DNA from: an uncultured Verrucomicrobiota bacterium | GTDB taxonomy: Bacteria > Verrucomicrobiota > Verrucomicrobiia > Palsa-1439 | Reading direction: 5' to 3' | Length of the DNA stretch: 64,000 nt | Assembly: GCA_964533295.1 (NCBI GenBank) | Contig: CAZHLM010000001.1 | Coordinates: 112,498-176,497, forward strand | In this document: positions 1-64,000 of the stretch, piece after piece | Layout of the letters: each line of letters opens with the position of its first letter | How positions within the stretch are numbered: the first letter of the stretch is position 1 | Position numbers and translations under genes: made by a program | Notes under the pieces: generated by a model | Told to the model about the DNA's origin: nothing | What the model saw: only the letters and a program-made list of their open reading frames with translations | Databases searched by the model: none

Positions 1-342
1 CTGGAGGGCATCGGCGGCTCGATCTTGCTCGGAGAAGCGACCGTGACGGGCGAGGGTGAAGAGGGGGCCTTCGCGGCAACGTTCACGCTACCCACCGACC
101 TTGCGCCTGGGTCCTACACCGTGCGGGCCGCGACCGAGGCAGGTGAAGCTGCGACCACCGACCTGACCGTGACCGCGGCCGCCAATAACGCCAGCGCAGG
201 CCCGGCGATGGTCATGGATGAGGCCTCCGGCGAACTGCACGCCCTCGACCGCTCGAAGCCGGTCAGTCAGATCATCGCTGTGGCGGTGGTGATTACGTTG
301 AGCGCGGCGGCCGGATTTGTGCTGATTCGCAGCTCAAGGTAA
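1..342 (+). CDS. 3' part of a gene entering from upstream; Ig-like or secreted domain with a C-terminal TM anchor
   Basis: ORF open from position 1 in frame; hydrophobic C-terminal segment followed by basic residues; function unknown. Confidence 0.4.
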   Translation: MEGIGGSILLGEATVTGEGEEGAFAATFTLPTDLAPGSYTVRAATEAGEAATTDLTVTAAANNASAGPAMVMDEASGELHALDRSKPVSQIIAVAVVITLSAAAGFVLIRSSR

Positions 343-424
343 CCCAACAGGCCATTCGGCGCGCGGCCGAACGCGCCACACGGCGCTAGGGCCTCCAGCA
401 GTCATTCGCTAGACTGGAAGAGAG

Positions 425-820
425 GTGACAGCCATGAGGCACGGTGTCGTGTTCAGCGCCAACAGCGACCAGGCGACCAAGGCGATCAGGTCCGCCCTCG
501 AACGACAAGGCTTGAGTGCGGTCCGCAGCTTCGATCTGCGCGCAGCGCTGTCGACGCAGTCCGACTGCGTGTGTCTTCATCATGGCACGGCCGAGTGCGG
601 CTGCCAGTTCGCCGTACTGCTGGTCTACGGTGAGCATGTCGGGCCGGTGACGCTCACCATCCACAGTGATGACCATCAGACGGAGGCGCAGATCGTCCGT
701 GACCCGGCCGCGCCGCCGGATCCCCAACTGGTCGAATCGTTGATGGCGGCTCTTTTCGAGGCGGCGCTGGTCGCCCAGAGCGCGACGCTCCACCCGGTCC
801 CGACCGATGCCGGACGTTGA
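425..820 (+). CDS. DUF302-like protein, first gene of a two-gene unit with csoR
   Basis: 131 aa with the VVFSANSDQATKAIRSALERQGL pattern typical of DUF302; Cys/His cluster HHGTAECGC; overlaps the start of the downstream CsoR gene. Confidence 0.4.
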   Translation: MTAMRHGVVFSANSDQATKAIRSALERQGLSAVRSFDLRAALSTQSDCVCLHHGTAECGCQFAVLLVYGEHVGPVTLTIHSDDHQTEAQIVRDPAAPPDPQLVESLMAALFEAALVAQSATLHPVPTDAGR

Positions 821-1085
821 GGTAGCCCCCAAGGCCGATCTTCTCCGTCGCCTGCGCTGCACCGAAGGTCACCTGCGCGGCATCGCGACAATGGTCGAGC
901 GTGACGAGGAATGGGTAGGCATCCTGCGGCAGCTTCAGGCCGTTCAACGTGCATTGCGGGAGGTCCAGCACCGCATGGTGCGACAGTACCTGGCCGATTG
1001 CCTCCAGGTTGGGCTGCAAAGCCCTGACGGGGAGCGCCGCCAGCAAACCGGGGAACTGATCACGGCGCTCTATGAACTTCTGTGA
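807..1085 (+). CDS. csoR: CsoR/RcnR-family metal-sensing transcriptional repressor
   Basis: 92 aa all-helical protein; RCTEGHLRG ... HRMVRQYLADC conserved Cys/His/Cys ligand positions of the DUF156 family. Confidence 0.7.
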   Translation: MPDVEVAPKADLLRRLRCTEGHLRGIATMVERDEEWVGILRQLQAVQRALREVQHRMVRQYLADCLQVGLQSPDGERRQQTGELITALYELL

Positions 1086-1136
1086 CTCCAACAAGCCGGG
1101 CAGCTGGGTGGAGAGCTGCCCGGCTGTTTGTTTCCA

Positions 1137-1451
1137 TTACGGTATGGGCGTCGGCTCCGGCTCGGCGCTGCCGTACCATTGCTGGCGCCACTGCTTCAAC
1201 TGATCGATCTCGGCTTGTTGTTTTTCGATAATCTGTTGGGCGGTATCCCTGATTTCAGGGCGCGTGGCCTGCTGTTGGGCGAGCCGCGCAGCCTCAATGG
1301 CCATCTGGTGATGTCCGATCATCATATCAATAAAATGCTGGTCGAACGGTTCGGGCGCGACCTGCAACTGCTCGATGCTTGAGGCCATATCCATCATCAT
1401 CTGCCCGTCCATGTCCATCATCATGTCAGGCAACATCGGCATTTGGCTCAT
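1137..1451 (-). CDS. DUF305 domain protein (second half-repeat), Met-rich N-terminus
   Basis: FDQHFIDMMIGHHQMAIEAA DUF305 motif; MPMLPDMMMDMDGQMMMDM Met-rich stretch; in frame with the upstream DUF305 ORF across a TAG. Confidence 0.6.
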   Translation of the reverse strand: MSQMPMLPDMMMDMDGQMMMDMASSIEQLQVAPEPFDQHFIDMMIGHHQMAIEAARLAQQQATRPEIRDTAQQIIEKQQAEIDQLKQWRQQWYGSAEPEPTPIP

Positions 1452-1493
1452 GGGTGGGGTATCCCCGCTGCCGAACCATTGCCGGCGCCACGA

Positions 1494-1826
1494 CTAGAGC
1501 TGCTCCACTTCCTGCTGCTGATCTTCGATAACTTGAGAGGCCATCTCCTTAAGCTCAGAGTGCTCAGCCCGTTCTTGGGCGATCATGGCCATCTCAATCG
1601 CCGACTGGTGATGGGGCACCATCATGTCGATGAACATCTGATCAAATTCCGCCGTTACTGAGGTGGGCTGAGGTCGCGTTGTCGGCTCCGCTGCGTTCGC
1701 CTCGGTAGGCTGGGACGTCGCCGTCGACTCGGCAGGGCTGCTGCAAGCCACCAGCATCAGGCCGGTTGGGACCAGCAGAGAAAGCAGTCGGGGCATAAGA
1801 AATCGAAGCGGCTTTGCCGATTTCAT
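1494..1826 (-). CDS. DUF305 domain lipoprotein (first half-repeat), terminated by in-frame TAG
   Basis: Signal peptide with LVAC lipobox; FDQMFIDMMVPHHQSAIEMA motif; stop TAG at 1494-1496 followed in frame by the next DUF305 ORF. Confidence 0.6.
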   Translation of the reverse strand: MKSAKPLRFLMPRLLSLLVPTGLMLVACSSPAESTATSQPTEANAAEPTTRPQPTSVTAEFDQMFIDMMVPHHQSAIEMAMIAQERAEHSELKEMASQVIEDQQQEVEQL

Positions 1827-1889
1827 TTCTGGATTCCTCTTGGGTGGTATTTATCTGGGACAGCTTTTCTGCCCGTTTTACATCTTGAC

Positions 1890-2419
1890 TTAATCGCTCG
1901 AGGAGTGGTGTTGCTGCACGCCTTCGGGCTGAGAGGCGTCCTGTTGCGGGCCATGTCCGGTGACGCCGATCAGGTGGCGATAGGCCAACTCGCCGCCATA
2001 CCAGCCGGTCACCAGAAGCAACCCCACCGTCGTCCACGACAAGCCCAGCCCCCATGGCAGGACGGCGACCGTCGCGCCGCGCAGTCGGAGCACCAGACTC
2101 GTGAGGGCCAGCGCCAGTACGGCGACATTCCCGAGAAAGTGAACCCAGCCGTCAGTGTGCTCTCGCACCCGGCGAATGGTCAGGAAATCGGTCAGCCCAA
2201 AGATGGCCGCCAACCCACCGCCGACCAGCCCACCCCCCACCAGCCAGAGCGAGGTCCGGGCCCAGAACGGCTCGCCCGTCCACCAATAAGCCAAGTCGGT
2301 CAGCAGTGCGCCCGTCAGGAAAGCAATGGGAAACGGCACCAGCATCGGGTGGATGGGGTGACCGACGATCGCGGCTTTGCTCGGCGCGCCGCGGGTGTGA
2401 TCGTCCATCGAATGTTCCA
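1890..2419 (-). CDS. DUF2231-like integral membrane protein
   Basis: IHPMLVPFPIAFLTGALLTDLAYWW motif and four TM segments; start chosen at MEHSMDD; the long upstream extension in the ORF track overlaps the next gene. Confidence 0.5.
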
Positions 2420-2448
2420 TCGTCGACGGCTCCCTTCGGGCGGCCCAA

Positions 2449-3030
2449 CTAATGGTGAGCGCTCCGGCTCGGCTGCCCGGAGGTCTGAGCCTCTCCGGCC
2501 TCTCCTGACCCATTTCCTTCCACCAGCACCTCCAGGGCGCCGGCTTCCGCCAGCTTTTCCTGAACTTCGGGACGAGGGTCTTCGTCCACCGACGTGCGCA
2601 GCTCTTGCAGGTGCGCCGGCCGGGGCGCCTGCAGCAAATGCAACAGGGCTCCCAGTAGCCAACCCAATGTGCCCAATACCCCGGCACCGAGGCAGGCTGT
2701 GGCGACCGGCCCGGCGCTCAACGCCGGTGCGAGACCTGCGATCGTAAGGCGATTGGCATAGACGAGCGCCCCCAACAGGGCACCGATCAAGGCGCCAATC
2801 AACAGCCCGATCCAGGCTGGCACGCCGATCTCAACCGTGGAAATCCCTTCATGGGCCTGATGAAATTCTTCGCGCACGCGCTCGGCGTCCACCGCGCTCA
2901 CGTCAACGGAGGCGGCCGACGGGGCAATGCGGCGCTCGGCTTCGCGCGCCTGCGATTCGGTGGGAAAGTGGGCGACGATGTGGCGAGCCGAAGCGCCGTC
3001 GCCATGTTGGCCCTTGTGATCATGCTCCAT
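2449..3030 (-). CDS. glycine-zipper membrane protein (DUF1269-like), hypothetical
   Basis: GLLIGALIGALLGAL and GAGVLGTLGWLLGALL glycine-zipper TM helices; acidic, low-complexity C-terminus. Confidence 0.35.
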   Translation of the reverse strand: MEHDHKGQHGDGASARHIVAHFPTESQAREAERRIAPSAASVDVSAVDAERVREEFHQAHEGISTVEIGVPAWIGLLIGALIGALLGALVYANRLTIAGLAPALSAGPVATACLGAGVLGTLGWLLGALLHLLQAPRPAHLQELRTSVDEDPRPEVQEKLAEAGALEVLVEGNGSGEAGEAQTSGQPSRSAHH

Positions 3031-3033
3031 GGT

Positions 3034-4266
3034 TCAGTCCTCTGCTTCGCTCGCTTGGGGCGCCAGGAGCCCATCCAGTTCGCCCTGCAGGCGCAGGCTG
3101 ATCACGTCTGATCCGCCCACGATCGAGCCATGATTAAAAAGCTGGTCGTAGGGCGCTGCCGGTCGCGGCCGAACCGTTTCGCTCAGGTAACGCCGCACCG
3201 GCTCGGGCACCGTATCTTGTTGGACGAGCAGGATGGGTCCATGCTTGCCCCGGTGCGAGAGCACGCTGGCGGCCAGCCCTTCAGCCCACGCCTCGGGATT
3301 GACAAAGGTAAAGTTGTGGCCGGGCTCGGCGATGCCCCAGCCAAAGTCGCGCGCCTGGCGCCCCACCCAATAGCCAAAATCCTGCCCGCTGTCACGATAG
3401 CCGGCGAAGTATGCCGAAAGGGCATACGGATCAGGCGCAGCCAGACGCTGCACATGCCCGTACTGCGCCAGCTCACGCGCCACCGCCTCGGAGATCGCTG
3501 ACTCGGGCCCCATCAGGTACATGAAGGTCGGCCCAAATCGACGGCTCAGGAGCCGGCGGGTTGCCTCCGGGATGCTTTCGCGACGGACAAAGGCGAAGCC
3601 GGTGGGCATGTGGGCGACGAACGACAGGGCGGGCAGCGCGAAGTCGGGCGCGTCCAGCGAGGCCACGACTACGATGTCCGGGTGATCTGCGTGAAGCGCG
3701 GCGCGGTAGTCGTCCACGGCCTCGGCCAGGCTGGCCGGGTCGCCGGGTGTGCCCTGAATGCGGCGCACCTTGAGACCCATGGCCTCGACCTGCTGGACGA
3801 CACCGTCGGAGACCTCACCCACGACAATCACCTGCACATTGCGGTCGAAGGCGATGCCCTCCGGGTGGAACCGCCCGAGGGCGGCCCGTGTTTCGGGCGG
3901 CAGGCGATCCTGGTCAACAAACAAAATTGGAGCATCGACGGGATGGTGAATGAGCGAGACTGCGGACATCAACTGCTCTTTGCTGTCCAGCCGCGCCAGG
4001 ATGATGGCCCCAGGCTGGTTGGCATGGCTGGATGCCGGAAATGTGGTTTGGGCCAGGGTGACCGCCGTTTCATACGCGTTGCGCCCGGTATAGCGCGTGG
4101 TAAAGCCGGTGACGAGGGCGTTCTCCAGTAAAGGGGCTGGCTCGACCTGGGCCTGGGTGCTCGGCCACACCCGGCCAGCGCCGAATAGCACTGGCAGTGA
4201 AAGCAAGACCAGCGCGACGAAAACTGAGATTGAGGTAACGCCTTGTTTCGCGCTCAATTTTCTCAT
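3034..4266 (-). CDS. secreted protein with three cell-wall-binding-repeat-2 (CWB2)-like repeats
   Basis: Signal peptide; RYTGRNAYETAVTLAQ ... PILFVDQD ... VIVVGE repeat pattern three times; paralogous to the N-terminal region of the adjacent gene. Confidence 0.45.
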   Translation of the reverse strand: MRKLSAKQGVTSISVFVALVLLSLPVLFGAGRVWPSTQAQVEPAPLLENALVTGFTTRYTGRNAYETAVTLAQTTFPASSHANQPGAIILARLDSKEQLMSAVSLIHHPVDAPILFVDQDRLPPETRAALGRFHPEGIAFDRNVQVIVVGEVSDGVVQQVEAMGLKVRRIQGTPGDPASLAEAVDDYRAALHADHPDIVVVASLDAPDFALPALSFVAHMPTGFAFVRRESIPEATRRLLSRRFGPTFMYLMGPESAISEAVARELAQYGHVQRLAAPDPYALSAYFAGYRDSGQDFGYWVGRQARDFGWGIAEPGHNFTFVNPEAWAEGLAASVLSHRGKHGPILLVQQDTVPEPVRRYLSETVRPRPAAPYDQLFNHGSIVGGSDVISLRLQGELDGLLAPQASEAED

Positions 4267-4316
4267 CAGCTCATCTCTCTAGCCCCAGACCCATTCTCGT
4301 CCGCCTTTCAAAGTCA

Positions 4317-6158
4317 CTACATCGTCCCCGGCTGTTTGCCGCGCCGCACCAGCCAAGCGTCGATGGGCAAGGCCACTAGCCAGCCCACCAAAACGGAGAT
4401 GAGGGTCGTGCCCCACCACATGATCTCATCGTCTTCCGGCATGCCTTCCATCATCAATTCGGCCATCTGAATCCACCACATGAAACCCATCATGCCGATG
4501 GCCATGGCCGTCATCGACAGAAAGGCAGGCGGGAAGGCGCGCCGCACGGCCTGCCCATACGGAAGCTGATCGTGTTCCATGAACATGTGCGCGTGCATCA
4601 CCAGCCAGTGGAGCGCGAGCGCGCCGAAGTAAGCGATAAAGATGCCGACCATCATCGAGTTGCCCAGCCAAAAGCCGGGCCCGCGCAAGACGAGTAGGGG
4701 GAGACCCAAGGCAGTGACGATCCAGGAAATGACCAGCATGAGCGGACCATCGAAGCCCCGGTTCATGGCGGAGGCGGCCAGCGCTGCGCCAAACCCTTCA
4801 CGGTGCCACATCGTCATCTGGCCATGTTTCATCCAATGCACACGGTGGTAACTCTGGCGATAGAGCCAGACCGCCAGCGGCCCCAGCACCAGCCCGAGCA
4901 GCGTCCAGGTCGCGCGCATCACGGGGCCAATCTGCGGCAGACGGCGCAGGCTGTGCAGCAAAATCCAAAGCCCGCAGGCCAGGCCGGCAAGAATCCAGAC
5001 GATCCACAACACTTCCATGCCGGACAACCCCCCTTCTTCAAAGCGGTAGGCGCCGATCTCCTGTGAGAGATCGGCCTGGCCTTGGACACGGAGGCCGATC
5101 TGGTCCGGACCGCCCAATATCCACAGATGGTTGAACGGCCCTTCGGCAGGCGTGTTGAAGAACTCCGGCTTCATCTTCCATAGATACTGATCGGTGACCG
5201 GCGGGATGCGGTCGCGCTCCACCCACAACAGCGGACCAAACTTGCCAAAGCGGGCGAGCGCGATTCCGGCGAGCGCGATCATTGGATCGTCACGATTGGC
5301 AAGCACGAAGTTGTGAGTGGCGATGTAGTGGCTGCCGCCTGAGCCCCAACCGACGCCCGCCGCCTCATCGCGGTATTCGGCCAACGCGACTGCTGCTGCC
5401 AGGCCATTCCAGGCCACAATTCGCTGGAGGCTCCCATATTGGCTCAGGTCCTCTGGTTCGGGCACTGGCCCCACCAGATAGATATGGGCTTGCCCACCGC
5501 GCCGTTCCAGGGCCTGGCGAGTCGCCGCCGGCAGCGGGTCGCCGCCGAAGAGGATCACGTCACCGGACTGGGCGGCCCAGTAAGCGGCCGGGATGGCGTA
5601 AAGCGGATCCTCGGGCACGAGCAGGATATTCGCCTGGGGGCCGCCTGCCAGGCGCTCCACGAGCAGGTCCACACCAAGGGCCACGTCCGCCGCATCTCCG
5701 GCTGGCACTTGTACGCCGAGAGTTTGATCCGGTGGGTTGTGCCCGACCCAAACCACGCTGCCGCCCTCCAGAGTCTGGACTCCAGCAGGTTCTAACCGTG
5801 GAATCTCTATTTCCACCCCGGCACCTTCTTCCACCAGCACCAGTGGGCCGTCGAGCCAACGCACAAGCGGAGCGGCGGCTACCCCCGCCTGCCACCCGTC
5901 GGCGGGTGCGACGATCACAGCCCGGGGCCTCTTCTCGCTGCCCTCTGGAAACAGCGCCTCCGAAACGGCCCGGCTCAGCGCAGTCGGGTTGCTCTCAGCC
6001 AGCCGGGTGCTGTCCTTTGTGTTTAGGGTAAGGAGGCCCTCAGGGGGTGAAGCATCTGCCCCACTCCACGTCAACCACAAAATGTAGATGGGCACGAGCA
6101 GAACAGCCGACCCGAGCAGTCCGGCGATGATCAGGACGACCTTACGCATGAAACTCAT
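4317..6158 (-). CDS. fusion of CWB2-like repeats with a C-terminal polytopic Met/His/Trp-rich membrane domain
   Basis: N-terminal TM anchor, repeats resembling 3034-4266, C-terminal segment HWLVMHAHMFMEHDQ ... MMGFMWWIQMAELMMEGM spanning several TM helices. Confidence 0.45.
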   Translation of the reverse strand: MSFMRKVVLIIAGLLGSAVLLVPIYILWLTWSGADASPPEGLLTLNTKDSTRLAESNPTALSRAVSEALFPEGSEKRPRAVIVAPADGWQAGVAAAPLVRWLDGPLVLVEEGAGVEIEIPRLEPAGVQTLEGGSVVWVGHNPPDQTLGVQVPAGDAADVALGVDLLVERLAGGPQANILLVPEDPLYAIPAAYWAAQSGDVILFGGDPLPAATRQALERRGGQAHIYLVGPVPEPEDLSQYGSLQRIVAWNGLAAAVALAEYRDEAAGVGWGSGGSHYIATHNFVLANRDDPMIALAGIALARFGKFGPLLWVERDRIPPVTDQYLWKMKPEFFNTPAEGPFNHLWILGGPDQIGLRVQGQADLSQEIGAYRFEEGGLSGMEVLWIVWILAGLACGLWILLHSLRRLPQIGPVMRATWTLLGLVLGPLAVWLYRQSYHRVHWMKHGQMTMWHREGFGAALAASAMNRGFDGPLMLVISWIVTALGLPLLVLRGPGFWLGNSMMVGIFIAYFGALALHWLVMHAHMFMEHDQLPYGQAVRRAFPPAFLSMTAMAIGMMGFMWWIQMAELMMEGMPEDDEIMWWGTTLISVLVGWLVALPIDAWLVRRGKQPGTM

Positions 6159-6210
6159 TTCTTGGACGAACTACATCAGGTTCTTCGACGCGAGAACGGA
6201 GGTATCCGAC

Positions 6211-6573
6211 TTACGTCAACATCGCGGCCATCTGCCGGCAAGATTGAGCGCAGCGGCGGCAGGCCTCCGCACAGTTCTGCATCACCCTGTCGTCGGTGAA
6301 GCGCTCACAGTCTCTTGCACAGTGCTCGCACACATCGGCGCAGACGGCGCAGAGGCGAGGATGAAGGTCAGAACCGCGCAGCATGAAGTTTGCGCTGGTC
6401 TGACAAACCTCGGCACAGTCAAGCAATAACCGAATGTGCATGGCTTCTGCATGGCTGCCGCCCATGTCCAGACAGTGTGTGACGGTTTCAAGACAGATGC
6501 CGTGGCAGGTCAGGCACTCCTGAATGCATTTTTTCATCTCCGGACTCATCGCGTGACTCGGGGTGTGGGGCAT
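6211..6573 (-). CDS. four-helix-bundle cysteine-rich copper storage protein (Csp/DUF326 family)
   Basis: 120 aa with about 17 Cys in CxxxC spacing (CIQECLTCHGICLETVTHCL ...); GGAGG ribosome-binding site. Confidence 0.7.
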   Translation of the reverse strand: MPHTPSHAMSPEMKKCIQECLTCHGICLETVTHCLDMGGSHAEAMHIRLLLDCAEVCQTSANFMLRGSDLHPRLCAVCADVCEHCARDCERFTDDRVMQNCAEACRRCAQSCRQMAAMLT

Positions 6574-6989
6574 CGGAGGTCTCCGTGTGGCCGATGGTCA
6601 GTCGCTTGAACGAGGTGGTAAGTCTCCAAAGCGAATACGATGCTCAGAAAAGCAGCACAAATCTTACATAGGATAAGTTTTCTGAGGAGGCTATCGCTGT
6701 CGGTCCAGCGCCGATTTTGGTGTCGGATTTGGGTTGGTGGGTGTGTCGGCTTTGATCGGATCAAGCCAGACGTCGAGGCCAGCCAGGTTCGAGGAATTTA
6801 GTTATGGCGACCTCAGTTTGGGCGATCCAAAGGCACGCTGGGTGGTGGATAAGCCCCAGAACCTGTTCACACGCTCTTGGCGCCATAGGCTATTTGGCGC
6901 GCGGTCACACCCGCCACATAGCGCTGGTTCGCCATCGAGCTTTTCTATAGACTGCATCACAGGAAAGGACATTCGGAAGGTTGCGTGAA

Positions 6990-7010
6990 CCGAGGGGCAT
7001 GTCCCCTCGG
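6990..7010. promoter_or_regulatory. candidate operator: 8-bp inverted repeat CCGAGGGG-catgt-CCCCTCGG in the csp/copA1 divergent promoter region
   Basis: perfect inverted repeat read directly; G-tract palindromes are typical of CsoR-type operators; not verified. Confidence 0.3.
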
Positions 7011-7150
7011 AATCCCTGTTTCAGCTTGCGCCTACTCGCCGGCTGCTTGGCTCGGGTCGATTCGCAAGCTCAGGAGTGGCGCTTGTCATTCAATGCCCCA
7101 CGGCAAGTTCAACGTGTGGGGTTGTTCACAGGCCCCGGCAAAGGAATTCC

Positions 7151-9793
7151 ATGGCTGCACAAATCAAATCTCTCAGCCTGCCTGTTCAGGGCATGTCATG
7201 CGCTTCGTGCGTTTCACATGTGGAGGGCGCGCTCAAGGAACTGCCCGGCGTTGAAAGCGTGGTCGTCAACCTGGGCACCAACAAGGCTGCGCTCAATTTT
7301 GATCCGACCCGGGTCACCCTGACCGACCTGGCCCGCGCGGTCGACGAGGTGGGATATCGGGTGCCGACCTCTGAACTGGCGCTAGACGTGCGCGGCATGA
7401 CCTGCGCCTCGTGCGTGGCCCATGTCGAAGGGGCGCTGAAGGGGGTCGAAGGGGTCACCGGGGCAGTCGTGAACCTGGGTCTGGGCACGGCCCGCGTCAC
7501 CTACATCCCCGGCCTGGTCTCGATCAACGCCATGAAGCGGGCCGTGCGCGAGGTCGGCTACGAAGCCCAGGAGCGAAGCGAAGGCGTCGACGCGCTCGAC
7601 CGCGAGCGGCAGGCGCGCGAGGCCGAGATCCGGCGCCAGGGCCGCAACCTGCTCATCGCCGGGCTGGTTGGCCTGGTCGTCATGATCGGCACTTTCTACG
7701 ACATGCTTGGCCCCCTTAAGGTGTTGGTGCCGGCGTGGCTGGCCCAGAAGTGGGTCATCGGCCTGCTGACCACGCCCATCGTCTTCGGCCCCGGTCTGCA
7801 GTTCTTCGTCAACTCTTGGCGAGGGCTTAGGCACGGCGTGACCGACATGAACCTGCTGTACGCCACCGGCATTGGCGCCGCCTACGGCATCGCCGTCATC
7901 AACACCCTCTTCCCGGAGGCCGGCTTCGGGGGTGAGGGGGCCACCTTCTTCGAGAGCGCCGCCCTGCTGACGGCCTTCATCATCCTCGGCCGCTGGCTGG
8001 AGGCCCTCACCCGCGGGCGCACGTCCGAGGCCATCCGCAAGCTCATGAAGCTTCAGCCCAAGATCGCGCGCGTCGTCCGGGATGGAAAAGAACTGGAGAT
8101 CCCGGCGGAGGAGGTCGAGATCCACGACTTGATCCTGGTCCGCCCGGGCGAAGGCATCCCCGTGGACGGCCAGGTCGTCGACGGCTATTCCGCCGTCGAT
8201 GAGTCGATGCTGACCGGCGAGAGCCTGCCGGTGGAGAAGAAGGCCGGCGACCTCGTCATCGGCGGGACGCTCAATAAGACCGGCGCATTCCGCTTCTCGG
8301 CGACCCGCGTGGGCAAAGAGACGGCCCTGGCCCAGATCATCAAGCTGGTGGAGGACGCCCAGGCCAGCAAGGCGCCGATCCAGAAGCTGGCGGACTGGGT
8401 GGCCGGGCACTTCATCCTGGGCGTTCACGTGCTGGCGGTGCTGGTCTTCGTCTTCTGGTTCTTCTACGGCTTTGGGCGCTTCTTCGACCCGAATTCCAGC
8501 TTCATCCTCTCACCCTACAAGCTGGGCGAGATCGGCGTGTTCGGGTTCTCGCTCCTGCTGTCGGTGACGGTGCTGGTGATCTCCTGCCCGTGCGCCGTCG
8601 GCCTGGCCACCCCGAGCGCGATCATGGCTGGCGCCGGCAAGGCCGCCGAGCACGGCGTGCTCTTCAAGGGCGCCGAGGCCATCGAGAACGCCAGCAAGCT
8701 GCAGGTGATCGTCTTTGACAAGACCGGGACCCTCACCCAGGGCCAGCCGAGCGTGACGGATGTCGTGGTCAGTGATCAGTGGGCAGGGGTCAGTAACTCT
8801 GATCACTCTCCACTACCCACTGACCACCTGCTCCGCTACGCGGCCAGCGCCGAGAAGCACAGCGAGCATCCGCTGGGCGAGGCCATCCTCAAAGGAGCGG
8901 AGGCACGCGGCCTGACGCTGCCCACGCCCGAACAGTTCATTTCGATCCCCGGGCATGGCGTCGAGGCCCGAATTGAAGGCCGCGCCGTTCTGCTGGGCAA
9001 CCGCAAGCTGATGCGCGAGCGCGGCGTGGACTTCGGCGCGTTGCTGACGAGGGCGGAGGCACTGGAGGCCGATGGCAAGACGGCCATGTTCCTGGCCGTG
9101 GACGGCGCGCCGGCCGGCCTGATCGCCGTGGCCGACACGCTCAAGGAGTACTCGGCCGAGGCGGTTGCGCACCTGCACCGGCTGGGCATCCAGGTGGCCA
9201 TGATCACGGGTGACAACGCCCGCACCGCGCAGGCGATCGCCCGGCAGGTGGGCATCGACCGGGTGCTGGCGGAAGTCCTGCCCCAGGACAAGGCCGAAGA
9301 AGTCAAGAAGCTCCAAGCCGCCCCCGCTGGAAAGCGCGGGGCAGGCGGCCACAAGGTGGCCATGGTCGGGGATGGCGTCAACGATGCGCCGGCCCTGGCC
9401 CAGGCCGATGTCGGCCTGGCCATCGGCTCCGGGACCGACGTGGCCAAGGAAACCGGCGACGTCATCCTGATCAAGGACGACATCCGCGACGTGGTCGTGG
9501 CCCTGGAAGTGGCCCAGGCCACCATGCGCAAGGTCAAGCAGAACCTGTTCTGGGCCTTCGTCTACAACCTGCTGGGCATCCCGCTGGGGGCCGGGCTGTT
9601 CTACCCCTTCGTGTCGCTGATCATCAGCCCGGAGCTGGCCGGCCTGATGATGGCCGTCAGCTCGGTCTCGGTCACCCTGAACACGTTACTCCTCAAGCGC
9701 TTCCGGCCATCCATCCGCCGCGACGATGCGCCCTGGCCAGGCCCCCGCCAGGCACACCCAGGCCTGGCGCCGGCGCCAGCCAGCGGCGACTGA
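7151..9793 (+). CDS. copA: copper-translocating P1B-type ATPase with two N-terminal HMA domains
   Basis: two GMSCASC/GMTCASC HMA motifs, CPC TM motif ([11 protein letters not shown]), [21 protein letters not shown], MxxSS; AAGGA ribosome-binding site before the ATG at 7151. Confidence 0.9.
8765..8827. repeat. palindromic mini-element (terminal inverted repeats GTGGTCAGTG / CACTGACCAC) inserted in frame within copA1
   Basis: sequence gtggtcagtgatcagtggg ... cccactgaccac adds about 10 aa ([19 protein letters not shown]) between DKTGT and SEHP compared with the copA3 paralog. Confidence 0.6.
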
Positions 9794-9830
9794 CGCCGGA
9801 CTCACCCATGTACAAGGAGCTAGGCTCCCG

Positions 9831-10955
9831 ATGAAACGCGTTGTAATCTTTTCCTTCATTGCGGTCCTGGCGATCCTGATATCCGCCTGCAGCGGCCCCG
9901 CCGTGGTGGCGCCGGCAACCCAGGCCGCGCCAGTCGCGCCCACCATGGATCCCAACATGCCTGGCATGGACATGGGAGAGGGGCAGACGTCCACATTGGA
10001 GCCAAATTTGGACGAGATGCCGGGTGCCGGCATGGACGTCATGACCATGGAGGCCCCCATCCCCAGCCTGGGCGTACCGCCGGCGACCGAGACGGAGGGC
10101 GGCCAACCGCTGGCGTACACGCTGGACGGCGACGTGAAAGTCTTCCAGCTGACGGCCCAGCCGGTGCGCTGGAACATCCTCCGGGACGTCGTGGTGACCG
10201 CCTGGACTTACAACGGCACCGTGCCCGGGCCCATGATCCGGGTCAGCGAGGGCGACCAAGTCCGCGTCATCGTGAAGAATGAATTGCCGGAGGCGACCAG
10301 CATCCACTGGCACGGCCTGCCGGTGCCCAACGCCATGGACGGCGTGCCGCCGTTCACGCAGCCGGCCATTGAACCGGGCGAGACCTTTACGTATGAGTTC
10401 ACGGCGGCGCCGGCCGGCACGTTCATGTACCACTCCCACGTGGCCACGGACAAGCAAATCCCGGTGGGCCTGTACGCGCCGCTGGTGATCGAGCCCAAGG
10501 ACCCGCCCACGGACCCGCCCGCCGTCGACGAAGTTCTGATGCTGGGGGAATGGACGATTGGCCCGGACGGCGAGACCTATCCTTCCATGCCGATGGCCGG
10601 GGCCGAGCCGAACTACTTCACCGTCAACGGCAAGGCCTTCCCCGAGACCAAGCCGGTCACGGTCAGAGTGGGTGACGTGGTCCGTCTGCGCCTGGCCGCC
10701 ATTGGCCAGTTCACGCACCCCATGCACCTGCACGGCCAGTTCTTCAAGATCGTGGCGACGGATGGCAACCCGGTGCCCGAGGCCGCGCAGCTGACGAAGG
10801 ACACCGTCGCCGTCAATCCGGGCGAGCGCTACGACATCGAGTTCACGGCCACGAGCCCGGGGACGTGGGTCCTGCACTGCCACGTCCTGCATCACGTCAC
10901 CAACAACGACGTCGAGCCGGGCGGGCTGATTTACGTGATCAACGTCCAGCCTTAA
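9831..10955 (+). CDS. multicopper oxidase with Met-rich N-terminal region
   Basis: lipoprotein-like signal; HWHG, YHSH, HPMHLHG and HCHVLHH copper-ligand motifs; MDPNMPGMDMGEG / MPGAGMDVMTMEA Met-rich stretch; AAGGAG ribosome-binding site. Confidence 0.85.
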   Translation: MKRVVIFSFIAVLAILISACSGPAVVAPATQAAPVAPTMDPNMPGMDMGEGQTSTLEPNLDEMPGAGMDVMTMEAPIPSLGVPPATETEGGQPLAYTLDGDVKVFQLTAQPVRWNILRDVVVTAWTYNGTVPGPMIRVSEGDQVRVIVKNELPEATSIHWHGLPVPNAMDGVPPFTQPAIEPGETFTYEFTAAPAGTFMYHSHVATDKQIPVGLYAPLVIEPKDPPTDPPAVDEVLMLGEWTIGPDGETYPSMPMAGAEPNYFTVNGKAFPETKPVTVRVGDVVRLRLAAIGQFTHPMHLHGQFFKIVATDGNPVPEAAQLTKDTVAVNPGERYDIEFTATSPGTWVLHCHVLHHVTNNDVEPGGLIYVINVQP

Positions 10956-11023
10956 TCCAGGCTGTCTGACTTCCCGGAGGCTCCGCAGTCGGGGCTTCTG
11001 GGGCAACTGAAGGAGAGGCCCAC

Positions 11024-11245
11024 ATGGAACACGAGCAGGTCGAGAAAGACGTGGCGCGCCGGAGCGCCCTGATTTACCTGCCGATCTCGATCGGCGCCGC
11101 GCTGCTGTTTCTGCTGGCAGCCAGCCTGAGCGGTGACTACCCGAGCGTGGCCCGGTTCGGCGGCGCGGTCTGGGTGGGGCTGCTCAGCCTGATCGTCACG
11201 ATGCCGGTCGTCACGGCGCGCATCAAAAAGGCAGCCCGGCACTGA
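11024..11245 (+). CDS. small membrane protein, hypothetical
   Basis: 73 aa, two predicted TM helices. Confidence 0.3.
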   Translation: MEHEQVEKDVARRSALIYLPISIGAALLFLLAASLSGDYPSVARFGGAVWVGLLSLIVTMPVVTARIKKAARH

Positions 11246-11293
11246 GAGCAGCGGGTTGGCCCGGCCGGAATTTTTGGAGAAAGGAGGACTGCC

Positions 11294-11500
11294 GTGAGAC
11301 AGCGCTTCAGTCGTCATTCCGATGAGATGCTGCTGGCATTCGCCGTCTGGCTGTGCAGCCTGCCGCTGGTGGCAATCGTCATCCTTCCCCTCTTCGGCCT
11401 GAAAGTCGCGGCCATCGCGGCGCTCGTCTTGTTCCTGATCTTGCTGGCGGTCTGCTGGGGCGTTTGCGGGTGGCAGGCCGTCACCAGTCGGAGGCGTTGA
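11294..11500 (+). CDS. small membrane protein, hypothetical
   Basis: 68 aa, two hydrophobic helices; GGAGG-like ribosome-binding site upstream. Confidence 0.3.
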   Translation: MRQRFSRHSDEMLLAFAVWLCSLPLVAIVILPLFGLKVAAIAALVLFLILLAVCWGVCGWQAVTSRRR

Positions 11501-11502
11501 GG

Positions 11503-12546
11503 GTGCTCGGCGCGGTGTCACGGAGTGTTCTTCCTGAAGTCGTCAGCGACGAGCGCGCACTGATCGCTCATCTGAGCGAGGCCGTCGGGAGAGCCGGGAT
11601 CCAGGTGGACGCAGTTCCGCTGATCAACTACTACGTGGCGTTGAAGTCAAAGCCGCTGACGATCCTGGCCGGCCCGGCGGACAGCGGCAAGATCGCGGTG
11701 GCCGAAAGCCTGGGCCACCTCTTGACCGGGGGCGCCAGGCTGCAATACCAGCGGCTGGTCGGCCACCCCTGGTGGGCGAGCCAGAGTGAGAGTGTGGCGC
11801 TCTGCACCACGGCCCAGTCGCAGCTCAACGCCAGCAAAATCCTGGCGCTGGCCGAAGAGGCGATACAACCCGAGAACGGCAGCCGGGTCTATCTCGCTTG
11901 TCTGGCCCGCATCAGCCCGGCAGAGGTGGTGGGATTGCTGGAGGAAATTGCGCTGCAATTCCGGGCCGGCAGACTCGTGAGCCTGTCTGGTCTCTCCCTA
12001 GTCAACCCGATCCGCTTCCCGGCTAACCTGTGGCTGACGGCGACGGTGGATACAGACCGATCTGGCTGGGCCAGCGCCCAAACGTTTTCGCACGCCACGG
12101 CGGTCTATTGGCCGGCCGTCGCCTCCAGGTCTGGCGAGCTCAGGCGACCCGCCTCACAACTCGTTGGGGCTGAGCAGTTATTCCTCCGCGCCTGCATCCG
12201 GGATACGCGTGCGGCCCGGCGAAAGCTCCGCCGTGTCCTGGGCGCCTGGCCGGCCGCCTTTTCCGCGCTGGCACAGGTCACGGCAGTCTTGAGAAACATC
12301 CGGGAGGGCATCGCCTCGTTTCTTGGCGACGTGCTTGTGTTCCTGGCGAATGCCTGGACGAACACCGGGCATGGGCTGTTCGACGCCGCGCCAAAAGGCA
12401 ATCTGGCGATTGCCACCGACCTGGCTCTGGCGCAATTGCTCCTGCCGCGGCTGACCTTGAGCCCTTCCCTGCGCCGTCAGCTTCGCAGCCTGCTGGTGGG
12501 TAGCCAGTACTCGATTGCGGCCGCTGCGCTGGAGAGTTTTAGCTAA
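11503..12546 (+). CDS. P-loop (Walker A-like AGPADSGK) protein of unknown function
   Basis: GTG start immediately after the upstream stop; LTILAGPADSGKIAV motif; no further family assignment possible. Confidence 0.35.
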   Translation: MLGAVSRSVLPEVVSDERALIAHLSEAVGRAGIQVDAVPLINYYVALKSKPLTILAGPADSGKIAVAESLGHLLTGGARLQYQRLVGHPWWASQSESVALCTTAQSQLNASKILALAEEAIQPENGSRVYLACLARISPAEVVGLLEEIALQFRAGRLVSLSGLSLVNPIRFPANLWLTATVDTDRSGWASAQTFSHATAVYWPAVASRSGELRRPASQLVGAEQLFLRACIRDTRAARRKLRRVLGAWPAAFSALAQVTAVLRNIREGIASFLGDVLVFLANAWTNTGHGLFDAAPKGNLAIATDLALAQLLLPRLTLSPSLRRQLRSLLVGSQYSIAAAALESFS

Positions 12547-12607
12547 CGGAGACGCAGGGCTGACCATGCGGTTCGCCGTCCCGTTCACGCCCAAAAGGTT
12601 ATTTGAC

Positions 12608-13405
12608 ATGATCACAATCAGCATTGACCCGGTTCTCTTCAGTATCGGCCATTTCATGGTGCGCTGGTACAGTCTCATCGTCGTCGGGGCCATTGGCGTT
12701 GGCGTCTGGCTGGCAGCGCGCGAGGCCGGGCGCAAGGGCTTTAAGATGGATGAGATCTATGACGCCGCGCTGGGGGTCGTCCTGGGCGGCCTGCTCGGCG
12801 CGCGGCTCTTCCACGTGCTCGACCACTGGCCGCACGAGTACGCGGCGGACCCAGTTCGGGCGCTGTATGTGTGGGAGGGCGGGCTGGCGATCTGGGGCGG
12901 CGTGGCCGGCGGCCTGCTCGCCGTCGCCTGGCTGGCCTGGCGCCGGGGCTGGCCCCTGCCGCGCCTGCTCGATGCGGTGGCGCCGGGCCTGGTCCTGGCG
13001 CAGGCGGTCGGCCGCCTGGCCTGCATCATCACGGGCGATGCGATGGGTAAGCCCACGACCGGGCCATTCGGATTTGCGTACACCAGCCCGAACGCCATGG
13101 TGCCTCAGCTGGGCGTGTATTACACCCCGACGCCGGTGTATGAGATCGTCGTCAACCTGGGCATCTTCGCCGTCCTCTGGCAACTGCGCAAGAAAGGCTG
13201 GCCCGATGGTTTGCTCTTCCTCCTCTATGTGGTGCTATATAGCCTGGAACGGTTCCTGCTGGCCTTTACCAGTTCCTACCAGGTGATCGCGTTCGGGCTG
13301 ACTCAGTCCCAGATCGTCGCGCTGATCGCCCTGGCTGCTGCTCTGCCGCTCATCACCTGGATCCTGGCCCGCACGAGCCGATCCAGCCGAGCGCACGCCG
13401 GTTGA
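12608..13405 (+). CDS. lgt: prolipoprotein diacylglyceryl transferase
   Basis: FSIGHFMVRWYSLIVVGAIGVG N-terminus, GARLFHVLDHW and WEGGLAIWGG motifs characteristic of Lgt. Confidence 0.8.
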   Translation: MITISIDPVLFSIGHFMVRWYSLIVVGAIGVGVWLAAREAGRKGFKMDEIYDAALGVVLGGLLGARLFHVLDHWPHEYAADPVRALYVWEGGLAIWGGVAGGLLAVAWLAWRRGWPLPRLLDAVAPGLVLAQAVGRLACIITGDAMGKPTTGPFGFAYTSPNAMVPQLGVYYTPTPVYEIVVNLGIFAVLWQLRKKGWPDGLLFLLYVVLYSLERFLLAFTSSYQVIAFGLTQSQIVALIALAAALPLITWILARTSRSSRAHAG

Positions 13406-13498
13406 TTGACGGGCTTCACACGGTTTTCGGGAAGGCTTCACAAGTTCTTCACATGGCTCGGCTAGGGTAACGCATAGAAAGGATCTTCGGAGGTCAAC

Positions 13499-13870
13499 AT
13501 GAGCAAAGGTCTGCAATGGGTCCTCGGCGTCAGCGCCGTTCTGATCGTCGTCGCGGTCGTTGCTTCGACCGTCCTGCCATTCTTCTTCCATCAGACCGCC
13601 TGGGGCGGGTGGCAGGGGATGATGGGCCCAGGCCACATGTTCGGAGGTGCTCCTATGATGGGTGGTTTCGGAATGCCGTTCTTCGGTCTGGGGATGCTGC
13701 TGGGGCCGCTGCTGTTCGTCGGCCTGATCGTGCTCGGCGTCGTCTGGCTGGTCCGTGCGGTGGCGCCGCAGTCTCCGCCGCCCGCTCCTGTCGGCGTGAC
13801 CTGCGCCCACTGCGGCAAGCCGCTCCAGGCCGGCTGGAAGGCCTGTCCCTACTGCGGCGAGAAGGTCTGA
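13499..13870 (+). CDS. membrane protein with Met/Gly-rich periplasmic loop and C-terminal CxxC...CxxC zinc ribbon
   Basis: GMMGPGHMFGGAPMMGGFGMPFFG segment; CAHCGKPLQAGWKACPYCG; sits directly upstream of the two-component pair. Confidence 0.5.
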   Translation: MSKGLQWVLGVSAVLIVVAVVASTVLPFFFHQTAWGGWQGMMGPGHMFGGAPMMGGFGMPFFGLGMLLGPLLFVGLIVLGVVWLVRAVAPQSPPPAPVGVTCAHCGKPLQAGWKACPYCGEKV

Positions 13871-13938
13871 GCGAGGTCTCTTCTCCACAGACGAGCCGGA
13901 GCAAAGCCGCTCCGGCTCGTTTGATATACACTTCCAGT

Positions 13939-14619
13939 ATGGCCCAGACCATCCTCGTCGTGGACGACGAAGCCCAGATCGTGAAGGTCTTGCGCGGCTA
14001 CCTGGAGCAGGCCGGCTTCCGCGTGGTCACGGCCAGTGATGGGCCGACCGCCCTGGCCCAGGCCAAACGCGAAAAGCCGGACCTGGTACTCCTGGACCTG
14101 AGCCTCCCAGGGTTAGACGGCCTCGACGTCGCCCGGCGCCTGCGGGCCACATCCAACGTGTCCATCATCATGGTGACGGCGCGGGTCGAGGAGTCCGACC
14201 GCCTGGTCGGGCTGGAACTGGGTGCCGATGACTACGTCGTCAAGCCCTTCAGCCCGCGCGAGGTGGTGGCCCGCGTGCGAGCCGTGCTCCGGCGGACAGA
14301 AGCGCCGAGCGTCCCACAGATCATCCGGGCGGCCGACATCACCATCGACCTGACGCGGCACACGGTCGCCCGCAGCGATGACTCCATTGAGCTGACGCCG
14401 ACGGAGTTCGATCTGTTGGTTACGCTGGCGCGCGAGCCGGGCCGCGTTTTCACCCGCATGCAGTTGCTCGACGCCGCCCAGGGTGAGGCGTTTGAGGGCT
14501 ACGAGCGCACCGTGGACGCCCACATCAAGAACCTGCGCGCCAAGCTCGAACGTGATCCCAGGCAGCCCGAGTACGTCGTGACCGTGTTCGGCGTGGGTTA
14601 CAAGTTCGCAGACGGCTGA
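13939..14619 (+). CDS. OmpR/PhoB-family response regulator
   Basis: receiver domain (ILVVDDE, LVLLDLSLPGLDG) and winged-helix C-terminus (VFGVGYKF). Confidence 0.85.
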   Translation: MAQTILVVDDEAQIVKVLRGYLEQAGFRVVTASDGPTALAQAKREKPDLVLLDLSLPGLDGLDVARRLRATSNVSIIMVTARVEESDRLVGLELGADDYVVKPFSPREVVARVRAVLRRTEAPSVPQIIRAADITIDLTRHTVARSDDSIELTPTEFDLLVTLAREPGRVFTRMQLLDAAQGEAFEGYERTVDAHIKNLRAKLERDPRQPEYVVTVFGVGYKFADG

Positions 14620-14691
14620 GAGCGGTCACGGGCCACGAGTACGGTCTTCACCCTCCGCGATCAGCCATCAGCCATTCGCGATCAACCAGCC

Positions 14692-16095
14692 ATGCGTCTC
14701 TTCGCCAAGCTCTTGCTCTCTTTCCTGGCCGTTGTCCTGGTAGGCGTGGCCGTGGTGTCGCTGCTGGCCAACCAGGCGGCGGCCAGCGAGGTGCACAGCT
14801 TCATGTTCCAGGGCGGCATGACGAGCGACGCCGGCCTGGCGCAGGAGTTGGCAGGCTACTATCGTGGTCGTGGCTCCTGGGAGGGCGTCCAGACACTGGT
14901 GAGCGCCGGTCTGGGGATGGGCGGCATGGCGGGGATGATGGGCCAGCAGCTCCTCGTCGCCGATGCGCGCGGCCAGGTCGTGGCCGACTCCGCCGGCCAG
15001 CGCGTAGGCCAGACCCTGAGCCAGGCCGAACTGTCAGGCGGCACCGCCATCGTCGTCGACGGCCAGCGCGCCGGCACGCTCGTCGCCGTGGGCGGCATGG
15101 GGATGGGCGAGATCAGGGGTGGCCCGGGGCAGGCTGACAGCGCCACGAACGATCTGTTAGGGCGCGTCAACCGGGCCATCTGGCTGGCGGCACTGGCGGC
15201 GGGCGGCGCTGCTCTCGTGGTCGGCGGCATTTTGGCCTATGGCCTCGTTCGACCGATCCGGCGCCTCATGGCTGCGACGGCCGTCATCGCCCGCGGCGAC
15301 CTGGCCCAGCGTGTCCCGGTCACGTCTCAAGATGAAATCGGCGACCTGGCGGCCGCGTTCAACGCGATGGCGGCCGACCTGCAGAAGGCTGAGCGCCTGC
15401 GGCAGGACATGATCGCGGATATTGCCCATGAGCTGCGCAACCCCCTGGCGGCCCTGCAAGGCAGCCTGGAAGCGGTGGTCGACGGGGTGCTGCCGCCCAC
15501 CCAAGAGACCCTGGCGCCGCTGCTCGATCAGACGCAATTGCTCGCGCGGCTGGTGAGCGACCTGCGCACGCTGGCCCTTGCCGACGCCGGGCAACTGCCT
15601 CTGGATCGCCTCTCCATGAACCCCGCGGATCTGGTCCGGTCGGTGGTCGCCCAATTCACGCCCCAGGCTCAAGCCAAGCACCTCACCCTGCGCGCCGATA
15701 TTCCTGTCAGCCTGCCGACCCTCTCGCTCGATCCCCAACGCATCGCCCAGGTCCTCGGCAACCTGCTCGGCAATGCCATTCGTCACACGCCCGCAGGGGG
15801 AGTGATCAGTGTTCAGGGTTCAGTATCCAGTGAGCGCCCGGAAATCACTCTGAACACTGGGCACTATTTACGGATCACTGTTACTGACACCGGCTCCGGT
15901 ATCCCGCCTGAGGCTGTGCCGCATGTCTTCGACCGCTTCTATCGCGTCGACCGCGGGCGCTCGCGCAGCGAAGGCGGGACCGGCCTCGGCCTGGCCATCG
16001 CCAAACAACTGGTGCAGGCGCACGGCGGGCACATCTGGGTGACCAGCCAGCCCGGCCAGGGCACGCAAGTTTCGTTTACCCTGCCTCTCAACTGA
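14692..16095 (+). CDS. sensor histidine kinase (periplasmic Met/Gly-rich sensor, HAMP, HisKA, HATPase)
   Basis: IADIAHELRNPLAAL H-box, DTGSGIP and GGTGLGLAI G-boxes; sensor loop with GMGGMAGMMGQQ. Confidence 0.85.
   Translation: MRLFAKLLLSFLAVVLVGVAVVSLLANQAAASEVHSFMFQGGMTSDAGLAQELAGYYRGRGSWEGVQTLVSAGLGMGGMAGMMGQQLLVADARGQVVADSAGQRVGQTLSQAELSGGTAIVVDGQRAGTLVAVGGMGMGEIRGGPGQADSATNDLLGRVNRAIWLAALAAGGAALVVGGILAYGLVRPIRRLMAATAVIARGDLAQRVPVTSQDEIGDLAAAFNAMAADLQKAERLRQDMIADIAHELRNPLAALQGSLEAVVDGVLPPTQETLAPLLDQTQLLARLVSDLRTLALADAGQLPLDRLSMNPADLVRSVVAQFTPQAQAKHLTLRADIPVSLPTLSLDPQRIAQVLGNLLGNAIRHTPAGGVISVQGSVSSERPEITLNTGHYLRITVTDTGSGIPPEAVPHVFDRFYRVDRGRSRSEGGTGLGLAIAKQLVQAHGGHIWVTSQPGQGTQVSFTLPLN
15802..15890. 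repeat. palindromic mini-element of the CAGTGA/TCACTG family inserted in frame within the kinase ATP-binding domain
   Basis: gtgatcagtgttcagggttcag ... actctgaacactg ... cactgttactgacac; stem cagtgttcagggt pairs with actctgaacactg; encodes ISVQGSVSSERPEITLNTGHYLRITVTD. Confidence 0.55.
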
Positions 16096-16165
16096 TCCAC
16101 TCCGCCTTCAACGGCCAAAATCATAAGCCATTTCGCCTGTTCCACACTAGGTCGATTAGCGCTTT

Positions 16166-16220
16166 CCAAATGCCCGCCGGTGGATACACTTCTATGTGTG
16201 CCTAGTAGTTGGGCATTTGG
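16166..16220. promoter_or_regulatory. 10-bp perfect inverted repeat CCAAATGCCC ... GGGCATTTGG flanking a 35-nt lower-GC spacer upstream of copA2
   Basis: read directly; lies 24-78 nt upstream of the copA2 start. Confidence 0.3.
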
Positions 16221-16243
16221 ATTCTGAGAGAAAGGCTCATCTT

Positions 16244-18925
<2,682 letters not shown>

Positions 18926-18975
18926 TCATGGGTAATTGGTGATTGGTGATGGTTGATTGAAGACCGCAATCAACC
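18926..18975. repeat. tandem heptamer (TGATTGG) tract plus hairpin GGTTGATTG-aagaccg-CAATCAACC immediately after the copA2 stop
   Basis: read directly; a related ATCAGCC/ATCAACC tract at 14650-14691 precedes the kinase start. Confidence 0.4.
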
Positions 18976-18995
18976 ATCAGCCATGGAGAGATGCT

Positions 18996-19376
18996 ATGAC
19001 TCCCGATAAAATCCTTGTCATCCTGGGCGGGCTGGCCGCCATCGCCTTCATCGTCTGGTTTTTCTGGCTGGGCGAGAAGAAGGGTGTGAAAGCTGCACTG
19101 ACCAGCGGCGGCTATCAGGAAGCTATGGTGCTGGTCAAGGGTGGCTACACCCCGGACGTGATCGTGGTTGAGAAGGGCAAGCCGGTGCGCCTGAATTTCG
19201 TCCGGACCGAGTCGGCCTCGTGCTCCGAAATGGTGCTTTTCCCGGACTTCAAGAAGAGCGCCAAGCTCCCAGAAGGTGAGACCGTACCGGTAGAATTCCT
19301 GCCCGACAAAGCCGGCGAATACGAGTTCCAGTGCCAGATGGGTATGCTTCGGGGCAAGCTGATCGTTGAGGAATGA
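18996..19376 (+). CDS. membrane-anchored cupredoxin-like domain protein
   Basis: N-terminal TM helix; C-terminal EFQCQMGMLRGKLIV resembles cupredoxin_1-type domains commonly linked to copA; GGAGAG ribosome-binding site. Confidence 0.55.
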   Translation: MTPDKILVILGGLAAIAFIVWFFWLGEKKGVKAALTSGGYQEAMVLVKGGYTPDVIVVEKGKPVRLNFVRTESASCSEMVLFPDFKKSAKLPEGETVPVEFLPDKAGEYEFQCQMGMLRGKLIVEE

Positions 19377-19380
19377 GACG

Positions 19381-20262
19381 ATGGCAGTGGTGTCGCCGAG
19401 TCGCCTCACCTTCAGGCGGCCACCGATAATGGGCCCGGCCGGTCCGCCTCCAGCGCTCCACGTCTGCGAGGCCGGCCCGCCGGGCCGCACCCTGGTGTTC
19501 CTCCCCGGCCTGGGCGGGACGACCCGCTACTGGCAGGGGCGTCTTGGCGTGCTTGAGCAGAAGTATCATGCCGTCCTGGTGGATCCGTTGGGCTTCGGCG
19601 AGTCGCCCAAGCCCTGGACACGTTACACCGTCGAGCGGCACGTTCAGGCACTGCACCAGGCCCTCAGCCGGATGGCGCCTTTCACACTGGTGGGCCACTC
19701 GATGGGAGCCTTGCTGGCAGTCGCCTACGCCGCCCGTCATCCCGCCGACGTGGAGGGCCTGGTGCTGTTGGGGTTGCCGAATTTCGGGAGCCCGGAGAAG
19801 GCCTTCCGCTTCTTCCGCAAAGGCTCCTGGGTCAATCGCGTGTTTCTCTCGAACATGGTGCTGGCCGCGGTCATCTGCGTCTTGACCCGGCGCGTCTTCG
19901 CCTGGCTGGTGCCGTACTTGCAGCCCGAACTGCCGCGCGAGGTCGCAGCCGACGTCGTCCGGCACTCCTGGCGGTCGTTCACGTCATCGCTGTGGGAGGT
20001 CGTGTACAACTGTGACACCGCCCGAGACGCGGACAGGCTCGACCGCCGCCTGCCCGTCGTCTGCCTGCACGGCGATCGCGACATCACAGCCCCGCTGGAG
20101 GGGCTTCTGGCCCTGGTGCAGGGCCGCCCCAACTGGCGCGTGCGGGTCCTGCCCGGCGTGGACCACCATCCGCTGCTGCACGCCCCCGCTGAATGCTACC
20201 GGGCGATTGAGGCAGTGACACGGCGGGAGGAGCTGGGACCACAAGAAGCAGAGCTGGTTTGA
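19381..20262 (+). CDS. alpha/beta-hydrolase fold protein
   Basis: GHSMGALLA nucleophile elbow (GxSxG); HGDRD and DHHPLLH consistent with a catalytic triad. Confidence 0.7.
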   Translation: MAVVSPSRLTFRRPPIMGPAGPPPALHVCEAGPPGRTLVFLPGLGGTTRYWQGRLGVLEQKYHAVLVDPLGFGESPKPWTRYTVERHVQALHQALSRMAPFTLVGHSMGALLAVAYAARHPADVEGLVLLGLPNFGSPEKAFRFFRKGSWVNRVFLSNMVLAAVICVLTRRVFAWLVPYLQPELPREVAADVVRHSWRSFTSSLWEVVYNCDTARDADRLDRRLPVVCLHGDRDITAPLEGLLALVQGRPNWRVRVLPGVDHHPLLHAPAECYRAIEAVTRREELGPQEAELV

Positions 20263-20357
20263 TCTCTGGCGCCTGAACGAGAGACGACTCGGTCCCATCC
20301 CGCTGGCTGAGGAAGACCGGCGCCTCGAACAGCCCCGACTACGAATCGGAGGGCAGC

Positions 20358-21023
20358 ATGACGCACGCTTCCCGGCCTGCCACCATCCTCTTCGCCGACC
20401 TGTGCGGCTTCACGGCCCTGACCGAGACACACGGCGACGACGACGCGGCCGACATCGTGGCCCGGCTGTGCCGTCTGACGCAGGCCGCGCTGGCCGGCGA
20501 CGCCCGTCTGGCCAAATCCATCGGTGACGCCGTCATGGTTGTGGCCGGCGAGCCGGCGTCGGCTATCACGACCGTGTTTCAGCTCGCCGCCGCAGTCCAG
20601 GCGGAGCCGGGCTTCCCGGCCCTGCGCGCCGGCCTGCACGCCGGCCCGGTGGTCGAACGGGACGGCGACTATTTCGGCGCCACGGTGAACGTGGCCGCCC
20701 GCGTCGCCGCGTATGCGCGCTCAGACCAGATCCTGTGCACGGAGGCGGTGGCGGACGCGGTCCGCCCGCTCGCCATCGCCGGGGTGACCGGCCTGGGCGA
20801 GGTGTGGCTCAAGAACGTCTCCCATCCGGTCAAGCTCTTCACGCTGGAAGACTCGCGCCGTGCCGATGCTGCCGCCGAGTTCGACCCGGTGTGCCGGATG
20901 CGGCTTGACCTCGAGCGGGCCCTGGCCCGCCTGCCTTATGGGGGCCGGGTGTACCACTTCTGCTCATTCAACTGCGCCCAGAGATTTGCACAAACGCCGG
21001 AAGCCTATATCCCGACCAAGTAG
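20358..21023 (+). CDS. class III nucleotidyl cyclase domain fused to C-terminal YHS/TRASH metal-binding domain
   Basis: ILFADLCGFT and KSIGDAVM metal-Asp motifs, ATVNVAARV; C-terminal DPVCRMRLD ... GGRVYHFCSFNCAQRF. Confidence 0.7.
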   Translation: MTHASRPATILFADLCGFTALTETHGDDDAADIVARLCRLTQAALAGDARLAKSIGDAVMVVAGEPASAITTVFQLAAAVQAEPGFPALRAGLHAGPVVERDGDYFGATVNVAARVAAYARSDQILCTEAVADAVRPLAIAGVTGLGEVWLKNVSHPVKLFTLEDSRRADAAAEFDPVCRMRLDLERALARLPYGGRVYHFCSFNCAQRFAQTPEAYIPTK

Positions 21024-21064
21024 CCCTTTTTTCTCTCCTTGCGCCATTCTGCGCCCGGCCCAAT

Positions 21065-21078
21065 GCGCCAAATGGCGC
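21065..21078. promoter_or_regulatory. GCGCCAAATGGCGC palindromic motif (copy 1), about 100 nt upstream of the YVTN gene
   Basis: exact 14-mer; further copies at 50860-50873 and 24706-24719 (13/14), variants at 41832-41845 and 35339-35352. Confidence 0.35.
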
Positions 21079-21179
21079 TCGCCGATTGCCTTTCCCTGAT
21101 GCTAGTGTAAGGACCGGCTGGGGACCTTTTGGGCCATGTTTGCTGGCTTCAAATTCAATACAACAAGGAGAGTATTTCC

Positions 21180-22277
21180 ATGAAACACAGTAAAGGGATC
21201 CGTGTGGGCCTGGCGCTCAGCATCGGCCTGGCGTTGCTCCTGGCCGCGTGCAGTGGGGCGACCTCCGATGGCCCTGCGCCCGCCGTTTCGCAGAAGACGG
21301 CGCCTGGCGCCGTCTGGGTGGCCGATGAATATGGCAACAGCATCACGGTGATTGATGCTGCCAGCAACCGGGTGGTCGCCACCCTCACCGGCATCGAAGC
21401 GCCTCATAATCTCCAGGTCGCGCCGGATGGCAAGAGCGTCTGGGTGGTGAGCGGGCACGACTCATTTGCCGCGATGATTGATACCGCCACGTACAAGGTG
21501 CATGGCACCGTGATGACGGGCCAGGAGCCGGCCCACATCGTCCTGGCCCCGGATGGCAAAACCGCATATGCCACCAACGGCGACGAGGACAGCGTCACCG
21601 CGATCGACGTCGCCACGATGCAAGCCATCGCTACCATCCCGGTGGGGATGTATCCGCACGGCCTGCGCCCCAGCCCGGATGGGAAGTGGGTATACGTCGC
21701 CAATGCGAAGGACACGACTCTCAGCGTGATCGACACGTCAACCCACACCAAAGTGACCGACATCGAAGTGGGACAGAAGCCGGTACAGGTCGGCTTCTCG
21801 CCGGATGGCAAGGTCGTCTATTTCTCGCTCAACGCTGAGAATGCCGTCGGCAAAGTGGACGTGGCGACGCGCCAACTCGTCGGCAAGGTGGACGTCGGCG
21901 TTGGCCCGATCCAGGTCTTTGTGACGCCGGACGACAAGTACGTGCTCGCCGCTAACCAGGGAACACAAGATAATCCCAGCACGACCGTTTCCATCATCGA
22001 CACGGCGACGTTCACGGTGGTGGGCACCGTGGAGACCGGCAAAGGCGCACACGGCATCGTGATCGACCCATCCAGCCGCTACGCCTACATCACCAACATC
22101 TACGGGAACGACGTGGCGGTGTTGGATATCCCGACACGCAAAGTGGTCGCGACCATCCCCAGCGGCGCTGGTCCGAATGGTATCAGTTACTCACCCCAGG
22201 CGCCTGCTTCGGCGTCGGCCCCCGAGATCGACCTTGACTTGCCGGAAATGGATGACATGTCCGGCATGCAGCCATAA
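21180..22277 (+). CDS. YVTN-family beta-propeller repeat lipoprotein
   Basis: lipobox LLAACSG; repeated YVANAKDTTLSVIDTSTHTKV / YVLAANQGT ... SIIDTATFTVV 40-residue repeats; AAGGAG ribosome-binding site. Confidence 0.7.
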   Translation: MKHSKGIRVGLALSIGLALLLAACSGATSDGPAPAVSQKTAPGAVWVADEYGNSITVIDAASNRVVATLTGIEAPHNLQVAPDGKSVWVVSGHDSFAAMIDTATYKVHGTVMTGQEPAHIVLAPDGKTAYATNGDEDSVTAIDVATMQAIATIPVGMYPHGLRPSPDGKWVYVANAKDTTLSVIDTSTHTKVTDIEVGQKPVQVGFSPDGKVVYFSLNAENAVGKVDVATRQLVGKVDVGVGPIQVFVTPDDKYVLAANQGTQDNPSTTVSIIDTATFTVVGTVETGKGAHGIVIDPSSRYAYITNIYGNDVAVLDIPTRKVVATIPSGAGPNGISYSPQAPASASAPEIDLDLPEMDDMSGMQP

Positions 22278-22311
22278 GGGCTGCTCGAGCAGCGCATCCA
22301 TCTTTTCTCCT

Positions 22312-22377
22312 GAAAGCGCCGTTCCCCGGAAGGCTACGCCGATTGGCGTATGCCCCACCAGGCGGAACGGCGCTTTC
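22312..22377. promoter_or_regulatory. nested palindrome: outer 14-bp inverted repeat GAAAGCGCCGTTCC/GGAACGGCGCTTTC enclosing TACGCCGATTGGCGTA
   Basis: read directly; lies between the YVTN gene and the DUF2933 gene; could be a terminator/attenuator or a binding site. Confidence 0.3.
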
Positions 22378-22424
22378 GTTTGGCAGGCCTTCGGTGTTAG
22401 GGTACGAGTTGACAGGAGGCGCTG

Positions 22425-22667
22425 ATGAATTCAAGACAAGACTTCAGCCTGGGTCGCTGGCTGCGCTCGCGCACCGGGCTGGTGTTTCTCGTGTTCTCGG
22501 GCATCGCGGCGTTTTACCTGCTGACAGAACACACCGCCCACTTCTTCGGCATCCTGCCCTACGCGTTGCTCTTGCTGTGTCCGCTGCTGCATTTGTTCAT
22601 GCACAGCCGGCACGACGGTCTTAACGGTCATGCCGATCATCAGCCGCCCTCGGGGGAGAAGAAATGA
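22425..22667 (+). CDS. DUF2933-like small membrane protein
   Basis: 80 aa; CPLLHLFMHSRHDG motif typical of DUF2933; ATGA overlap with the downstream methyltransferase. Confidence 0.5.
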   Translation: MNSRQDFSLGRWLRSRTGLVFLVFSGIAAFYLLTEHTAHFFGILPYALLLLCPLLHLFMHSRHDGLNGHADHQPPSGEKK

Positions 22668-23320
22668 ACATCAATTCCCCCGCCTACGGGCTGTGGCCGC
22701 TCGTCTTCATAAACACGGCGGTCTTTATCGTCTTCGCCTTCAGCTTCACCAAGCCGCGCACCAGCCGAGACTGGCGCTCCTTCGGCGCGTTCTCGGCCTT
22801 CCTGGTGGCGCTGTTCACGGAGATGTACGGCTTCCCGCTGACGATTTACCTGCTCTCGGGCTGGCTGGGCAGCCGGATCCCGGGCCTGGACCTGCTCTCT
22901 CATAATGCCGGACACCTATGGCAGACACTCCTCGGCTGGAAGGGCGACCCGCACTTCACCCCCATCCATTGGTTGAGCGATGCGCTCATCGGCGGCGGGT
23001 TCGTCCTCATCGGTGCGGCCTGGGACGTGTTGTATAAGGCGCAGCGCGCACACCAACTGGCTATCGCCGGCCCGTATGCTTACCTGCGGCACCCCCAGTA
23101 CGTCGGCTTCATCGTGATCATGCTCGGCTTCCTCATCCAGTGGCCGACTATCACTACGCTGGTCATGTTTCCGATCCTGGTGTTCATGTATGTGCGGCTG
23201 GCGCGGCACGAGGAGCGCGAGGCATGGGCGGAGTTCGGCCAGGCGTATTCCGAGTATGCGGCCCGCACGCCGGCTTTCCTCCCGCGCCGCCGGCAGCCTG
23301 CCCCCGGAGGTGCTTTATGA
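22664..23320 (+). CDS. isoprenylcysteine carboxyl methyltransferase (ICMT)/phospholipid methyltransferase family membrane protein
   Basis: GPYAYLRHPQYVGFIV motif, multiple TM helices. Confidence 0.7.
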   Translation: MNINSPAYGLWPLVFINTAVFIVFAFSFTKPRTSRDWRSFGAFSAFLVALFTEMYGFPLTIYLLSGWLGSRIPGLDLLSHNAGHLWQTLLGWKGDPHFTPIHWLSDALIGGGFVLIGAAWDVLYKAQRAHQLAIAGPYAYLRHPQYVGFIVIMLGFLIQWPTITTLVMFPILVFMYVRLARHEEREAWAEFGQAYSEYAARTPAFLPRRRQPAPGGAL

Positions 23321-23814
23321 CCGTCGGACGTTTTCTCGTCATCGCCGGCATCGCGGCCCTCGTCGCCGGCACGGCCTGGCTGACCCTGAGCGGCGCCGAG
23401 GAGCGTACCGTGCGGCAGGTGATGGAGGAGGTTCAGACGGCGGCCCTCCAGGGCCTGAACCGCAAGAACCCGAACGCGCTCGACAGCTACTTCGCCTCTG
23501 AGGCCGAGGGCGCCGTGGCCGCCGGCCTGGCGCAGACCCGGCAGGCGTACCAAGACTTTGTTGACCAGCTTCCCAGCACCAACGCAGTCCAGTTCCATTC
23601 GTTCGACATCCAGGCGCTGGAGGTTCATGAGGAGGCTCGCCTGGCTAAAGTCACCTATCGCCTGCACTTCAGCGTCTTGAAGAACGGCCAGCCCATCTAC
23701 AGCGCCCGGGTGACCCAGGACCTGGCCTTTCGCAAGACCCCGCGCGGCTGGCGCATCTCGGGCGGCGACGCGCCGCAACTGGAAGACGTGACCGGAACCT
23801 GGCCGCCGCGTTGA
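23317..23814 (+). CDS. membrane-anchored NTF2-like hypothetical protein
   Basis: N-terminal TM helix then a soluble domain of about 130 aa; 4-nt overlap with the upstream gene. Confidence 0.35.
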   Translation: MTVGRFLVIAGIAALVAGTAWLTLSGAEERTVRQVMEEVQTAALQGLNRKNPNALDSYFASEAEGAVAAGLAQTRQAYQDFVDQLPSTNAVQFHSFDIQALEVHEEARLAKVTYRLHFSVLKNGQPIYSARVTQDLAFRKTPRGWRISGGDAPQLEDVTGTWPPR

Positions 23815-23824
23815 AGAGGGCAGG

Positions 23825-24436
23825 ATGAAACTCAACGCGCTCGAATTTGCGCTGATGAACAACCCCGTCCGCGCGGCCTCTCAGTGGTGGATTGAGACGC
23901 CGCTGCTGATCGGCCCGCGCGGCTCACTGGCCGGTCGGCAAGTTCTGGAGATCGGCTGCGGGCGCGGCGTAGGCATCGAAATTCTGCTCGCACGCGGCGC
24001 GGCGCAGGTCACCGGCTTCGACCTTGACCCGAAGATGATTTCCCTGGCCAGAAAGCACGTGGCGAAACATGGTGCGCGCGCCCGCGTCTTCGTCGGGGAC
24101 GCCGAGGCGATTGATGCGCCCAATTCCAGTTTCGACGCGGTCGTGGACTATGGCATCCTCCATCACATCCCCAACTGGCAGAAGGCGCTCGGCGAGATTG
24201 CGCGCGTGCTTCGAAGTCCCGACCCGGCGTCGGGGAGGCCAGGTGGCACGTTCTACTTTGAAGACCTGCTCAAGGGCTTCGTCTCGGCGTGGCCGGTGCG
24301 GGACCTCTTCGACCATCCCCAGGCGACCCAGTTCTATGGTCGTGAGCTCCGCGCAGGGCTGGTGGCGGCTGGCCTGCGCGTGACGCGGTGGCGGCAGTTG
24401 GGCGAGTGGGGGGTCATGGGGGCAGCGGTAAAATAG
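23825..24436 (+). CDS. class I SAM-dependent methyltransferase
   Basis: VLEIGCGRGVG motif I, DAVVDYGILHH motif. Confidence 0.7.
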   Translation: MKLNALEFALMNNPVRAASQWWIETPLLIGPRGSLAGRQVLEIGCGRGVGIEILLARGAAQVTGFDLDPKMISLARKHVAKHGARARVFVGDAEAIDAPNSSFDAVVDYGILHHIPNWQKALGEIARVLRSPDPASGRPGGTFYFEDLLKGFVSAWPVRDLFDHPQATQFYGRELRAGLVAAGLRVTRWRQLGEWGVMGAAVK

Positions 24437-24450
24437 CCGGCGACGACGCT

Positions 24451-24660
24451 ATGCCAGAAACGAGCCAGTCTGTGCCCGTCCCCGGGCCCGAGGCCATCAC
24501 CGCCTGCGGTGGCAAGCTCAAGGACCCTAGCCTGTACCCCAGCGCGGAGTATCGTGGACGGCGGGTCTATTTCTGCACGCGCGGCTGCCTGCGCGCCTTT
24601 GAAGCGGACCCCGACCGCTTCATGGCCGGCGAGATCGAGCACCCCGTCACGGCCGATTGA
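24451..24660 (+). CDS. stand-alone YHS/TRASH domain protein
   Basis: ITACGGKL ... YRGRRVYFCTRGCLRAFEADPDRF. Confidence 0.55.
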   Translation: MPETSQSVPVPGPEAITACGGKLKDPSLYPSAEYRGRRVYFCTRGCLRAFEADPDRFMAGEIEHPVTAD

Positions 24661-24812
24661 TCCCGAAGATCCGCACGAGCCCTCATCTGGGCTTAATCTC
24701 CCCCTCCGCCAAATGGCGCATTCTCAAACAGGCTAAACGCCTCTCACAGTTTTCGTCCCGCCCCGCTAGAGTCATCCTTGAAGCCAGACACCGATACCAA
24801 GGAGTGACTCAT

Positions 24813-25103
24813 ATGGAACACGTCCCGCATGCCTCTGAAACCGCCGACCGCCCACGGCGCGTCCCGCCCATCGTCTGGTTCCTCGGCCTTGGCCTGGTTG
24901 CTGCGTTGATCGCGATCTTCTTGTTCAACGTGGCCGTCGATACCGTCGTGTATTACTGCTTAATCGCCTTGATGGTGGGGAGTCACTTCTTTATGCACGG
25001 CTCGCACGGCGGGCATGCCGGTCATGGGCAACCAGGCACACCGACCGAAGCGGCCCGCTCAGATAAGGACCAGCACGCCGGCCACTCCGGCGGCTGCCAC
25101 TGA
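24813..25103 (+). CDS. DUF2933-like membrane protein with His-rich C-terminal tail
   Basis: MVGSHFFMHGSHGGHAGHG ... HAGHSGGCH; AAGGAG ribosome-binding site; GCCAAATGGCGC motif about 95 nt upstream. Confidence 0.5.
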   Translation: MEHVPHASETADRPRRVPPIVWFLGLGLVAALIAIFLFNVAVDTVVYYCLIALMVGSHFFMHGSHGGHAGHGQPGTPTEAARSDKDQHAGHSGGCH

Positions 25104-25130
25104 CCTCTTGTCGCCCCGAAGGAGGACCCC

Positions 25131-25457
25131 ATGAGCACCGACTGTCACGTTGAGCCGTTGTGGAAGACCGCCACCCCCGAAGAACTGCAGCAGGGGACGT
25201 CGGCGCTGCTGTCCGTCCAGGGCCTGGGCTGTCCGAACTGCGCCCTACGGGTCCGCAATAGCCTGCTCTCCGTCCGTGGCGTGGTGGAAGCCCACGTCGT
25301 CCATGAGATCGGCATCGCCGAGGTGGTGTTCAACCCCAACCTGACCAACGTCTTGGTCCTGATCGAGGCCGTCGCCCGGGCGGGGAACGACGGGCATCAC
25401 GCCTACAGCGCCCGGCTGATCGATGGACCGGGAGTGGAACGTGACCATCCGCGTTGA
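25131..25457 (+). CDS. HMA-like (ferredoxin-fold) metal-binding domain protein with atypical GCPNC site
   Basis: LSVQGLGCPNCALRVRNSLLSVRGVVEAHV resembles an HMA domain with a non-canonical metal site. Confidence 0.5.
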   Translation: MSTDCHVEPLWKTATPEELQQGTSALLSVQGLGCPNCALRVRNSLLSVRGVVEAHVVHEIGIAEVVFNPNLTNVLVLIEAVARAGNDGHHAYSARLIDGPGVERDHPR

Positions 25458-26646
25458 GCGCTATGACGCCATCATCGCCGGCGCCGGCCCGGCCGGGGCG
25501 ACCGCGGCGTATTTCCTTGGCGAAGCCGGCCGGCGCGTGCTGGTCCTGGAGAAGGACATCCTGCCGCGCTACAAGCCGTGCGGCGGCGGGCTCTCGGCCC
25601 ACATGCTGACGAAGATGTTCCCCTTCTCGTTCGACCCGGTCGTCGAAACACGCATCCAGGCCGTCACCTACGCGCTCGGCCGGCACTCCGTCACCATCCC
25701 GATCCCGGGCCTCGGCGTTCGGACGGTGATGCGCGATCGCTTCGACACGCATATCCTGGCGCACGCCCGGGCCGAGGTGCGCTCCGGCGTCGTCGTCCGT
25801 AAGGTGACGGAGACGGCCGAGGCGGTGACCGTCGAAACGACCACGGGCGAAGCTTTCACGGCGCGCTACCTGATCGGTGCGGACGGCGCGAACTCGGTCG
25901 TCGCCCATTCGCTGGGCCTGCGCCGGGGCAGGCGCAAGAACCTGGCGGCCGCCCTTGAGGCCGAAGTGCCCGCCTCCCCCGAGGCGCTGCGCCGCTTCGG
26001 CCCGGCGCTGTGGGTCCTCCTGGGCGAGATCCGCTTCGGGTACGCGTGGATTTTCCCGAAAGCCGATCATCTCTCGGTGGGCATCGCCGCGCTGCGCCCC
26101 AGGCCCGGCGAACTGCAAGCCAGGCTGGCCGACATGGCGGCCCGCTATGGCCTTTCGCTCGATCAGGCGCAGGTGAGGGGCCATCCCATCCCGCTGTACA
26201 CCCGCCGCGAGCGCATCGCCACCGCGCGCACGCTGCTGGCCGGCGACGCCGCCGGGCTGGTCGACCCGCTCAGCGGCGAGGGCATCCGCCTGGCCATCAA
26301 GAGCGGCAAACTGGCCGCGCAGGCTATCCTGAGCGAGCGGCCCGGCTCGTATCCGGAGCTGGTCCATCGCGAGATCGGCCTGTGCCACACGATTGGCCTG
26401 GGCGTGGCCTGGCTGTTCTATCACTTCCCGAGCGCCTGTTTCTGGTTGGGCACGCGTAACCCCTTTGCCACCCGGGCCTTCATGGCCATGCTCGCCGACC
26501 GCGCCGACTACCCGCAGGTAATCCTGCAAATCGTCGGCACCCTGCCGATTTTCCTGCTCACTGAAACCATAGCCGCGCTGGCGGGCCTGATCGGTGGGCG
26601 GGAGCGCCGCGAGCGCGTGCGGGCCGCCGTGTACCCAGGTGCCTGA
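25423..26646 (+). CDS. FAD-dependent oxidoreductase, geranylgeranyl reductase family
   Basis: DAIIAGAGPAGATAA dinucleotide-binding motif, GDAAGLVDPLSGEGI. Confidence 0.7.
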   Translation: MDREWNVTIRVERYDAIIAGAGPAGATAAYFLGEAGRRVLVLEKDILPRYKPCGGGLSAHMLTKMFPFSFDPVVETRIQAVTYALGRHSVTIPIPGLGVRTVMRDRFDTHILAHARAEVRSGVVVRKVTETAEAVTVETTTGEAFTARYLIGADGANSVVAHSLGLRRGRRKNLAAALEAEVPASPEALRRFGPALWVLLGEIRFGYAWIFPKADHLSVGIAALRPRPGELQARLADMAARYGLSLDQAQVRGHPIPLYTRRERIATARTLLAGDAAGLVDPLSGEGIRLAIKSGKLAAQAILSERPGSYPELVHREIGLCHTIGLGVAWLFYHFPSACFWLGTRNPFATRAFMAMLADRADYPQVILQIVGTLPIFLLTETIAALAGLIGGRERRERVRAAVYPGA

Positions 26647-26647
26647 G

Positions 26648-28339
<1,692 letters not shown>

Positions 28340-28362
28340 ACCTCAGCCAAGGGAGAAAACGC

Positions 28363-28596
28363 ATGAGCAAAATCGCCAAGTCAACGACTTCGAAAAACAC
28401 ACGGACCCGCCGCGAGTGGCCGGTCGTCGTGTATGTCTGGATCATCGGGCTGGGGCTGCTCAGTTATCTCTTCGTCGGGGAGGTCGTCCTCGGCGGGCAG
28501 CCTCATCCCTGGCACTGGGTGGCCGCGGTCGCCGGCGCCGTCGTCGGCTACTTCGTCGGCTGGCAGTGGTATCGTTGGCGTGGGGACATCATTTGA
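28363..28596 (+). CDS. small membrane protein, hypothetical
   Basis: 77 aa, two TM helices, AGGGAG ribosome-binding site. Confidence 0.3.
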   Translation: MSKIAKSTTSKNTRTRREWPVVVYVWIIGLGLLSYLFVGEVVLGGQPHPWHWVAAVAGAVVGYFVGWQWYRWRGDII

Positions 28597-28647
28597 GCAG
28601 CGGACCCACCGGCGCCGCAATCACTCTCACGAACGGAAGGAAACCTT

Positions 28648-28845
28648 ATGCATCAAGATCCGGTCTGCGGCAAACGGCTCAATCGGGGCAAGGCGCACGC
28701 CATCGTCGAGCACCAGGGTGTGAGCTATTTCCTGTGCTGTCCGCTCTGCCAGGCGGAGTTTGAGCGCGAGCCGCGGAGATACGCCCGGCCCGAGCTGGGC
28801 GAGAAGACCAGGAAGAAAGAACACCAGCCCTACCGCCGGTTGTAG
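28648..28845 (+). CDS. stand-alone YHS/TRASH domain protein
   Basis: DPVCGKRL ... HQGVSYFLCCPLCQAEF. Confidence 0.6.
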   Translation: MHQDPVCGKRLNRGKAHAIVEHQGVSYFLCCPLCQAEFEREPRRYARPELGEKTRKKEHQPYRRL

Positions 28846-28916
28846 GCTTGAGGCGACGACAAGATGGACAGGGCGCCGGGACTGGTGAGGGATTTCGCAG
28901 CGTAACCAGAACACGT

Positions 28917-29410
28917 ATGGGCCTGAACAGCATCTCGTTGGAACTTGACGCCCAGATGTTCCTGCGCCTGCTGGTCGCGATGGTGCTCGGCGCGCTGGTG
29001 GGCTATGAGCGCGAGCGCGCGGGCAAGCCGGCCGGGGTGCGGACGCACGGCATGGTCAGCCTGGGTGCAGCGCTGTTCGCGGTCGTGTCGCTGCATGGGT
29101 TCGGCAGCGCGGGCGACCCGGCCCGCGTGGCGGCCCAGATCGTCACCGGCATCGGCTTCCTCGGCGCGGGCGCGACACTTGCACCTGCGCTGCAAGTGCA
29201 GGTGTCCTGCACGAGCGCGGCAGCATTCACGGCCTGACCACCGCCGCGAGCCTGTGGGTCACGGCGGCCATCGGTCTGTCCGTCGGCGTCGGCATGGTGC
29301 TCATGTCGGTGGCGACGGCGGCCCTGGTCTTCCTGCTTCTGCGCTTTGGCCCGCGCCCCAGGCTCAGAACCGAGGCTAGCGACACCGAGAAGCAACTCTC
29401 AGGAGAATGA
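28917..29410 (+). pseudogene. mgtC: MgtC/SapB-family gene disrupted by a 35-nt palindromic insertion (frameshift)
   Basis: LVGYERERAGKPAGVRTHGMVSLGAALF ... GIGFLGAGA in one frame, the conserved GLTTAASLWVTAAIGLSVG continues in another frame after acttgcacctgcgctgcaagtgcaggtgtcctgca. Confidence 0.6.
29177..29211. repeat. 35-nt palindromic insertion within mgtC (contains hairpin GTGCAGG-tgt-CCTGCAC)
   Basis: read directly; length not a multiple of 3; removing it restores the MgtC frame. Confidence 0.5.
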
Positions 29411-29413
29411 AAC

Positions 29414-31015
29414 GTGCAAACACAAACTACTCGCAGCCAGTACGGCTTAGAAAATCACGGCATCCAGAACGTAAACGCCGTGTACTGGAATCTCTCCACG
29501 CCGCTGCTCTACGAAGAAGCCATCCGCCGCCGCGAGGGCCGCATGGCCCACCTCGGCCCGCTGGTGGTCCGCACCGGCCAGCATACCGGGCGCTCGCCCA
29601 ACGACAAGTTCGCGGTGAAGGAGCCGACCAGCGAGGGCAATATCTGGTGGGGCAAGGTCAACCGCCCGCTCGAACCGGCCAGGTTCGAGCTGCTCAAGAA
29701 ACGGATGCTGGCCTACCTGCAAGGCAAGGACCTGTTTGTGCAGGACTGCTTCGCCGGGGCCGACCCGCAGTACCATCTGCCGATCCGCGTGATCACGGAG
29801 ACCGCCTGGCACAGCCTGTTCGCCCGCGACATGTTCATCCAGGCCCGGCCCGAGGAACTCGCCGTCCACGTGCCCGAATTCAGCGTGCTGAATGCGCCGA
29901 ATTTCCACGCCGACCCCGAGGTCGACGGCACCCGTTCGGAGGTGTTCATCGTGCTTAACTTCGCCCAGAAACTGGTGTTAATCGGCGGAACACAGTACGC
30001 GGGTGAGATCAAGAAGTCCATCTTCACGGTGATGAACTACCGGTTGCCGCTGCAAGGCGTGCTCTCCATGCACTGCTCGGCTAACATCGGGCCGCGCGGC
30101 GACGTGGCCGTGTTCTTCGGGCTCTCCGGCACCGGCAAGACGACGCTGAGTGCCGATCCCGGGCGCACGCTGATCGGCGACGACGAGCACGGCTGGAGCG
30201 AGCGCGGCGTGTTCAACTTCGAGGGCGGCTGTTACGCCAAGGTCATTCGACTGTCCTCCGCCGCCGAGCCCGAGATCTACGAGACCACGCGCCGCTTCGG
30301 GACGATCCTGGAGAACGTCGGCTTCGACAGCGCCACCGGGCGGCTGGACCTGGACGACGACTCACTGACCGAGAACACACGCGCCGCGTATCCGATCAGC
30401 CACATCCCCAACGCGACGCGCGACGGCCTGGGCGGTCACCCCACGAACATTGTCATGCTGACCGCTGACGCCTTTGGGGTCCTGCCGCCCATCGCCCGGC
30501 TGACGCCCGCGCAGGCGATGTATCACTTCCTCTCCGGTTACACCGCCAAGGTGGCCGGGACCGAGAAGGGCGTGACCGAGCCGTCGGCCACCTTCAGCAC
30601 CTGCTTCGGCGCGCCGTTCATGGCGCTCTCGCCCACGGTCTACGCGGATCTGCTGGGCACGAAGATCGCCCAGCACAACGTCAAAGTCTGGCTGGTGAAC
30701 ACCGGCTGGAGCGGCGGCCCCTATGGCGCGGGGCAGCGGATGAAGATCGCCTACACGCGGGCGATGGTCAATGCGGCGCTGAGCGGCGCACTGGACGACG
30801 TCGCCACGACGCCCGATCCCATCTTCGGCGTGGGCGTGCCCGCGGCCTGCCCGGACGTTCCAACGGACGTGCTCAACCCCCGCACCACCTGGGCCGACAA
30901 GGCCGCCTATGATGCCCAGGCCAGGAAGCTGGCCGGGATGTTTGTGGATAATTTCAAGGCGTTCGAGGGCGAGGTGACGGCCGAAGTGCAGGCGGCCGGA
31001 CCGAGGGTTGGATAA
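29414..31015 (+). CDS. pckA: phosphoenolpyruvate carboxykinase (ATP)
   Basis: [19 protein letters not shown] kinase-1a, overall PEPCK-ATP architecture; GTG start with AGGAGA ribosome-binding site. Confidence 0.9.
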
Positions 31016-31060
31016 TTTCCGCCTTCACCCAGAAAGGCCCTGAACAGACAGAGAGATCTG

Positions 31061-31951
31061 GTGGCCATCGCCAAGATCGCCGCCCTGGTGGGATTAACCG
31101 TCGTCTATGCCGTCTGCTTCATGCTGATCAAGGCCGGGCTGGCGTTCGCGCCGCCGCTGCTGTTCGGCGGGCTGCGGGCGCTCATCGGCGGCGTTGCGCT
31201 GCTGGGGGTGGCGCCCGTCTTTCACGAACCGCTGCTTCCCCGCCCCGCCACCTGGAGCAGCCTGCTCGCCCTGGCGCTGACCTCCACCGCCCTGGCCTAT
31301 GGGGCGATGTTCCTCAGTCCTGGTCGAACCGGTGCGGGGCTCGCCTCGGTCCTGGGCAACACGCAGCCGTTGATGGCGGTGGCGCTGGCCGCGCTGTTCC
31401 TGGGTGAGCGTATTACAGGCCCGCATTGGGCAACGCTGGCGCTTGGCCTGGCGGGCGTGGCCCTTATCTCACTACCGGCGCTGGCCGCGTCGGGGGCCGA
31501 CGGCGTCTCGGGCGCGGCCCTGGCGCTGGCGGCGTCGTTAGGAGCGGCGAGCGGGAGCGTGATTTTCAAGCGCCTGGGCGCACAGACCCCGGTGCTGACG
31601 GTCACGGCCTGGCAATTGATCCTGGGCAGCCTGCCGCTGCTGGCGCTGTCGGCGATCGTCGAACGTGGCGCGACCGTGACCTGGAGCGCGCCGTTGCTGG
31701 GGACGCTCTTGTTCCTGGCGTTGCCCGGCACGGCCCTCGCGAACGCCGTCTGGTACTGGCTGGTCAGGCGTCACGCGGTCGGGCGGCTTACAATGTACCT
31801 GTTTCTCGTGCCGATATTCGGCCTCGGTCTCGGCGCGCTCGCCTTCGGCGAACGGATTGGCCCGTGGGAAGGCCTCGGCAGCGGCCTGGTCATCGCCGGG
31901 ATCGGCGCGGCGACGTCGTGGATCAGGCCACCCTCTGACCGAGGCGGCTGA
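31061..31951 (+). CDS. EamA/DMT-family transporter
   Basis: ten TM helices in two EamA-like repeats. Confidence 0.7.
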   Translation: MAIAKIAALVGLTVVYAVCFMLIKAGLAFAPPLLFGGLRALIGGVALLGVAPVFHEPLLPRPATWSSLLALALTSTALAYGAMFLSPGRTGAGLASVLGNTQPLMAVALAALFLGERITGPHWATLALGLAGVALISLPALAASGADGVSGAALALAASLGAASGSVIFKRLGAQTPVLTVTAWQLILGSLPLLALSAIVERGATVTWSAPLLGTLLFLALPGTALANAVWYWLVRRHAVGRLTMYLFLVPIFGLGLGALAFGERIGPWEGLGSGLVIAGIGAATSWIRPPSDRGG

Positions 31952-31954
31952 GCG

Positions 31955-32416
31955 ATGAAAGTCCGTGCCTGGTACGGCCTGACCGGTGAGATCGAGGTCG
32001 AGAACGAGCTCTGGCACCTGGTGAGCATCGGCGGCCTGCGCCTCCCGCACCCGCCGCTGGTCAACCTGGTCCTGCGCCGCGGGTTGTCTCCGGAAGACCG
32101 CCGGCGATTGAGCTTCCTGCACGAGTTCGGTCATTTCCAGACTCTGCCGTTAGCACTCGTGCATGCGCTATGGGTGCTCTCGGCCGGGCGAGGGCAGCGC
32201 CGCTCGCTGCCGGGCTGGCTGGCCTGGCTGGCTGCAGCCGGCCTGGCGCATGAGGCCGTCTGGGAGATACTATCGGAAGGTTACGTCTTCGTGCATGAAG
32301 GCTCCACCTACCTGGACGTCTACCGGCGAAGGCCCAATGGGCTTGTGCCGCTCTTCTGGGTGGTGATGGGCGTTCTGGGGATTGGATTGAGCCGGGCGCT
32401 GTGGCGCCGGCGCTAA
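31955..32416 (+). CDS. membrane protein with HExxH motif (SFLHEFGHFQT), hypothetical
   Basis: 153 aa, TM helices; HEFGH could be a zincin-like site but there is no further support. Confidence 0.35.
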   Translation: MKVRAWYGLTGEIEVENELWHLVSIGGLRLPHPPLVNLVLRRGLSPEDRRRLSFLHEFGHFQTLPLALVHALWVLSAGRGQRRSLPGWLAWLAAAGLAHEAVWEILSEGYVFVHEGSTYLDVYRRRPNGLVPLFWVVMGVLGIGLSRALWRRR

Positions 32417-33681
32417 AGCAGAGTCCCGCTGCGCGCGATCTTTTTCAGGATGGAGTGGTCGTCGCCCAGGCGGCACAGCGCGTCGCAGTGCTCGCACAGG
32501 TCATCGAAGGGGATAAAGGCCAGCGAGATGCCGGCCAGGTCATCGCGGAAGGCCGGCCGCGCCAGCTGCGCCATCACTTCCTTCTCGCGGCGGTCGGGCG
32601 CAACCAGATAAAGATGGCAGGTGCAGCCGGGGATGGAGCGCGCCAGGTCTTCCAGCCGCAGGATCCCGGAATAGATCGAGGTGCTCTTCTCGACCTCAAA
32701 CGCGCTGACGATCTCGCCCGTGCCTGGTTTCAGCCAGATCACGTCGATCAGGCCCACCGTCTCCGCGACTTCGGACGGCCAGCCCATCGCCGGCAACTCC
32801 GGCACCGTGAGCAGCGCAAACGACTGGCCGTCGTAAGAACGATGCCGGTCGTTGCGCGCCACATAGACGTCATACTTCAGCGCGCGCCCGATCTTGATCA
32901 GAAAATACTGAATCTGCGTATGCTCTGACTTTTCCTTCTGCTCGGCCAGCACGTCGGCGTGGCGGGCTTTGGCCGCCTTTTCCGCCTTCGCCTTCTCGGC
33001 CTGGAGGACGGCGTCCACATTGCCGCCTACCACGAGCCGGCCCATGCCGATCTCGAAGAGCAGCCCCGCAAACGCGCCCAGATCCTTGGAGAGCAGGTCG
33101 CGCCTCTCGGCGTTGGTGCGCACGATGACCTCGCGCATCTCCAGATAGCTGCCCCAGGAGCCGAGCTTCTTCCTGTCCCCAAACAGGGCGTTGAAGCCGT
33201 TGACCATGGCAGTGTTGAAGGGCGGCACAATCGTTGGGTGCAGGAAATAGACGATGTTGGCCACAGCCGGCCCCAGGCCCTTGATGTGTGCCCCGGCCAG
33301 GCGGCTTATCTCAGCCAGCACCTGCTCCTCGCGAGTGGCGGCCAGGCAGGCTTCCAGAAACGAGCCAAACCGGCGCTGGTTGGCCTCGTTTTCGTAGATG
33401 TCCGGGATGCGCAGCTTGGGCTTCCAATAGAACGGATGCGCTGCGCCTTCGAACACCTGCTTCTGCTCGGTGATGGCCGTCAGCACGACCTCCAGCGGCG
33501 AGCCTTTGAAATCGTTGCCGAACGACCCCGCAGCGATGGCCTCCACCGTGTCGCGCACGCCGCGCCGGATAGCCCGGAAGGCCTTCATGCGTTCCTCGCC
33601 GCCCACGAACCAGGTGTTATACACCGTCTCCGGGTCAGACTTATAACGCTCAATCAACTCAACCAGCGCGGCTTTGTCCAT
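32413..33681 (-). CDS. putative nuclease: N-terminal helix-hairpin-helix-containing domain plus C-terminal PD-(D/E)xK (restriction-endonuclease-like) domain
   Basis: HIKGLGPAVANIVYF HhH-like motif; C-terminus GLIDVIWL ... EIVSAFEVEKS matches the D ... (D/E)xK pattern; start at M16 supported by AGGAGGG ribosome-binding site; TATAAT box upstream. Confidence 0.5.
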   Translation of the reverse strand: MDKAALVELIERYKSDPETVYNTWFVGGEERMKAFRAIRRGVRDTVEAIAAGSFGNDFKGSPLEVVLTAITEQKQVFEGAAHPFYWKPKLRIPDIYENEANQRRFGSFLEACLAATREEQVLAEISRLAGAHIKGLGPAVANIVYFLHPTIVPPFNTAMVNGFNALFGDRKKLGSWGSYLEMREVIVRTNAERRDLLSKDLGAFAGLLFEIGMGRLVVGGNVDAVLQAEKAKAEKAAKARHADVLAEQKEKSEHTQIQYFLIKIGRALKYDVYVARNDRHRSYDGQSFALLTVPELPAMGWPSEVAETVGLIDVIWLKPGTGEIVSAFEVEKSTSIYSGILRLEDLARSIPGCTCHLYLVAPDRREKEVMAQLARPAFRDDLAGISLAFIPFDDLCEHCDALCRLGDDHSILKKIARSGTLL

Positions 33682-33750
33682 TGGTCCCTCCTGCCGGGTA
33701 CGCCAAATTATAGGCGCATGCGCCAAATTGCGGTATGTGTCTCAGTCAAT

Positions 33751-35302
33751 GGTGTAAATGGATTGAGTGCAACCTGAAGGTGCCAGAGTTTAGTCAGTGG
33801 TCGTGAGCTCGCTCCTGAAAGTCAGAAACGACATCATGTGAAGCGCCGCGCCCACAGCCGGCGAGCGCGCCCGCAGGCCGGGCCCCGGTCAAGGTGGAGC
33901 GAGCGCGCGAGCTGGGCCGCCCCCTGGGGCGGCGCGCGCTCGACGACCTTGACCGGGTGGCCGGAGGGTGCCGCCTCGCGCGGCGGGCGCCGGCGCGAAC
34001 CGGTCAGCGCACAGGCGCCAAGGCCGGAGCAATCATGAGCGCGCCCGCGTGCGGGTCCAAAAGCCGCTGCATGCTCGCTTGGCTGAAGTAGCGGCGCTCA
34101 ATGGCCCACTCGTCCGCCAGTTCCAACAGGACCATGCCGGTGAGACGCAGCACGGCCGGGTCATTCGGAAAGACCTGCACCACGTCCGTGCGGCGCTTGA
34201 TCTCCCGATTGACGCGTTCTAAGACGTTGGTGGAATAGAGCCGGGTCCAGTGTTCGGGCGGGAACGTCAGATAGGCCAGTACATCGTCTTCGGCCGTCCG
34301 TAACAGCGCGGCGGCTTTGGGCCAGCGCGTCTGCATCCCGCGCGCCACTTCGGCCAGCTGTTGACCAGCCGCCTCCCGATTGGGCTGGGCAAAAATCGTG
34401 CGGACCAGGGCCGCCACGACGGCCTTATCGGCGTGCGGGATATGGGCCAGCAGATTGCGCATAAAGTGCACGCGACAGCGCTGCCAGGTGGCCCCGGTCA
34501 AGACCTGAGCAATGGCCGCTTTCAGGCCTTCGTGGGCGTCACTAATGACTAACTGAACGCCGGCCAGACCTCGACCGACGAGACTACGCAAAAACTCGCT
34601 CCAGAAGGCTTGTTCTTCGCTCGCTCCCAACGCCAGGCCCAACACCTCGCGTTCGCCGGTCTCTCGCACACCGACCGCCACCACCAGGGCTTTACTGACA
34701 ATCCGCTGATTGGCACGTACTTTCACGTAGACCGCATCTAGCCACATATAGGGATAGGCCCCGCTCAAAGGTCGTTGCCGAAAGGCCGTCACTTGCTCAT
34801 CGAGCCCCTGGCACAGGCGCGACACCTTGGACTTGTCGATCCCACTCAGGCCGAGGGCTTGCACCAGATCGTCCACTTTGCGGGTGCTCACCCCGGCCAC
34901 ATACGCTTCTTGAATGACGGCCACCAGGGCCTGCTCCGTCCGCCGACGCGGCTCCAGCAAGCTTGGAAAGTAACTCCCCTGGCGGAGTTTGGGGATCCGT
35001 AACTGGAGTTCCCCCACGCGCGTTTCCAACGGCCGTTCGCGATAGCCGTTGCGCTGGGTGGTGCGCGCCGGGCTGCGCTCGTACTTCCCCGCCCCAATCT
35101 GCTGTTCGGCTTCCAATTCGATCAACTGCTGCAGTAGCCACTCCAACGCCGGCCGCAGGGCCTCCCCATCCAACGTCAGGCCCATCTTGCGTAGGTGCTC
35201 ATTCAGTGCGATAGTCAATTCGGTCATCGGGTGCTCCTGTTGCGATGTGGTAGTCACTTCAGGTAGCACTCGATGACTCGTTTTGTCAAATCCGATTTAC
35301 AC
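33751..35302. mobile_element. IS256-family insertion sequence
   Basis: transposase gene flanked by imperfect inverted repeats GGTGTAAATGGATTGAGTGCAACCTGAAG (left) and revcomp GGTGTAAATCGGATT ... GAGTGCTACCTGAAG (right); no clear target-site duplication. Confidence 0.65.
34004..35227 (-). CDS. IS256-family (Mutator-type) transposase
   Basis: 407 aa with the DDE region of IS256 transposases (YMWLDAVYVKVR ... LVISDAHEGLKAAI ... RCRVHFMRN). Confidence 0.85.
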   Translation of the reverse strand: MTELTIALNEHLRKMGLTLDGEALRPALEWLLQQLIELEAEQQIGAGKYERSPARTTQRNGYRERPLETRVGELQLRIPKLRQGSYFPSLLEPRRRTEQALVAVIQEAYVAGVSTRKVDDLVQALGLSGIDKSKVSRLCQGLDEQVTAFRQRPLSGAYPYMWLDAVYVKVRANQRIVSKALVVAVGVRETGEREVLGLALGASEEQAFWSEFLRSLVGRGLAGVQLVISDAHEGLKAAIAQVLTGATWQRCRVHFMRNLLAHIPHADKAVVAALVRTIFAQPNREAAGQQLAEVARGMQTRWPKAAALLRTAEDDVLAYLTFPPEHWTRLYSTNVLERVNREIKRRTDVVQVFPNDPAVLRLTGMVLLELADEWAIERRYFSQASMQRLLDPHAGALMIAPALAPVR

Positions 35303-35939
35303 CACCTCTCAAGACATTATCAAATTGCGCATTCATCCTGCGCCTTTTGGCGCTTACGGCGGACGTGGGGGCCAAGTACCATCGACAGTCAGAGCGCGCC
35401 TTTGGAGGTGGCCATGTACGTTGTACCGTTGTACCTTTTCCTTTCGCTCCTGCCGATTGCCTGGTTGCTGAGGCGATCACGGAGGCGGCCTGCCGCTGCG
35501 CTGCGCCATGTGACGGTGAGCATGGGCCCGACCTCCAAGAGGGGGTAGCGATGAGCACACTGAACCGCATCCTCCTGGGGTTGGCGCTGCTGACCCTGAT
35601 TGGCGTGGCCGCGCTGGCCGACGGCGCAGTGGGTGGCGGCGCGGTCTATTGGGTCTTGCGTGGACAGTTGCGTCTGCCCTGGCGCCCGCTTTCACGGTGA
35701 ATGGCGCGCCCCTGGCCGTTACTCGCTCTGCCCCCGACACCGGTGCGCGGACTATGGCCCTTGGTTGGGCGCTGGCAGATATCCGCCGAGCGCTGGATTC
35801 TCGGCGCCAGCATGTTTGTACAGCGCTATTTCCTCCCCGACAGTGGGCAGATCCCGGTCAGTGAGGTGAACAGCCTCGCCAAAGCCGCCGGGTTTGAGGT
35901 GCGTGATTCGGTTGCCCTTTTGTCTTACAGGTTGTAAGA

Positions 35940-36180
35940 TAGACCCACCACACGAGTTTCCGAGGGTGGACACAATCCAGTTGCTGGATGATGTCTCGCG
36001 GTAACTGGACAAGCAGAGCGTGCGCGTGGCCGCTGTGTATGACGGTGCCAACTACCTGGGTTTGATCAGCTTGGAAGGTATCGCTGAAACGCTGGCTGGG
36101 ATGTTTGGGCGGCGCCGGAAGCGGCTTCGCCAGATGCCGGCCGGCACATCATCGCCCGTGCCCGGCAACGGAGTGCAGTG
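35940..36180 (+). pseudogene. CBS-domain gene remnant with in-frame TAA
   Basis: [42 protein letters not shown] reads as a CBS domain interrupted by a stop; no start or N-terminal part; adjacent to the IS256 element. Confidence 0.3.
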
Positions 36181-36182
36181 AG

Positions 36183-38708
36183 ATGAAGACGACAGTCATC
36201 TTTCTGGAAGGCATTGAGTCCGTGCTTTCGCCGGCCGGGGTCGAGAAGCAGTTGTGCCGGCATCCCGGCATCCACAAGGTTGAAACGAACTTCATGACGG
36301 GCACGGCCACCGTCTACCATGACGAGTCGGTGCCGCTGGCGGAGATCAAGCGTTACGTGGCCGAATGTGGCTACGCCTGCTCAGGTGAGTGCCTGCCACA
36401 GCACGTGACCCAGCCGGGCGATCCGCCAATGGAAATGGCGCACGCCGGCCATGCGATGCGCGACGCCGGAGCTGGAGAACACGCCAGGCCTGAGATGCGC
36501 GCACATGTCGGGCACGTGATGCCGGCGTCTGAACATGACGCCCATGCCGGCCACGCCATGCCGACGGCGAAAGCGCCCGCCACAGCCGAGGCCCATGCCG
36601 GGCATGAGACACCGGCACTTGCGCCCGGTGCAAGTGTGGCTGCGGCCGGCGAAATGGAAGCTATGGCTCACGAGATGGGCCACGGCGCGGGAATGAGCAT
36701 GGAGGCCATGGTGCGTGACATGCGCAACCGCTTCCTGGTTGCGTTCGTCCTCGCCATCCCCGTCTTCCTGTACTCGCCGCTGTTTACCGACTTTTTCCAG
36801 GTTCAGCTGCCACTTCCATTCGGGCTATCAAATGAAGCGCTGTCGTTTCTGCTCGCCACACCCGCCGTGCTGTACAGCGGCTGGGTCTTCTATATCGGCG
36901 CATGGCGCGGGCTGAAGAATGGGGTACTGAACATGGCCGTGCTGGTCACGCTCTCGGTATTGGCCGGATACATCTTCAGCGTCGCCGCCACGTTCCTGTT
37001 TGAAGGTGAAGTCTTCTACGAGGCCGCGGTGCTGCTGCTGGCCTTTGTGCTCTTCGGCCACTGGATGGAGATGCGCGCCCGCTCCGGCGCGTCGCAGGCC
37101 ATTCAGGCGTTGATGAACCTCGCGCCGCCGAAGGCCACCGTCATCCGCGGCGGGCAGCAGGTCGAAGTTCCGACTTCGGAAGTGCTGCTGGACGACGTCG
37201 TCCTCATCCGACCCGGCGACAAGATCCCGGTGGACGGCGTAGTCATCGAGGGCGAGTCGAGTGTGGACGAGTCCATGCTGACGGGCGAGAGCCTGCCGGT
37301 GAAGAAGGCTGTCGGCTCCAGCGTCGTTGGCGCGACGATCAATAAGACCGGCGCGTTCAAATTCCGCACCACCAAAGTGGGCGCGGATACTGCCCTGGCG
37401 CAGATCGTCAAGCTGGTGCAGGTGGCGCAGAACTCGAAAGCACCCTCGCAGCGGCTGGCGGACCGGGCTGCGCAATGGCTGGTAGCCGCCGCCATCGTCT
37501 TCGGACTGGCGACGTTTTTCGGCTGGTATTTCTTTGGCGGGTCGGCCATCCCGCCGGGAGTGGACAGGACGGTGTGGGCCCTGACGCTCGCCATCACGGT
37601 CGTCGTCATCGCCTGCCCTGATGCGCTCGGGTTGGCCACGCCCACGGCGGTGATGGTGGGCACCGGCCTCGGCGCGCAGAACGGCATCCTGTACAAGAAT
37701 GCCACCGCGCTGGAAGAGGCAGCCAAGTTGCAGGCCATCATCTTCGACAAGACCGGCACGCTCACCGAGGGCAAACCCCAGGTGGTTGAAATCGTGGCAT
37801 CGGGCAACCCGCTCACCGAGGCCGACCTGTTGCGGCTGGTCGCCTCGGCGGAGCAATCATCCGAACACCCGCTGGCCCAGGCCATCGTGGAAAAAGCCAA
37901 GGCGCAAAACGTGAAGCTGGAAGACGCGGGTGGCTTTGAGGCCATCCCCGGCCACGGCATGAAGGCGGTAGTCGCTGGCCGGACTCTGCTGGTAGGCAAC
38001 CGCAAGCTGATGCGTGACAACCAGATCGCACTCAATGAACTGGGAGAGCGCGCCGCCTCCCTGGAAGGCGCGGGGCGCACGGTGGTATATGCCGCTGCGG
38101 ATGGCCAATTCGTCGGGCTCATCGCCATCGCCGACGCGGTGCGGCCCAACGCCCGGCTCGCCGTCGAGAAGCTGACCAGCATGGGCGTACAGGTTGCCAT
38201 GCTCACCGGCGACAATCGTGCCACCGCTGAACGTATCGCGGGCGAGCTCGGTATCCAGACCGTGTTCGCCGAAGTGCTGCCGGGCCAGAAAGCTGACAAG
38301 GTGAAGGAGCTGCAATCGCAGGGGAAGCTGGTGGCGATGGTGGGCGATGGCATCAACGACGCCCCGGCGCTGGCGCAGGCCGACGTGGGCATCGCCATCG
38401 GCGCGGGCACCGACGTGGCGATGGAGACCGCCGACGTGGTGCTGATGAAGTCCGATCCGTTCGACGTGATTGGTGCCATCACGCTCAGCCGGGCGACGTT
38501 GAGCAAGATGCACCAGAATCTGTGGTGGGCAGCGGGTTACAATACCATTGCCTTCCCCATTGCCGCCGGCTTGTTCTACCCGGCCTTCGGGCTGATCCTG
38601 CGCCCCGAAATTGCCGCCATCTCGATGTCGGGTTCGTCTCTGCTGGTAGCGGTCAATGCCTTGATGCTAAAGAACACGAAGCTGGAAGGCATCCGGGCCA
38701 AAGCATAA
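36183..38708 (+). CDS. P1B-type heavy-metal ATPase with cysteine-free HMA-like N-domain, His/Met-rich stretch and CPD TM motif
   Basis: [10 protein letters not shown] ... [20 protein letters not shown] ... [25 protein letters not shown] instead of [26 protein letters not shown] and MSGSS. Confidence 0.85.
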
Positions 38709-38754
38709 TGCCCGCGCTGCTGTGAACCGCATCCGGATTATCCGACCCGCATCC

Positions 38755-39321
38755 ATGCCGAAACGCATTATCGAACCGAACACGACTTTATATCCCGTAC
38801 CAGTGGTGTTGATCACCAGCGGCGGGAACACGCCCAACGTGATGACCTGCAACCGCATCGCCTCGTGTTCCGCCGAGCCGCCGCGCCTGGCAATCTCCGT
38901 CCGCCCCGGTCGCTATTCCCATTCGCTGATCCATGAGAGCGGCGAGTTCGTCGTCAACATCCCGACGCCCGAGCAGTCTGTCCTCGCGGATTACGCTGGA
39001 GTCGTAACCGGCAAGAAGGAAGACAAGATCGCGATCGCACATCTCAAACTTGCGCCCGCGCTCAAGATCAAGACACCTCTGCTGGCGGATTGCCCGGTCA
39101 ACATCGAGTGCGTTGTCGATCGAGAGATCGCGCTCGATTCACACACGCTGTTTATCGGGCTCGTGCAGGCGGTACACGCCGACGAGTCCCTGCTCGACGA
39201 GCACGGCGACGTGGAGGTGAAGCGCGCGCAGGGCCTCTTCTACGACAACGGCACAGTTCGCGAGAAGCCCAATTACAAATTCCGCGTGGACGATCTGCGC
39301 CGCGCCGTGCAATCTCGTTGA
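38755..39321 (+). CDS. flavin reductase-like FMN-binding protein
   Basis: LYPVPVVLITSG ... NVMTCNRIASCS ... flavin_reduct-like pattern; start uncertain (GTG 38722 or ATG 38755). Confidence 0.65.
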   Translation: MPKRIIEPNTTLYPVPVVLITSGGNTPNVMTCNRIASCSAEPPRLAISVRPGRYSHSLIHESGEFVVNIPTPEQSVLADYAGVVTGKKEDKIAIAHLKLAPALKIKTPLLADCPVNIECVVDREIALDSHTLFIGLVQAVHADESLLDEHGDVEVKRAQGLFYDNGTVREKPNYKFRVDDLRRAVQSR

Positions 39322-39334
39322 GTTTTCCTTCGCG

Positions 39335-40475
39335 TATGTTCGACACCAAACGCGTTCCAGGTTGTGCGGTCTGCCTGACCCTTACCGCCCTCCTGGCGGC
39401 GTGCGGCACCGCGCCCCCGGGCACGCCGGCAACGCTGGTCACGCAGACCCCGCCCTCCCCCAGCACGCCGATCCCCGCATCGGCAACGCTGGCAGAACAG
39501 AACCTCCCGCCCACCGCAGCGAGCGAAGGGGTCTTGCCAGCGGCCACACTCGCCGCCAACGCGGCCGCCGGGCCGACCCCCGAGCCCTCGCCCACGCCGC
39601 TCTATCCCCTCGCGATCGAAGCGATGCGCGCGCGCGACTATCCCGGCAGCGACATTGCCATTGAACAGAGTCTCGCGCCGGGCAGCAACTATCAGCGTTA
39701 CCTCGCCTCGTACCAATCCGACGGTCTGAAAATTTACGCGCTCATGACGGTGCCGGATGGCGACAGGCCCCCGACGGGCTGGCCCGTGATTGTGTTCAAT
39801 CACGGCTTCATTCAGCCCGAACGGTATCGCACCACCGAGCGCTACGTCGCCTACCAGGACGCGCTGGCGCAGTCCGGGTACATCACGCTCAAATCGGATT
39901 ATCGCGGGAATGGCGATTCAGAAGGGACGCCGAGCGGGCATTTTGCGCCGGGCACACAATTGACGTGCTGAACGCGGTCGGCGCGCTCAAGAAATACCTG
40001 CGGCCGATACGAATCGGATTGGCATGTGGGGCCACTCGCTGGGCGGAGAGATTACTCCGCGTGATGGTCGTCAGCCAGGACATCACGGCGGGCGTGATCT
40101 GGGCAGGCACCGTGGCCCCGCCCGGAGAACAGTTGGGCAGGTGGGGCGGCGGGTCGCGCGGGGGCTCACGGTGGCTCAGGCGCGCTCGGTCAGTTGATGG
40201 AGCAATATGGCACGCCTGAGGAGAATCCCGAATTCTGGGCTTCGCTGTCAGCCACTGCCTACCTGGGCGAGCTATCGGGACCGGTCCAGTTGCATCATGG
40301 GGAGGCAGACGAAGAGGTGCCGTTGAGCTGGTCGCAATCGGTGTACGACGCGATCAACCAGACAGGCGGGGTCGTCGAAATGTATACGTATCCTGGCAGC
40401 GATCACAACCTCTCACAGGGGTTTGACCTGGCGATGCAGCGCACGATTGAGTTCTTCGACAAGTACACGAAATGA
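39335..40475 (+). pseudogene. secreted alpha/beta hydrolase (S9/dienelactone-hydrolase-like) lipoprotein gene broken by at least four frameshifts
   Basis: lipobox LTALLAACG; catalytic GHSLGG elbow readable only in a third frame (IGMWGHSLGGEIT); C-terminal part in ORF 40194-40475. Confidence 0.6.
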
Positions 40476-40700
40476 AGGTCCAGCCCTGAGCTTCGAGCCA
40501 GGAGCCGGCCGGTGACACACATCCGACGCGCTCTCGCTTCTGTAGCCTCTTGTCCATCAACTTCTTGACAGCCCAGGCATTCCGGGTAGCAACCCGGCCC
40601 GATCGAGCCGCTTGCCAACGGCGCCAGTCTTTGCGATCAATCGCGACCGCTCGCTACTGACAGCGGTCGCTGACCGCATTCCGTCATACAAGGGAACCCC

Positions 40701-41663
40701 ATGCGACACACGAAGATAACACTTGCTCTGATGGGCGTGGCCACGCTCATGTGCGCGGCGATATCGGCTGCCTGGCCGGGCCCCGGCATACCGACGCCCG
40801 CCACAACGACAACTCGAACCGCCACGGCAACCTCGACCAGCACCCCAGCCCTGCTGCCCACACCGACCGCCACGCTCACCTCGGCGCCAACCCTTATCCC
40901 GTCTCTGACTCCCGCGCAGTCTCAAGACCTGAATGCCCTGCCGACGCCGGACGCCGGCGCGGAAGCCCGAATGGCTCGTCTGCCGGTACTGATGTACCAC
41001 TACGTCGAGCCCTGGCCGGCGGACGCCGATGAGGCGCGCAAGAACCTGACCGTGCGCCCGGAGGATTTCGCCGCGCAGATGCAGTATTTGGCAGAAAACG
41101 GTTACGCCACCGTCAGCCTGTATGACCTTCTCGATGCGCTGTCGCTGGGGCGGACCCTGCCTGAAAAAGCCGTGGTGCTGACCTTCGACGACGGCTATCG
41201 CGGCCTGATGGAGTACGCTCTGCCGGTCATGCAGCGCTACGGTTTCGCCGGCACGGTCTTCGTCATCACCGAGTTCAGCGATCGCGAGCTGCCGGCGTAC
41301 CTGACCTGGCCTCAGGTCAGGCAACTCTTCGGACTCGGCTGGCGCATCGAGCCCATCACCAAGACCCACACCCCACTGGCGGGCCAGCCTCGCGACAAGC
41401 AGCTCTACGAGATGTTGGGCTCCATAGAAACAATCCAAGCCAATCTCGGCGTGCGCCCGCGCTTCTTCGCCTACCCGATGGGCAAATACGACGAGCTGAC
41501 GCTGCAACTGGCGCGCGAGATGCACCTGTGGGGCGGCGTCACCACCGGTGGGGGCCGCCTCCACGCCTACACTGAGCGTTTCACCTGGACCCGGATGCGC
41601 GTGGACGGCCGGGGCACGCTGAAGGACTTCATCAACGCGGTCGAGGGCGATCTGAGGCGTTAG
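40701..41663 (+). CDS. polysaccharide deacetylase (NodB homology) lipoprotein with Thr/Pro-rich linker
   Basis: LTFDDGYRGLMEYALPVMQRYGFAGTVFV NodB motifs; N-terminal signal plus TTTTRTATATSTSTP linker. Confidence 0.75.
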   Translation: MRHTKITLALMGVATLMCAAISAAWPGPGIPTPATTTTRTATATSTSTPALLPTPTATLTSAPTLIPSLTPAQSQDLNALPTPDAGAEARMARLPVLMYHYVEPWPADADEARKNLTVRPEDFAAQMQYLAENGYATVSLYDLLDALSLGRTLPEKAVVLTFDDGYRGLMEYALPVMQRYGFAGTVFVITEFSDRELPAYLTWPQVRQLFGLGWRIEPITKTHTPLAGQPRDKQLYEMLGSIETIQANLGVRPRFFAYPMGKYDELTLQLAREMHLWGGVTTGGGRLHAYTERFTWTRMRVDGRGTLKDFINAVEGDLRR

Positions 41664-41925
41664 CTGTCAGGACGCTATCTTCAATTCAGTAGTTTGGGCC
41701 GATCCGATTGGAAAGCTGAGCCAACGCTCTATTACCATGCTGGCGTTCTCCGGCCTGATGGCCCGTTTGAGGTGAATTCAGTGGAAGGGTGGATCCTCTT
41801 GCGACATGCGCCGTTAAGCCCGTTCCAACGTGCGCCATTTGGCTCTTTCGGCCTTCATCCCCAACTCCTAAACTGAGGAGAGTTGTTGTTCATCCCTGAC
41901 GCGCGCGTCTCACGGGAGGCGGTTT

Positions 41926-42990
41926 GTGGAATCCCCAACGCCCTTGATCACGCCTGAAGGTGTCCGGCTTGCTCTCTGCCACGTGATTGACCCTGAACTG
42001 GGCCGTGACCTCGTCTCGCTCGACATGATCCGAGACGTGCAGGTTGATGATGGCGCGGTGCGCTTCACCCTACACCTCACCACGCCCGCCTGCCCCATCC
42101 GCGATCAGTTAGTCGCCATGGCCCGCCAAGCCGTCGCCGCGCTGCCCGGCGTCCGCGAGGTCTACGTGAACGTGCAGGCCGAAGTGCCGCGAGGTTTTGG
42201 CCTGCCCCAGCAGCAGCGTATCCCCGGCGTCCGCCAGATCATGGCCGTGGCCTCGGGCAAGGGCGGCGTCGGCAAGTCCACCGTCGCCGTGAACCTGGCT
42301 CTGGCGCTGGCCGAAGCCGGGGCACGCGTCGGCCTGCTGGATGCGGATTTCTTTGGCCCGAACGTGCCCCAGATGCTCGGCAGCACTGGTGGCCCGAGTT
42401 TGCGCAACGGCCATCTGGCGCCGATTGAGGCGCGCGGTCTGCAGGTCATGTCGTTCGCCTACCTGGTGGAGCCGGGCCATCCCGTCATCTGGCGCGGGCC
42501 GCTGCTCATCCAGGCGCTGATGCAGATGCTCTTCGACGTGGATTGGGGCGAGCTCGATTACCCGATCGTGGACCTGCCGCCAGGCACCGGCGATGTGCCC
42601 CTGTCGCTGGTGCAATTCGTCCCACTCGCCGGCGTCGTGGTCGTCACCACGCCGCAGAATGTCGCCATCGCCGACGTCATACGCTGCATCGAGATGTTCC
42701 AGGTGACCGGCGCCCCGGTGCTGGGTGTGGTAGAGAACATGAGTTATCTGCAATGCCCTGACTGCGGCCGGCGGCTGGAGGTCTTCGGGCGCGGCGGCGG
42801 GCGGTGGCTGGCCGAGCAATTCGATGTGCCCCTCCTGACCCAGATTCCGCTCGACCCGGCGATTTGTGAGAACGGCGACCTCGGCCAACCCGCGAGCGGG
42901 CCTGACTCGCCGGTCGCGCAGGCCTTCCGCGAGCTGGCCGGGAAGGTGGCCGCCCAGGTGAGCGTCCGTCATTTCGCGGGCGCGAATTAG
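41926..42990 (+). CDS. apbC: Mrp/NBP35-family Fe-S cluster carrier ATPase with N-terminal DUF59
   Basis: MAVASGKGGVGKSTVAVNLA P-loop, CPDCG motif, DUF59-like N-terminus; GTG start with GGGAGG ribosome-binding site. Confidence 0.8.
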   Translation: MESPTPLITPEGVRLALCHVIDPELGRDLVSLDMIRDVQVDDGAVRFTLHLTTPACPIRDQLVAMARQAVAALPGVREVYVNVQAEVPRGFGLPQQQRIPGVRQIMAVASGKGGVGKSTVAVNLALALAEAGARVGLLDADFFGPNVPQMLGSTGGPSLRNGHLAPIEARGLQVMSFAYLVEPGHPVIWRGPLLIQALMQMLFDVDWGELDYPIVDLPPGTGDVPLSLVQFVPLAGVVVVTTPQNVAIADVIRCIEMFQVTGAPVLGVVENMSYLQCPDCGRRLEVFGRGGGRWLAEQFDVPLLTQIPLDPAICENGDLGQPASGPDSPVAQAFRELAGKVAAQVSVRHFAGAN

Positions 42991-43006
42991 CGTTTGGCGG
43001 AACTCG

Positions 43007-44329
43007 ATGACCACCCCCAGCCTCTTCACCCGCCCACATCGCCTGCTTCTGGCCCGCTTCTTCTCGCAAGGCTTCGTCGCCGCGGCTATCGTCACCATCA
43101 TTGTGGGTGCGGTGCTCACCCAGTTAGAACGCGATAACTATCTTCGGCGCCTGACTGAGTCGGCCCGCGAGCGCGTCGCGCGCCTGGCCACCCACATCGG
43201 CCATCAACTGCGCACGCTGGAGCCCCTCACGCATGCGCTCGACGCGGAGACCGAGGCGGCCACGCCCATTCAGCAGTTGGTATTACAGGAAGCCAGGAAC
43301 AGTGGCCTGTTGCGTCTGGAACTGGCAGACAGCTCCGGTATGATCATCGGCTCGAGCGACCCGGCAGCACTGGGACAACGCCTGGATGCGGCCGAGGCTG
43401 CCGAGGTGCATACTTCCGGCCAGGTGATCAGCCGCATCGTCGGATCGGGGGCGGCGGCCTATCTCCACTTCGCGGCGCCCATCCAGGTCGAAGGCGAGAG
43501 CTACACCGTGATCGTGGACGAGCCGCTGGCCGGGATGGAGGCCCTCGCCCGGGACAGCCTGGTGGCCGTGACGCTGACCCTGTCGATTGGCTTCGCGCTC
43601 ACCTTCGCCGCCCTGGGTTTTATCGTGCGCCGCGCGGGGCTGGACCTGGAGCGCCATCAACAGGAGGAAGCGCGCGTCAAAGCCCTGCTCGGCCGATATG
43701 TTTCTCATCAGGTCGCGCGCCAGATCCTCGCTCAAGGCGGGCTGAAAGTCGGCGGTGAACGGCGCGAGATCACGGTGCTCTTTGCCGACATTCGCGGGTT
43801 CACGGCCTTCGCCGAAAAATTACCCCCGGAGCGCGTCGTGTCGTTGTTGAACGACTACCTGGCGGCGATGACGGAGGCGGTGTTCAAATATGACGGCACG
43901 GTGGATAAATTTCTCGGCGACGGATTGATGGCCATCTTCGGCGCACCGCTCGACCACCCCGACGACGCCGACCGGGCGCTCGCCTGCGCGAAAGAGATGC
44001 AACTCGCCTTCAAACGTCTCTGTGCGGAATGGCGCCAAAAGGGCCTGCCCGACCTTGGCCTCGGCATCGGGATCAACACCGGCGAAGCCGTCGTCGGCAG
44101 CATCGGCTCCAGCAAACGGCTGGACTATACGGCGATCGGCGATGCCGTCAACACGGCGCACCGCCTGCAGAGCATTGCCCTCGGCGGGCAGGTTCTCCTC
44201 AGCGCGGCAACCCGCGCGCGGGTGGGCGGCGCACTGCTCGAATCGCTGGGGCCAACACAGGTGAAGGGCAGACGCCAGGCTGTCGAAGTGTTCCGCCTCG
44301 TATTCGCCCAACCTCACAGCAGCGCCTGA
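43007..44329 (+). CDS. membrane-anchored class III adenylate/guanylate cyclase
   Basis: two TM helices plus periplasmic region; ITVLFADIRGFT, FLGDGLMAIFGAP, GINTGEAVVGSIG. Confidence 0.8.
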   Translation: MTTPSLFTRPHRLLLARFFSQGFVAAAIVTIIVGAVLTQLERDNYLRRLTESARERVARLATHIGHQLRTLEPLTHALDAETEAATPIQQLVLQEARNSGLLRLELADSSGMIIGSSDPAALGQRLDAAEAAEVHTSGQVISRIVGSGAAAYLHFAAPIQVEGESYTVIVDEPLAGMEALARDSLVAVTLTLSIGFALTFAALGFIVRRAGLDLERHQQEEARVKALLGRYVSHQVARQILAQGGLKVGGERREITVLFADIRGFTAFAEKLPPERVVSLLNDYLAAMTEAVFKYDGTVDKFLGDGLMAIFGAPLDHPDDADRALACAKEMQLAFKRLCAEWRQKGLPDLGLGIGINTGEAVVGSIGSSKRLDYTAIGDAVNTAHRLQSIALGGQVLLSAATRARVGGALLESLGPTQVKGRRQAVEVFRLVFAQPHSSA

Positions 44330-44470
44330 CGAACCGCCGCTCTCCTGTTCGAAATCAGCCGCGCGCCATTTCGCCTGTGCCCGAACACGCCGCTTGGCGC
44401 TTGAAGTCCGCCCCCCCGCGCCCTACGATACAGAGGGGTAGCCCCATCGTCATGGACGGAGGGCTGACCA

Positions 44471-44685
44471 TGCTCGCCAGGCTGAAATCGCTACGGAAAA
44501 TCCAACGCGCAGACCGCTGTCCGGTCTGCGGTGAGTTCATCCCCGGCGCGGGTGTGGAACGCTACGGGAAACGCTTCTGCCGGACGTGGCACGCTGACTT
44601 CTATCGCCCGCCTCCGCCGTGGTGGCGGCGCTTGCGCTGGCCCGACGACGCCGGCGGGGGTGGCGGCGGAGGCTGCTGCGGCTAG
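44471..44685 (+). CDS. small Cys/Gly-rich protein with YHS/TRASH-like CxxC ... C ... H arrangement
   Basis: CPVCGEFIPGAGVERYGKRFCRTWHADFY then a GGGGGGGCCG tail; weak. Confidence 0.3.
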
Positions 44686-44706
44686 CCCGCGGCCGGCGGA
44701 CCCGCG

Positions 44707-45408
44707 ATGGCCCTCTCGGTGCTCATCCTCGGCCCGACCCTGCTGTGTGAGGGCCTGCGCGCGCTCCTCGCCCAGGAGGAAGACCTGGCGGTGGGCATCG
44801 GGGTGGGCCATGATTTTGGGGATCGACCCCCGCCGGATGTGGTCGTCCTCTGCGCCGAGGCACCGGAGACCGTGCGCGACCTGCGCGCGCACTGGCCGCA
44901 GACCAGGCTGCTCGTCGTCGCCGACCTCTCGCCCTCAACCGCCGGCCGGTTGATGGACCTGGGTGTATTGGGCCTGTATCCGCTGATGACCGGACCGGAC
45001 GAATTGATCTGGGCGATCCGCCAGGTTGCGCAGGGCCGGCTCACCCTGCACCCGGCCGTGCTGCGCGCGATCGTGGCCCACCTGGCCAAGACCGAGCACG
45101 CCCCACCCCCACCGCCTCTTCCCCTGACAGCCCGCGAGCGCGACGTGCTGCGCTGCCTGGCGCAGGGCGCCAGCGACAAGGACATCGCCCAGCAGCTATA
45201 CCTCAGCGTCCGGACGGTCCAATCGCACCTGACCCACCTGTATTACAAGCTGGGCGTGCATTCGCGCACGGCCGCTGCCCTGGTCGCCCTCCGCGCCGGG
45301 TGGTTTGCGCAGGAAGCCGCCGGCGGCCCAGACGAATTGCGTAGTTCTACTGAGACGGCTCACGCCGCTCGGCGCTTGTCGCCGTCCGGCCCAGATGATA
45401 CCTTGTGA
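44707..45408 (+). CDS. LuxR-family transcriptional regulator with atypical receiver-like N-domain
   Basis: C-terminal LTARERDVLRCLAQGASDKDIAQQLYLSVRTVQSHL HTH; N-terminal domain lacks the canonical acidic pocket. Confidence 0.7.
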   Translation: MALSVLILGPTLLCEGLRALLAQEEDLAVGIGVGHDFGDRPPPDVVVLCAEAPETVRDLRAHWPQTRLLVVADLSPSTAGRLMDLGVLGLYPLMTGPDELIWAIRQVAQGRLTLHPAVLRAIVAHLAKTEHAPPPPPLPLTARERDVLRCLAQGASDKDIAQQLYLSVRTVQSHLTHLYYKLGVHSRTAAALVALRAGWFAQEAAGGPDELRSSTETAHAARRLSPSGPDDTL

Positions 45409-45515
45409 TCGAAAGTGACCTCTGACCTGCCGGACAGGTTCCGGACGTGCATATCCTTTCCTCACAGGCGCCTGTGGTTTTCTGGAAGCGGATGGGTTCA
45501 TGGAAAGGAGGCCGC

Positions 45516-45852
45516 TGTGTTTTGGATCACAGGTATTCTGGGCCTGGCGCTCGTCCTGGCGCCCTTCCTAATGGGCTTCGCCGAGCACGGCATCGCGCTG
45601 TGGACGAGCCTCGTGCTCGGCGTCATCGCCTTAGCCGTGTCCAGCATTGGCCTGGTCTCGAAGGCGCTGGACAAGCGCCGGGAGTACTGGGCGCTCGGTC
45701 TGGCCGGGCTGGCGGCATTCATCGCGCCGTTCGTGTTCGGCTACGCCAGGCATGTGCAGGCTTTGTGGGCGGGGCTATTCATGGGTGCCGCCCTCGTGCT
45801 GGCCAGCCTCTGGGCCTCTCAGGCGCCATCGGAAATATCCTCGCACCACTAG
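45516..45852 (+). CDS. SPW-repeat-like small membrane protein
   Basis: two repeats of a TM pair with LAPFLMGF / IAPFVFGY; GTG start 8 nt after AAAGGAGG. Confidence 0.4.
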
Positions 45853-45975
45853 CGCCCCGTCCCGGTGAAGCGGATGAGCTTGCCCGCCTGGCGCGCCGTT
45901 GGCGGGCTGGCCGGCTTGCCCTCTCAATCACGTCCTGACGGGGTACCAGCCGAGCGGCTGCCCGGCGCGAGCCTC

Positions 45976-46599
45976 ATGAGACTTGCAATGACCAGGAGCC
46001 GGGTAGCCGTGTTGGGGACGTTGTCCGATCTGCACCAGCAATCCATCGCCTATGACCTGCGAATGCTGGCCCGGTTGGTCAGGCGGATCCAGCCGGACTT
46101 GCTGTGCGCTGAGATCGGGCGTGACCACTGGGAGACGAGCGACCTGGCCCGGATGCCGGTGGAGTACCGCGAGGCCCTCATCCCGGTCTGCAAGCGCAGC
46201 GACATCGTGCTCGTCCCGGTGGCCGGTGGCGAGGCCGAGGCATTCGTCGCTCGGCGCGGCGGGCGTTGGCGCGCTCTCCGCTCGGCCCTCGTCGGCCTGC
46301 TCAACTGGCAATTGCGGCTGATGCAGCGGCTGGCCGGCACTCCCGAGGCCATCAACTCCGGGGCGTTCGGCAGGCTCTGCACCCGGATGTGCGGCTGGAT
46401 CGCCTGGGCCTGCGGGCCGGAGGCCCAACGGGCGTGGGCAACGGCCAACGACCAGATTCTGCAAAACGTCCTGGCCGCTGTGCGGCGCGACCCCGGCCGC
46501 CGGGTGCTGGTGACCGTGGACTGCCGCCGCCGGCACCTGCTCGACCGCCGGCTGCGTGCGTTTGCCGAACTTGAAGTCGTCGCGTTTTATCAGCTGTGA
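45976..46599 (+). CDS. hypothetical protein (weak TraB/GumN-like pattern)
   Basis: RVAVLGTLSDLHQQS ... PDLLCAEIGRD and C-terminal RRVLVTVDCRRRHL; start uncertain. Confidence 0.3.
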   Translation: MRLAMTRSRVAVLGTLSDLHQQSIAYDLRMLARLVRRIQPDLLCAEIGRDHWETSDLARMPVEYREALIPVCKRSDIVLVPVAGGEAEAFVARRGGRWRALRSALVGLLNWQLRLMQRLAGTPEAINSGAFGRLCTRMCGWIAWACGPEAQRAWATANDQILQNVLAAVRRDPGRRVLVTVDCRRRHLLDRRLRAFAELEVVAFYQL

Positions 46600-46614
46600 A
46601 AGGAGGTGAGGAAC

Positions 46615-46812
46615 ATGAATTGCTATACATGCGCCAAAGAAGACAAGACTACCGAGGCGGTCGCCGTGTGTGCGGTATGCGGAATGGCCCTGTGCCTGGA
46701 CCATGTGCATGAGCGCGAAGTGCCGATGGTGCAGCGCACTTCCGGCTGGGCGAGCACAACCGCGATGCACATCCTGTGCGAGCGGTGCGCGAAGCTGGCG
46801 GTCAGCGCCTGA
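46615..46812 (+). CDS. DUF2180-like zinc-ribbon protein
   Basis: MNCYTCAKEDK ... AVCAVCGMALCLDH ... ILCERC; AAGGAGG ribosome-binding site. Confidence 0.45.
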   Translation: MNCYTCAKEDKTTEAVAVCAVCGMALCLDHVHEREVPMVQRTSGWASTTAMHILCERCAKLAVSA

Positions 46813-46898
46813 CGCTCCGGCCGGCCACAGCGGTTAACTGCGCGCCGGGCATGCAGTCTTCCACGCGGCGCCCGGCGCCAATCGAAAGGAGATTGGTT

Positions 46899-47201
46899 AT
46901 GAGACTCCTATCCTTCTGGCCCGTGGCCTGGACGCTGGCGATCTTCGCCGCCGTCGTCTTCACGCTCGATATGCTGCTCGGCGTGCTGTTCCCGAACTGG
47001 TGGGTGATGCAGAAAGCCTGGGAGCTGGTGCTGCCTGGCTTCACCTTCATCAGTTGGGGTGCTTTCTTCCTCGGCCTGGTGGAGAGTTTCATCGGCGGGT
47101 TCCTGACGGCTGTCGGGCTCGTCCTGATCTACAACTTCTTCGCCAGCCGCGAGGCGGCCAAGGCAGCGCCGACGATGACGCCGGCTGGCGAGCATCACTG
47201 A
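46899..47201 (+). CDS. small membrane protein, hypothetical
   Basis: 100 aa, three TM helices. Confidence 0.35.
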   Translation: MRLLSFWPVAWTLAIFAAVVFTLDMLLGVLFPNWWVMQKAWELVLPGFTFISWGAFFLGLVESFIGGFLTAVGLVLIYNFFASREAAKAAPTMTPAGEHH

Positions 47202-47280
47202 ACAGCTCCGCGACAATTGCATAACCCATCTCTGGCGAGTCCGGCATAGCCGGGCTCGCGCTGTTCATTTGGTTGAGGCG

Positions 47281-47973
47281 ATGATTCCTCTGCTGTATGC
47301 ACTCATCACGTCGGCGGCCACACTGGCCGGCGGCGCGCTCCCCATGTATACCCGCCTGCGGCTCGTCGAACAGCGTTACATGGTCGCCTTCGCGGGCGGG
47401 GCGATGGTCGCCATCGCGCTGTTTGACCTGATCCCGGAGATGAAGGCTCACAACGCCGTGGCGCTCATGCTCGGTTTTTTCGCGATCTACCTGCTCGAGA
47501 AACTCGTAATGATCCACGCCTGCGGCGAGGCCGAATGTGAAACGCACGCGATGGGCTGGCCGGCGCTGATCGGCATCGCCACCGAAAGCCTGATAGACGG
47601 GTTGGCGATTGCAGTGGGCTTCGGGGTCGCCCCCTCACTGGGCCTGCTGATCGCTCTGGCAGTATTGGCGCACGAGTTGCCGCGCGGGCTGACGACGACC
47701 GTCATCATGCAGGAGGCAGGCTACAGCCGCCCTCGTGTTTGGGCAGCCCTGCTGGTGGACGCCGGCTTTGCACCGTTGGGCGTGCTGCTCTCCGGCCTGA
47801 TCCCGCCCTCGGTCTTCGAGCCGCTGATCGGCTTCACGGCGGGCGTGTTCCTGTACGTCGGCGCGAGCGACCTGCTGCCGGAGGCCCATCGGCGCTTTAA
47901 TCTCCGCGTAGTACTCGCGACCCTGGCCGGAGGCGGACTCATTCCGGTGCTGGGCAGCGTGCTGGGCCGGTGA
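47281..47973 (+). CDS. ZIP-family divalent metal transporter
   Basis: eight TM helices, LAHELPRGL and His-rich loop (HACGEAECETHAMG); ZupT-like. Confidence 0.7.
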   Translation: MIPLLYALITSAATLAGGALPMYTRLRLVEQRYMVAFAGGAMVAIALFDLIPEMKAHNAVALMLGFFAIYLLEKLVMIHACGEAECETHAMGWPALIGIATESLIDGLAIAVGFGVAPSLGLLIALAVLAHELPRGLTTTVIMQEAGYSRPRVWAALLVDAGFAPLGVLLSGLIPPSVFEPLIGFTAGVFLYVGASDLLPEAHRRFNLRVVLATLAGGGLIPVLGSVLGR

Positions 47974-48155
47974 GGAAAACGTGATGACCTATCTGAATGA
48001 GAACTCCCCAACCCAGGTATCGCGATGACTCACCTGCGCCGTATTCGTTTCCCGTTCATGCCCCTCACCCCGCCACGCCCCGGTGAACGGCTCGTCATCG
48101 ACCTAGAGAAACTGATCAAGGGCGTCCTGTTCCAATGCAGCACGTGCGGCAGCAA

Positions 48156-49470
48156 TCAGAACTGCCCGCCCAACAGCCGAAAGATCAGCAGGCCATTGAG
48201 AAGCAGGATCAGGCCAATGACGACAATGGCAAGCGCCGTGGTTTTGCGGCTGTTGACAAAGCCGCCCATCAATCGGCGGTCGGCGGTGAATATCAACAAC
48301 GGGACAGTCGCAAAAGGTAATTGAAAACTCAGGCTGGCCTGGCTGAGCACGAGGATGTTGAGCGGGTCTAGCCGGAAGGCTACGGCCCAGCACCGCCGGG
48401 ATCATGACCAGCAGCCGATAGATCAAGCGGCGCAGCCAAGGCCTCACCTGCACATGCAGGAAACCTTCCATCACGACCTGACCAGCCAGGGTAGCCGTTG
48501 TCGAGGAGGCGATGCCAGAGGCCAGCAACGCAATCGCAAAGGCAAATCCGGCCATCGTGCCCAGCAAGGGCACGAGCGTCTGGTACGCCTGCTCGAGGGA
48601 AGTCACCTGCAAGCCGTTGCGATAGAAGACCGCCGCGGCCATCACCAGGATCGCCCCGTTGACGAAGAAAGCGCCGTTGGGCGCGATGGCCGAATCGAGC
48701 ACGGCCAATCGGAAAACATTCCGCTTACGTGCGGGCGGGTCTTCCGGCTGCACACGTGAGTGGATCAAACGCGAATGCAGATAGAGGTTATGGGGCATCA
48801 CCGTGGCCCCCAGCATGCCGATGGCCACGTAAATGCTGTCCGAGTTGAGGCGCGGCACCACGGTGCTGTAAGCCAGCGCTCCCCACTCCGGCCGGGACAA
48901 CCAGATTTCTATCACATGAGCCACGCTCACGACCGCAATCAGGCTGAGGATGGCGTATTCCACCTTGCGAAAGCCATAGCGCTGGAGCCCCAGGATCAGA
49001 AATACGTCCAGGCCGGTGATCAGCGTGGCGGTGAGCAGGGGCAGTTTGAAGAGCAGGCTCAAGCCAATCGCCGATCCCAGGAACTCAGCCAGGTCGGTGG
49101 CCATCATGGCGATTTCCGCCGTGAGCCACAGGAAAATCGCCACTGGTTGAGGGAAGCGCTCGCGGCAGAGTTGGGCCAGGTCTTTGCCGGTGGCGATACC
49201 CAATTTCGCCGAGAGGCTCTGCAACAGGATCGCCACCAGATTGCTCAGCAGGAGCACCCAGAGCAGGCTGTAGCTGAAGCGTGCGCCGCCCTCCAAATCC
49301 GTAGCCCAGTTGCCGGGATCCATGTAACCCACGCTGACAATAAAGGCCGGCCCAGAAATGCTAGAATGCGGCGCAGGGTCCGGCCCGCCCCCTCGCGCCG
49401 AATGGCGCCAGCCAAGTCGGTCCAGCCGGGGATCAAGCGCGGCACCCGAGCGAGGGACCCCAATGACCAT
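48156..49470 (-). pseudogene. mntH: NRAMP-family Mn/Fe transporter with a frameshift near the 3' end
   Basis: GYMDPGNWATDLEGG signature; the conserved C-terminus VLSQASLSFQLPFATVPLLIFT is in a different frame (ORF 48156-48350) from the main ORF; shift near 48360-48380. Confidence 0.7.
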
Positions 49471-49756
49471 TCCCCTGGCGCTGCTCGATCAGCGACGATG
49501 CTGCTGGAGACCAGGGCGGTTTTCTGTGATGAGTTCGGCATTTTATTTCCGATAATCAAATTTATCATTTAGTTGTGCCTAAATTAACGGCTTGCCGCGA
49601 ACTCGTCAATACGCCATTCCGCGTGCTCGACGCGGCCCGGTCGCCTGCAACAGCGGCGGGTAGATCAACACGCCATTGTGCCTGTTTGAAAACCGGCTAA
49701 ACGGCGCTAACGCTATCAGGCTGTGCGGCTTACCATGGTAAGCGATTGGATCGGCT

Positions 49757-50170
49757 ATGCCCATCAGCCTGACGAAACTCAACTGTCCCAACTGCGGCGC
49801 GCCGCTGGAGTGGGACGGGACGTACGGCAAGCCCATCACCTGCCCGTACTGCGGCGCGCAGTTCATGCCCGGCCCGACCGAGGTGGACGATCTCTGGCTG
49901 TTCACCGACCCCGTGGCCCGCGCGCGCTTTGAGTACAACGGCACGCTGGACAAACTCGAGCACGACATCCGCTACGAAGTGCTGCGCGGCGGGACGTGGA
50001 GCGACCGCGACCGCGAATGCAAACACGAACTCGACCGGCTGGAACGCGACGGCATCATCCGCAAGCTGGCTTCCTTCTGGGCGCTCTCCCCTTTCCCGCC
50101 CATCTATCGCGCCCGGCAGGAGGGCGAACTGACCCTCGGCGGACACCGCTTCCCCTTTCGCAAAGGGTAG
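49757..50170 (+). CDS. uncharacterised family, paralog 1: N-terminal zinc ribbon plus conserved core (WLFTDPVAR ... DIRYEVLRGG ... SPFPPIYRARQEGELTLGG)
   Basis: CPNCG ... CPYCG ribbon; core shared with the two downstream paralogs; ends with TAG. Confidence 0.5.
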   Translation: MPISLTKLNCPNCGAPLEWDGTYGKPITCPYCGAQFMPGPTEVDDLWLFTDPVARARFEYNGTLDKLEHDIRYEVLRGGTWSDRDRECKHELDRLERDGIIRKLASFWALSPFPPIYRARQEGELTLGGHRFPFRKG

Positions 50171-50323
50171 GAGCTCGTCTGGGCCTGCCCGATGACGCGC
50201 GACCGCTTCGAACTCGACGATCCCATCCTCATCGGCGATTTCGCCTCCGAGCGCGTGCAGCGCCTGTGCGGCGAGATGGCCGACGCGATGATGGGCCGGA
50301 TGAAAGGTATGGAGGTCTGACCG

Positions 50324-50805
50324 ATGTCCGATCTGCTCAAAGCACTGTTCGGCATCCCCAATATGTTTCGCGTACTGACACCACCCCTGACGGCCCCGAC
50401 CCTGACCCGAACGACGTCTGGGCATTCACCGACCCGGACGCTCGCGATGAGTACACCCGCCAGGGTCGATTGAAGCGCCTCGAACGCGACATCCACTACG
50501 AGGTCATGCGCGGCGGCCCCTGGCAGCCCGAGGAGCTGGAGTACAAGTCTGAGATCCGCCAGTTGCTGCGCGAAGGCGCCATCGCCGACAAGGGCACCTA
50601 CTGGTTCCGCAGCCCGCACCCCACGATCTACCGCGCCCAGCGCGAGGGCGTGCTCTCGGTGGCCGGGAGAATCTATTGCTTCGGCGTGGGCGACGACCTG
50701 GTCTTTCAATGCCGCATGGAACGCGATGAGGCCGTGGATAACCCAGGCGCCATGTTGTGCGGCAATTGGTCTGATGCAATGAGGGACGTGCGCCGGCGAA
50801 TGTAG
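50324..50805 (+). pseudogene. uncharacterised family, paralog 2; N-terminal frame does not match core frame (frameshift or non-ATG start)
   Basis: ATG at 50324 gives MSDLLKALF (resembles paralog 3 MYDVLRSQL) in frame 2, but the conserved core VWAFTDPDAR ... DIHYEVMRGG ... SPHPTIYRAQREGVLSVAG is in frame 1, which has no ATG after 50170. Confidence 0.4.
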
Positions 50806-51200
50806 TGTGCGCCCGTCACAAGGACGCCACATTAGCGTTCAATGAGCTACACCTTGTACGCGCCAAATGGCGCTTGTGTGCCGGCAGGAGTTGCAGTACC
50901 GTGAAAGTGTAGCCATTGCAGCCTCGACGATGCCCTTCCCTTTACGCGGAACCATCGACAACATTCACGCGGCATAGGTCTGGCGGCGTGGGTGGAGTGG
51001 CTGCCTAAGCCGGACCGAAGGCCAGGGCGAGCCGAACTTTCGCCGCTACCCTACCCTGGTAGGGTCTCTCCCAAAAAACGGCTTCACTGTAGAGCATCGT
51101 CGGCGACGTCAGGGCCTCGACCGGACGGGCCCGAACGCAGTTTGTGTTCGGGCCCGTCCATTATTACCAGTGACAGTGGTCAGAAGACGAGGCGTTCAGG

Positions 51201-51776
51201 ATGTACGACGTCCTCAGGTCCCAACTCAGCGACCAGCTTCGCTTGCCCAGTGACGCCCCGAGCGTGAATTGCGAGCTGAGACGGAACAATCTCTGGCTGT
51301 TTACCGACCCGGTCGCCCGGCACCTTTACGCGAAACGGAAACGGCTGGGCCAGCTGAAGCACGACATTCAGGCCCACGTCATGCGTAATCACTGCTGGGC
51401 CGCTGAAGAGCTGGCGCTTGCGCGTGAGATCCTCCGCCTGGTGCACACCGGCGTGCTTTGGCCCAAGGGCACTTTCGGCTACCTGAGCCCACACCCGCCG
51501 GTATACCGCGCCGTGCGCGAGGACGTGCTGACGATCGACGGTCAGAAATATCACTTCCGCGCCGGTAACGATCTCGTCTTCGTGCCCTGGCTGGCGCGGG
51601 CGTCGTCCCCCGGTCTTTCTGGACCCGTGAAAATTGGTCGATTGCAGACGGTCACGGACCTTTGCCTGTGCTGCGAAGCATTCCCGTTCGTGAGCACACT
51701 CTGCTCAAGAGCCATCGCTCACCTGCAGAAGACAGTCCCCGACAACGCGCTTTCACGCCTCACCCGTCATCCATAA
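51201..51776 (+). CDS. uncharacterised family, paralog 3 with extended Cys-containing C-terminus
   Basis: LWLFTDPVAR ... DIQAHVMRN ... SPHPPVYRAVREDVLTIDG core; C-terminal LCLCCEAFPFVSTLC. Confidence 0.5.
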   Translation: MYDVLRSQLSDQLRLPSDAPSVNCELRRNNLWLFTDPVARHLYAKRKRLGQLKHDIQAHVMRNHCWAAEELALAREILRLVHTGVLWPKGTFGYLSPHPPVYRAVREDVLTIDGQKYHFRAGNDLVFVPWLARASSPGLSGPVKIGRLQTVTDLCLCCEAFPFVSTLCSRAIAHLQKTVPDNALSRLTRHP

Positions 51777-51944
51777 CCAGATCGCCGGAATTGTCCGCGC
51801 ACAATCAGTTGCGCCGATGAGGGAGTCAGTGTAGACTAAAAATCTTACAGCGTGTAAGTTTATGGCGCGCCTGCATTGTCACTATCTTCCGGACGCGTCG
51901 TTCGATTGAAGTAGACGATTTGCACGATCTGCGGAACTGGGGCC

Positions 51945-53807
51945 ATGCCACCGTTCACAATTGTCCCGCTGATTTTGCTTTTCCCGATCCTTGGCCTTCT
52001 CATCAATCTTACTCTTGGCAGCCGGCGAGACGAGAAGTGGATAGGGAGGGTGGCCTGCAGCGCCGTCGCAGCGTCGTTCGCCGTGGCGGTGACGATGCTG
52101 GACACCCTGCTGCGCGAGCCGCAGGGCGGCGAGGTCATGCTCTGGGAGTGGTTGAGGATCGGAACGTTGACCATCCCGGTGACCCTGAAAGTAGACGCGC
52201 TCGCCACGACGATGAGCCTGGTGGTGACCGGCGTCGGAACGCTTATCCACATCTATGCCATCGGGTACATGGGGGGCGATCCCCGCTTCCGGAGCTTCTT
52301 CATCTATCTTAATCTGTTTGTTGCGGCGATGCTGGTGCTGGTGCTGGCCGACAATTATCTGCTGCTCTTCATCGGCTGGGAGCTGGTGGGGCTGTGTTCG
52401 TACTTACTCATCGGTTTCTGGTTCGAGGACCTGAACAACGTGGTGGCGGCGAGAAAAGCGTTCATCGTCAATCGCGTGGGTGATGTCGCTTTTCTGTTGG
52501 GCCTCATTCTGATCTTCTGGACCTTCGATAGCCTGCGTTACGCCGAAGTGTTCTCCAATGCCAAGGCGACATTCCGCGCGGGCGCACCCGTGGTTACGGC
52601 CATCACGTTGCTCCTGTTCATGGGTGTCACGGGAAAGAGCGCCCAGATCCCGCTGTTCATCTGGCTGCCGGATGCGATGGCGGGGCCGACTCCGGTCTCG
52701 GCCCTCATCCATGCGGCCACGATGGTGACCGCTGGGGTGTACCTGATCGCGCGCAGCCAGGCGCTCTTCGACCTGGCGCCACTGACTCAATCCATCATTG
52801 CCTGGACCGGCGGTGTGACCGCACTGTTCGCCGCCACGATCGCCATCGCGCAGTGGGATATGAAGAAGGTGATGGCCTACTCAACCATCAGCCAGCTCGG
52901 CTACATGATCGCCGCAGTTGGGCTGGGCGGCTACATCGCCGGGCTCTTTCACCTGATCATCCATGCCTTCTTCAAGGCGCTGCTCTTTCTAAGCGCAGGT
53001 TCGGTGATGCACGGCTGTGGCAACGAGGGCGACATGCGCCGCCTCGGGGGGTTGCGCCGGGCCATGCCAATCACGTTCGCCACCTTCATCATCGGCGGCC
53101 TGGGGTTGGCAGGCGTGCCGGCCTTCGCCGGCTTCTGGAGCAAAGACGGGATCATCGCCGAAGCGTCCAGGAAGGACATGGGTGTTTTCGTGCTCCTGCT
53201 GGTCGCGACAGGCGTTACGGCCTTCTACATCTTCCGGCAACTATATCTGGTATTTGCGGGTGAACAACGCAGCCGTGCCTATCACCCCCACGAAAGCCCA
53301 CGCGTGATGACGGGGCCGCTCATCGCCCTGGCCATACTGGTCGGCGTTGGCGGGATCGTGAACGCGCCGCCTATCCACCTGCTCACGCGTTTTCTCGGCG
53401 GTGAGGCGCCGCCTTTTGAAATGAACGTTGCGGCGGCCTCAGTGGGGCTCACGGCGGCAAGTTGGGCCGCGGCCTGGGCGCTGTATGGCCGCCGGCCACT
53501 ACTCGCCAGGGAGGCCGATCCGTTGGGGCGTGTCCTCGGCCGGCTGTACAGGGTGCTGGAGCGGAAGTACTTCGTGGATGAACTCTATGGGGTCTGGATT
53601 GTGCGGCCCTATCAAGCCTTGACCCAAGTCTTCGGAGCGCTGGACCGGCGGCTCGTCGACCCGGGCATTGACCGGACGGCGGCTTTGTCGGGTGACCTCG
53701 CCAGGTGGTTGAGCCTGGCGCAGTCCGGCTACGTGCGCCGATATGCACTCTGGTTCGTGTTCGGCGCCGTGCTGGTGCTGGGCTACTTCCTGGTGGCCTC
53801 ACGCTGA
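51945..53807 (+). CDS. nuoL: NuoL/ND5-type antiporter-like subunit
   Basis: about 16 TM helices, WEWL ... LFIGWELVGLCSYLLIGFWF, conserved charged TM residues, long C-terminal helix region. Confidence 0.85.
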   Translation: MPPFTIVPLILLFPILGLLINLTLGSRRDEKWIGRVACSAVAASFAVAVTMLDTLLREPQGGEVMLWEWLRIGTLTIPVTLKVDALATTMSLVVTGVGTLIHIYAIGYMGGDPRFRSFFIYLNLFVAAMLVLVLADNYLLLFIGWELVGLCSYLLIGFWFEDLNNVVAARKAFIVNRVGDVAFLLGLILIFWTFDSLRYAEVFSNAKATFRAGAPVVTAITLLLFMGVTGKSAQIPLFIWLPDAMAGPTPVSALIHAATMVTAGVYLIARSQALFDLAPLTQSIIAWTGGVTALFAATIAIAQWDMKKVMAYSTISQLGYMIAAVGLGGYIAGLFHLIIHAFFKALLFLSAGSVMHGCGNEGDMRRLGGLRRAMPITFATFIIGGLGLAGVPAFAGFWSKDGIIAEASRKDMGVFVLLLVATGVTAFYIFRQLYLVFAGEQRSRAYHPHESPRVMTGPLIALAILVGVGGIVNAPPIHLLTRFLGGEAPPFEMNVAAASVGLTAASWAAAWALYGRRPLLAREADPLGRVLGRLYRVLERKYFVDELYGVWIVRPYQALTQVFGALDRRLVDPGIDRTAALSGDLARWLSLAQSGYVRRYALWFVFGAVLVLGYFLVASR

Positions 53808-53820
53808 TAGGGAACACGAG

Positions 53821-55893
53821 ATGAACCTGCATTCCCTGGTCTGGCTTATCCCGCTCCCTCCTTTTCTGGCCTTCGCGCTCATCATCCTGTTCACCTATCG
53901 CTGGCGGGCATTCAGCCACACGCTGGCCATTGGGATGATGGGCGTCTCGTTTGTGCTCGCTCAGGTTGTCTTCTGGAGCGGCGTGCTCAGCGGGCGGCTG
54001 GCTGAAGAACCGGTCGGCTCATCGTTGGCCTGGCTACCCTTTCGCCAGTTTGAGACCTGGCTTCGCGTTGGGGTGTTGGTGGACCCGCTCGCGGCCGTGA
54101 TGCTCTTCATGGTCACACTGACCTGCCTGCTGATTTTCATCTACAGCACGGAATATATGCGCGGCGACCCGCGCTACAGCCGCTTCTTCGCCTATCTCTC
54201 GCTCTTCGCCACCGGCATGCTCGGCCTGGTGGTCGCGGATAACTTGCTGGCGTTGTTTGTGTTCTGGGAAATCATGGGCCTGTGCTCGTACCTGCTCATC
54301 TGCTTCTGGTTTGAGAAGCCGTCCGCCTGCCGCGCGGCGATGAAAGCATTCATGACCACCCGCATCGGCGACGTGTTGATGCTCCTCGGCATCGTGAATC
54401 TGTACAGCCAGACCGGGCGGCTGGATTTTGAGACACTGTTGAGCTCTTCGACTCTGGCGATGTTGGGCGCGACGCCGTCAGTGATCCAGGGTCTCTCGGT
54501 GGCCGGGCTGGCTGGGCTGCTGATCTTCGCCGGGACGGTCGGCAAATCCGCGCAGTTCCCGCTGCACGTCTGGCTGCCGGATGCCATGGAAGGCCCGACG
54601 CCCGTGAGCGCCATGATCCACGCCGCCACCATGGTCTCGGCCGGTGTCTATCTGGTCATCCGCGTTCTGCCCCTGCTGACGGCCGGGGGAGCACCCCTTC
54701 CGGCGATGGCTCTCATTGGCGGGTTCTCGGCCTTCTTCGCCGCGACCATCGCGCTCGCGCAGGACGATGTCAAGCGCGTGATGGCGTACTCGACCATCAG
54801 CCAGCTCGCATACATGATCGCCGCCCTGGGCGTGGGTGCGTATTTCGCTGCCCTCTTCCACCTGCTGATGCACGCCGTCTTCAAGGCTCTGCTATTCCTT
54901 AGCGCCGGATCGGTCATCCACGGCGTCGAACATGGGGCGCACGTGACGTATCAACATCTGAATCCCCAGGACATGCTCAATATGGGCGGCCTGCGGCGGC
55001 GCATGCCGCGCACGTTCGTCGCGTTCATGGCTGGGGGACTCGCCCTCACGGGAATCCCGCCCTTTGCCGGCTTCTGGAGCAAGGACGCGATTCTCGGTGG
55101 GGCATTTGAAGCTTACCGCGTGTCCGGCGTGGCCTCGTGGGGGTTCTACGTCTGGCTGATGCTTTCGGCCTCGGTCTTCCTGACCGCGCTGTACGCCGGG
55201 CGGCAGATGTTCCTCGTGTTCGGCGGCGAGCCGCGGACTTCGGCAGCCGAACACGCCCACGAGACAGGCTGGGCCATCAGCCTGCCGCTGCTGGTGCTGG
55301 CGGCCTTCGCGGCGCTGGCCGGGTTCGTGGGCGTTCCGGAAGAGTTTGCGGTGCTGGGCCCGCTGCTCGGCCACAACTGGCTGCTGCGGTTTGTGAGCGA
55401 GCACTATGGCGAGGCGCGACTGAGCATTGGCGTGATGGGCTTCTCGGTGGCGCTCTCGTTGACCGGCTGGGGTGTGGCCTGGCTGCTGTACGGACGCCGG
55501 CCGTTGAAAGCCGGACAGCCGGACCCGCTCATCGCTGCGCTCGGCGGCCTCCACACACTGCTCAAGAACAAATACTACGTCGACGAGCTGTATACGGCCG
55601 TCATCGTACAGCCCGTCGTGGCCCTGGCGGGTTGGGTGTCTGACTCGGTTGACCGTGGTGCGATTGATGGACTCCTGCACACCGTCGCGCGCCTCAACCG
55701 GCGGTGGAGCGAGCTCAACCGTTTGTTTGACCGATACATCGTGAACGGGTCCAGTGACCTGCTGGGCGAAGGCGCCAAGCGTTTGGGCCGCGAATTGCGC
55801 CTTATCCAGACGGGACGCGTGCAGCACTATCTGGCCTTCTCACTGCTGATCGTCATCGTGCTGGGCGCCATCCTGCTGGTGCTCGTCCGTTGA
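53821..55893 (+). CDS. nuoL: second NuoL/ND5-type antiporter-like subunit (paralog)
   Basis: LFVFWEIMGLCSYLLICFWF, SAQFPLHVWLPDAMEGPTPVSAMIHAATMV; 690 aa. Confidence 0.85.
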   Translation: MNLHSLVWLIPLPPFLAFALIILFTYRWRAFSHTLAIGMMGVSFVLAQVVFWSGVLSGRLAEEPVGSSLAWLPFRQFETWLRVGVLVDPLAAVMLFMVTLTCLLIFIYSTEYMRGDPRYSRFFAYLSLFATGMLGLVVADNLLALFVFWEIMGLCSYLLICFWFEKPSACRAAMKAFMTTRIGDVLMLLGIVNLYSQTGRLDFETLLSSSTLAMLGATPSVIQGLSVAGLAGLLIFAGTVGKSAQFPLHVWLPDAMEGPTPVSAMIHAATMVSAGVYLVIRVLPLLTAGGAPLPAMALIGGFSAFFAATIALAQDDVKRVMAYSTISQLAYMIAALGVGAYFAALFHLLMHAVFKALLFLSAGSVIHGVEHGAHVTYQHLNPQDMLNMGGLRRRMPRTFVAFMAGGLALTGIPPFAGFWSKDAILGGAFEAYRVSGVASWGFYVWLMLSASVFLTALYAGRQMFLVFGGEPRTSAAEHAHETGWAISLPLLVLAAFAALAGFVGVPEEFAVLGPLLGHNWLLRFVSEHYGEARLSIGVMGFSVALSLTGWGVAWLLYGRRPLKAGQPDPLIAALGGLHTLLKNKYYVDELYTAVIVQPVVALAGWVSDSVDRGAIDGLLHTVARLNRRWSELNRLFDRYIVNGSSDLLGEGAKRLGRELRLIQTGRVQHYLAFSLLIVIVLGAILLVLVR

Positions 55894-55911
55894 TCTGCTC
55901 GGGAGGCCTCA

Positions 55912-57435
55912 ATGACGGACTTCGCCTCCAGTAATCTGCTCAGCCTGATGGTCTTCTCGCCCCTGATCGGCGCAGCCCTCGTCGTGGTGCTGCCCGACGG
56001 CGAGAAGGGTGTTATCCGCTGGATTGCCTTTCTCACCACACTGGTGCCGCTGGGCTTGGCCGGCTGGGCCTGGGCCCGCTTCCAGCCAGGACAGCCGGGT
56101 TACCAGTTCGAGCAGTTTACCCCCTGGTACACCGTGCTCGGGATCAGCTATCACGTAGGCGTGGATGGGATCAGTCTGCCGTTGGTGCTGCTGACAGCGC
56201 TGCTCGCGCCGCTTGCAGCATTGATCTCCTTCAGCATCTCCGAGCGTGTGAAGATGTACTTCGTGCTGTTCCTCGTCCTCGAGACCGCGATGCTAGGCAC
56301 CTTCGTCGCGCTCGACCTGATCATCTTTTTTATCTTCTTTGAGTTCACGCTGCTGCCGATGATGTTCCTGATCATGTTGTGGGGCGGCGAGAACCGTGAC
56401 TATGCCAGCATGAAGTTCATGCTATACACCATGGCCGGCAGCCTGGCGATGCTGCTGGCCTTCCAGGTGATCGGGCTCAACCTGCGCTCCTTTGACCTGG
56501 TGAATGCGGCCCGCGCCTGGCCGGCCTTCGACCGCGGGCTATTCGGCCTGAGTGCGGAGACGGCGAAGGCGATTACCTTCTGGGGCGTCTTCCTCGGCCT
56601 GGCCATCAAAGTTCCCATCTGGCCGTTTCACACCTGGCTGCCCGACGCGCACACCGAGGCCCCTACGGCGGGCAGCATGCTCCTGGCCGGAGTCCTGCTC
56701 AAACTGGGCGGGTATGGTTTCCTGCGCATCCTGCTGCCGCTCTTTCCCGAACAGTCCGCCCGGTTCGCCCCGCTTATCGCGCTGTTGGCATTGGCCGCCA
56801 TTGTATTCGGCGCGCTGGCCGCGCTGGCGCAGACGGACTTCAAGCGGCTGGTGGCGTATTCATCAGTGAATCACATGGGCCTGATCGTGCTCGGGATCGC
56901 CGTCGTGGCCGCCGCCTATGGCCGCCCCGATCTGACTGACTCCGCCGTGGTCTCTGGCAACGGCGCGGTCTTGCAGATGTTCAATCACGGCCTCACCTCG
57001 GCAGCCCTGTTCCTGCTCGTCGGCGTGATATATGAACGCGCGCACACGCGGGACTTGCGCGAATTCGGCGGACTGGGCGTCATCGTCCCGGCGTATGGCG
57101 GCATCCTATTGTTTTCGGCGCTCGCCAGCTTGGGCCTGCCCGGGCTGAACGGGTTCGTGGGTGAATTCCTGCTCTTCCGGGGCGCGTGGCCGGTGTTCAC
57201 CCTCGTCACGGCGCTGGCAACGCTAGGCCTGCTCTTCACGGGCGCCTATTTGTTGTGGATGATCCAGCGGGTGCTGCTCGGCCCGCTGAATCCTCGCCGG
57301 GCACAGCTGGACGAGATCGGCTGGCGTGAGACGCTGGCCGTGACGCCCCTGTTGGCTCTGATGGTGCTCACCGGCCTGTGGCCGAGCTGGATATTGGCGA
57401 CGATTAATGAGACGGTGAGCAGACTGTTCGGGTAA
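55912..57435 (+). CDS. nuoM: NuoM/ND4-type antiporter-like subunit
   Basis: 507 aa, 14 TM helices, WPFHTWLPDAHTEAPTAGSMLLAGV motif; GGGAGG ribosome-binding site. Confidence 0.85.
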   Translation: MTDFASSNLLSLMVFSPLIGAALVVVLPDGEKGVIRWIAFLTTLVPLGLAGWAWARFQPGQPGYQFEQFTPWYTVLGISYHVGVDGISLPLVLLTALLAPLAALISFSISERVKMYFVLFLVLETAMLGTFVALDLIIFFIFFEFTLLPMMFLIMLWGGENRDYASMKFMLYTMAGSLAMLLAFQVIGLNLRSFDLVNAARAWPAFDRGLFGLSAETAKAITFWGVFLGLAIKVPIWPFHTWLPDAHTEAPTAGSMLLAGVLLKLGGYGFLRILLPLFPEQSARFAPLIALLALAAIVFGALAALAQTDFKRLVAYSSVNHMGLIVLGIAVVAAAYGRPDLTDSAVVSGNGAVLQMFNHGLTSAALFLLVGVIYERAHTRDLREFGGLGVIVPAYGGILLFSALASLGLPGLNGFVGEFLLFRGAWPVFTLVTALATLGLLFTGAYLLWMIQRVLLGPLNPRRAQLDEIGWRETLAVTPLLALMVLTGLWPSWILATINETVSRLFG

Positions 57436-57446
57436 TCACAGGCATC

Positions 57447-58055
57447 TCATCGCTTCGTTGCCGTTGCGATGAAGAACATCCCCATCCCGTATTGCCGCAC
57501 TTGTACAGCGCCGAAGCCGCGCCGCAGTTCGTCCGGAGTCTGGCGGCTCATGTCCACCGCGCAGATGCCGGCCAGTGGCTTGAGCCAGCCCGGCACGGCG
57601 TGAACGCGCGCTCCCATCTCCAGCGAGACGAAGCGCCCGCCCGACGCCAGGACGCGTCTGATCTCTTCAATCGCACGTACATCGTTCGGGATGATGTTCA
57701 GCGCGAACGTGCAGATGGCTTTGTCGAACGAGGCCTCCGGAAAGGGCAACTGCGCCGCATCCGCCTCGCGGACTTCGACGTTCTTCCAGCCGTGCCGCGC
57801 AATCCGACGCTGTGCTCTCTCCAGCATCGCCGGGGTCAGGTCCACGCCGACGACCTGGCCTTCATCCCCCACGAGTTCGCGCAGGTGGGCGAAGTTCAGG
57901 CCGGTGCCACAGGCGACCTCCAAGACGCGGTCACCGCGCTGCGCGCCGAGCGCCAACCGGGCTTCGCGCCGGAAGGGCAGTGTCCAGGCGTGGGTCGCGT
58001 CGTAAAAGGGCGCCCACCCGGTGAAAGTCTTGCGAACGGCTTCGACGGTAAACAT
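57447..58055 (-). CDS. class I SAM-dependent methyltransferase
   Basis: VLEVACGTGLN motif I, DKAICTFAL post-I motifs. Confidence 0.7.
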   Translation of the reverse strand: MFTVEAVRKTFTGWAPFYDATHAWTLPFRREARLALGAQRGDRVLEVACGTGLNFAHLRELVGDEGQVVGVDLTPAMLERAQRRIARHGWKNVEVREADAAQLPFPEASFDKAICTFALNIIPNDVRAIEEIRRVLASGGRFVSLEMGARVHAVPGWLKPLAGICAVDMSRQTPDELRRGFGAVQVRQYGMGMFFIATATKR

Positions 58056-58149
58056 GGTCGCTTTCCTTCGTATCCACAAGCGAAGCATGCTCGCTGTGAG
58101 GGGATGTCAACCGACATACGGACCTCCGATGCCGACGAGAGGTGGATCG

Positions 58150-59724
58150 TCACGGCTCGAACGTCACCTCGGCAATCATCCCGGGCTTGAGCGCCAGGTC
58201 AGGGTTCTCCAGCCCGATGACCACGGCATACACCAGCCGCGAGCGGTCCTCCTTCGTCTGCACGTTGGTGGGCGTGAACTCGGCCTCGTCGGCCATCCGC
58301 AACACCGTGCCCGCAAACACGCGATCCGGGTAAGCGTCCACGCGCACACGGGCCGCCTGGCCGGGCGTCACCAGCCCGAAGCGCTCCTCGGGCAGGTAGA
58401 CGATCAGCTCCAATGAACTCAGCCGCCCGATCTCCAGGAGTGTCCCACCGGGCAGGGCGGTCTGCCCGACCTCGGCGTTGCGGCTGAGCACCACGCCATC
58501 CCACGGTGCTGTCAGGCTGAGTTTCTCGAGTTGGAGATCCAGCGCGTCTAGCTGGGCCTGGGCCGCATCCACCTGCGCCTGCGCGGCGTCCATCACTTCG
58601 GCGCGCGCGCCATTCCGGAGCGAGGCGAGATTGGCCGCCGCCGTGTCGCGCAGCGCCGTCGCCGCGTCTATCTGCGCCAGCAGGGTCTCCACCGAGAGCG
58701 GCACACTGGCAACACCGGCTCCGCCCGCACGCTGCCCAACCAAACTGAACGTGGCCAGATGAGATTGCGCCCGCAGGACTTCGGCCCAGGCGGCATCCAG
58801 GCGAGGCGCAGACGTGCCGGAAGTCAGCGTATCATAGGCGGCCTTGGCCGTCTCCGCCTGGTCCTGCGCATCGTTGAGCGTTGCTTCGGCGGCGTCAAGC
58901 GCCTCCGGGGTCGTGCGCGCGTCGTCCTTCAGGCTTTCAAGCCGGGCCTGAGCCTGCGCTGCATTGGCCTGGGCCACCTCCCAGTTCAAGCGCGCCAGCT
59001 CAAGTTGTGAATAGTATGGTTGCGACTCATCCTTGGCCGCTCCGTAGGCCTGTCTGGCTGCGTCCGCTGCCGCTCGGGCATCTGCGACAGCGGCCACGGC
59101 CGCGGCGATGACGGAGGCCGGGTTGCGCGTATCCTGTGCCAGTTCATCGCGCCGGGCCATCGCTTCCGACAGGTTGCCCTCCGCCGTCGTCAGCGCTGCG
59201 CGCACTTTTTCGATTTGATCGGCAGCGAAGCTGGCCGTCAGGCCGTAGTATTCGGCCCGGGCCAGCTCGAGATGGGTGCGCATGGCGGCCAGATCCTCTG
59301 GGCGCGTCCCGTTCGTTGCGGCCTCGAGCGCCGCCTGAGCCATGCGGAGGTTAGCCTGGGCCCCCGCCAGTTGTGCCTCGGCCGCGTTGATCTGATCGCC
59401 GGTGGCGCCGGCTTTCAACAGGGCCAGGTTCGCCTGTGCTGCCCGCAGCGCGGCTTCGGCCTGAGCGCGCTGAGTGCTGAGCAACGAGTCATCCAGTCTC
59501 GCCAGCGGCTGGCCGGCCGTGACCTGCTGCCCCTCCTCAACCAGAACTTCGACGACCTTGCCGCCGGTTTCCGGGGCGACGCCAACCTGGCGCGCTTCGA
59601 TCACACCGGTGGCTTCCAGCGGCGGCGCCTCTGCTGCCGCGCCGGCCTGTGACAGCCACCACCCGCCGCCTCCAGCGGCCACAAGGACAAGCACCACCGC
59701 GATGATGAGGTTTCTGTGTTTCAT
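58150..59724 (-). CDS. HlyD-family periplasmic adaptor (membrane fusion protein) with long Ala/Gln coiled coil
   Basis: N-terminal TM anchor, beta-barrel/lipoyl-like segments flanking about 300 aa of coiled coil; YbhG-like. Confidence 0.8.
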   Translation of the reverse strand: MKHRNLIIAVVLVLVAAGGGGWWLSQAGAAAEAPPLEATGVIEARQVGVAPETGGKVVEVLVEEGQQVTAGQPLARLDDSLLSTQRAQAEAALRAAQANLALLKAGATGDQINAAEAQLAGAQANLRMAQAALEAATNGTRPEDLAAMRTHLELARAEYYGLTASFAADQIEKVRAALTTAEGNLSEAMARRDELAQDTRNPASVIAAAVAAVADARAAADAARQAYGAAKDESQPYYSQLELARLNWEVAQANAAQAQARLESLKDDARTTPEALDAAEATLNDAQDQAETAKAAYDTLTSGTSAPRLDAAWAEVLRAQSHLATFSLVGQRAGGAGVASVPLSVETLLAQIDAATALRDTAAANLASLRNGARAEVMDAAQAQVDAAQAQLDALDLQLEKLSLTAPWDGVVLSRNAEVGQTALPGGTLLEIGRLSSLELIVYLPEERFGLVTPGQAARVRVDAYPDRVFAGTVLRMADEAEFTPTNVQTKEDRSRLVYAVVIGLENPDLALKPGMIAEVTFEP

Positions 59725-59736
59725 GGGTTGCTCCTT

Positions 59737-60879
59737 CTACATCAAACTGCGTCTGAACCGCGCCAGCCCGATCCCCAGGATGGCGGCGGTGAAGACTGCC
59801 AGCGCTGCGGCGTGGGGCCAGACCACACTCAGACCGGCACCCTTGAGGAACAGGCTGAGGGCCAATGACAGGTAGTGCCGCATCGGGCTGACGAACGAAA
59901 TCCATTGCAGCCAGTCGGGCATCGCCGTCACCGGCGTGATCGTGCCGGAAAGGAACATCATGGGAAACAGGACGAAGAACGCGATCAACAACGCTTGCAG
60001 CAGGTTCCGGGCGACGGTCGCAATCCAGATGCCGATGCCGGCGCTGGCGAGAAAGGCGAGCGTGGAGAGCGCGAAGAACAGCGCCAATGCAGCAGGCGCG
60101 TCGCCATGCGGGGCCACACCGAAGACCACAAAGCCCAGCGTTACGCCGATCCCCAGCCCCGCAATCTCCAGCGCCACCATCGGGATTACCTTGGCCAGGG
60201 TGAGCTCCAGGGGGCGGATCGGGGTGACCATCAACTGCTCCAGCGTGCCGGCCTCCTTCTCGCGCACGATGGCCGCCGCGGCCAGCAACGTGCCCAGCAT
60301 CACGACGGACAGCGCCACCATCGCCACCATGTTGAAATGGATGTACCGCATCTCCGGCAGGTACCAGGCCCGAACGTTATTGACGATGGACGGCAGACCA
60401 TTGACCACGGCCATCCCGGATCTGTTCAGCCGCTCTACTTCAATCCCCGTTGAGTAGCGCCGCACGATTTGGGTCACATAACCCAGGGAGAGCAGCGCCG
60501 GGTTCGACTGCGTGCCGTCGGCCAGGACCTGAATGCTCACCGGCCGGCCCCCGGCCAGATCCCGGCCGAAGTCGGGTGGGATGATCAGGCCGAGCGCGGC
60601 CTGGCCAGAATCGAGCAGCCGGTCAAGTTCAGCCTCGTCCACCGGATAGAAATCCACCTTGAACGAGTCGGCCTGGCGGAAGCGCTCGACCAGGGCGCGG
60701 CTGGCGGGCGAGTTGTCCCGGTCGAGCACCGCGGTGGGGGTATGCTTCACGTCCATCGTCAGCGCCCAACCGCACAGCACGATCTCGGCGAACGAATACA
60801 ACACCAGGAACACGATCGGGAGGTCGCGCAGGGTCTGGGTGAATTCCTTCCGAATAAGCGAACGCAGCCGGCCGTTCAT
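59737..60879 (-). CDS. ABC-2 family transporter permease
   Basis: N-terminal TM, large periplasmic loop, five C-terminal TM helices; YbhR/YbhS-like. Confidence 0.8.
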   Translation of the reverse strand: MNGRLRSLIRKEFTQTLRDLPIVFLVLYSFAEIVLCGWALTMDVKHTPTAVLDRDNSPASRALVERFRQADSFKVDFYPVDEAELDRLLDSGQAALGLIIPPDFGRDLAGGRPVSIQVLADGTQSNPALLSLGYVTQIVRRYSTGIEVERLNRSGMAVVNGLPSIVNNVRAWYLPEMRYIHFNMVAMVALSVVMLGTLLAAAAIVREKEAGTLEQLMVTPIRPLELTLAKVIPMVALEIAGLGIGVTLGFVVFGVAPHGDAPAALALFFALSTLAFLASAGIGIWIATVARNLLQALLIAFFVLFPMMFLSGTITPVTAMPDWLQWISFVSPMRHYLSLALSLFLKGAGLSVVWPHAAALAVFTAAILGIGLARFRRSLM

Positions 60880-60880
60880 A

Positions 60881-62017
60881 TCAGCCAATCCGTTTCTTGA
60901 AGCGTAAGGCGGAAATCGCGACCAGCCCCGCCGCGTAGAGCGCCAGAAAGCCCATGGCCGGGGCGATGGTCTCAAGTCCTTGTCCCTTGAGCGCGATGGC
61001 GCGCGAGATATCAATGAAGTAACGCGCTGGGAAGACATTGGCATAAGCCTGCATCGGCGTTGGCATGGTGTGCACCGGGAAGATGAAGCCGGAGAATAGC
61101 ATCGCGGGCATGATGGTTAGCACGATGGCGAGCAGCATCGCCGCGACCTGGGTGCGGGCGAGGGTCGAGACGAGCAGGCCAATGCCGACAGTGCAAAGCA
61201 CGTACAACGTCGCGGCCATGAGGAATAGCGGCAGGCTGCCGCGGAACGGGACGCCGAACCAGAACACGCCGCCCGTCAGTACCAACAGCATTTCGAGGAA
61301 GGCAATCACGCCATAAGGGATCAGTTTGCCGAGCACCAATTCGACCGGGCGAATGGGTGAGACGTAGACTTGCTGGATCGAGCCGCGTTCCTTCTCACGC
61401 ACGATGGCCAGCGCCGAAAGCAGCGGTGGGAAGGCCATCAGGATCACGCCGAACAGGCCGGGCACAGTCGAATTCACGCTCTCCAGCGTCGGGTTGTAGC
61501 GCACGCGGGCATTGACCGCGACCGGCCCGGATTGATCCAGCGTTTGCCCCGTCCGGCTTTCGACAAACTCGGCCAGCACGCGCCCGCCGTAGGCGGCGTT
61601 GATGGCGTTGACGTAGGCTTGCGTCACCTGGGCAAAGGGCGTGTAGGAACCGTCGAGCAGAGTCTGGGCCTCGGCAGTCCGGCCTGCGCTGAGGGCGGCG
61701 CCAAAACCGGGCGGGATCACCAGGGCCACATCCGCCGTGTCGCGGCCCAGCGCCTCCGCAATAGCGTCGTAATCGTTCACCGCGCCGGCGATGCGGAAGT
61801 AGCCGGAGTTGACGAACGCCTGCGCGTACGCGCGGCTGGCGGCGGTGCGGTCGAGATCGAGCAAGATCATCTGAATGTTCTTGACATCCGTGTTCACGCC
61901 GTAGGCGAACAGGAAGAGCATGATGAGCGGCAGCACCAGCGCGATGCCGAGCGTGTACGGGTCGCGCAGGATTTCGCGGCTTTCCTTGCGCAGGACGGCG
62001 AGGGTACGGGTAAACAT
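60881..62017 (-). CDS. ABC-2 family transporter permease
   Basis: same architecture as its neighbour; start at MFTRTLAVLRKE; the upstream extension in the ORF track is encoded by the repeat element. Confidence 0.8.
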   Translation of the reverse strand: MFTRTLAVLRKESREILRDPYTLGIALVLPLIMLFLFAYGVNTDVKNIQMILLDLDRTAASRAYAQAFVNSGYFRIAGAVNDYDAIAEALGRDTADVALVIPPGFGAALSAGRTAEAQTLLDGSYTPFAQVTQAYVNAINAAYGGRVLAEFVESRTGQTLDQSGPVAVNARVRYNPTLESVNSTVPGLFGVILMAFPPLLSALAIVREKERGSIQQVYVSPIRPVELVLGKLIPYGVIAFLEMLLVLTGGVFWFGVPFRGSLPLFLMAATLYVLCTVGIGLLVSTLARTQVAAMLLAIVLTIMPAMLFSGFIFPVHTMPTPMQAYANVFPARYFIDISRAIALKGQGLETIAPAMGFLALYAAGLVAISALRFKKRIG

Positions 62018-62018
62018 A

Positions 62019-62108
62019 GTGGTCAGTGGACAGCGAGCAGTGATCAGTGCGCAGTGATCAGTGGGTAGTCTCGAAGGGATGCTTCGCAGTGAGCAGAGTT
62101 TGATCACT
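62019..62108. repeat. 90-bp palindromic element (terminal inverted repeats GTGGTCAGTG / CACTGACCAC) at the ABC ATPase/permease junction
   Basis: arms cagtgatcagtgggtagtc and gactacccactgaccactg are reverse complements; encodes the last 17 aa of the ATPase and abuts the permease start. Confidence 0.6.
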
Positions 62109-64000
62109 GTCGACTACCCACTGACCACTGTTCCGGCTTTCTTCCATTTCGATGAAGACCACAAACAAGTCTTCGAGCGAGAACGGGATGGGCGCGACGC
62201 GGTGCGCGGCATGGCCCTCGGCGGCAAAGGCGGCTTGAATTTCGGGCACCAGGCGGGCCGCATCCTCGACGAGGACGTGAACCCGGTCGCCAAACAGCCC
62301 GGCGCTGAGCACACCGTCCATCTTCTGCATGGCCCGTAGGGCGCGGACGGGTTCAGGGCAGGCCACTTCGAGCATTTCACCCGCGCGCATATTCTCGCGC
62401 AGGCTCGCCGGGCTGCCGGTGGCGATCAGGCGCCCGGAGTAGATCAGCCCGAGCGTCCCGCAGTGCTCGGCCTCGTCCATGTAATGCGTCGTCACGAACA
62501 CCGTTACCCCACGCCCGGCCAGTTCGTAAATCAGGTCCCAGAAGGCGCGGCGCGAGAGCGGGTCAACGCCTGAAGTCGGCTCGTCCAGGAATAAGATACG
62601 TGGCTCATGCAGGATGGCGCAGCCCAGGGCCAGGCGCTGCTTCCACCCGCCGGAGAGGGCGCGCGTCATGGCCCGTTCGCGGCCCACCAGCCCGGCCATC
62701 TCCAGCGCCCAGCGTTTGCGTGAGGCCAGCCGGCTGCCGGGCACGCCGTACACACCGCCGTAAAAGTCCAGGTTCTCTTCGACCGTCAGGTCGTTGTAGA
62801 GCGAGAACTTCTGTGACATGTAGCCGATGTCGGGCTTGATCTGTGTCTGCTCGCGCACGATATCGCGCCCGGCCACCGTGCCGCTTCCGGCGGTGGGCGG
62901 CAGCAGGCCGCACAACATACGGAGGGTCGTCGTCTTGCCGCTGCCGTTCGGGCCGAGGAAGCCGTAGACCTCACCTGCGCGCACGTCCAGGGAGAGGCGA
63001 TCCACTGCCGTGAAGTCGCCGAATTTTCTGGTGAGGCTGGAGAGGCGTATGGCGTAATCCGCATCACGCGTCACAGGTTTCGCCTGCTTATTATTCGCCG
63101 CGAGTGCAATGCCACCCGCAGTGGGGGCCGCCCGGCGGCCATCCGCCGCGCGCGACTCCAGTGTCGCCACGAACACGTCTTCGAGGCTGGGCGTTGCGCG
63201 GCGCACATCGGAGAGGCGGATACCAGCGGCGCTCATCTCAGTTTGCAGCACGGGCAGAGCGCCCTCCGGCTGTTCCATCAGCAAATGCACACGCTCGCCA
63301 AAGACCTGCACGTGCGAGACATTTGGGAGAGCGCGGAGCCGGCTCACGGCTGCACGCTGCGGCAGGGCCAGCAGGTCGAACATATCGCCCTTCAAACTCG
63401 CCCTGAGGGCCGCGGGTGTGTCGCAGGCGACGATCTCGCCCTGGTGCATCAGCGCCACCCGATGGAAGCGTTCAGCCTCGTCCATGTACGGCGTCGTCAC
63501 CAAAATGGTGATCCCTTGCGCCAGGAAGTCGTTGAGCAGCAGCCAGAAGTCGCGGCGGCTGACCGGGTCCACGCCGGTGGTCGGCTCGTCAAGGAACAAG
63601 ACCTGCGGTGAATAGACGAGCGCGCAGGCCAGGGCCAGTTTCTTCTTCATGCCGCCGGAGAGGTGCTCGGCCCGGCGGTCGGCGATGCGTTCAAGCCGGG
63701 CGAAGCGGAGCAGATCGGTGATACGGCGTTCGCGCTCTTCGGGTGGTAGGTGGTAGAGGTCGGCAAAGAAGTCCAGGTTTTCACGGATGCTGAGCGAGCC
63801 GTACAGCGTGAAGCCTTCGGACATGTAGCCGATCTTCCCGCCCAGGGCCGACGGGCTGGCGGCCACGTCCACCCCGGCCACGGTCGCTCGCCCGGCGCTG
63901 GGGCGCAGCAGGCCGCACAGCATTTGCAGCGTCGTGGTCTTGCCGGCGCCGTCCGGCCCAACCAGGCCGAAGATTTCGCCCCGGCGCACGTCCAGGTCGA
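62058..64000 (-). CDS. fused tandem-ABC ATP-binding protein (YbhF-like), 5' end beyond window
   Basis: two Walker A (GPDGAGKTT, GPNGSGKTT), two LSGG signatures and two Walker B; ORF still open at position 64000. Confidence 0.85.
   Translation of the reverse strand, partial: DLDVRRGEIFGLVGPDGAGKTTTLQMLCGLLRPSAGRATVAGVDVAASPSALGGKIGYMSEGFTLYGSLSIRENLDFFADLYHLPPEERERRITDLLRFARLERIADRRAEHLSGGMKKKLALACALVYSPQVLFLDEPTTGVDPVSRRDFWLLLNDFLAQGITILVTTPYMDEAERFHRVALMHQGEIVACDTPAALRASLKGDMFDLLALPQRAAVSRLRALPNVSHVQVFGERVHLLMEQPEGALPVLQTEMSAAGIRLSDVRRATPSLEDVFVATLESRAADGRRAAPTAGGIALAANNKQAKPVTRDADYAIRLSSLTRKFGDFTAVDRLSLDVRAGEVYGFLGPNGSGKTTTLRMLCGLLPPTAGSGTVAGRDIVREQTQIKPDIGYMSQKFSLYNDLTVEENLDFYGGVYGVPGSRLASRKRWALEMAGLVGRERAMTRALSGGWKQRLALGCAILHEPRILFLDEPTSGVDPLSRRAFWDLIYELAGRGVTVFVTTHYMDEAEHCGTLGLIYSGRLIATGSPASLRENMRAGEMLEVACPEPVRALRAMQKMDGVLSAGLFGDRVHVLVEDAARLVPEIQAAFAAEGHAAHRVAPIPFSLEDLFVVFIEMEESRNSGQWVVDSDQTLLTAKHPFETTH

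Follow-up and report, generated by a model that had tools for sequence, protein, structure and literature searches.

Heptamer-array hairpins read in frame at a permissive loop of copper-transporting ATPases

Copper ATPase genes and the hairpins of the window

The window analysed here is a 64-kb stretch of DNA from an uncultured Verrucomicrobiota bacterium and encodes three CopA paralogs, two of which contain palindromic segments that are read in frame. The genes and hairpins considered below are the following, with the strand given for coding features:

7151..9793, plus strand: CopA1 host gene, encoding an 880 aa Cu+ P1B-ATPase with two HMA domains
8765..8827, plus strand: CopA1 heptamer hairpin, in frame, encoding a 21-residue peptide
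9316..9352, plus strand: second CopA1 palindrome, in frame, GCCGCCCCCGCTGGAAAGCGCGGGGCAGGCGGC, G+C-rich and not heptameric
15797..15890, plus strand: histidine-kinase hairpin, in frame within the HATPase_c domain of ORF 14692-16095
16271..18925, plus strand: CopA2 host gene, encoding 884 aa as called, with YHS plus HMA domains
17999..18058, plus strand: CopA2 heptamer hairpin, in frame, 60 nt, encoding a 20-residue peptide
18928..18990: hairpin in the copA2-cupredoxin spacer, of another unit family, GGTGATT / CAATCAAC (DNA z = -4.9)
36183..38708, plus strand: CopA3, the insert-free comparator, with a DKTGT-to-SEHP stretch of 42 aa
62018..62135: hairpin at the ABC ATPase/permease junction, the largest of the CAGT family (DNA z = -5.7)

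Both host ORFs (905 codons in CopA1 and 909 in CopA2) are intact and encode HMA, E1-E2_ATPase and Hydrolase domains. As had been proposed from the sequence alone, the two segments lie in frame between the DKTGT and SEHP motifs, and they lengthen this linker by about 10 aa relative to the third paralog, to 52 versus 42 aa. The coordinates first given for CopA1 stand, and those for CopA2 (17995-18056) move to 17999-18058 on comparison with empty sites. Upstream of the CopA3 gene is a transposase gene of the IS256/Mutator family (34004-35269, minus strand).

Each insert is an imperfect hairpin with arms that are arrays of 7-nt units (AGTGRYC ... GRYCACT). In CopA1, the left arm reads, in unit order, GGTCAGT GATCAGT GGGCAGG GGTCAGT, followed by the loop and by a right arm of GATCACT CTCCACT ACCCACT GACCAC. 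What had been taken for terminal inverted repeats are only the outermost heptamer units, and they are accompanied by no target-site duplication. Folded as RNA, the loop DNA yields -41.3 kcal/mol (z = -6.6) for CopA1 and -28.5 kcal/mol (z = -4.1) for CopA2, versus z = +1.5 for CopA3; the corresponding DNA z-scores of the two inserts are -3.9 and -3.3. Alignment of CopA1 with the A. fulgidus CopA structures in the PDB places 12 additional residues exactly at the insert, which falls in a gap. The AlphaFold model of CopA1 shows the insert as coil, preceded by strand 529-540 and followed by helix 556-567; pLDDT falls under 50 for residues 548-554 and is 83-89 in the flanking regions. The second palindrome of CopA1, at 9316..9352, encodes an extra 12-residue peptide ahead of KVAMVGDG (+9 aa versus AfCopA; DNA z = -3.3) and maps to a low-confidence loop of the model, residues 728-731; it represents the same phenomenon with another type of repeat.

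Three more heptamer hairpins occur in the window, and the two already assigned to the same family, in the histidine kinase and at the ABC junction, are confirmed copies. The former sits between GGVISV and LRITVTDTG, adds 10 aa relative to VicK (4I5S) and contains a period-7 array of 4.6 copies detected by TRF (DNA z = -2.9); the native strand codons, GTGATCAGTG and ATCACTGTTACTGAC, themselves resemble units. The hairpin at 18928..18990 fills the spacer from the copA2 stop (18925) to the ribosome-binding site and ATG (18996) of the cupredoxin gene, and heptamer hairpins with differing units are found in the same spacer of three relatives (L209, L210 and L211). The ABC-junction hairpin consists of 6.6 AGTGATC units plus an inverted arm, with host genes on the minus strand; it provides the ABC ATPase ORF with its stop and last ~25 codons and abuts the permease ATG at 62017.

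Allowing at most one mismatch, 19 matches to the motif GTGRTCAGTG were counted in the window where 7.6 +/- 2.4 were expected; none of 100 shuffles reached this count, and all nine exact matches fall within four elements. Seven long imperfect hairpins were detected versus one to three in Markov simulations; five of the seven show 7-nt periodicity, and TRF reports period-7 arrays at 15801, 18008, 18931 and 62018. Across 1.27 Mb of related loci, runs of period 7 number 35, against nine of period 6 and six of period 8. Comparison of the hairpins with Rfam gave no match at gathering thresholds, only sub-threshold matches to miRNA-like hairpins.

A native loop overwritten by many unit families

Comparison of filled and empty sites shows that the CopA2 insert is derived, 60 nt in the window having replaced the 27 native nucleotides (CTGGCCCCGGGTCAGGATGAGATCGAG) of the closest empty-site relative. 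The partners for this comparison were L208 (P0195, 89% aa identity), L210 and L011; the alignment of filled and empty sites shows no target-site duplication, and the flanks of the window CopA2 are of CopA2 type right up to both junctions. The CopA2 segment is thus a replacement of native bases and not a pure addition. The same replacement, with loss of native bases, is apparent in a second pair, L209 (filled, by a different family) and L210 (empty). The native loop contains GGTCAG, that is, six of the seven bases of a unit.

The inserts are not ordinary ATPase sequence, as had been surmised. Among the best 120 relatives of CopA2, 106 retain the native 41-aa stretch, and in a neighbor-joining tree built with the loop masked, a simple distance tree without support values, the window CopA2 (P0193) is sister to the empty-site proteins P0195 and P0196; on these grounds we reject an ancestral origin of the insert for CopA2. 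The CopA1 lineage presents a different picture, in that nearly every relative carries some heptamer-derived loop, with a patchy distribution of families and four relatives without an insert. Orthologs sharing the extra peptide would speak for ancestry, and some CopA1 orthologs do carry near-identical peptides, but the patchy distribution and the conservation at the nucleotide level argue against it and suggest inserts that were gained repeatedly or have been maintained.

In 80 genome loci and 240 proteins, the loop is occupied by the CAGT, GGAAGTT, GATTGCT and GATTTTG families and others, for a total of at least six heptamer unit families. To judge from the tree, such arrays were gained separately about nine times or more in the CopA2 lineage; in the CopA1 lineage, the loop is occupied almost universally. 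Length variation in CopA1 is concentrated here, with a standard deviation of 6.2 aa at the loop versus 2.6 or less elsewhere, and the loop, found at 36 to 87 aa, accepts almost any length. The CopA loop is thus a recurrent hot spot that has been overwritten independently by different heptamer families. The sequence-only reading made no mention of this recurrence, which is the main point of the present analysis. Heptamer arrays occupy the ~30-nt loop in about 24 of 84 copA genes versus roughly 13 elsewhere in 1.27 Mb, a density far exceeding that of the surrounding DNA, for which tolerance alone may be insufficient and which may reflect targeting or selection for the hairpin. In P0193 and P0197, CopA2 proteins placed in different clades, the cassettes are almost the same and match in length and in register; this is easier to reconcile with the transfer of a ready-made cassette than with each having been copied independently from an arbitrary array.

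The pattern of resemblance among copies is that of the stems, not that of the codons. Identity from copy to copy is 0.58-0.94, versus 0.33-0.61 at fourfold sites in the adjoining parts of copA, a similarity that is partly automatic since the arrays share one unit consensus; conservation is even across the three codon positions (0.75, 0.80 and 0.76), and identity by column is 0.82 in stems and 0.50 in bulges or loops. Pairing holds in 85% of cells, and four pairs have changed on both sides, a number matched by three of 500 shuffles. In-frame TGA codons have been removed from the CopA copies: in all eight, the first would-be TGA is TCA, TTA or TGG and the second is TGG, TGT, CGT, TCT or CGG. The CAGT cassettes of copA are uniform, with an 81-nt loop stretch and a hairpin loop of 3-5 nt in seven of eight (78 nt in L204), and the members of this family outside copA measure 49-285 nt, with loops of 20-30 nt and a variable number of units.

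The CAGT family is not special to this lineage. Many copies exist beyond the window: the hairpin is common in soil metagenomes, some of the contigs among the matches listed belong to Terracidiphilus (Acidobacteriota), and hairpins of the CAGT type also occur on IMG/VR viral contigs, in one of which (L213) almost all spacers contain a hairpin, with the hairpins abutting start codons. Among the 120 metagenome copies listed, 37 lie between genes of the same direction, 30 between convergent and 2 between divergent genes, and 6 inside long ORFs; these counts come from crude ORF calls, and we use only the asymmetry between convergent and divergent contexts. Distances to ORF ends are unreliable because ORFs necessarily end at TGA codons within the elements. 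In-frame copies elsewhere are found in tRNA-guanine transglycosylase-like, methylase-like and helicase-like ORFs, and one copy lies between two tRNAs in the spacer of an rRNA operon. Literature searches with the literal repeat sequence gave no match, and those for heptamer hairpins of Chloroflexi or Acidobacteria gave general surveys only.

Origin and persistence of the inserts

We consider it probable that these heptamer hairpins belong to a widespread class of small repeats, REP-like and STRR-like in character, and persist in a permissive loop of the N domain. Such hairpins reside mostly in short intergenic spacers, just past stops and just before starts, and an occasional copy inside an ORF would persist only where 10-25 added residues are harmless and the frame has lost the TGA of the canonical unit. 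In CopA, the hairpin overwrote the short surface loop that joins the first strand and the first helix of the nucleotide-binding domain. It could have arrived by template switching, or by microhomology-mediated copying or recombination from another array, rather than by cut-and-paste transposition, although the data examined revealed neither a donor copy nor an enzyme or intermediate. Palindromy may be kept by templated correction from arm to arm, by selection on the stem or by both, and the peptide itself would have no role in copper transport.

An alternative for arrival is that a cassette of ~60 nt from one copA spreads to orthologs and to the neighbouring paralog through short-patch homologous recombination over the conserved stretches DKTGT...VTDV and LLRLAA...SEHP. 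Such spread would account for the match of the cassettes in site, register and length and for the loss of the native loop, which is replaced rather than interrupted, and it agrees with the uniformity of copA cassettes against the 49-285 nt range elsewhere, with the near-identical cassettes of P0193 and P0197 in different clades, and with the location of CopA1 and CopA2 9 kb apart in the same island. Moreover, identity between the cassette of the window CopA2 and those of L013 and L204, which are of CopA1 type, amounts to 0.85-0.88, although the flanks reach only 0.60 at the protein level. Nevertheless, no conversion tract is visible, the CopA2 flanks being of their own type to both junctions, and the other unit families at the loop and the hairpins in unrelated proteins need another source in any case; we regard exchange as unlikely. 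Its most local version, a recent CopA1-to-CopA2 gene conversion within the window, is rejected, given that the two cassettes are 0.69 identical and their flanks 0.66. Movement of a true mini-element of the RPE, REP or MITE type by a trans-acting enzyme, such as a RAYT or IS200-like single-strand transposase, would account for the many dispersed copies across phyla and viral contigs, for their REP-like placement (37 same-direction, 30 convergent and 2 divergent among the 120 listed) and for the copy between tRNAs, with the CopA loop as one of the few places within genes that tolerate an insertion; REPs inside genes are known, one case being two different REPs at one recB site (PMC3733652). We find this very unlikely nonetheless, for copies have no fixed length or ends and vary in unit number, junctions show loss of native bases instead of target-site duplication, and the 64-kb window contains no Y1/IS200-type transposase gene, its sole transposase being of the IS256/Mutator type. 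The GTAG beside many copA copies, which might be read as a REP/RAYT tag, is rejected as such a sign: it belongs to the native D-V-V codon string, and the empty L208 site already reads ACGGACGTAGTG, GTAGTG. That many unrelated unit sequences behave alike makes a sequence-specific enzyme hard to fit.

Persistence could instead reflect a selected function, with the hairpin useful in mRNA or DNA as a translational pause where the P and N domains meet, a site for RNase processing or for stabilisation, or an attenuator, or with an adaptive loop peptide. The stems are conserved and partly compensated even though the flanks are saturated at synonymous sites; four relatives have a heptamer hairpin in the copA2-cupredoxin spacer, conserved in position and structure but with wholly different unit sequences; and the hairpins on a viral contig abut starts, a placement also reported, with translational control proposed, by MacGregor 2015 (PMC4679880). 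Against this, an insert is absent from 106 of 120 CopA2 relatives, from CopA3 and from four CopA1 relatives, the peptides are unrelated between families, the loop is predicted to be disordered, no Rfam family matches, and upkeep of the hairpin can be mechanistic, by quasipalindrome correction; in our judgement, selection for a function is a highly improbable account. Metal binding by the His residues of the CopA1 peptide, in particular, is unlikely because these residues are Asn in CopA2 and other families have unrelated peptides. Improbable as well is a process, dedicated or intrinsic to a polymerase, that writes or renews hairpins in 7-nt steps at defined positions regardless of unit sequence, with the products kept for an action in mRNA. 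If it operated, the positions would be gene boundaries and a few intragenic loops such as that of the CopA N domain, and the hairpins might act on message stability or translation between cistrons, or mark a site of pausing or processing where the P domain of CopA gives way to the N domain; what is conserved would be position, periodicity and pairing, with the unit free to vary, as at the copA2-cupredoxin spacer and the loop.

Phase variation by slippage of units was also considered and is without support: the units differ among themselves, CopA1 and CopA2 each fall in 90%-identity clusters of one or two sequences, and the exact CopA1 protein recurs on seven contigs from three assembly sources. 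This evidence against slippage is weak because frameshifted variants would escape a comparison of protein clusters.

Whichever route brought the hairpins in, the loop offers a clean natural experiment, with about nine residues in a well-understood enzyme, hundreds of orthologs and clear empty sites, in which the origin of heptamer repeats and of their inverted arms, and the preference of prokaryotes for a 7-nt period, become testable. It also provides a mapped permissive insertion site in Cu-ATPases. In metagenome-assembled genomes, such inserts can inflate or mislead protein alignments, gene calls, where ORFs run through spacers, and domain boundaries.

Relation to known repeats

Rickettsia palindromic elements (RPE), reportedly described by Ogata et al. 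in 2000 and treated as well in PMC3733652, were the nearest analogy named at the outset, and functionally this analogy holds. Both are dispersed palindromic repeats that are read in frame in essential genes as a short peptide at a permissive place, the CopA inserts being free of stops, and both also occur between genes. They differ in host phyla and, judged by description, build and length, in sequence: RPEs are discrete families of ~100-150 bp (RPE-1) in Rickettsia, whereas the heptamer arrays vary from 49 to 285 nt in other hosts. In addition, the native loop is here replaced and not interrupted, and one site is re-used by many families.

In-frame palindromic repeats are already known outside Rickettsia, and two Xanthomonas species carry two different REPs at the same recB site (Di Nocera 2013, PMC3733652). 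Like REPs, the hairpins are short imperfect palindromes located mostly between same-direction or convergent genes near ORF ends, a placement seen among the 120 metagenome copies listed (crude ORF calls) and in the window copies at 18928 and 62018, and REPs likewise have occasional in-frame copies encoding 20-30 aa (PMC3733652). Unlike REPs, they lack a conserved GTAG/CGTC tag, the histidine-kinase and ABC copies beginning GGAG and ATAG; their arms are heptamer arrays and longer (50-120 versus 20-40 nt), and the 64-kb window contains no RAYT gene. The criteria of a MITE fit no better, target-site duplication being absent and native bases lost in two pairs.

The STRR of cyanobacteria, reportedly described by Mazel in 1990, are tandem 7-nt repeats with units that include CCCCAGT and CAACAGT, and thus have the CAGT core in common with the present family. 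Tandem 7-nt units are likewise over-represented here (35 runs versus 9 and 6 in 1.27 Mb). In contrast to simple direct non-coding arrays, each array here is joined to its inverted complement to form a hairpin, with some copies in frame in conserved enzymes, and the hosts include Acidobacteriota and viral contigs rather than heterocystous cyanobacteria. Heptamers are given as the most abundant class of long simple-sequence repeats in Mrazek 2007, as summarised in PMC4679880, and in Subirana 2019 (PMC6749651). Chloroflexus aurantiacus stands first in the bacterial part of the satellite table of the latter survey, and some abundant bacterial satellite families are derived from heptamers, Chloroflexus not being specified among them (PMC6749651).

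Direct repeats of the heptamer TAACTGA are known from Beggiatoaceae, Cyanobacteria and Bacteroidetes, with peptides of the LITDN/LSVISYQ type (MacGregor 2015, PMC4679880). Their unit differs little from that of the hairpins (ACTGATA and ACTGACC versus TAACTGA), and the products match (LTTDN and SVISDQ versus LITDN-stop and LSVISYQ); in both cases, one orientation has stops in all frames, copies lie a few bases from start codons, and the distribution crosses phyla with no known vector. The TAACTGA repeats, however, are exact and direct (2-6 copies, with one inverted example reported), against the inverted AGTGRYC/GRYCACT arms described here, and where they fall within genes they affect the ends of proteins or hypothetical proteins, whereas the present copies include internal loops of conserved enzymes.

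Quasipalindrome-templated mutation, or template switching (Ripley; Lovett), perfects imperfect inverted repeats. It could yield the two-sided stem changes without selection, but it is a mutational process and not a family of elements. Set beside these systems, the in-frame heptamer hairpins of CopA are a variant within an already documented kind of repeat, and they widen the picture of selfish or structural DNA in genes beyond Rickettsia and a few REP-rich proteobacteria to hairpins built from heptamers, a class that includes Acidobacteriota contigs and IMG/VR viral contigs.

In-frame heptamer hairpins in the window

The segments at 8765-8827 in CopA1 and 17995-18056 in CopA2 match their description in the sequence-only reading, which had noted palindromic inserts at the identical site of two copA paralogs. 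Both are in frame, both P1B-ATPase ORFs are intact, and the stretch between the DKTGT phosphorylation motif and the SEHP nucleotide-domain motif spans 52 amino acids (aa) in CopA1 and CopA2 versus 42 aa in CopA3, in agreement with the linker extension proposed there. Relative to the A. fulgidus CopA structures, CopA1 has 12 additional residues between VTDLVP and ELLRLAA. In RNA folding, the loops of CopA1 (-41.3 kcal/mol, z = -6.6) and CopA2 (-28.5 kcal/mol, z = -4.1) fold much better than shuffled sequence, whereas the CopA3 loop does not (z = +1.5); the DNA fold z-scores are -3.9 for CopA1 and -3.3 for CopA2. With at most one mismatch, GTGRTCAGTG occurs 19 times in the window (7.6 +/- 2.4 expected), and its nine exact matches all lie within four elements. 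The in-frame copA hairpins are real.

The arms are not the terminal inverted repeats they had been taken for: both consist of 7-nt units in tandem, those of the left arm being AGTGRYC and those of the right arm GRYCACT (hereafter, the CAGT family). The window contains seven long imperfect hairpins, compared with one to three in Markov simulations, and five of the seven, including both copA copies, show 7-nt periodicity. The presence of the family in the histidine kinase and at the ABC junction was likewise upheld.

Further hairpins of the window
15797-15890, heptamer hairpin in the histidine kinase, inside the HATPase_c domain, in the turn that links GGVISV to LRITVTDTG
18928-18990, copA2-cupredoxin spacer hairpin of another unit family (GGTGATT), occupying the spacer up to the RBS
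62018-62135, heptamer hairpin at the ABC junction, adjoining the permease ATG at 62017
9316-9352, second CopA1 palindrome, G+C-rich, non-heptameric (GCCGCCCCCGCTGGAAAGCGCGGGGCAGGCGGC), DNA fold z = -3.3, encoding an extra peptide before KVAMVGDG

The histidine kinase hairpin adds 10 aa relative to VicK (4I5S), and from that at the ABC junction the ABC ATPase ORF draws its final ~25 codons and its stop. Perfect repetition of the canonical unit would place TGA in all frames within 21 nt; in each of the eight copA copies compared, the would-be TGA codons are replaced, the first by TCA, TTA or TGG and the second by TGG, TGT, CGT, TCT or CGG, and the two replaced codons coincide exactly with hairpin bulges.

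Other repeats were seen in the window. At 14660-14694, direct heptamers (GATCAGCC ATCAGCC ATTCGCG ATCAACC AGCC-ATG), resembling the hairpin right arm at 18965-18986, run into the histidine kinase start codon. Of two more long palindromes without 7-nt periodicity (51119-51163 and 19431-19487), one, lying between ORFs, forms a near-perfect GGACGGGCCCGAAC...GTTCGGGCCCGTCC hairpin, and the other is a G+C-rich hairpin within an alpha/beta-hydrolase ORF.

In an AlphaFold model of CopA1 (mean pLDDT 65.6; membrane part poor, P and N domains 80-89), the insert forms a coil that connects the strand 529-540 to the helix 556-567 and drops below pLDDT 50 over residues 548-554; the site is structurally permissive. 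A second low-confidence loop, residues 728-731, corresponds to the extra 12-residue peptide before KVAMVGDG. The palindrome encoding it is non-heptameric, and CopA1 therefore has two in-frame hairpins of different kinds. In the CopA1 ortholog of the related locus L066, a heptamer hairpin (GACGACA / CGTCGTC; 1736-1806) lies in this second variable loop, directly before MVGDGVNDA.

Replacement of the native CopA2 loop and recurrence at the same site

The window region (G+C ~64%), part of a metagenome contig, is a metal-homeostasis island comprising CopA1, a multicopper oxidase, LGT, a response regulator and histidine kinase, CopA2, a cupredoxin, a YHS-cyclase, CopA3 with an adjoining transposase, ZIP, Nramp, antiporter subunits and an HlyD/ABC exporter. 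A protein identical to CopA1 is encoded in JGI 3300007072 contig Ga0073932_1000889 and in six other contigs (ENA, Logan assemblies); the best-matching orthologs, 75-81% identical, come from Anaerolineales MAGs, which assigns the organism to the Anaerolineae/Anaerolineales. The transposase gene directly upstream of the insert-free CopA3 suggests that CopA3 arrived separately.

34004-35269, minus strand, IS256/Mutator-family transposase gene (Pfam E = 3e-129)

In CopA2 the insert is a derived state. Its nearest 120 relatives are 76-89% identical, and in 106 of them the DKTGT..SEHP stretch is 41 aa long and contains the conserved native loop VLAPGQNEADVLR; the length differs in the remaining 14, and the inserts present in most of these belong to at least six different repeat families. 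When the loop is masked, a distance tree places window CopA2 as sister to a group of two empty-site proteins (P0195, P0196) and one with another family (P0194), P0194 and P0196 pairing together, so that the insert is not ancestral. A further relative, P0197, has a nearly identical CAGT cassette of equal length, yet belongs to another clade, among empty-site and other-family relatives. The empty site of locus L208, which encodes P0195, reads ACGGACGTAGTG / CTGGCCCCGGGTCAGGATGAGATCGAG / GTCCTCCGT, and window CopA2 has 60 nt between the same flanks; relative to the empty site, window CopA2 lacks 27 native nt and has gained 60, so the native loop was replaced. The alignment of the two sites reveals no target-site duplication, and on either side the sequence is of CopA2 type as far as the junction. 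Replacement is likewise seen between the related loci L209 (filled, 45 nt, GATTGCT family) and L210 (empty). Because the filled/empty alignments show native flanks, the GTAG that precedes many copA copies was rejected as a REP tag; it is native codon sequence, present in the empty site.

The copy may have arrived by template switching or microhomology, through exchange of cassettes among copA genes, or by transposition. The native loop includes GGTCAG (G-Q codons), which agrees with the unit in six of its seven bases and might have served as a microhomology seed.

The CopA loop is a recurrent hot spot across lineages. Across 80 orthologous genome loci, the DKTGT..SEHP stretch varies from 39 to 68 aa, and the added DNA, built from various units, forms hairpins or consists of tandem heptamers.

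Loop units at orthologous loci
CAGT type: L013, L064, L010, L011
GATTTTG/CAAAATC: L015 (z = -11.7)
GGAAGTT/AACGTCC: L059, L054
GATTGCT/AATCAGC: L066
other units: L053, L061, L071, L072
palindrome of GGGAGAGGG type: L075, L080, L081 (Bipolaricaulota)

In the 120 nearest CopA1 relatives, the stretch ranges from 36 to 87 aa, with heptamer-derived peptides in nearly all, and the loop is by far the most length-variable region (sd 6.2 aa versus at most 2.6 elsewhere). Loop families are mostly clade-wise yet patchy, and window CopA1 has neighbours with unrelated loops. By a rough count, inflated by vertical inheritance, arrays occupy the ~30-nt loop site in ~24 of 84 copA genes, against ~13 arrays across the other 1.27 Mb of these loci. 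In each of two other Chloroflexota MAGs (L054, 4576-4686; L057, 10001-10057), a heptamer hairpin immediately precedes the RBS and start codon of copA.

Spread of the CAGT family and conservation of its hairpins

The family is not special to this lineage: a metagenome scan (CAGTGRTCAGTG N25-55 CACTGAYCAC) returned at least 120 loci from soil, peat and sediment; two contigs with gene look-up belong to Terracidiphilus (Acidobacteriota), and 25 stretches of IMG/VR viral contigs also carry the family. Among the matches listed, G+C is 0.41-0.69, the median copy length is 75 nt, and most copies are intergenic (GGTCAGT)n-loop-(ACTGACC)n; by a crude classification, 37 lie between same-direction genes, 30 between convergent and 2 between divergent genes, and 6 within ORFs of at least 300 aa. 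In-frame inserts include four in a 1082-aa methylase-like ORF (L102, 2923-6168), three, with a long LTTDHGQ array, in an 818-aa helicase-like ORF (L152, 5450-7903), and one directly before LFGIVQGG in an ORF assigned by sequence motifs as a putative tRNA-guanine transglycosylase (L198). At L089, a CAGT hairpin (293-356) lies in an rRNA operon spacer between two tRNA genes (205-278, 363-435), with 23S rRNA from 1028. L213, a 10-kb IMG/VR contig labelled viral, has CAGT hairpins occupying almost every spacer that separates same-strand ORFs (349-414, 838-930, 1310-1391, 2910-3006, 4843-4908, 5821-5888, 6327-6448); hairpins there end 2-6 nt ahead of the next start codon, four of these seven at 2-5 nt, leaving little space for a separate Shine-Dalgarno sequence.

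Among eight homologous CAGT cassettes of copA (alignment A2), 85% of cells are paired versus 17-49% with partners slid, and there are four two-sided pair changes, a number matched by 3 of 500 shuffles. Cassette identity is 0.58-0.94, compared with 0.33-0.61 at fourfold synonymous sites in the 1.2 kb flanking copA, which appear to be near saturation. Between window CopA2 and L013, the cassette is 0.88 identical and the flanks 0.60 (protein level). Codon positions 1, 2 and 3 are equally conserved (0.75, 0.80, 0.76), whereas stem columns (0.82) exceed bulge or loop columns (0.50). This stem-level, codon-blind similarity is unlike the drift of a neutral coding insert, and can be read as renewal by copying from a conserved pool, correction of arm against arm, or selection on the structure, with the caveat that arrays from one unit consensus are alike by construction.

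A related regularity is found in the copA2-cupredoxin spacer, which in the window and three related loci is a heptamer hairpin adjoining the RBS.

Spacer hairpins and their units
window, 18928-18990, GGTGATT
L209, 6678-6755, GCAGAAG
L210, 5934-5991, AGCGTGG
L211, 10458-10537, AACTTCA

Here, as in the CopA protein loop, position, periodicity and pairing are kept but the unit sequence is not. Genome-specific families may re-colonise identical sites, or slippage homogenisation and arm-to-arm correction may renew the arrays in situ, possibly with selection for the hairpin.

Comparison with known repeats

Rfam contains no family matching the hairpins. In the literature, covered in part, we found no description of heptamer arrays in hairpin arrangement, of in-frame hairpin heptamer arrays in Chloroflexota or Acidobacteriota, or of a CopA loop hot spot, each a weak negative. 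Heptamers are given as the most common long simple-sequence repeats of prokaryotes in the portion of PMC4679880 that summarises Mrazek 2007, and Chloroflexus aurantiacus ranks first among the bacteria in a survey's table of satellites (PMC6749651). The TAACTGA repeats (MacGregor 2015, PMC4679880) are alike in their peptides, LITDN-stop and LSVISYQ, and in start-codon adjacency, but they are direct repeats, whereas the CAGT arrays form inverted hairpin arms. REPs inside genes are documented, among them two different ones at a single recB site in two Xanthomonas species, as are Rickettsia palindromic elements (PMC3733652), and the analogy to the latter drawn from sequence is apt at the functional level. 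The CopA2 copy is derived, such copies recur across lineages without being specific to any one of them, and the hairpin may have a role; the element is better described as a REP-like hairpin of STRR-like heptamers that overwrote a permissive loop.

Follow-up and report, generated by a model that had tools for sequence, protein, structure and literature searches.

The segment at 15802-15890 (+ strand) of the window, by which is meant the whole 64,000-nucleotide stretch of DNA under analysis, is a hairpin-forming repeat built of CAGT-type heptamers that lies in frame in an intact gene for a sensor histidine kinase belonging to a copper island. It is read here, at a probability of about 65%, as an old copy, by now partly decayed, of a dispersed hairpin repeat, selfish or neutral, that is tolerated in a permissive loop of the encoded protein. 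The anatomy of the element, the existence of dispersed copies, its presence or absence in orthologues, its location in the fold and the fast divergence of the peptide that it specifies are matters of direct observation.

Anatomy of the element in the kinase gene

The element in the kinase gene (copy c2, codons V371-T400) consists of a 5' arm at 15802-15831, made of the units GTGATCAGT, GTTCAGG, GTTCAGT and ATCCAGT, a 12-nt centre (GAGCGCCCGGAA, 15832-15843), and a 3' arm at 15844-15890 in which degenerate ACTG-type units stand in inverted order. Its translation (...VISVQGSVSSERPEITLNTGHYLRITVTD) is placed between the N box (NLLGNAIRHT) and the G1 box (DTGSGI). The sequence, stem and translation quoted in the preliminary description are all present: the stem CAGTGTTCAGgGT / ACtCTGAACACTG has perfect 10-bp arms (15807-15816 and 15850-15859), and an outer pair, AGTGATC at 15801-15807 and GATCACT at 15873-15879, extends it. 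The GC content of c2 is 49%, against a window mean of 65% (64.7%). Neighbouring heptamers are never identical, and the sole frame free of stop codons is the kinase gene's own.

Taken alone, the stem of c2 is weak evidence and not unusual, because 10-bp inverted repeats are no rarity in the window (36 overlapping hits with loops of at most 45 nt, in ~18 places; first-order Markov controls yield 7.2 ± 3.4 hits) and because the RNA fold is modest (z -2.4; 4 of 200 shuffled sequences fold equally well). The unusual feature is the layout of the segment: (NNNCAGT)n - loop - (ACTGNNN)n.

CAGT periodicity and the dispersed copies

The 7-nt CAGT periodicity of the window is far beyond chance. Pairs of CAGT...CAGT or ACTG...ACTG occur 11 times at a spacing of 7 and 9 times at a spacing of 14, and 0-3 times at each other spacing tested; control sequences average 1.3 such pairs and never exceed 4. 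All 11 spacing-7 pairs are confined to four clusters (8765-8827, 15802-15890, 17996-18058 and 62019-62128), elements whose GC contents of 44-56% are to be set against the window mean. No CAGT or ACTG pair 7 nt apart is found in 75 unrelated loci totalling 1.33 Mb and mostly from high-GC genomes; these controls are the loci of distant kinases that a search of genome contigs with the kinase brought up beside a single close orthologue, L001.

Copy c1 (8765..8827, + strand, fold z -4.6) lies in frame in P-type ATPase paralogue 1 (7076-9793). Copy c3 (17996..18058, + strand, fold z -3.3), the cleanest in the window with four NNNCAGT units, AAG and four ACTGNNN units, lies in frame in P-type ATPase paralogue 2 (16196-18925). 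The two occupy one and the same alignment column of these paralogous proteins, directly after DKTGT(L/I)T.G.PS(V/L)TDV; a third P-type ATPase paralogue has no element at that column. Copy c4 (62019..62128, no strand assigned, fold z -5.5) lies between two ABC transporter genes of the minus strand. The final ~24 codons and the stop codon of the ABC ATPase gene (62058-63989) come from the right half of c4, and on the left the copy ends a single base away from the start codon of the permease gene (62015-62017). One additional frame is stop-free in c1 and c3, and none in c4. The ends GTGGTCAGTG...CACTGACCAC of c1 are also those of c4, and the 3' arms of these two copies match at 25 of 28 nt. The assignment of the kinase element to the same family as the ATPase copies holds only for heptamer architecture and end motifs, and can be extended to c4; real kinship in sequence is evident for c1 with c4.

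It might be argued that the kinase contains no element at all, and that ordinary β-hairpin codons (VISV ... ITVTD) are self-complementary by chance. The low fold score, the commonness of 10-bp inverted repeats in the window and the coincidence of the end motifs with native strands fit this argument. It is nevertheless scarcely credible, given that the CAGT periodicity and the GC dip are restricted to four loci, with none of the former in 1.33 Mb of unrelated loci; that near-perfect arrays stand at the same spot in orthologues; and that in one orthologue (L208, below) the same strands are encoded by unrelated codons and the sequence is shorter by exactly three heptamers.

The host kinase and the place of the element in its fold

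The BaeS/CusS-like sensor histidine kinase gene (14692..16095, + strand) encodes 467 aa with HAMP, HisKA and HATPase_c domains (Pfam). The gene of its cognate OmpR-type response regulator (13939..14619, + strand) is immediately upstream, and the YHS/HMA P-type ATPase gene of paralogue 2 (16196-18925, + strand) is downstream; the synteny of regulator and kinase is conserved in L081, L082, L083, L086 and L208. The family-invariant residues of the kinase are all kept (H246, N357, N361, D399, G401, G403, F413, G431 and G433) and its catalytic boxes are all intact. The preliminary description had proposed a hairpin-forming repeat in frame in a functional-looking kinase gene, and this part of it is supported.

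An AlphaFold model (65-sequence alignment, mean pLDDT 80) has a strand at 371-379, a loop at 380-391 and a strand at 392-399; mean pLDDT is 57 at 381-390 as against 92-93 in the flanking blocks. The modelled cytoplasmic part superposes on WalK/YycG, HK853 and CusS with target-normalised TM-scores of 0.7-0.9, and the solved kinases VicK (4i5s) and WalK (5c93, 4u7n) show a 10-residue alignment gap exactly at the c2 site. Because strands and loop are modelled at these positions, each DNA arm of c2 is predicted to specify one of the two antiparallel strands, and the centre of the palindrome (E381-E384) the turn between them. The extra residues, 380-391, would form the tip of a surface β-hairpin that precedes G1, outside the ATP lid between G1 and G2; a surface loop had been suggested as something for structure prediction to look for, and the AlphaFold model puts the extra residues at the tip of a surface hairpin.

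The dimensions of the event require revision. The preliminary description gave kinases a short loop at this place; what they have instead is a β-hairpin of ~21-24 residues between GG and the G1 aspartate. Nor is the insertion one of ~25 aa: the net excess is 7-10 aa (21-27 nt), and the outer heptamers (GTGATCAGTG... and ...ATCACTGTTACTGAC) encode β-strands 371-379 and 392-399, which are found in every kinase. Since the outer heptamers encode strands that every kinase has, the event looks like the replacement of a native hairpin and not like a simple insertion.

The kinase site in orthologues

Homologues of the kinase number in the thousands, the closest coming from Chloroflexota/Anaerolineales metagenome bins. 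In the 65-sequence alignment the span between GG and the G1 aspartate comes to 21-24 residues for the shortest orthologues versus 31 for the window kinase, and to 22-41 aa among element-bearing orthologues. Element-free orthologues have a shorter hairpin (21-24 aa versus 31), which for the most part clears the preliminary description of its own refuting condition. Some orthologues without CAGT arrays do have loops as long or longer, at 28-55 aa (e.g., P0008, P0016, P0036, P0046 and P0120); the P0120 loop, at least, looks like another kind of heptamer repeat.

Orthologue DNA from ten loci, mostly syntenic (Lgt, zinc-ribbon protein, regulator, kinase, ATPase), presents the element at one kinase site in fresh, worn, deleted and absent states. 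The interval from N box to G1 is 132 nt in the window, with its imperfect CAGT hairpin (fold z -2.4); it is likewise 132 nt in L209 (98.8% nt identical, element identical to that of the window), in L081 (86% aa, fold z -2.8) and L082 (fold z -3.1), both of which have the architecture of the window copy, and in L083 (fold z -4.6), which has the near-perfect arrays TATCAGT GATCAGT G...CACTGATC ACTGATC ACTGTTT. The interval lengthens to 162 nt in L084, with seven consecutive CAGT-phased units (fold z -5.3), and measures 135-138 nt in L085, L087 and L001, in which the element is worn (fold z 0 to -0.7). L086 (105 nt, fold z -1.2) has a 27-nt deletion derivative that retains GTGATCAG...CTGATCAC. 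In L208 (70% aa, with a fully syntenic copper island) the interval is 111 nt: the kinase loop is 21 nt, exactly three heptamers, shorter than in the window, has no CAGT units and no palindrome evident by reading the sequence, and the strands are encoded by unrelated codons.

The element at identical length is common to orthologues of 86%, 70% and 62% protein identity, and the window copy is partly decayed, which speaks against the recency implied by the preliminary description. Occupancy of the kinase loop is patchy on a rough neighbour-joining tree of the 65 orthologues, computed with the loop removed; as that tree is weakly resolved and probably composition-biased, a single gain with losses and several gains are inseparable on it.

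Over the central 13 residues encoded, identity to the orthologue with 86% overall identity falls to 38% (by a count on the alignment), which points to relaxed constraint on the encoded peptide. This observation bears on the proposal that the longer hairpin is an adaptation of the protein, giving the ATP-binding domain a new surface for interaction or regulation, with the palindrome incidental to its origin. Such a proposal would make sense of the persistence of the segment in frame across lineages down to ~62% protein identity and of the predicted location on the domain surface. It is rendered very unlikely by a peptide that diverges much faster than the remaining protein, by the spread of GG-to-D lengths among element-bearing orthologues, by the low pLDDT at the tip, and by close syntenic relatives that manage without the element.

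The arms are complementary through sequences that differ by orthologue (ATCAG/CTGAT, TTCAG/CTGAA, AACAG/CTGTT), and in 6 of 13 consensus pairs both partners have changed, so that selection on the hairpin is possible. What would be selected is a nucleic-acid structure within the coding region, a ribosome-pausing or mRNA-stabilising RNA hairpin or a DNA hairpin or cruciform, with the peptide as by-product. Besides complementarity retained via changes on both sides across lineages, significantly stable hairpins in five of nine orthologues agree with this interpretation, as does the position of c4, whose end one base from a start codon is the commonest position reported for TAACTGA repeats (PMC4679880). 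RNAalifold finds almost no common structure in 8 orthologues (-4.5 kcal/mol, with a covariation term of +0.8), for which reason neither a conserved RNA motif nor a covariance model is put forward; the pairing register varies between orthologues; the genes are still intact in four orthologues in which the fold has disappeared (z 0 to -1.2) and in one from which 27 nt are missing; and the whole window yields zero Rfam matches at gathering thresholds. Moreover, quasi-palindrome correction by template switching can maintain arm complementarity and needs no selection to do so; it could have kept the arms of these elements complementary. A selected nucleic-acid structure is, on this balance, distinctly unlikely.

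The ATPase sites and copies in relatives

The orthologous ATPase lacks copy c3 in all four relatives examined (L081, L082, L086 and L208), in which 11-16 unrelated residues stand at the c3 site in place of the 22 in the window; the ATPase loops of L208 are element-free. With c3 missing from all four orthologues, this copy is a recent gain, whereas the kinase copy is old. The empty sites also indicate, by comparison with the window, that native sequence was replaced and not simply added to. In L086, the orthologue of ATPase paralogue 1 (CopA-1) has a one-armed CCAACTN heptamer array at the c1 column, which looks like another heptamer repeat. Elsewhere in the orthologous loci, further copies are found where genes end: the regulator's stop codon of L082 falls within the loop of a hairpin, and an array of L084 overlaps the stop of a gene.

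Stop codons and slippage

Since three heptamers in a row run through all three reading phases, TGA turns up in every frame of a perfect GATCAGT or ACTGATC array. Copies within coding sequence swap units in a manner that dodges stops: ACTGTTT (Cys), for example, is used where ACTGATC would give TGA. The encoded peptides SVIS.Q and LITDHCL recur in many orthologues. The same stop-avoidance logic has been described for TAACTGA repeats, whose translations are LITDN-stop or LSVISYQ according to orientation (MacGregor, PMC4679880). Imperfect heptamers are probably kept since perfect ones would bring in stop codons as well as frame-shifting slippage.

Slippage is the basis of a further proposal, in which the element is a contingency locus: gain or loss of 7-nt units would shift the frame and switch the kinase on or off. 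A unit length that is not a multiple of three, the seven consecutive CAGT-phased units of L084 and length differences of 3-57 nt among element-bearing orthologues are compatible with such switching. In the window copy, however, the lack of identical neighbouring heptamers should make slippage rare; the length differences between orthologues are all multiples of three, as expected after selection; and the 98.8% identical contig L209 has an identical element. A contingency locus is accordingly judged highly improbable.

Distribution in metagenomes

A scan of metagenome contigs for CAGTNNNCAGTNNNCAGT, a 5-35 nt spacer and ACTGNNNACTGNNNACTG (3+3 perfect units) finds CAGT hairpins of this kind in at least 120 contigs, whose GC contents, among the matches listed, are 35-71%, mostly 55-66%. 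Most of the 123 elements among the matches listed are interrupted by stops in every frame or confined to very short ones, which makes most of them intergenic. Nine of the 123 passed a filter for long open frames. Of 13 candidates inspected, most are probably spurious high-GC reading frames, so that the metagenome data tell little about the frequency of in-frame copies; the one candidate that resembles a real gene (L177) carries its element in frame within a protein of 570 aa that matches Capsule_synth.

Relation to known repeat systems

In-frame palindromic repeats are known mainly from Rickettsia, whose palindromic elements (RPEs) were reportedly described by Ogata et al. in 2000. RPEs are dispersed palindromes found in frame in functional genes, where they are tolerated because their sites are surface-exposed and non-catalytic, and also between genes; they are ~100-150 bp long, have a family-specific consensus and no heptamer construction, and belong to an obligate intracellular alphaproteobacterium. 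They are not known to have an associated transposase. The window elements resemble RPEs in that they are repeated palindromes folding as hairpins (z -2.4 for c2 and -3.3 to -5.5 for the others), in that they lie in frame in intact genes, at a surface position in the kinase and, as far as frame and position indicate, comparably in the ATPases, and in that they also occur between genes, with no associated transposase found. They differ in being modular arrays of 7-nt units, 63-110 nt long, in the free-living, high-GC character of the host, and in the kinase element's apparent replacement of a native hairpin, its arms mapped onto two β-strands. Heptamer construction and a non-Rickettsia host make membership of the RPEs implausible; the elements are RPE-like in their working only. 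RPEs receive mention in PMC1779305 and PMC1458961.

The building block of the window elements has its counterpart among tandem heptamer repeats. The cyanobacterial STRRs are heptamer repeats. TAACTGA heptamer repeats are reported from Beggiatoaceae, Cyanobacteria and Bacteroidetes, Chloroflexota not being among the taxa named, and consist of a single exact unit repeated directly in tandem; nearly all lie between genes, and only one inverted example is reported (MacGregor 2015, PMC4679880). With TAACTGA repeats and STRRs the window elements share a tandem 7-nt unit and the core ACTGA/TCAGT; with the TAACTGA repeats they also have in common the characteristic translations (SVIS.Q; LITD..), the stop-codon logic, and copies that abut start codons (c4) or overlap gene ends. 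In contrast to TAACTGA repeats, their units are degenerate (NNNCAGT) and form two inverted arrays that make a hairpin, and three of the four window copies are intragenic, although most of the listed metagenome copies are intergenic. Exact TAACTGA/TCAGTTA occurs only four times in the window and never within an element, which sets the elements apart from TAACTGA arrays.

REP and REPIN elements are mobilised by RAYT transposases (PMC3116915, PMC3733652), and REPs lie outside genes and bear a conserved GTAG or CGTC tag (PMC3733652). The window elements are like them in being short imperfect palindromes in many copies, with no target-site duplication and with single strands that form hairpins. They have no consistent tag, the bases directly ahead of and entering the four 5' ends being GTCG, GGAG, GTAG and ATAG, and are not assigned to this class. 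Assignment as MITEs was also rejected: terminal inverted repeats are present, intact in c1 and c4 and in degenerate versions in c2 and c3, but none of the four window copies is bordered by a direct repeat such as a target-site duplication would leave. In behaviour the window element resembles an RPE, in construction a TAACTGA/STRR heptamer repeat; no description of such elements in Chloroflexota or Anaerolineae was found in the literature searched.

Origin and significance

On the preferred reading, of an old copy tolerated in a permissive loop, the repeat would be an NNNCAGT heptamer array followed by an inverted ACTGNNN array, and elements of this kind would arise or land in many places, mostly intergenic or at gene ends. 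Within genes, the survivors would be those copies that have no stop codons and sit in structurally permissive spots. In the kinase, the element occupies, and probably overwrote, the β-hairpin between the N-box helix and the G1 box; the outcome would be a hairpin longer by 7-10 residues and with a floppy tip, the ATP site and the catalytic boxes being unaffected. The element is probably selfish or neutral and without a role in kinase function, and its spread is likely to have followed a hairpin- or single-stranded DNA-based route by which the target is not duplicated. For the window elements, neither a transposase nor a target-site duplication nor a donor copy was identified, and their mobility is therefore inferred from presence and absence alone. 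The apparent replacement of native sequence by the element is left unexplained by simple insertion of a passenger.

Occupation of one ATPase column in two paralogues, together with the patchy occupancy of the kinase loop, hints at targeting or repeated regeneration that goes beyond a filter of selection. An extended reading builds on this hint: the CAGT-heptamer hairpins would be an undescribed and widespread class of hairpin-borne DNA in soil and sediment bacteria, Anaerolineales-like ones among them; time and again they would be guided to the same surface β-hairpins and loops, or formed anew there, overwriting native sequence, with arms becoming strands, the centre becoming the turn, and complementarity kept by template switching or selection. 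We regard this as unlikely; if it were true, CAGT hairpins would be a built-in generator of in-frame hairpin extensions.

There is a practical side to these elements: such segments give local dips in GC content, odd peptides (SVIS.Q, LITDHC) and alignment gaps, and annotators and structure predictors should treat them as repeat-derived. For the bacterium itself, an outcome of the RPE type is seen in a free-living, high-GC host with a distinct modular building block, the CAGT heptamer. The time series that the orthologues provide makes it testable how such repeats enter genes and why they recur at the same loops, and it raises the question whether the link between a DNA palindrome and a protein β-hairpin may be more than coincidence.

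Other repeats in the window and at orthologous loci

The column of the P-type ATPase alignment in which CAGT hairpin copy c1 lies also holds a repeat of another sequence: in L086, a locus with an orthologue of the sensor histidine kinase of the window, the orthologue of ATPase paralogue 1 (the paralogue that holds c1) carries at 5892-6010 a one-armed heptamer array of the CCAACT type, CCCAACT TCCAACT CCCAAAT CCCAAC, translated as NPNFQLPNPN, and the column that it occupies is identical to that of c1. Other long, repeat-like inserts are seen in the kinase loop, between the N box and G1, of the orthologous kinases P0046 and P0120.

Heptamer elements are also found at gene ends. In the orthologous locus L082 (1500-1531), a hairpin with perfect arms, GTGAACAGTAAACTGTTCAC, has the TAA stop codon of the response-regulator gene in its loop; in L084 (4806-4830), a GATCAGT/AATCAGT array overlaps the stop codon of a gene. 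An isolated fragment, TTTAGTCAGTGGTCGTGAG, similar to one end of the c1/c4 element, lies in an intergenic, low-GC stretch of the window at 33780-33807.

A heptamer hairpin of a second kind, whose core motif is not CAGT, lies at 18925-18985, in the spacer that separates the cupredoxin-like gene from an ATPase gene. Its sequence is GGTAATT GGTGATT GGTGATG GTTGATT G-aagaccg-CAATCAACCATCA, and the inverted-repeat scan of the window finds its arms perfect over 10 bp (18947-18950 to 18967-18970).

A further motif recurs between genes, GCCATTTCGCCTGT followed after about 13 nt by GGCGCTT, with copies at 16127-16164, 44365-44402, 24708-24739 (minus strand), 41812-41847, 22338-22375 and 49672-49705. 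Two copies share an exact 14-mer and several others are looser, one of these standing directly 3' of the kinase stop codon. When 3 mismatches are allowed the window holds 16 matches, a number not clearly above chance (shuffles average 8.2, with at least 16 in 4 of 100). The motif may be a site bound by a regulator, or it may be one more small repeat.

Genomic setting

Positions 7076-20300, together with 36105-38708, form a copper or heavy-metal island. Its genes encode three paralogous P-type ATPases that have HMA/YHS domains, a multicopper oxidase (9726-10955), Lgt and a zinc-ribbon protein, and they include the kinase/regulator pair and the cupredoxin-like gene; their order is common to the window, L086 and L208, another locus with an orthologue of the kinase.

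Follow-up and report, generated by a model that had tools for sequence, protein, structure and literature searches.

We propose, with a probability of roughly 0.6, that the 14-bp palindrome GCGCCAAATGGCGC is a consensus-like copy of a paired operator through which a LuxR/NarL-type regulator would control a metal-resistance regulon by class II-like activation. The window, by which we mean the whole 64-kb stretch of DNA that was analysed, is a copper/metal-resistance island, and since at least 12 of its promoters have a common design, they appear to form one regulon. It is probable that the boxes are bound by the LuxR/NarL-type protein encoded at 44707-45408, to which they are linked by association, that is, by the co-occurrence of boxes with the regulator gene. 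We also lean towards activation rather than repression, while the signal, as we infer it, would be copper or another metal.

Copies of the box and the promoters that carry them

A previous, sequence-only reading of this DNA had reported exact copies of GCGCCAAATGGCGC at 21065-21078 and 50860-50873, and both carry it. The copies that it placed at 24706-24719 and, in minus orientation, at 41832-41845 are also present, each with one mismatch. Its reverse variant near the right end of an IS256-family element exists as well, with one mismatch and in minus orientation, but spans 35340-35353 and not 35339-35352; similarly, the TTTGGCGC core that it noted at 6895-6902 is found at 6893-6900, near P-type ATPase 1. 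Its statement that an exact 14-mer is not expected by chance holds, as base composition predicts 0.0016 exact copies in the window. A further one-mismatch copy lies at 49395-49408, and two-mismatch copies start at 373, 21041, 33720, 20126 and 48671. At up to two mismatches the window contains 13 matches, against a shuffle mean of 2.4 and a maximum of 5, and 8 of the 11 distinct sites are intergenic, whereas only 11% of the window is (binomial estimate about 3e-6). The copies at 20126, 48671 and 49395 were rejected as functional sites, being inside coding sequence (alpha/beta-hydrolase, Nramp) with neither a -10 at the right distance nor a partner box. Degenerate copies missing from the previous reading start at 349, 6887, 6911, 16125, 16149, 22336, 22360, 24730, 41808, 44363, 44387, 45362, 49611, 49670 and 49694.

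The underlying motif is a degenerate dyad box, nnGCC-AWWT-GGCnn, with nearly invariant G3C4 and G11C12, and the 14-mer is its strongest copy. The box has a 5-4-5 geometry, with the core GCC-AWWT-GGC inside GCGCC-N4-GGCGC. When 23 boxes are aligned as 18-mers, G5 and C14 do not vary, C6 and G13 are at least 90% conserved, and the conservation is symmetric about the centre. The boxes are paired 24 bp apart, centre to centre: when 64 offsets were tested, two or more seed sites had a partner at -24 alone (3 seeds, with a background P of 0.008 per site), and the same bipartite module was found independently by a repeat finder, as D11 and I11. The gene-proximal box directly adjoins the weak -35 (TTGnnn) of a sigma-70-type core promoter, which is followed by a 17-bp spacer and a -10 of the form TAnnnT. 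This -10 starts 22-24 nt after the proximal box in 12 of 12 sense promoters, and for boxes scoring at least 11 the histogram of offsets to TAnnnT has its maxima at 23 nt, with 10 cases, and at 24 nt, with 4, while every other offset has two or fewer. The composite occurs 12 times in the window (9 times with a partner box), compared with a mean of 0.01 in 200 dinucleotide shuffles, and every one of the 12 points toward its downstream gene. Sites from the window served to train the position weight matrix behind the wider scans, but neither the TAnnnT test nor the 24-bp partner test depends on this training, and nor do the scans of other genomes. The design is carried by twelve sense-oriented promoters, plus one for Nramp. 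Eleven of these loci, with the genes that each promoter is predicted to drive, are as follows; the promoter of P-type ATPase 3 and the one inside the regulator gene are given further below.

349-386, + strand: box pair (distal 349-362, AGGCCATTCGGCGC; proximal 373-386, GCGCCACACGGCGC); -10 TAGACT at 410-415; orf at 434-820
6887-6924, + strand: box pair (6887-6900, AGGCTATTTGGCGC; 6911-6924, CCGCCACATAGCGC); -10 TAGACT at 6948-6953; Cu-ATPase 1 (7076-9793), then a multicopper oxidase operon
16125-16162, + strand: box pair (16125-16138; 16149-16162); -10 TACACT at 16185-16190; YHS/HMA P-type ATPase 2 (16271-18925), cupredoxin, hydrolase and YHS-fused adenylate cyclase
21041-21078, + strand: box pair (21041-21054, GCGCCATTCTGCGC; 21065-21078, the exact 14-mer from which the previous reading started); -10 TAGTGT at 21103-21108; YVTN/YncE beta-propeller gene (21180-22277)
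22336-22373, + strand: box pair (22336-22349, ACGCCGATTGGCGT; 22360-22373); -10 TAGGGT at 22398-22403; DUF2933-ICMT-DUF4440-methyltransferase-YHS operon (22425-24660)
24706-24743, + strand: box pair whose good palindrome is the distal member (24706-24719, CCGCCAAATGGCGC), with a weak proximal member (24730-24743, AGGCTAAACGCCTC); -10 TAGAGT at 24767-24772; orf96 (weak DUF2933 match), HMA, FAD monooxygenase, ABC1 kinase, YHS and MgtC (24813-29237)
41808-41845, + strand: box pair (41808-41821, GCGCCGTTAAGCCC; 41832-41845, GCGCCATTTGGCTC); -10 TAAACT at 41869-41874; apbC/Mrp-type Fe-S carrier (41926-42990) and adenylate cyclase 2
44363-44400, + strand: box pair (44363-44376; 44387-44400, ACGCCGCTTGGCGC); -10 TACGAT at 44424-44429; small Cys-rich YHS/TRASH-like orf (44452-44685) and the candidate regulator
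49611-49624, - strand: single box upstream of the Nramp gene (48103-49470, - strand), followed by TTGACG-17-TAATTT (-10 at 49581-49586) and then a Fur-like AT-rich palindrome
49670-49707, + strand: box pair (49670-49683; 49694-49707, CGGCTAAACGGCGC); -10 TACCAT at 49731-49736; zinc-ribbon paralogue 1 (49757-50170)
50860-50873, + strand: exact 14-mer as proximal box, with no convincing distal box; -35 TTGTGT; -10 TACCGT at 50897-50902; leader of about 290 nt before paralogue 3 (51201-51776)

The odd placement of the copies at 33720 and 35340 is explained by a transposon: they are two halves of one operator, parted by an insertion of the IS256-family element into the distal box.

33720-33733, + strand: distal box of the P-type ATPase 3 promoter, GCGCCAAATTGCG|G, separated from its proximal partner by the element
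33733-35320, - strand: IS256-family element with a Mutator-type transposase (34004-35269), inserted into the distal box
35340-35353, + strand: proximal box of the same promoter, GCGCCTTTTGGCGC; -10 TACCAT at 35377-35382; small membrane orf (35414-35548) and P-type ATPase 3 (about 36183-38708)

The element is flanked by a 9-bp target duplication, CAAATTGCG (33724-33732 and 35321-35329), and before the insertion the operator reconstructs as GCGCCAAATTGCGC-N9-GCGCCTTTTGGCGC. A megablast search of the element against plasmids gave no match.

The candidate regulator and its relatives in other genomes

The protein that we regard as the best candidate for binding the boxes, and the second promoter that accompanies its gene, are the following.

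44707-45408, + strand: candidate cognate regulator, GerE/LuxR-type HTH with an N-terminal pseudo-receiver
45338-45375, + strand: box pair within the regulator gene, at its 3' end (distal box of the GTA type, 45338-45351, TGCGTAGTTCTACT; proximal box 45362-45375, ACGCCGCTCGGCGC); -35 TTGTCG; -10 TACCTT at 45399-45404; SPW (45415), orf244 (45865-46599), DUF5676 and ZIP

Boxes therefore flank the regulator gene on both sides, at its own promoter (44363/44387) and at the internal one (45338/45362). The pseudo-receiver has GP in place of the acidic DD pocket and Cys in place of the phospho-acceptor Asp, and in the close subfamily of the regulator the acceptor position is Cys, often Cys-Cys. Neither orf244 nor the small Cys-rich orf has a Pfam or NCBIfam match. 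The predicted structure of orf244 has a pLDDT of 75, and the best matches in a PDB fold search are the erythromycin esterase EreC (E = 0.17) and HopBA1; these weak hints suggest that this conserved protein of about 200 aa may belong to an erythromycin-esterase/ChaN-like group.

The two-box design recurs in Chloroflexota genomes beside homologues of the regulator. Composite matches occur at 11.6 per 100 kb in 15 loci with close regulator homologues, compared with 0.18 per 100 kb in 70 loci whose homologues are distant and 0.44 among those of the 70 that are matched for GC content. No copy is conserved more widely than the box pair in the 3' end of the regulator gene, which occurs in at least 12 Chloroflexota genomes whose regulators can be as little as about 40% identical, and with it the orf244 promoter TTGTGA-17-TATACT is conserved. 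This downstream promoter overlaps the stop codon in some genomes and is read as a C-terminal tail of the protein in others, which shows that it is the DNA that is conserved. The conserved distal motif TCAGTAATTCTACGGA was considered as a peptide-driven artefact and this idea was rejected, as a stop codon lies inside TCAGTAATTCTACGGA in L016/P0017.

Other promoters of the island are also boxed elsewhere. Four loci came from a metagenome scan with the regulator, with L092 and L094 being informative, and L092 has a two-box promoter at the same place as the regulator's own promoter at 44363-44400; in L010, L011 and L012 the promoter of the regulator has a direct-repeat motif in place of boxes. The promoter of the P-type ATPase 2 orthologue is boxed in L018/L019, and the homologue of zinc-ribbon paralogue 1 in L009 also has a box pair. 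The loci with distant homologues keep the recognition-helix motif SVRTVQ[ST]HL but lack GCC-type boxes, and their conserved promoter carries GTA-type half-sites, CGTA-N4-TACG. Since the same recognition helix goes with different half-sites, specificity is not simply read from that helix. A megablast search of the island against plasmids returned only short ATPase and DUF2933 matches, literature searches for the motif string found only unrelated primers, and searches on Chloroflexi, copper and LuxR found nothing relevant.

The operator proposed by the sequence-only reading, bound by a dimeric transcription factor, is thus borne out in several respects: conservation is dyad-symmetric while the halves vary independently, the distance from box to -10 and the sense orientation toward the downstream gene are fixed, and the design is kept in other genomes beside the candidate regulator. 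We propose that a dimeric HTH regulator binds each box, the best candidate being the GerE-type protein at 44707-45408, whose pseudo-receiver would not be phosphorylatable at the usual Asp. At the proximal box it would recruit or stabilise RNA polymerase, in the manner of class II activators such as LuxR at the lux box (-42.5), and so switch on its own operon, the genes for efflux and detoxification of metals, and orf244, the conserved partner gene downstream.

Competing readings of the boxes

Repression from the same operator by the same regulator is the strongest of the alternatives, although we consider it unlikely. A repressor bound at -49 to -36 and -73 to -60 would block contacts of sigma region 4 or the alpha-CTD, or loop the DNA, and metal would release it. 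Many metal-resistance operons are controlled by de-repression, which speaks for this possibility, as does the reasonable core of several boxed promoters, for example the one preceding orf244; the Nramp promoter in particular would be good unaided, and repressing an importer is logical when efflux is induced. However, the boxes never overlap the -35 or -10 hexamers or the start site. With transcription start sites inferred from sequence, with TAnnnT taken as -12 to -7 and with the proximal box abutting the -35, the boxes are predicted at about -49 to -36 (centre -42.5) and -73 to -60 (centre -66.5), and their strict phasing to the -10, at 22-24 nt in at least 12 promoters and again in other genomes, is typical of activators that touch RNA polymerase. 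Moreover, most of the -35 hexamers are poor and a generic sigma-70 consensus scan found 0 of the boxed promoters, so we read them as weak core promoters, which fits activator dependence. The spacing is uncommon among cooperative activators: over 24 bp the DNA makes about 2.3 helical turns, which would place the two dimers on different faces. A sigma-54 reading, with TGGCGC as the -24 element, was rejected by inspection, there being no consistent GC element at +10.

It is more doubtful that a different protein binds the boxes, either the OmpR-type regulator of the island or a CRP/FNR-type cAMP receptor encoded outside the window and answering two adenylate cyclases. The sites of CRP/FNR-family proteins share the 5-4-5 dyad form with the boxes and lie near -41.5. 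The two adenylate cyclases (20358-21023, fused to a metal-binding YHS domain, and 43007-44329) lie in boxed operons, and their presence in the island makes a cAMP-receptor-type regulator elsewhere in the genome a live alternative. Against this, Pfam scans of the window found no CRP or cNMP-binding protein, and a tblastn search with E. coli CRP as the probe turned up no CRP-like gene either in the window or across 1.4 Mb of related loci. The OmpR-type response regulator (13939-14619) is encoded in the island with a kinase (14692-16095); by score it is a relative of heavy-metal response regulators, below the curated cut-off, and the pair co-occurs with the LuxR-type gene in L010-L012, L015 and L017. 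Yet OmpR/PhoB-family proteins bind tandem direct repeats with a 10-11 bp period, while conservation in the boxes is mirror-symmetric, and a separate motif of this kind, CTTCACA-N4-CTTCACA (11-bp period, 13436-13453), precedes the OmpR-type operon and is a candidate for that regulator's own site. In addition, L009, L014, L018, L020 and L092 have boxed promoters and no OmpR-type gene in the fetched DNA, and across genera the LuxR-type gene itself contains the box pair.

That the boxes are REP/MITE-like repeats or transcribed hairpins (terminators or RNA-stability elements) instead of operators is very improbable: GCGCC-N4-GGCGC is able to fold into a stem of 5 bp closed by a 4-nt loop, and some copies closely follow a stop codon (21041-21078 after 21023, for example), but the boxes are phased to the -10, directed at genes and conserved at orthologous promoters in other genera. 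Arm pairing is 72%, against 73% expected from shuffles, so there is no hairpin covariation and the boxes look like a protein site. The scan for terminators flagged no intergenic box, only the coding copy at 48671, and no T-tract follows any intergenic box; Rfam searches of the whole window, at gathering thresholds, and of the 50850-51250 leader, at permissive ones, gave nothing relevant, and a tRNA search gave none. The REP-like family that the sequence-only reading had offered as its second option is therefore not retained, as the copies lie almost only upstream of genes and no repeat extends around them beyond the two-box promoter module of about 40 bp. That reading had also held that membership of a larger repeated element would count against an operator. 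The 14-mer does sit in a composite, with a second box 24 bp away, a -35 and a -10, but this composite is a promoter architecture and neither a mobile nor a selfish repeat.

Related systems and the biology of the proposed regulon

This kind of element is already well understood elsewhere, and the boxes are not a new class of regulatory site. At FNR class II sites a 5-4-5 dyad near -41.5 takes the place of a good -35, and FNR and CRP class II sites are alike to the boxes in this dyad, whereas the half-site here is unrelated to TTGAT or TGTGA. The copper box of CopR/CusR controls copper ATPase and multicopper-oxidase genes from upstream of the -35. Its target genes and site position are similar to those described here, and the island encodes a CopR-like regulator and its kinase, but tandem winged-helix binding does not fit the symmetry of the boxes.

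Closer in regulator family is the RcsB box, a 14-bp 5-4-5 pseudo-palindrome, TN(G/A)GAN4TC(T/C)NA, that is bound by a GerE-type HTH homodimer in crystal structures (PMC7913699). RcsB, from the Enterobacteriaceae, belongs to the same NarL/FixJ family as our candidate, and its box has the same geometry. In contrast, its half-site is TNRGA and ours is GCGCC, the candidate's pseudo-receiver lacks the phospho-acceptor Asp, and the boxes described here are paired 24 bp apart at fixed positions (-42.5/-66.5) in a regulon for metal resistance. The lux box, a dyad that has its centre at -42.5 and either overlaps the -35 or lies just upstream of it, is bound by an activating GerE-HTH protein (PMC3376562), and it resembles our boxes as a dyad operator at -42.5 by the -35. 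However, it is a single 20-bp dyad where most promoters here have two 14-bp dyads, and LuxR has an N-domain that binds acyl-homoserine lactone, unlike the receiver-like N-domain here, where no autoinducer system is present. A receiver-like domain lacking phospho-transfer residues is combined with a GerE HTH that binds palindromic sites in BldM/WhiI of Streptomyces and in SecR (PMC4125116, PMC13199381, PMC12632262). These regulators share with the candidate regulator this phosphorylation-independent make-up and differ from it in lineage, motif and regulon, which here is one of metal homeostasis, as well as in the orf244 partner, the small Cys-rich orf and the acceptor-position Cys.

It is also tempting to speculate, though we hold this to be doubtful, that the boxes are the read-out of an undescribed, Chloroflexota-specific copper-sensing switch made of the regulator, the small Cys-rich protein and orf244, which would activate the regulon of at least 12 promoters. 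The regulator would then be a phosphorylation-independent pseudo-receiver/GerE protein, with the co-transcribed Cys-rich YHS/TRASH-like protein as its small partner, and the three components would jointly sense copper directly and activate from tandem dyads 24 bp apart. If this were true, the YHS-fused adenylate cyclases in the regulon would tie cAMP to metal stress.

The switching of pseudo-receiver response regulators is a recognised open question (PMC12632262), and the candidate described here is one of the regulators at issue. The analysis also illustrates that a DNA operator can pass for a conserved C-terminal peptide, and that an IS insertion can split an operator. The regulon would join into one unit three P-type ATPases, a multicopper oxidase, the YVTN/DUF2933/ICMT genes, HMA/YHS proteins, apbC, Nramp and two adenylate cyclases, and it would give a metal-stress context to DUF2933, DUF5676, SPW, orf244 and the zinc-ribbon paralogues. 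To our knowledge, almost nothing is known experimentally of transcription control in Anaerolineae-type Chloroflexota. Our results offer a concrete regulon hypothesis for this poorly studied phylum, with an operator, a promoter geometry, a candidate regulator and its targets.

A paired box at the promoters of a metal-resistance island

The window (64% G+C) is a metal-resistance island, directed chiefly at copper. It encodes three P1B-type ATPases, a multicopper oxidase and a cupredoxin, HMA and YHS proteins, the domains DUF2933 (twice), DUF305, DUF2231, DUF4396 and DUF326, Nramp, ZIP and MgtC, two adenylate cyclases (one YHS-fused), an OmpR-type regulator with its kinase, and a LuxR/GerE-type regulator. 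Its proteins have their homologues in MAGs annotated as Chloroflexota/Anaerolineae, and no Rfam family or tRNA was found in the window.

Exact copies of the palindrome GCGCCAAATGGCGC lie at 21065-21078 and 50860-50873, one-mismatch copies at 24706, 35340 (reverse), 41832 (reverse) and 49395, and two-mismatch copies at 373, 21041, 33720, 20126 and 48671. The copies listed in the sequence-only reading are real, although two coordinates were slightly off (correctly 35340-35353 and 6893-6900), and its view that they are not due to chance holds: we count 13 strand-hits with up to two mismatches, against 2.4 expected and a maximum of 5 in dinucleotide shuffles, with 0.0016 exact copies expected from base composition. 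The observation is thus genuine and significant, and 8 of the 11 distinct sites fall in intergenic DNA, which makes up only 11% of the window.

A search for repeats gave a 38-nt family (D11) and an inverted pair (I11), each of which takes the palindrome on to a second, weaker box. When all copies are aligned, the core is a degenerate dyad, GCC-AWWT-GGC, and conservation across 23 aligned boxes is mirror-symmetric (G5/C14 invariant, C6/G13 at least 90%). Paired boxes are 24 bp apart, centre to centre. The first 6 nt past the proximal (gene-proximal) box are TTGnnn or weaker, and a TAnnnT hexamer follows 22-24 nt in total after that box; together these are a predicted -35/17-bp/-10 promoter. Assuming that TAnnnT occupies -12 to -7, the boxes lie at -49 to -36 and -73 to -60. 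Twelve promoters carry this module directed at a downstream gene, and a thirteenth has a single box.

Boxed promoters: proximal box; strand; -10 or core; downstream gene
373; +; TAGACT; orf434
6911; +; TAGACT; ATPase-1 / multicopper oxidase operon
16149; +; TACACT; ATPase-2 / cupredoxin / cyclase-YHS
21065; +; TAGTGT; YVTN
22360; +; TAGGGT; DUF2933 operon
24730; +; TAGAGT; orf96 / HMA / ... / MgtC
35340; +; TACCAT; small orf / ATPase-3
41832; +; TAAACT; apbC / cyclase-2
44387; +; TACGAT; small Cys-rich orf and LuxR-type regulator
45362; +; TACCTT; SPW / orf244 / DUF5676 / ZIP
49694; +; TACCAT; zinc-ribbon paralogue 1
50860; +; TACCGT; paralogue 3
49611 (single box); -; ahead of TTGACG-17-TAATTT; Nramp gene

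The copy at 24706, noted in the sequence-only reading, is a distal box, and the one phased to the -10 is the weak box at 24730; geometry therefore outweighs box quality. In a pairing test independent of the trained matrix (64 offsets, partners with at most 5 mismatches), -24 was the sole offset giving at least two seed sites a partner, with three seeds partnered at a background probability of 0.008 per site. Among all boxes of either strand with a score of at least 11, TAnnnT lies most often at an offset of 23 (10 times) or 24 (4 times), and no other offset has more than 2. The window contains 12 composites (a box with TAnnnT at the fixed distance), of which 9 also have a partner box; in 200 shuffles the mean count was 0.01 and no shuffle had more than 1. 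Of the 26 high-scoring boxes, 20 fall between genes. None of the boxed promoters was picked up by a scan for the generic sigma-70 consensus, so their cores must be weak.

Other readings of the palindrome fail: as a hairpin, its arms show no covariation (the share of paired cells is 72%, and 73% with shuffled partners; the covariation score is under the shuffled mean); as a terminator, no intergenic box is followed by a T-tract; and the REP-like family proposed earlier is contradicted by the same arms and by a repeat search of the window, in which similarity stops at the promoter module.

One operator has been split by an IS256-family element (33733-35320; transposase 34004-35269), which is flanked by the 9-bp target duplication CAAATTGCG (33724-33732 and 35321-35329) and sits exactly within the distal box of the ATPase-3 promoter, leaving the proximal box and core promoter intact. 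Excision in silico restores GCGCCAAATTGCGC-N9-GCGCCTTTTGGCGC, a reconstruction that is a normal predicted box pair, 23 bp start to start, ahead of the ATPase-3 operon. The insertion explains why the 33720 copy now lies against the divergent gene (the 'nuclease' of the sequence-only reading) and why the 35340 box has no partner. ATPase-3 itself (36183-38708) is rich in His and Met in its N-terminal region, and its transmembrane metal-binding motif is CPD where CPC is usual.

Other promoters have features of their own. In the Nramp promoter (49540-49630, -), one box and a good TTGACG-17-TAATTT core are joined, past the -10, by an AT-rich palindrome of Fur/Mur-like type, ATAATCAAATTTATCATT (49552-49570); this combination suggests that the importer is under dual metal control. 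The 50860 promoter has a predicted leader of ~290 nt (50909-51200; no Rfam match) ending, just before paralogue 3, in a strong hairpin, GGACGGGCCCGAAC...GTTCGGGCCCGTCC (~51122-51158), then ATTATT; it may act as an attenuator or be a small RNA. Paralogue 3 is one of three tandem paralogous genes without assigned function (49757-50170, the first, with an N-terminal zinc ribbon; 50325-50805; 51201-51776), whose homologues adjoin regulator or ATPase genes in the relatives' loci L009, L018 and L019.

The candidate regulator and its conserved promoter

The candidate, encoded at 44707-45408 (+), has a GerE/LuxR HTH. At its N terminus lies a domain that can be aligned with NarL-type receivers but in which the acidic pair is changed to Gly-Pro, the phospho-acceptor Asp to Cys, and the next loop is deleted; it is therefore a pseudo-receiver. 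In the regulator-family alignment (A1, residues ~8-50 region), the acceptor position is Cys or Cys-Cys in the close subfamily and Ser, Ala or Val in more distant homologues. The first gene of the operon is a small Cys-rich orf, YHS/TRASH-like by eye, with no Pfam match.

The operon's own promoter has a box pair (44363/44387), and a second pair (45338/45362), within the 3' end of the regulator gene, would drive the following genes, among them the partner orf244 (45865-46599). The order small orf, regulator, orf244 is kept in Chloroflexota loci L010-L024, L092 and L094. The most conserved feature of the locus is the regulator-orf244 promoter, [ATC(A/C)GTA-N4-TACGGAT]-N6-[nCGCC-N4-GGCGC]TTGTga-N17-TAtaCT with the start codon a few nt on, which is conserved in at least 12 genomes while regulator identity ranges from 40% to 71%. 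In some lineages the regulator frame reads through the boxes, producing an apparently 'conserved' tail, FSNSTE...RHxAL (45300-45408; A1 columns 240-281). In L016, the stop codon of the regulator (P0017) falls within the distal box; thus the conservation is at the DNA level. The own-promoter pair is kept in L092 and absent from L010-L012, which have a direct-repeat motif there; ahead of the small orf and regulator, L010 (3330-3400) and L011 (6990-7030) have AGACTCAGC-N2-AGACTCAGC and then TAAAAT in place of the box pair.

The homologues of orf244 (P0121-P0240) form a highly conserved, Chloroflexota-only family of ~200 aa (50-88% identity), always after the regulator gene and with no Pfam or NCBIfam match; the AlphaFold model (pLDDT 75) gives weak fold matches only, to erythromycin esterase EreC and HopBA1.

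The module in other genomes

In relatives, whose sequences were not part of matrix training, composites concentrate near the closest regulator homologues.

Composites in relatives: loci; sequence; composites; density
15 loci, closest regulator homologues; 180 kb; 21; 11.6 per 100 kb
70 loci, distant regulator homologues; 1.11 Mb; 2; 0.18 per 100 kb
GC-matched subset of distant loci; 450 kb; 2; 0.44 per 100 kb

Boxes are kept at orthologous targets such as the ATPase-2/cupredoxin promoter (L018, L019) and the paralogue-1 promoter (L009); a cytochrome-b cluster in L009 is also boxed. L018 belongs to a Chloroflexota MAG that is more distant; at three boxed promoters there (14555-14566, 15411 and 16390 regions), the distal GCC-type box gives way to the palindrome TGACAAATGTCA, ~28 bp before the box centre. 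This palindrome may be a second factor's site.

Binder, mechanism and meaning

From sequence statistics and conservation, we put at about 0.9 the probability that the boxes are protein operators defining a metal-island regulon. The dimeric transcription-factor operator envisaged from the palindrome is supported by mirror-symmetric conservation, pairing, the fixed -10 spacing and conservation in relatives.

The LuxR/NarL-type pseudo-receiver protein is the probable binder, given its co-localisation and co-conservation with the boxes and the matching site geometry. A CRP/FNR-type cAMP receptor would fit that geometry too, and the island has two cyclases, but neither the window nor the related loci, the DNA to which the search was confined, encodes one. 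Both cyclase genes belong to boxed operons, a hint of metal-to-cAMP signalling: the one at 20358-21023 joins an adenylate/guanylate cyclase catalytic domain to a metal-binding YHS domain at the C terminus, and the other lies at 43007-44329. The island's OmpR-type regulator is a weaker candidate, as its family binds direct repeats and a clean 11-bp direct repeat precedes its own operon: CTTCACA occurs three times at 13413-13453, with 11 bp from the second copy to the third; a TAGGGT -10 lies just downstream, and the array is ahead of the Zn-ribbon/OmpR-regulator/kinase operon. This array, the single one in the window, is probably that regulator's own site.

For the pseudo-receiver protein, we lean towards activation from -42.5 in class II fashion, as the strict phasing, the core elements left free of overlap and the weak -35s would indicate; the ~2.3 helical turns between the boxes of a pair are not accounted for by this mechanism. 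More speculatively, judging by gene content and sequence features, the signal would be copper or a related metal, sensed via the Cys of the pseudo-receiver, the small Cys-rich protein or orf244.

The box shares its 14-bp 5-4-5 geometry with the RcsB box, TN(G/A)GAN4TC(T/C)NA, which a GerE-HTH homodimer is seen to bind in crystal structures (PMC7913699), and its inferred centre equals the -42.5 of the lux box (PMC3376562). Atypical NarL-type regulators binding palindromes, e.g. BldM and SecR, are already described (PMC4125116, PMC13199381 and PMC12632262), and the way they are activated is an open topic (PMC12632262). The element is a predicted GerE-HTH regulator operator in a class-II-like position, a kind already well known, and regulons of this type are uncharted in the host phylum.

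Follow-up and report, generated by a model that had tools for sequence, protein, structure and literature searches.

We report that a 422-residue open reading frame in a 64,000-nucleotide stretch of DNA from an uncultured Verrucomicrobiota bacterium (the whole stretch is referred to below as the window) very probably belongs to the metal-cluster-linked CopL family and is not part of a classical R-M system. Its product is a two-domain protein, in which an HhH helical domain that is weakly HhH-GPD-like is joined to an NmeDI-type PD-(D/E)xK domain with a conserved acidic triad. In bacteria as well as in archaea, members of the family keep company with genes for metal efflux and oxidases rather than with DNA methyltransferases, and the evolutionary rate of CopL is as low as that of a core enzyme. 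Taken overall, our data slightly favour a CopL-family protein of the metal cluster that acts as a metal-stress-linked DNA nuclease, while the specific mechanism, DNA processing by a nuclease under metal stress, is put forward tentatively.

Identification of copL

The window protein is homologous over its full length to copL (Rmet_6120/RMET_RS30570) of Cupriavidus metallidurans pMOL30, with 49.3% identity over aa 9-418, i.e. 97% of the length (tblastn, E = 9e-118); RMET_RS30570 is copL both by position (nt 181,548 falls inside it) and by locus tag. The two proteins are of nearly the same size (421 aa in pMOL30 vs 422 aa) and have the HhH and D...ExE residues in common, and both genes are divergent from a heavy-metal P-type ATPase operon (copL<->copOFGJ on pMOL30). 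They differ in that the H398-C399-x3-C403 motif seen in the window is missing from pMOL30 CopL, and in that pMOL30 copL belongs to a cop cluster of 21 genes that includes CopRS, while in the window there are only the ATPase, YHS/HMA/MgtC genes and the scars of former neighbours. Moreover, the window protein is 40-41% identical to the product of a gene in the CopY/P-type ATPase/multicopper oxidase region of Enterococcus and Listeria plasmids. The name copL was first given in the cop cluster of C. metallidurans pMOL30, and in the literature CopL is labelled merely a "cys-rich cytosolic protein". In C. metallidurans CH34 copL is not induced by acute Cu exposure, it is induced by a metal mix, and CopL was not detected in proteomes.

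The features of the locus are listed in Table 1. Read from a TTG codon the frame (32413-33726, minus strand) encodes 437 aa, while the ATG at 33681 gives the 422 aa stated in a preliminary description of this DNA; this ATG is backed by an aligned Met that opens every ortholog. The strong ribosome-binding site, the TATAAT and the palindrome described there are likewise present. The closest orthologs keep the ribosome-binding site as AGGAGGG or GGAG, and TATAAT is kept 23-33 nt from the ATG in L005, L008, L009, L010, L011 and L015. Since IS-free Anaerolineae orthologs have this box with equal spacing to the ATG, it is better supported than by a consensus match alone. A promoter scan upstream of copL found no complete -35/-10 sigma-70 pair, the TATAAT having no matching -35. 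A hybrid IS/flank promoter was considered and rejected: 31 nt separate TATAAT from the TTGACT at the IS junction, more than a sigma-70 promoter allows, and the promoter scan was empty. The palindrome may be an operator, and GCGCA(C/T) boxes related to it flank the -10 box in Anaerolineae orthologs.

Table 1. Features of the copL locus in the window (positions are those of the window)
Feature	Position	Strand	Remarks
copL-family CDS, 422 aa	32413..33681	-	ATG at 33681, stop at 32413-32415; ortholog starts; PF27126 NmeDI_C
C-terminal alpha/beta nuclease-fold domain, NmeDI_C type, aa 268-415	32437..32880	-	PF27126; PADLOC REase_II
Putative catalytic D313 ... E329-V-E331	32689..32745	-	D...ExE
Long connecting helix, aa 219-267	32881..33027	-	DSSP of model; poorly conserved except H254/Q258
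All-helical N-terminal domain, aa 1-215	33037..33681	-	Most conserved part; AF2 pLDDT 91.4, pTM 0.89
HhH motif HIKGLGPAVANIVYF, aa 132-146	33244..33288	-	Followed by conserved PPFN156TA
Shine-Dalgarno AGGAGGG	33686..33692	-	4 nt between AGGAGGG and copL ATG
TATAAT, -10 box	33707..33712	-	Upstream of copL
Palindrome GGCGCATGCGCC	33713..33724		Adjoins copL -10 box; candidate operator
IS256-family insertion sequence, 1553 bp	33751..35303	-	Imperfect terminal IRs; same orientation as copL
IS256-family transposase CDS, 407 aa from ATG	34004..35227	-	NF033543 8.5e-114, PF00872 3.3e-129; 407 aa also called in public contigs
CMAS-type SAM methyltransferase remnant, 45 codons	35773..35907	+	tblastn 64% identity, E 2e-14
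M50/CBS peptidase remnant, about 60 codons	35954..36133	+	tblastn 46% identity, E 3e-10; in-frame stop inside alignment
Heavy-metal P1B-type ATPase, HMA domain, His-rich N-terminus	36183..38708	+	PF00122, PF00702, PF00403; divergent from copL

Domain architecture and putative active site

The preliminary description had proposed an HhH-type N-terminus and a restriction-endonuclease-fold C-terminus on the basis of three motifs, which are indeed present (the HhH motif, GLIDVIWL at aa 310-317 and EIVSAFEVEK at aa 323-332), and the proposal is upheld by PF27126, by REase_II (2e-9), by the conserved D313/E329/E331 and by weak Foldseek matches. Specifically, PF27126 (NmeDI_C) matches the window protein and all 120 listed homologs (precomputed, E at most 1e-5), and the PADLOC profile REase_II matches aa 250-380 with 2.3e-9 (profile positions 174-309 of 351). 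In alignments of 14, 87 and 6 sequences D313 and E331 never vary, and E329 is conserved to at least 90-95%; the D...ExE of CopL would correspond to a BamHI-like arrangement. Structure models of CopL have pLDDT values of 87-91. The Foldseek matches of the C-domain, all weak, are to the nuclease domains of Cdn1/Can2/Card1 and to BsaWI and BstEII, and for the full-length model the best E value, 0.019, is below significance; PD-(D/E)xK-type catalytic residues as in type II R-M enzymes are present, with weak support for the fold. Pfam/NCBIfam scans of the window protein and 14 homologs, using a Pfam set without PF27126, gave chance matches only, e.g. FloA. Sequence/profile matches in the PDB to coronavirus spike HR1 were dismissed as coiled-coil noise and there was nothing real otherwise, and Pfam scans of ten relatives of atypical length for alternative domain fusions gave nothing useful.

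In the N-domain, G135, N142 and N156 are invariant in all alignments, and L136, G137 and P138 nearly so; mean column conservation is 0.76 vs 0.66 for the C-domain. The top eight Foldseek matches of this domain in the PDB are HhH-GPD glycosylases (MutY, Ogg), all weak and below significance, with E values of 0.1-0.3 and TM scores of 0.29-0.34. CopL resembles the HhH-GPD glycosylases MutY, Nth and Ogg in its clear HhH motif with a Pro-rich loop behind it, but it differs from them in having neither the Fe-S cluster loop nor Pfam or profile support. Sequence-profile support for an HhH-GPD relationship of the N-domain was not found, and an hhalign comparison of the N-domain profile with E. coli Nth stayed below significance. 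In this non-significant alignment the invariant N156 is opposite the catalytic Asp138 of Nth and Ala139 opposite its catalytic Lys120. Of the HhH-GPD motif set CopL has the HhH and the Pro-rich loop, with Asn156 at the position of the Asp. Given these replacements of the two catalytic residues, glycosylase chemistry is unlikely.

Among 87 family members the residues C112, H398, C399 and C403 are each kept in 78-88%; we rejected a Cys/His metal site common to the whole family, since the pMOL30 and Enterococcus proteins do not have it. Together with the "cys-rich" label, these residues suggest a reading in which CopL is a DNA-binding regulator or metal sensor, whose nuclease fold and HhH would bind DNA, possibly its own palindromic promoter boxes, and whose Cys/His site would sense Cu(I) or another thiophilic metal. 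The divergent promoter that copL shares with metal transporter operons and the conserved boxes around the -10 in Anaerolineae also fit this reading. We regard it as quite unlikely, however, since the Cys399/Cys403 pair is missing in the two proteins just mentioned, the acidic catalytic residues are kept and a pure DNA binder would not need them, the clusters already carry CopRS, CopY, MerR or ECF regulators, and the promoter boxes are not conserved beyond one clade.

Conservation and genomic company of the family

CopL has at least 6788 matches, the best 120 of which all have at least 80% identity, and the identity to proteins of Methanoperedens archaea is 57-60%. Over 190 locus pairs the median identity is 62% for CopL vs 39% for the adjacent ATPases, and between the window and its ortholog L005 CopL is 85.5% and PEPCK 84.6% identical. 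From Chloroflexota to Firmicutes plasmids and archaea, few genes in metal-resistance neighbourhoods are as well conserved as copL.

A gene for a P-type ATPase, an RND efflux component, a multicopper oxidase or MerR is present within 5 kb in 54 of the 82 loci, which cover many phyla; about a third of the loci have no recognised metal gene within that distance. In proteobacterial and cyanobacterial loci copL and the ATPase gene are separated by 66-138 nt in an operon-like arrangement, in acidobacterial loci the order is ATPase, SAM methyltransferase and copL with a gap of 14 nt, and on plasmids we find CusCBA-CusF-copL in Sphingobium and ATPase/cupredoxin-copL in Hymenobacter. In the window, copL is accompanied by the divergent HMA-domain P-type ATPase (82% identical to the syntenic ATPase of L005) and by YHS, HMA and MgtC genes within 9 kb, and thus has a metal-cluster location; it is syntenic with housekeeping genes in L005 and is chromosomal in its lineage. 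A CopY box was looked for upstream of the Enterococcus homolog, where the only match was at chance level and inside another gene.

The preliminary description saw neither a methyltransferase nor a partner ATPase beside the gene, and in the +/-8 kb around it we likewise found no DNA methyltransferase and no partner ATPase. Neighbour clustering and a motif scan of linked genes revealed no DNA methyltransferase near the family genes in 82 loci, and the methyltransferases present near copL are only class-I small-molecule types (UbiE/CMAS); a DNA methyltransferase encoded elsewhere in these genomes may nevertheless exist. Neither defence systems nor, as conserved neighbours, DNA-repair genes were found across these loci, and a search for a phage homolog of CopL found none.

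A defence or restriction role of CopL

The suggestion that the protein resembles single-gene defence nucleases of the Shedu/Mrr kind did not hold up. Like Shedu (DUF4263) and Mrr, CopL is a solitary PD-(D/E)xK-type nuclease without an adjacent methyltransferase, but profiles for Shedu, Mrr, McrC and NucS gave no match in Pfam, NCBIfam or PADLOC at E values up to 1, neither a phage homolog nor, in the 82 loci, a defence neighbour was found, CopL is conserved far above what is usual for defence nucleases, and it lies among metal resistance genes and not in defence islands. A function as a stand-alone anti-phage nuclease is improbable, given that family members lie beside copper/heavy-metal resistance genes in a wide range of bacteria and archaea. 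Nor are the homologs housekeeping DNA-repair enzymes; they are accessory genes of metal clusters.

R.NmeDI of Neisseria meningitidis is a type II endonuclease of 351 aa that is described as belonging to an R-M system and that cleaves DNA on either side of RCCGGY. The NmeDI system includes a C5 methyltransferase and Vsr. CopL has the C-terminal nuclease domain (PF27126) in common with R.NmeDI, but its N-domain is different and larger, it has no cognate DNA methyltransferase beside it, and RCCGGY sites abound in the DNA of its host (GCCGGC occurs 135 times in the 64 kb window). CCGG occurs 727 times in the window, and a test for a hidden recognition site showed no avoidance of any palindromic 4- or 6-mer, neither in the window nor in family loci totalling 967 kb.

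The homology of the C-domain to this proven restriction enzyme, and the public annotation of CopL homologs as "type II restriction endonuclease", nevertheless speak for a solitary restriction or defence nuclease that rides on mobile metal islands, either an orphan type II or a type IV-like enzyme whose HhH reads modified bases, with shared mobility as the only link to metals. A type IV enzyme requires no methyltransferase, a copL homolog is carried by 184 plasmids (85 of them conjugative), IS, Tn3 and integrase genes lie near several copL loci, and the high identity across phyla implies horizontal transfer. We consider this reading unlikely: it is at odds with 82 loci free of DNA methyltransferases and defence neighbours, with a PADLOC result that is only the generic REase_II, and with the operon-like linkage to ATPase genes in several phyla. 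Moreover, CopL, in particular its putative DNA-reading N-domain, is conserved far above the adjacent cargo, and in the window lineage the gene is syntenic, chromosomal and evolving at the rate of PEPCK.

The patchy distribution across phyla and domains at high identity, and the fact that copL often lies on plasmids and next to transposases and integrases, would also suit a mobility or maintenance factor, i.e. a homing-type or addiction nuclease that aids the spread or retention of metal islands. This we hold to be very improbable, as no partner (antitoxin or recombinase) is conserved across loci, the cargo around copL is not conserved along with it, neither repeats nor a target-site signature came to light, and synteny with housekeeping genes is stable between the window and L005.

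An IS256-family element beside copL

The terminal inverted repeats of the IS (from 33751, GGTGTAAATGGATT..., to 35303, ...AATCCGATTTACACC) were identified by an inverted-repeat search and by reading the sequence. The element lies just upstream of the copL core promoter; in agreement with the preliminary description, its distance is 69-70 nt to the ATG and 25 nt to the TTG, and the copL ORF, ribosome-binding site and -10 box are intact beside it. A look-up of the transposase, made to fix the IS ends, gave the same single insertion site in all contigs that carry it. No clean 8-bp target duplication was found around the element; the flanks TCAGTCAA and CCTCTCAA agree in 5 of 8 positions, which, in view of the gene remnants at 35773-36133, fits with a deletion beside the element.

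IS-free orthologous loci, in which the -10 box is kept, provide some insight into what stood here before. In the IS-free relative L009 a CMAS-type methyltransferase gene is divergent from copL, and the first remnant aligns to residues 362-406 of its 420-aa product (PF02353 CMAS, 4e-79); in L005 a Peptidase_M50 + CBS gene, the counterpart of the second remnant, precedes the ATPase gene. The IS256 element and a deletion would thus have taken out the divergent neighbour genes of copL, and all sequence upstream of about -38 from the copL -10 box was probably lost in the same way. On this view the window locus is a case where IS256 insertion and deletion reshaped the control region shared by a metal-resistance gene pair.

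A possible role of CopL in metal stress

We suggest that CopL may be an active Mg/Mn-dependent DNA nuclease, in which the HhH domain, a glycosylase-like scaffold with the catalytic Asp and Lys apparently lost, would grip DNA without sequence specificity while the C-domain would nick or cut it. The substrate would be universal and generated by metal stress, i.e. metal-damaged, metal-bound or otherwise abnormal DNA, and not foreign sequences. On this tentative proposal, one possibility among several, CopL would be an unrecognised DNA-level arm of metal resistance, slowly evolving and pan-prokaryotic, with a catalytically disarmed HhH-GPD-like reader coupled to a restriction-type nuclease that recognises and cuts a universal copper/thiophilic-metal DNA state and is hence co-selected with efflux pumps.

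For years copL has been listed in cop clusters, and databases name its product a type II restriction endonuclease; as judged from sequence comparisons, the high conservation and the lack of a paired DNA methyltransferase, together with the intact nuclease triad, argue against a role as a restriction enzyme. The gene is a clear and cheap target for experiment. If CopL acts on DNA during metal stress, copper and heavy-metal resistance would gain a DNA-processing step, and this would be relevant to the copper-resistance plasmids of Enterococcus and Listeria from food and farm settings.

CopL and its homologs

We consider it very probable that the window copL is a CopL-family gene, that function or selection links this family to metal-resistance determinants, and that it should be counted neither among classical restriction-modification enzymes nor among defence genes of the Shedu/Mrr type. 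CopL gave no match in the local Pfam and NCBIfam libraries. PADLOC returned only the generic REase_II (aa 250-380, 2e-9). In public contigs the identical protein carries the precomputed Pfam label PF27126 (NmeDI_C), which denotes the C-terminal domain of R.NmeDI, a restriction enzyme of Neisseria. The nuclease fold proposed in the preliminary description is supported by these domain labels. The CopL protein is identical across nine contigs from several samples.

Using tblastn, homologs were identified in 184 plasmid records. Specifically, the homolog on pMOL30 of Cupriavidus metallidurans CH34, RMET_RS30570 (49% identity over aa 9-418), has copF (P-type ATPase) and its DUF2933 gene on one side and copQ/copH/copE on the other, and is copL, Rmet_6120, by published coordinates and locus tag. 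This gene, transcribed divergently from copOFGJ, has been described only as encoding a 'cys-rich cytosolic protein'; acute Cu did not induce it, a metal mix did, and its protein was undetected in proteomes. A Cu-induced antisense transcript of ~500-700 nt is reported to start inside pMOL30 copL (L088 11980-13245) at nt 181,548 (PMC7563307). Plasmids of Enterococcus faecium and Listeria carry homologs with 40-41% identity in their copper-resistance region, where genes for CopY, a P-type ATPase, HMA chaperones and a multicopper oxidase as well as DUF2933 genes are also located. A Sphingobium homolog adjoins CusCBA-CusF and a Hymenobacter homolog an ATPase/cupredoxin cluster. Public annotation reads 'type II restriction endonuclease'.

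Predicted structure and conserved residues

AlphaFold2 predicted a two-domain CopL with confidence (pLDDT 87 for the full length; pLDDT 91 and pTM 0.89 for the N-domain alone; see table). In Foldseek searches against the PDB no match fell below E 1e-3; the best local matches of the C-domain were the PD-(D/E)xK nucleases Cdn1, Can2, Card1, BsaWI and BstEII (all E >1e-3), and the top eight of the N-domain were the HhH-GPD glycosylases MutY and Ogg (E 0.1-0.3, TM ~0.3), a relationship without sequence-profile support. The HhH-like motif HIKGLGPAVANIVYF (aa 132-146) and the GLIDVIWL...EIVSAFEVEK signature (aa 310-332) are both present in the 422-aa ORF.

D313, E329 and E331 are kept in very distant members (among them the pMOL30, Enterococcus and archaeal proteins), which also have the segment STSIxSG..R..DL and the loop WKPKLRIPDIYEN in common. 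Given this conserved triad, whose D...ExE arrangement we take to resemble that of BamHI, CopL would be an active nuclease. In an HhH-anchored, non-significant alignment the catalytic Lys120 and Asp138 of the glycosylase Nth are replaced by Ala139 and the invariant Asn156; we therefore take the N-domain for a putative DNA-binding module rather than a glycosylase. Such a module would also suit a DNA-binding regulator or metal sensor, as would Cys112, His398, Cys399 and Cys403, found in ~80-88% of 87 members; these residues are missing from the pMOL30 and Enterococcus proteins and thus not family-wide, and we regard a regulator or sensor as quite unlikely.

Features of the copL region and of the predicted CopL protein
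Feature	Position	Strand	Remark
copL, ATG start	32413-33681	-	422 aa
copL ORF, longest form	32413-33726	-	TTG start
Shine-Dalgarno AGGAGGG	33686-33692	-	read in the sequence, 5' of ATG
TATAAT (-10 box)	33707-33712	-	just upstream of copL
Palindrome GGCGCATGCGCC	33713-33724		just upstream of copL
IS256-family element	33751-35303	-	
Transposase CDS	34004-35227	-	
CMAS-type SAM methyltransferase remnant	35773-35907	+	45 C-terminal codons, 64% identical to the L009 gene
M50/CBS peptidase remnant	35954-36133	+	last ~60 codons, in-frame stop, directly upstream of P-type ATPase
P1B-type ATPase	36183-38708	+	
CopL all-helical N-domain	aa 1-215		AlphaFold2 model
CopL long helix	aa 219-267		AlphaFold2 model
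CopL alpha/beta C-domain	aa 271-415		AlphaFold2 model

The copL start and promoter region

The ATG at 33681 is favoured as the copL start, since AGGAGGG precedes it and more than 80 orthologs all align from that Met. The ribosome-binding site, TATAAT and palindrome noted earlier were all found upstream of copL; a consensus scan detected no complete -35/-10 promoter there. Anaerolineae orthologs free of the IS keep the TATAAT at the same spacing to the ATG, and it is therefore more than a chance match. In the Anaerolineae orthologs L009, L010, L011 and L015, GCGCA(C/T) boxes lie on either side of it, ~-30 to -75 from the ATG (in L010, AGTGCGCAT-N6-ATGCGCACT), and in the window (33695-33724) they are compressed into the palindrome with GGCGTAC downstream. 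The boxes constitute a candidate operator for a putative regulator. At the other end of the gene, a 153-aa hydrophobic ORF without family match (31955-32416, +) converges with copL, with a 4-nt overlap at the copL stop codon; all contigs of the window strain have this ORF, and ortholog L005 does not.

An IS256-family element upstream of copL

The insertion described earlier just upstream of copL was borne out by family profiles (transposase: NF033543, 8.5e-114; PF00872, 3e-129) and by imperfect terminal repeats at 33751 and 35303. The element is 1553 bp long, and its end lies 69 nt from the copL ATG, with 38 nt separating it from the -10 box; its flanks agree at only 5/8 positions, and the same junction is present in all public contigs bearing the window transposase. 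In relatives without the IS, a short intergenic region separates copL from divergently oriented genes, the neighbour being a CMAS-type SAM methyltransferase gene in L009 and an M50/CBS peptidase gene followed by the ATPase in L005. Of these two genes the window retains only fragments, located between the IS and the ATPase (the peptidase gene is intact at the corresponding position in L005), and the 470 nt preceding the methyltransferase remnant (35304-35772) matched none of the sequences compared. Most simply, this is read as insertion of the IS with an accompanying or subsequent deletion, which took out the divergent genes and all sequence upstream of ~-38 from the copL -10 box. The GC-rich, non-coding IS tail (253 nt, downstream of the transposase stop) holds a perfect 12-bp inverted repeat (33884-33895/33946-33957; CCCGGTCAAGGT/ACCTTGACCGGG), which may separate the transposase gene and copL transcriptionally.

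Conservation of CopL

The first homology search yielded more than 6788 relatives, the best 120 all having at least 80% identity, and clustering at 50% left only about ten full-length representatives. Over 190 locus pairs the median identity was 62% for CopL versus 39% for the adjacent ATPases; between the window and the syntenic IS-free L005 it was 85.5% for CopL, 84.6% for PEPCK, 82.4% for the ATPase and 62.6% for the EamA transporter. Compared with the ATPases and PEPCK, CopL thus evolves like a core enzyme, with the N-domain as its most conserved part. Restriction and defence nucleases normally behave in the opposite way, and the pattern speaks for a universal substrate. A restriction nuclease, solitary or of type IV, that hitch-hikes on mobile metal islands would accommodate the plasmid-borne copies, sits poorly with this slow evolution, and appears unlikely. 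A nuclease serving island mobility or maintenance would likewise suit plasmids; we consider it very improbable.

Genomic neighbourhood

Scanning one genome per species, CopL homologs (57-88% identity) were found in at least 554 species, covering Chloroflexota, Nitrospirota, Verrucomicrobiota, Acidobacteriota, Proteobacteria, Firmicutes, Cyanobacteria, Bacteroidota and Planctomycetota, and also in Methanoperedens archaea. All ORFs within 5 kb of copL at 82 loci were clustered and the clusters named via Pfam. At least one unambiguous metal gene is present at 54 of these loci. The recurrent neighbours were heavy-metal P-type ATPases (28 loci), CusB/CzcB-type adaptors (17), class-I SAM methyltransferases (15), CusA/CzcA-type RND pumps, outer-membrane factors and multicopper oxidases (13 each), ECF sigma factors (10) and MerR regulators (8). 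A heavy-metal ATPase is expected in ~1% of random 11-kb windows, as estimated from typical gene counts and not from a computed control. In several phyla a same-strand upstream ATPase is separated from copL by 66-138 nt, an operon-like arrangement, and Blastocatellia have ATPase, SAM methyltransferase and copL in this order, with a 14-nt gap to copL.

Around the window copL no DNA methyltransferase or ATPase partner was found within ±8 kb, in agreement with the preliminary description, and the ORFs within 5 kb at the 82 loci included no DNA methyltransferase cluster or motif. The phage search gave no phage-borne homolog. Together with the metal-gene neighbours, these results do not favour the Shedu/Mrr-like reading suggested previously. 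Neither the window nor 967 kb of family loci showed any avoided palindromic 4- or 6-mers; CCGG, the NmeDI core, occurs 727 times in the window.

UbiE/Methyltransf_11-type class-I SAM methyltransferases adjoin copL in L026-L028 (5331-5987), L021, L073, L075 and on pMOL30 (L088 21805-22575), and Cu induces the ubiE genes next to the cop cluster of CH34, according to PMC7563307. Downstream of the window copL, 24400-29300 holds a group of small metal-related genes, which encode two YHS-domain proteins, an HMA-domain protein, MgtC, a FAD monooxygenase resembling UbiH and a methyltransferase of UbiE type. The combination of copL with a DMT/EamA transporter (31061-31951) and a UbiB/ABC1 kinase (26648-28339) recurs on a Pseudarthrobacter plasmid (L097 10248-12948; CopL 46% identical), which hints at a second conserved module beside the metal pumps. 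The window ATPase has a His-rich N-terminal stretch with repeated AHAGH/HxxH that follows its HMA domain (36183-36700), and its transmembrane metal motif is CPD instead of the usual CPC or CPH.

Possible role of the CopL family

The window copL is a further member of a known, uncharacterised family, whose breadth, conservation, metal linkage and two-domain nuclease architecture we did not find described in the literature searched. The slow evolution and the absent methyltransferase are best fitted by a tentative reading in which CopL might act on a universal DNA state that would arise under metal stress.
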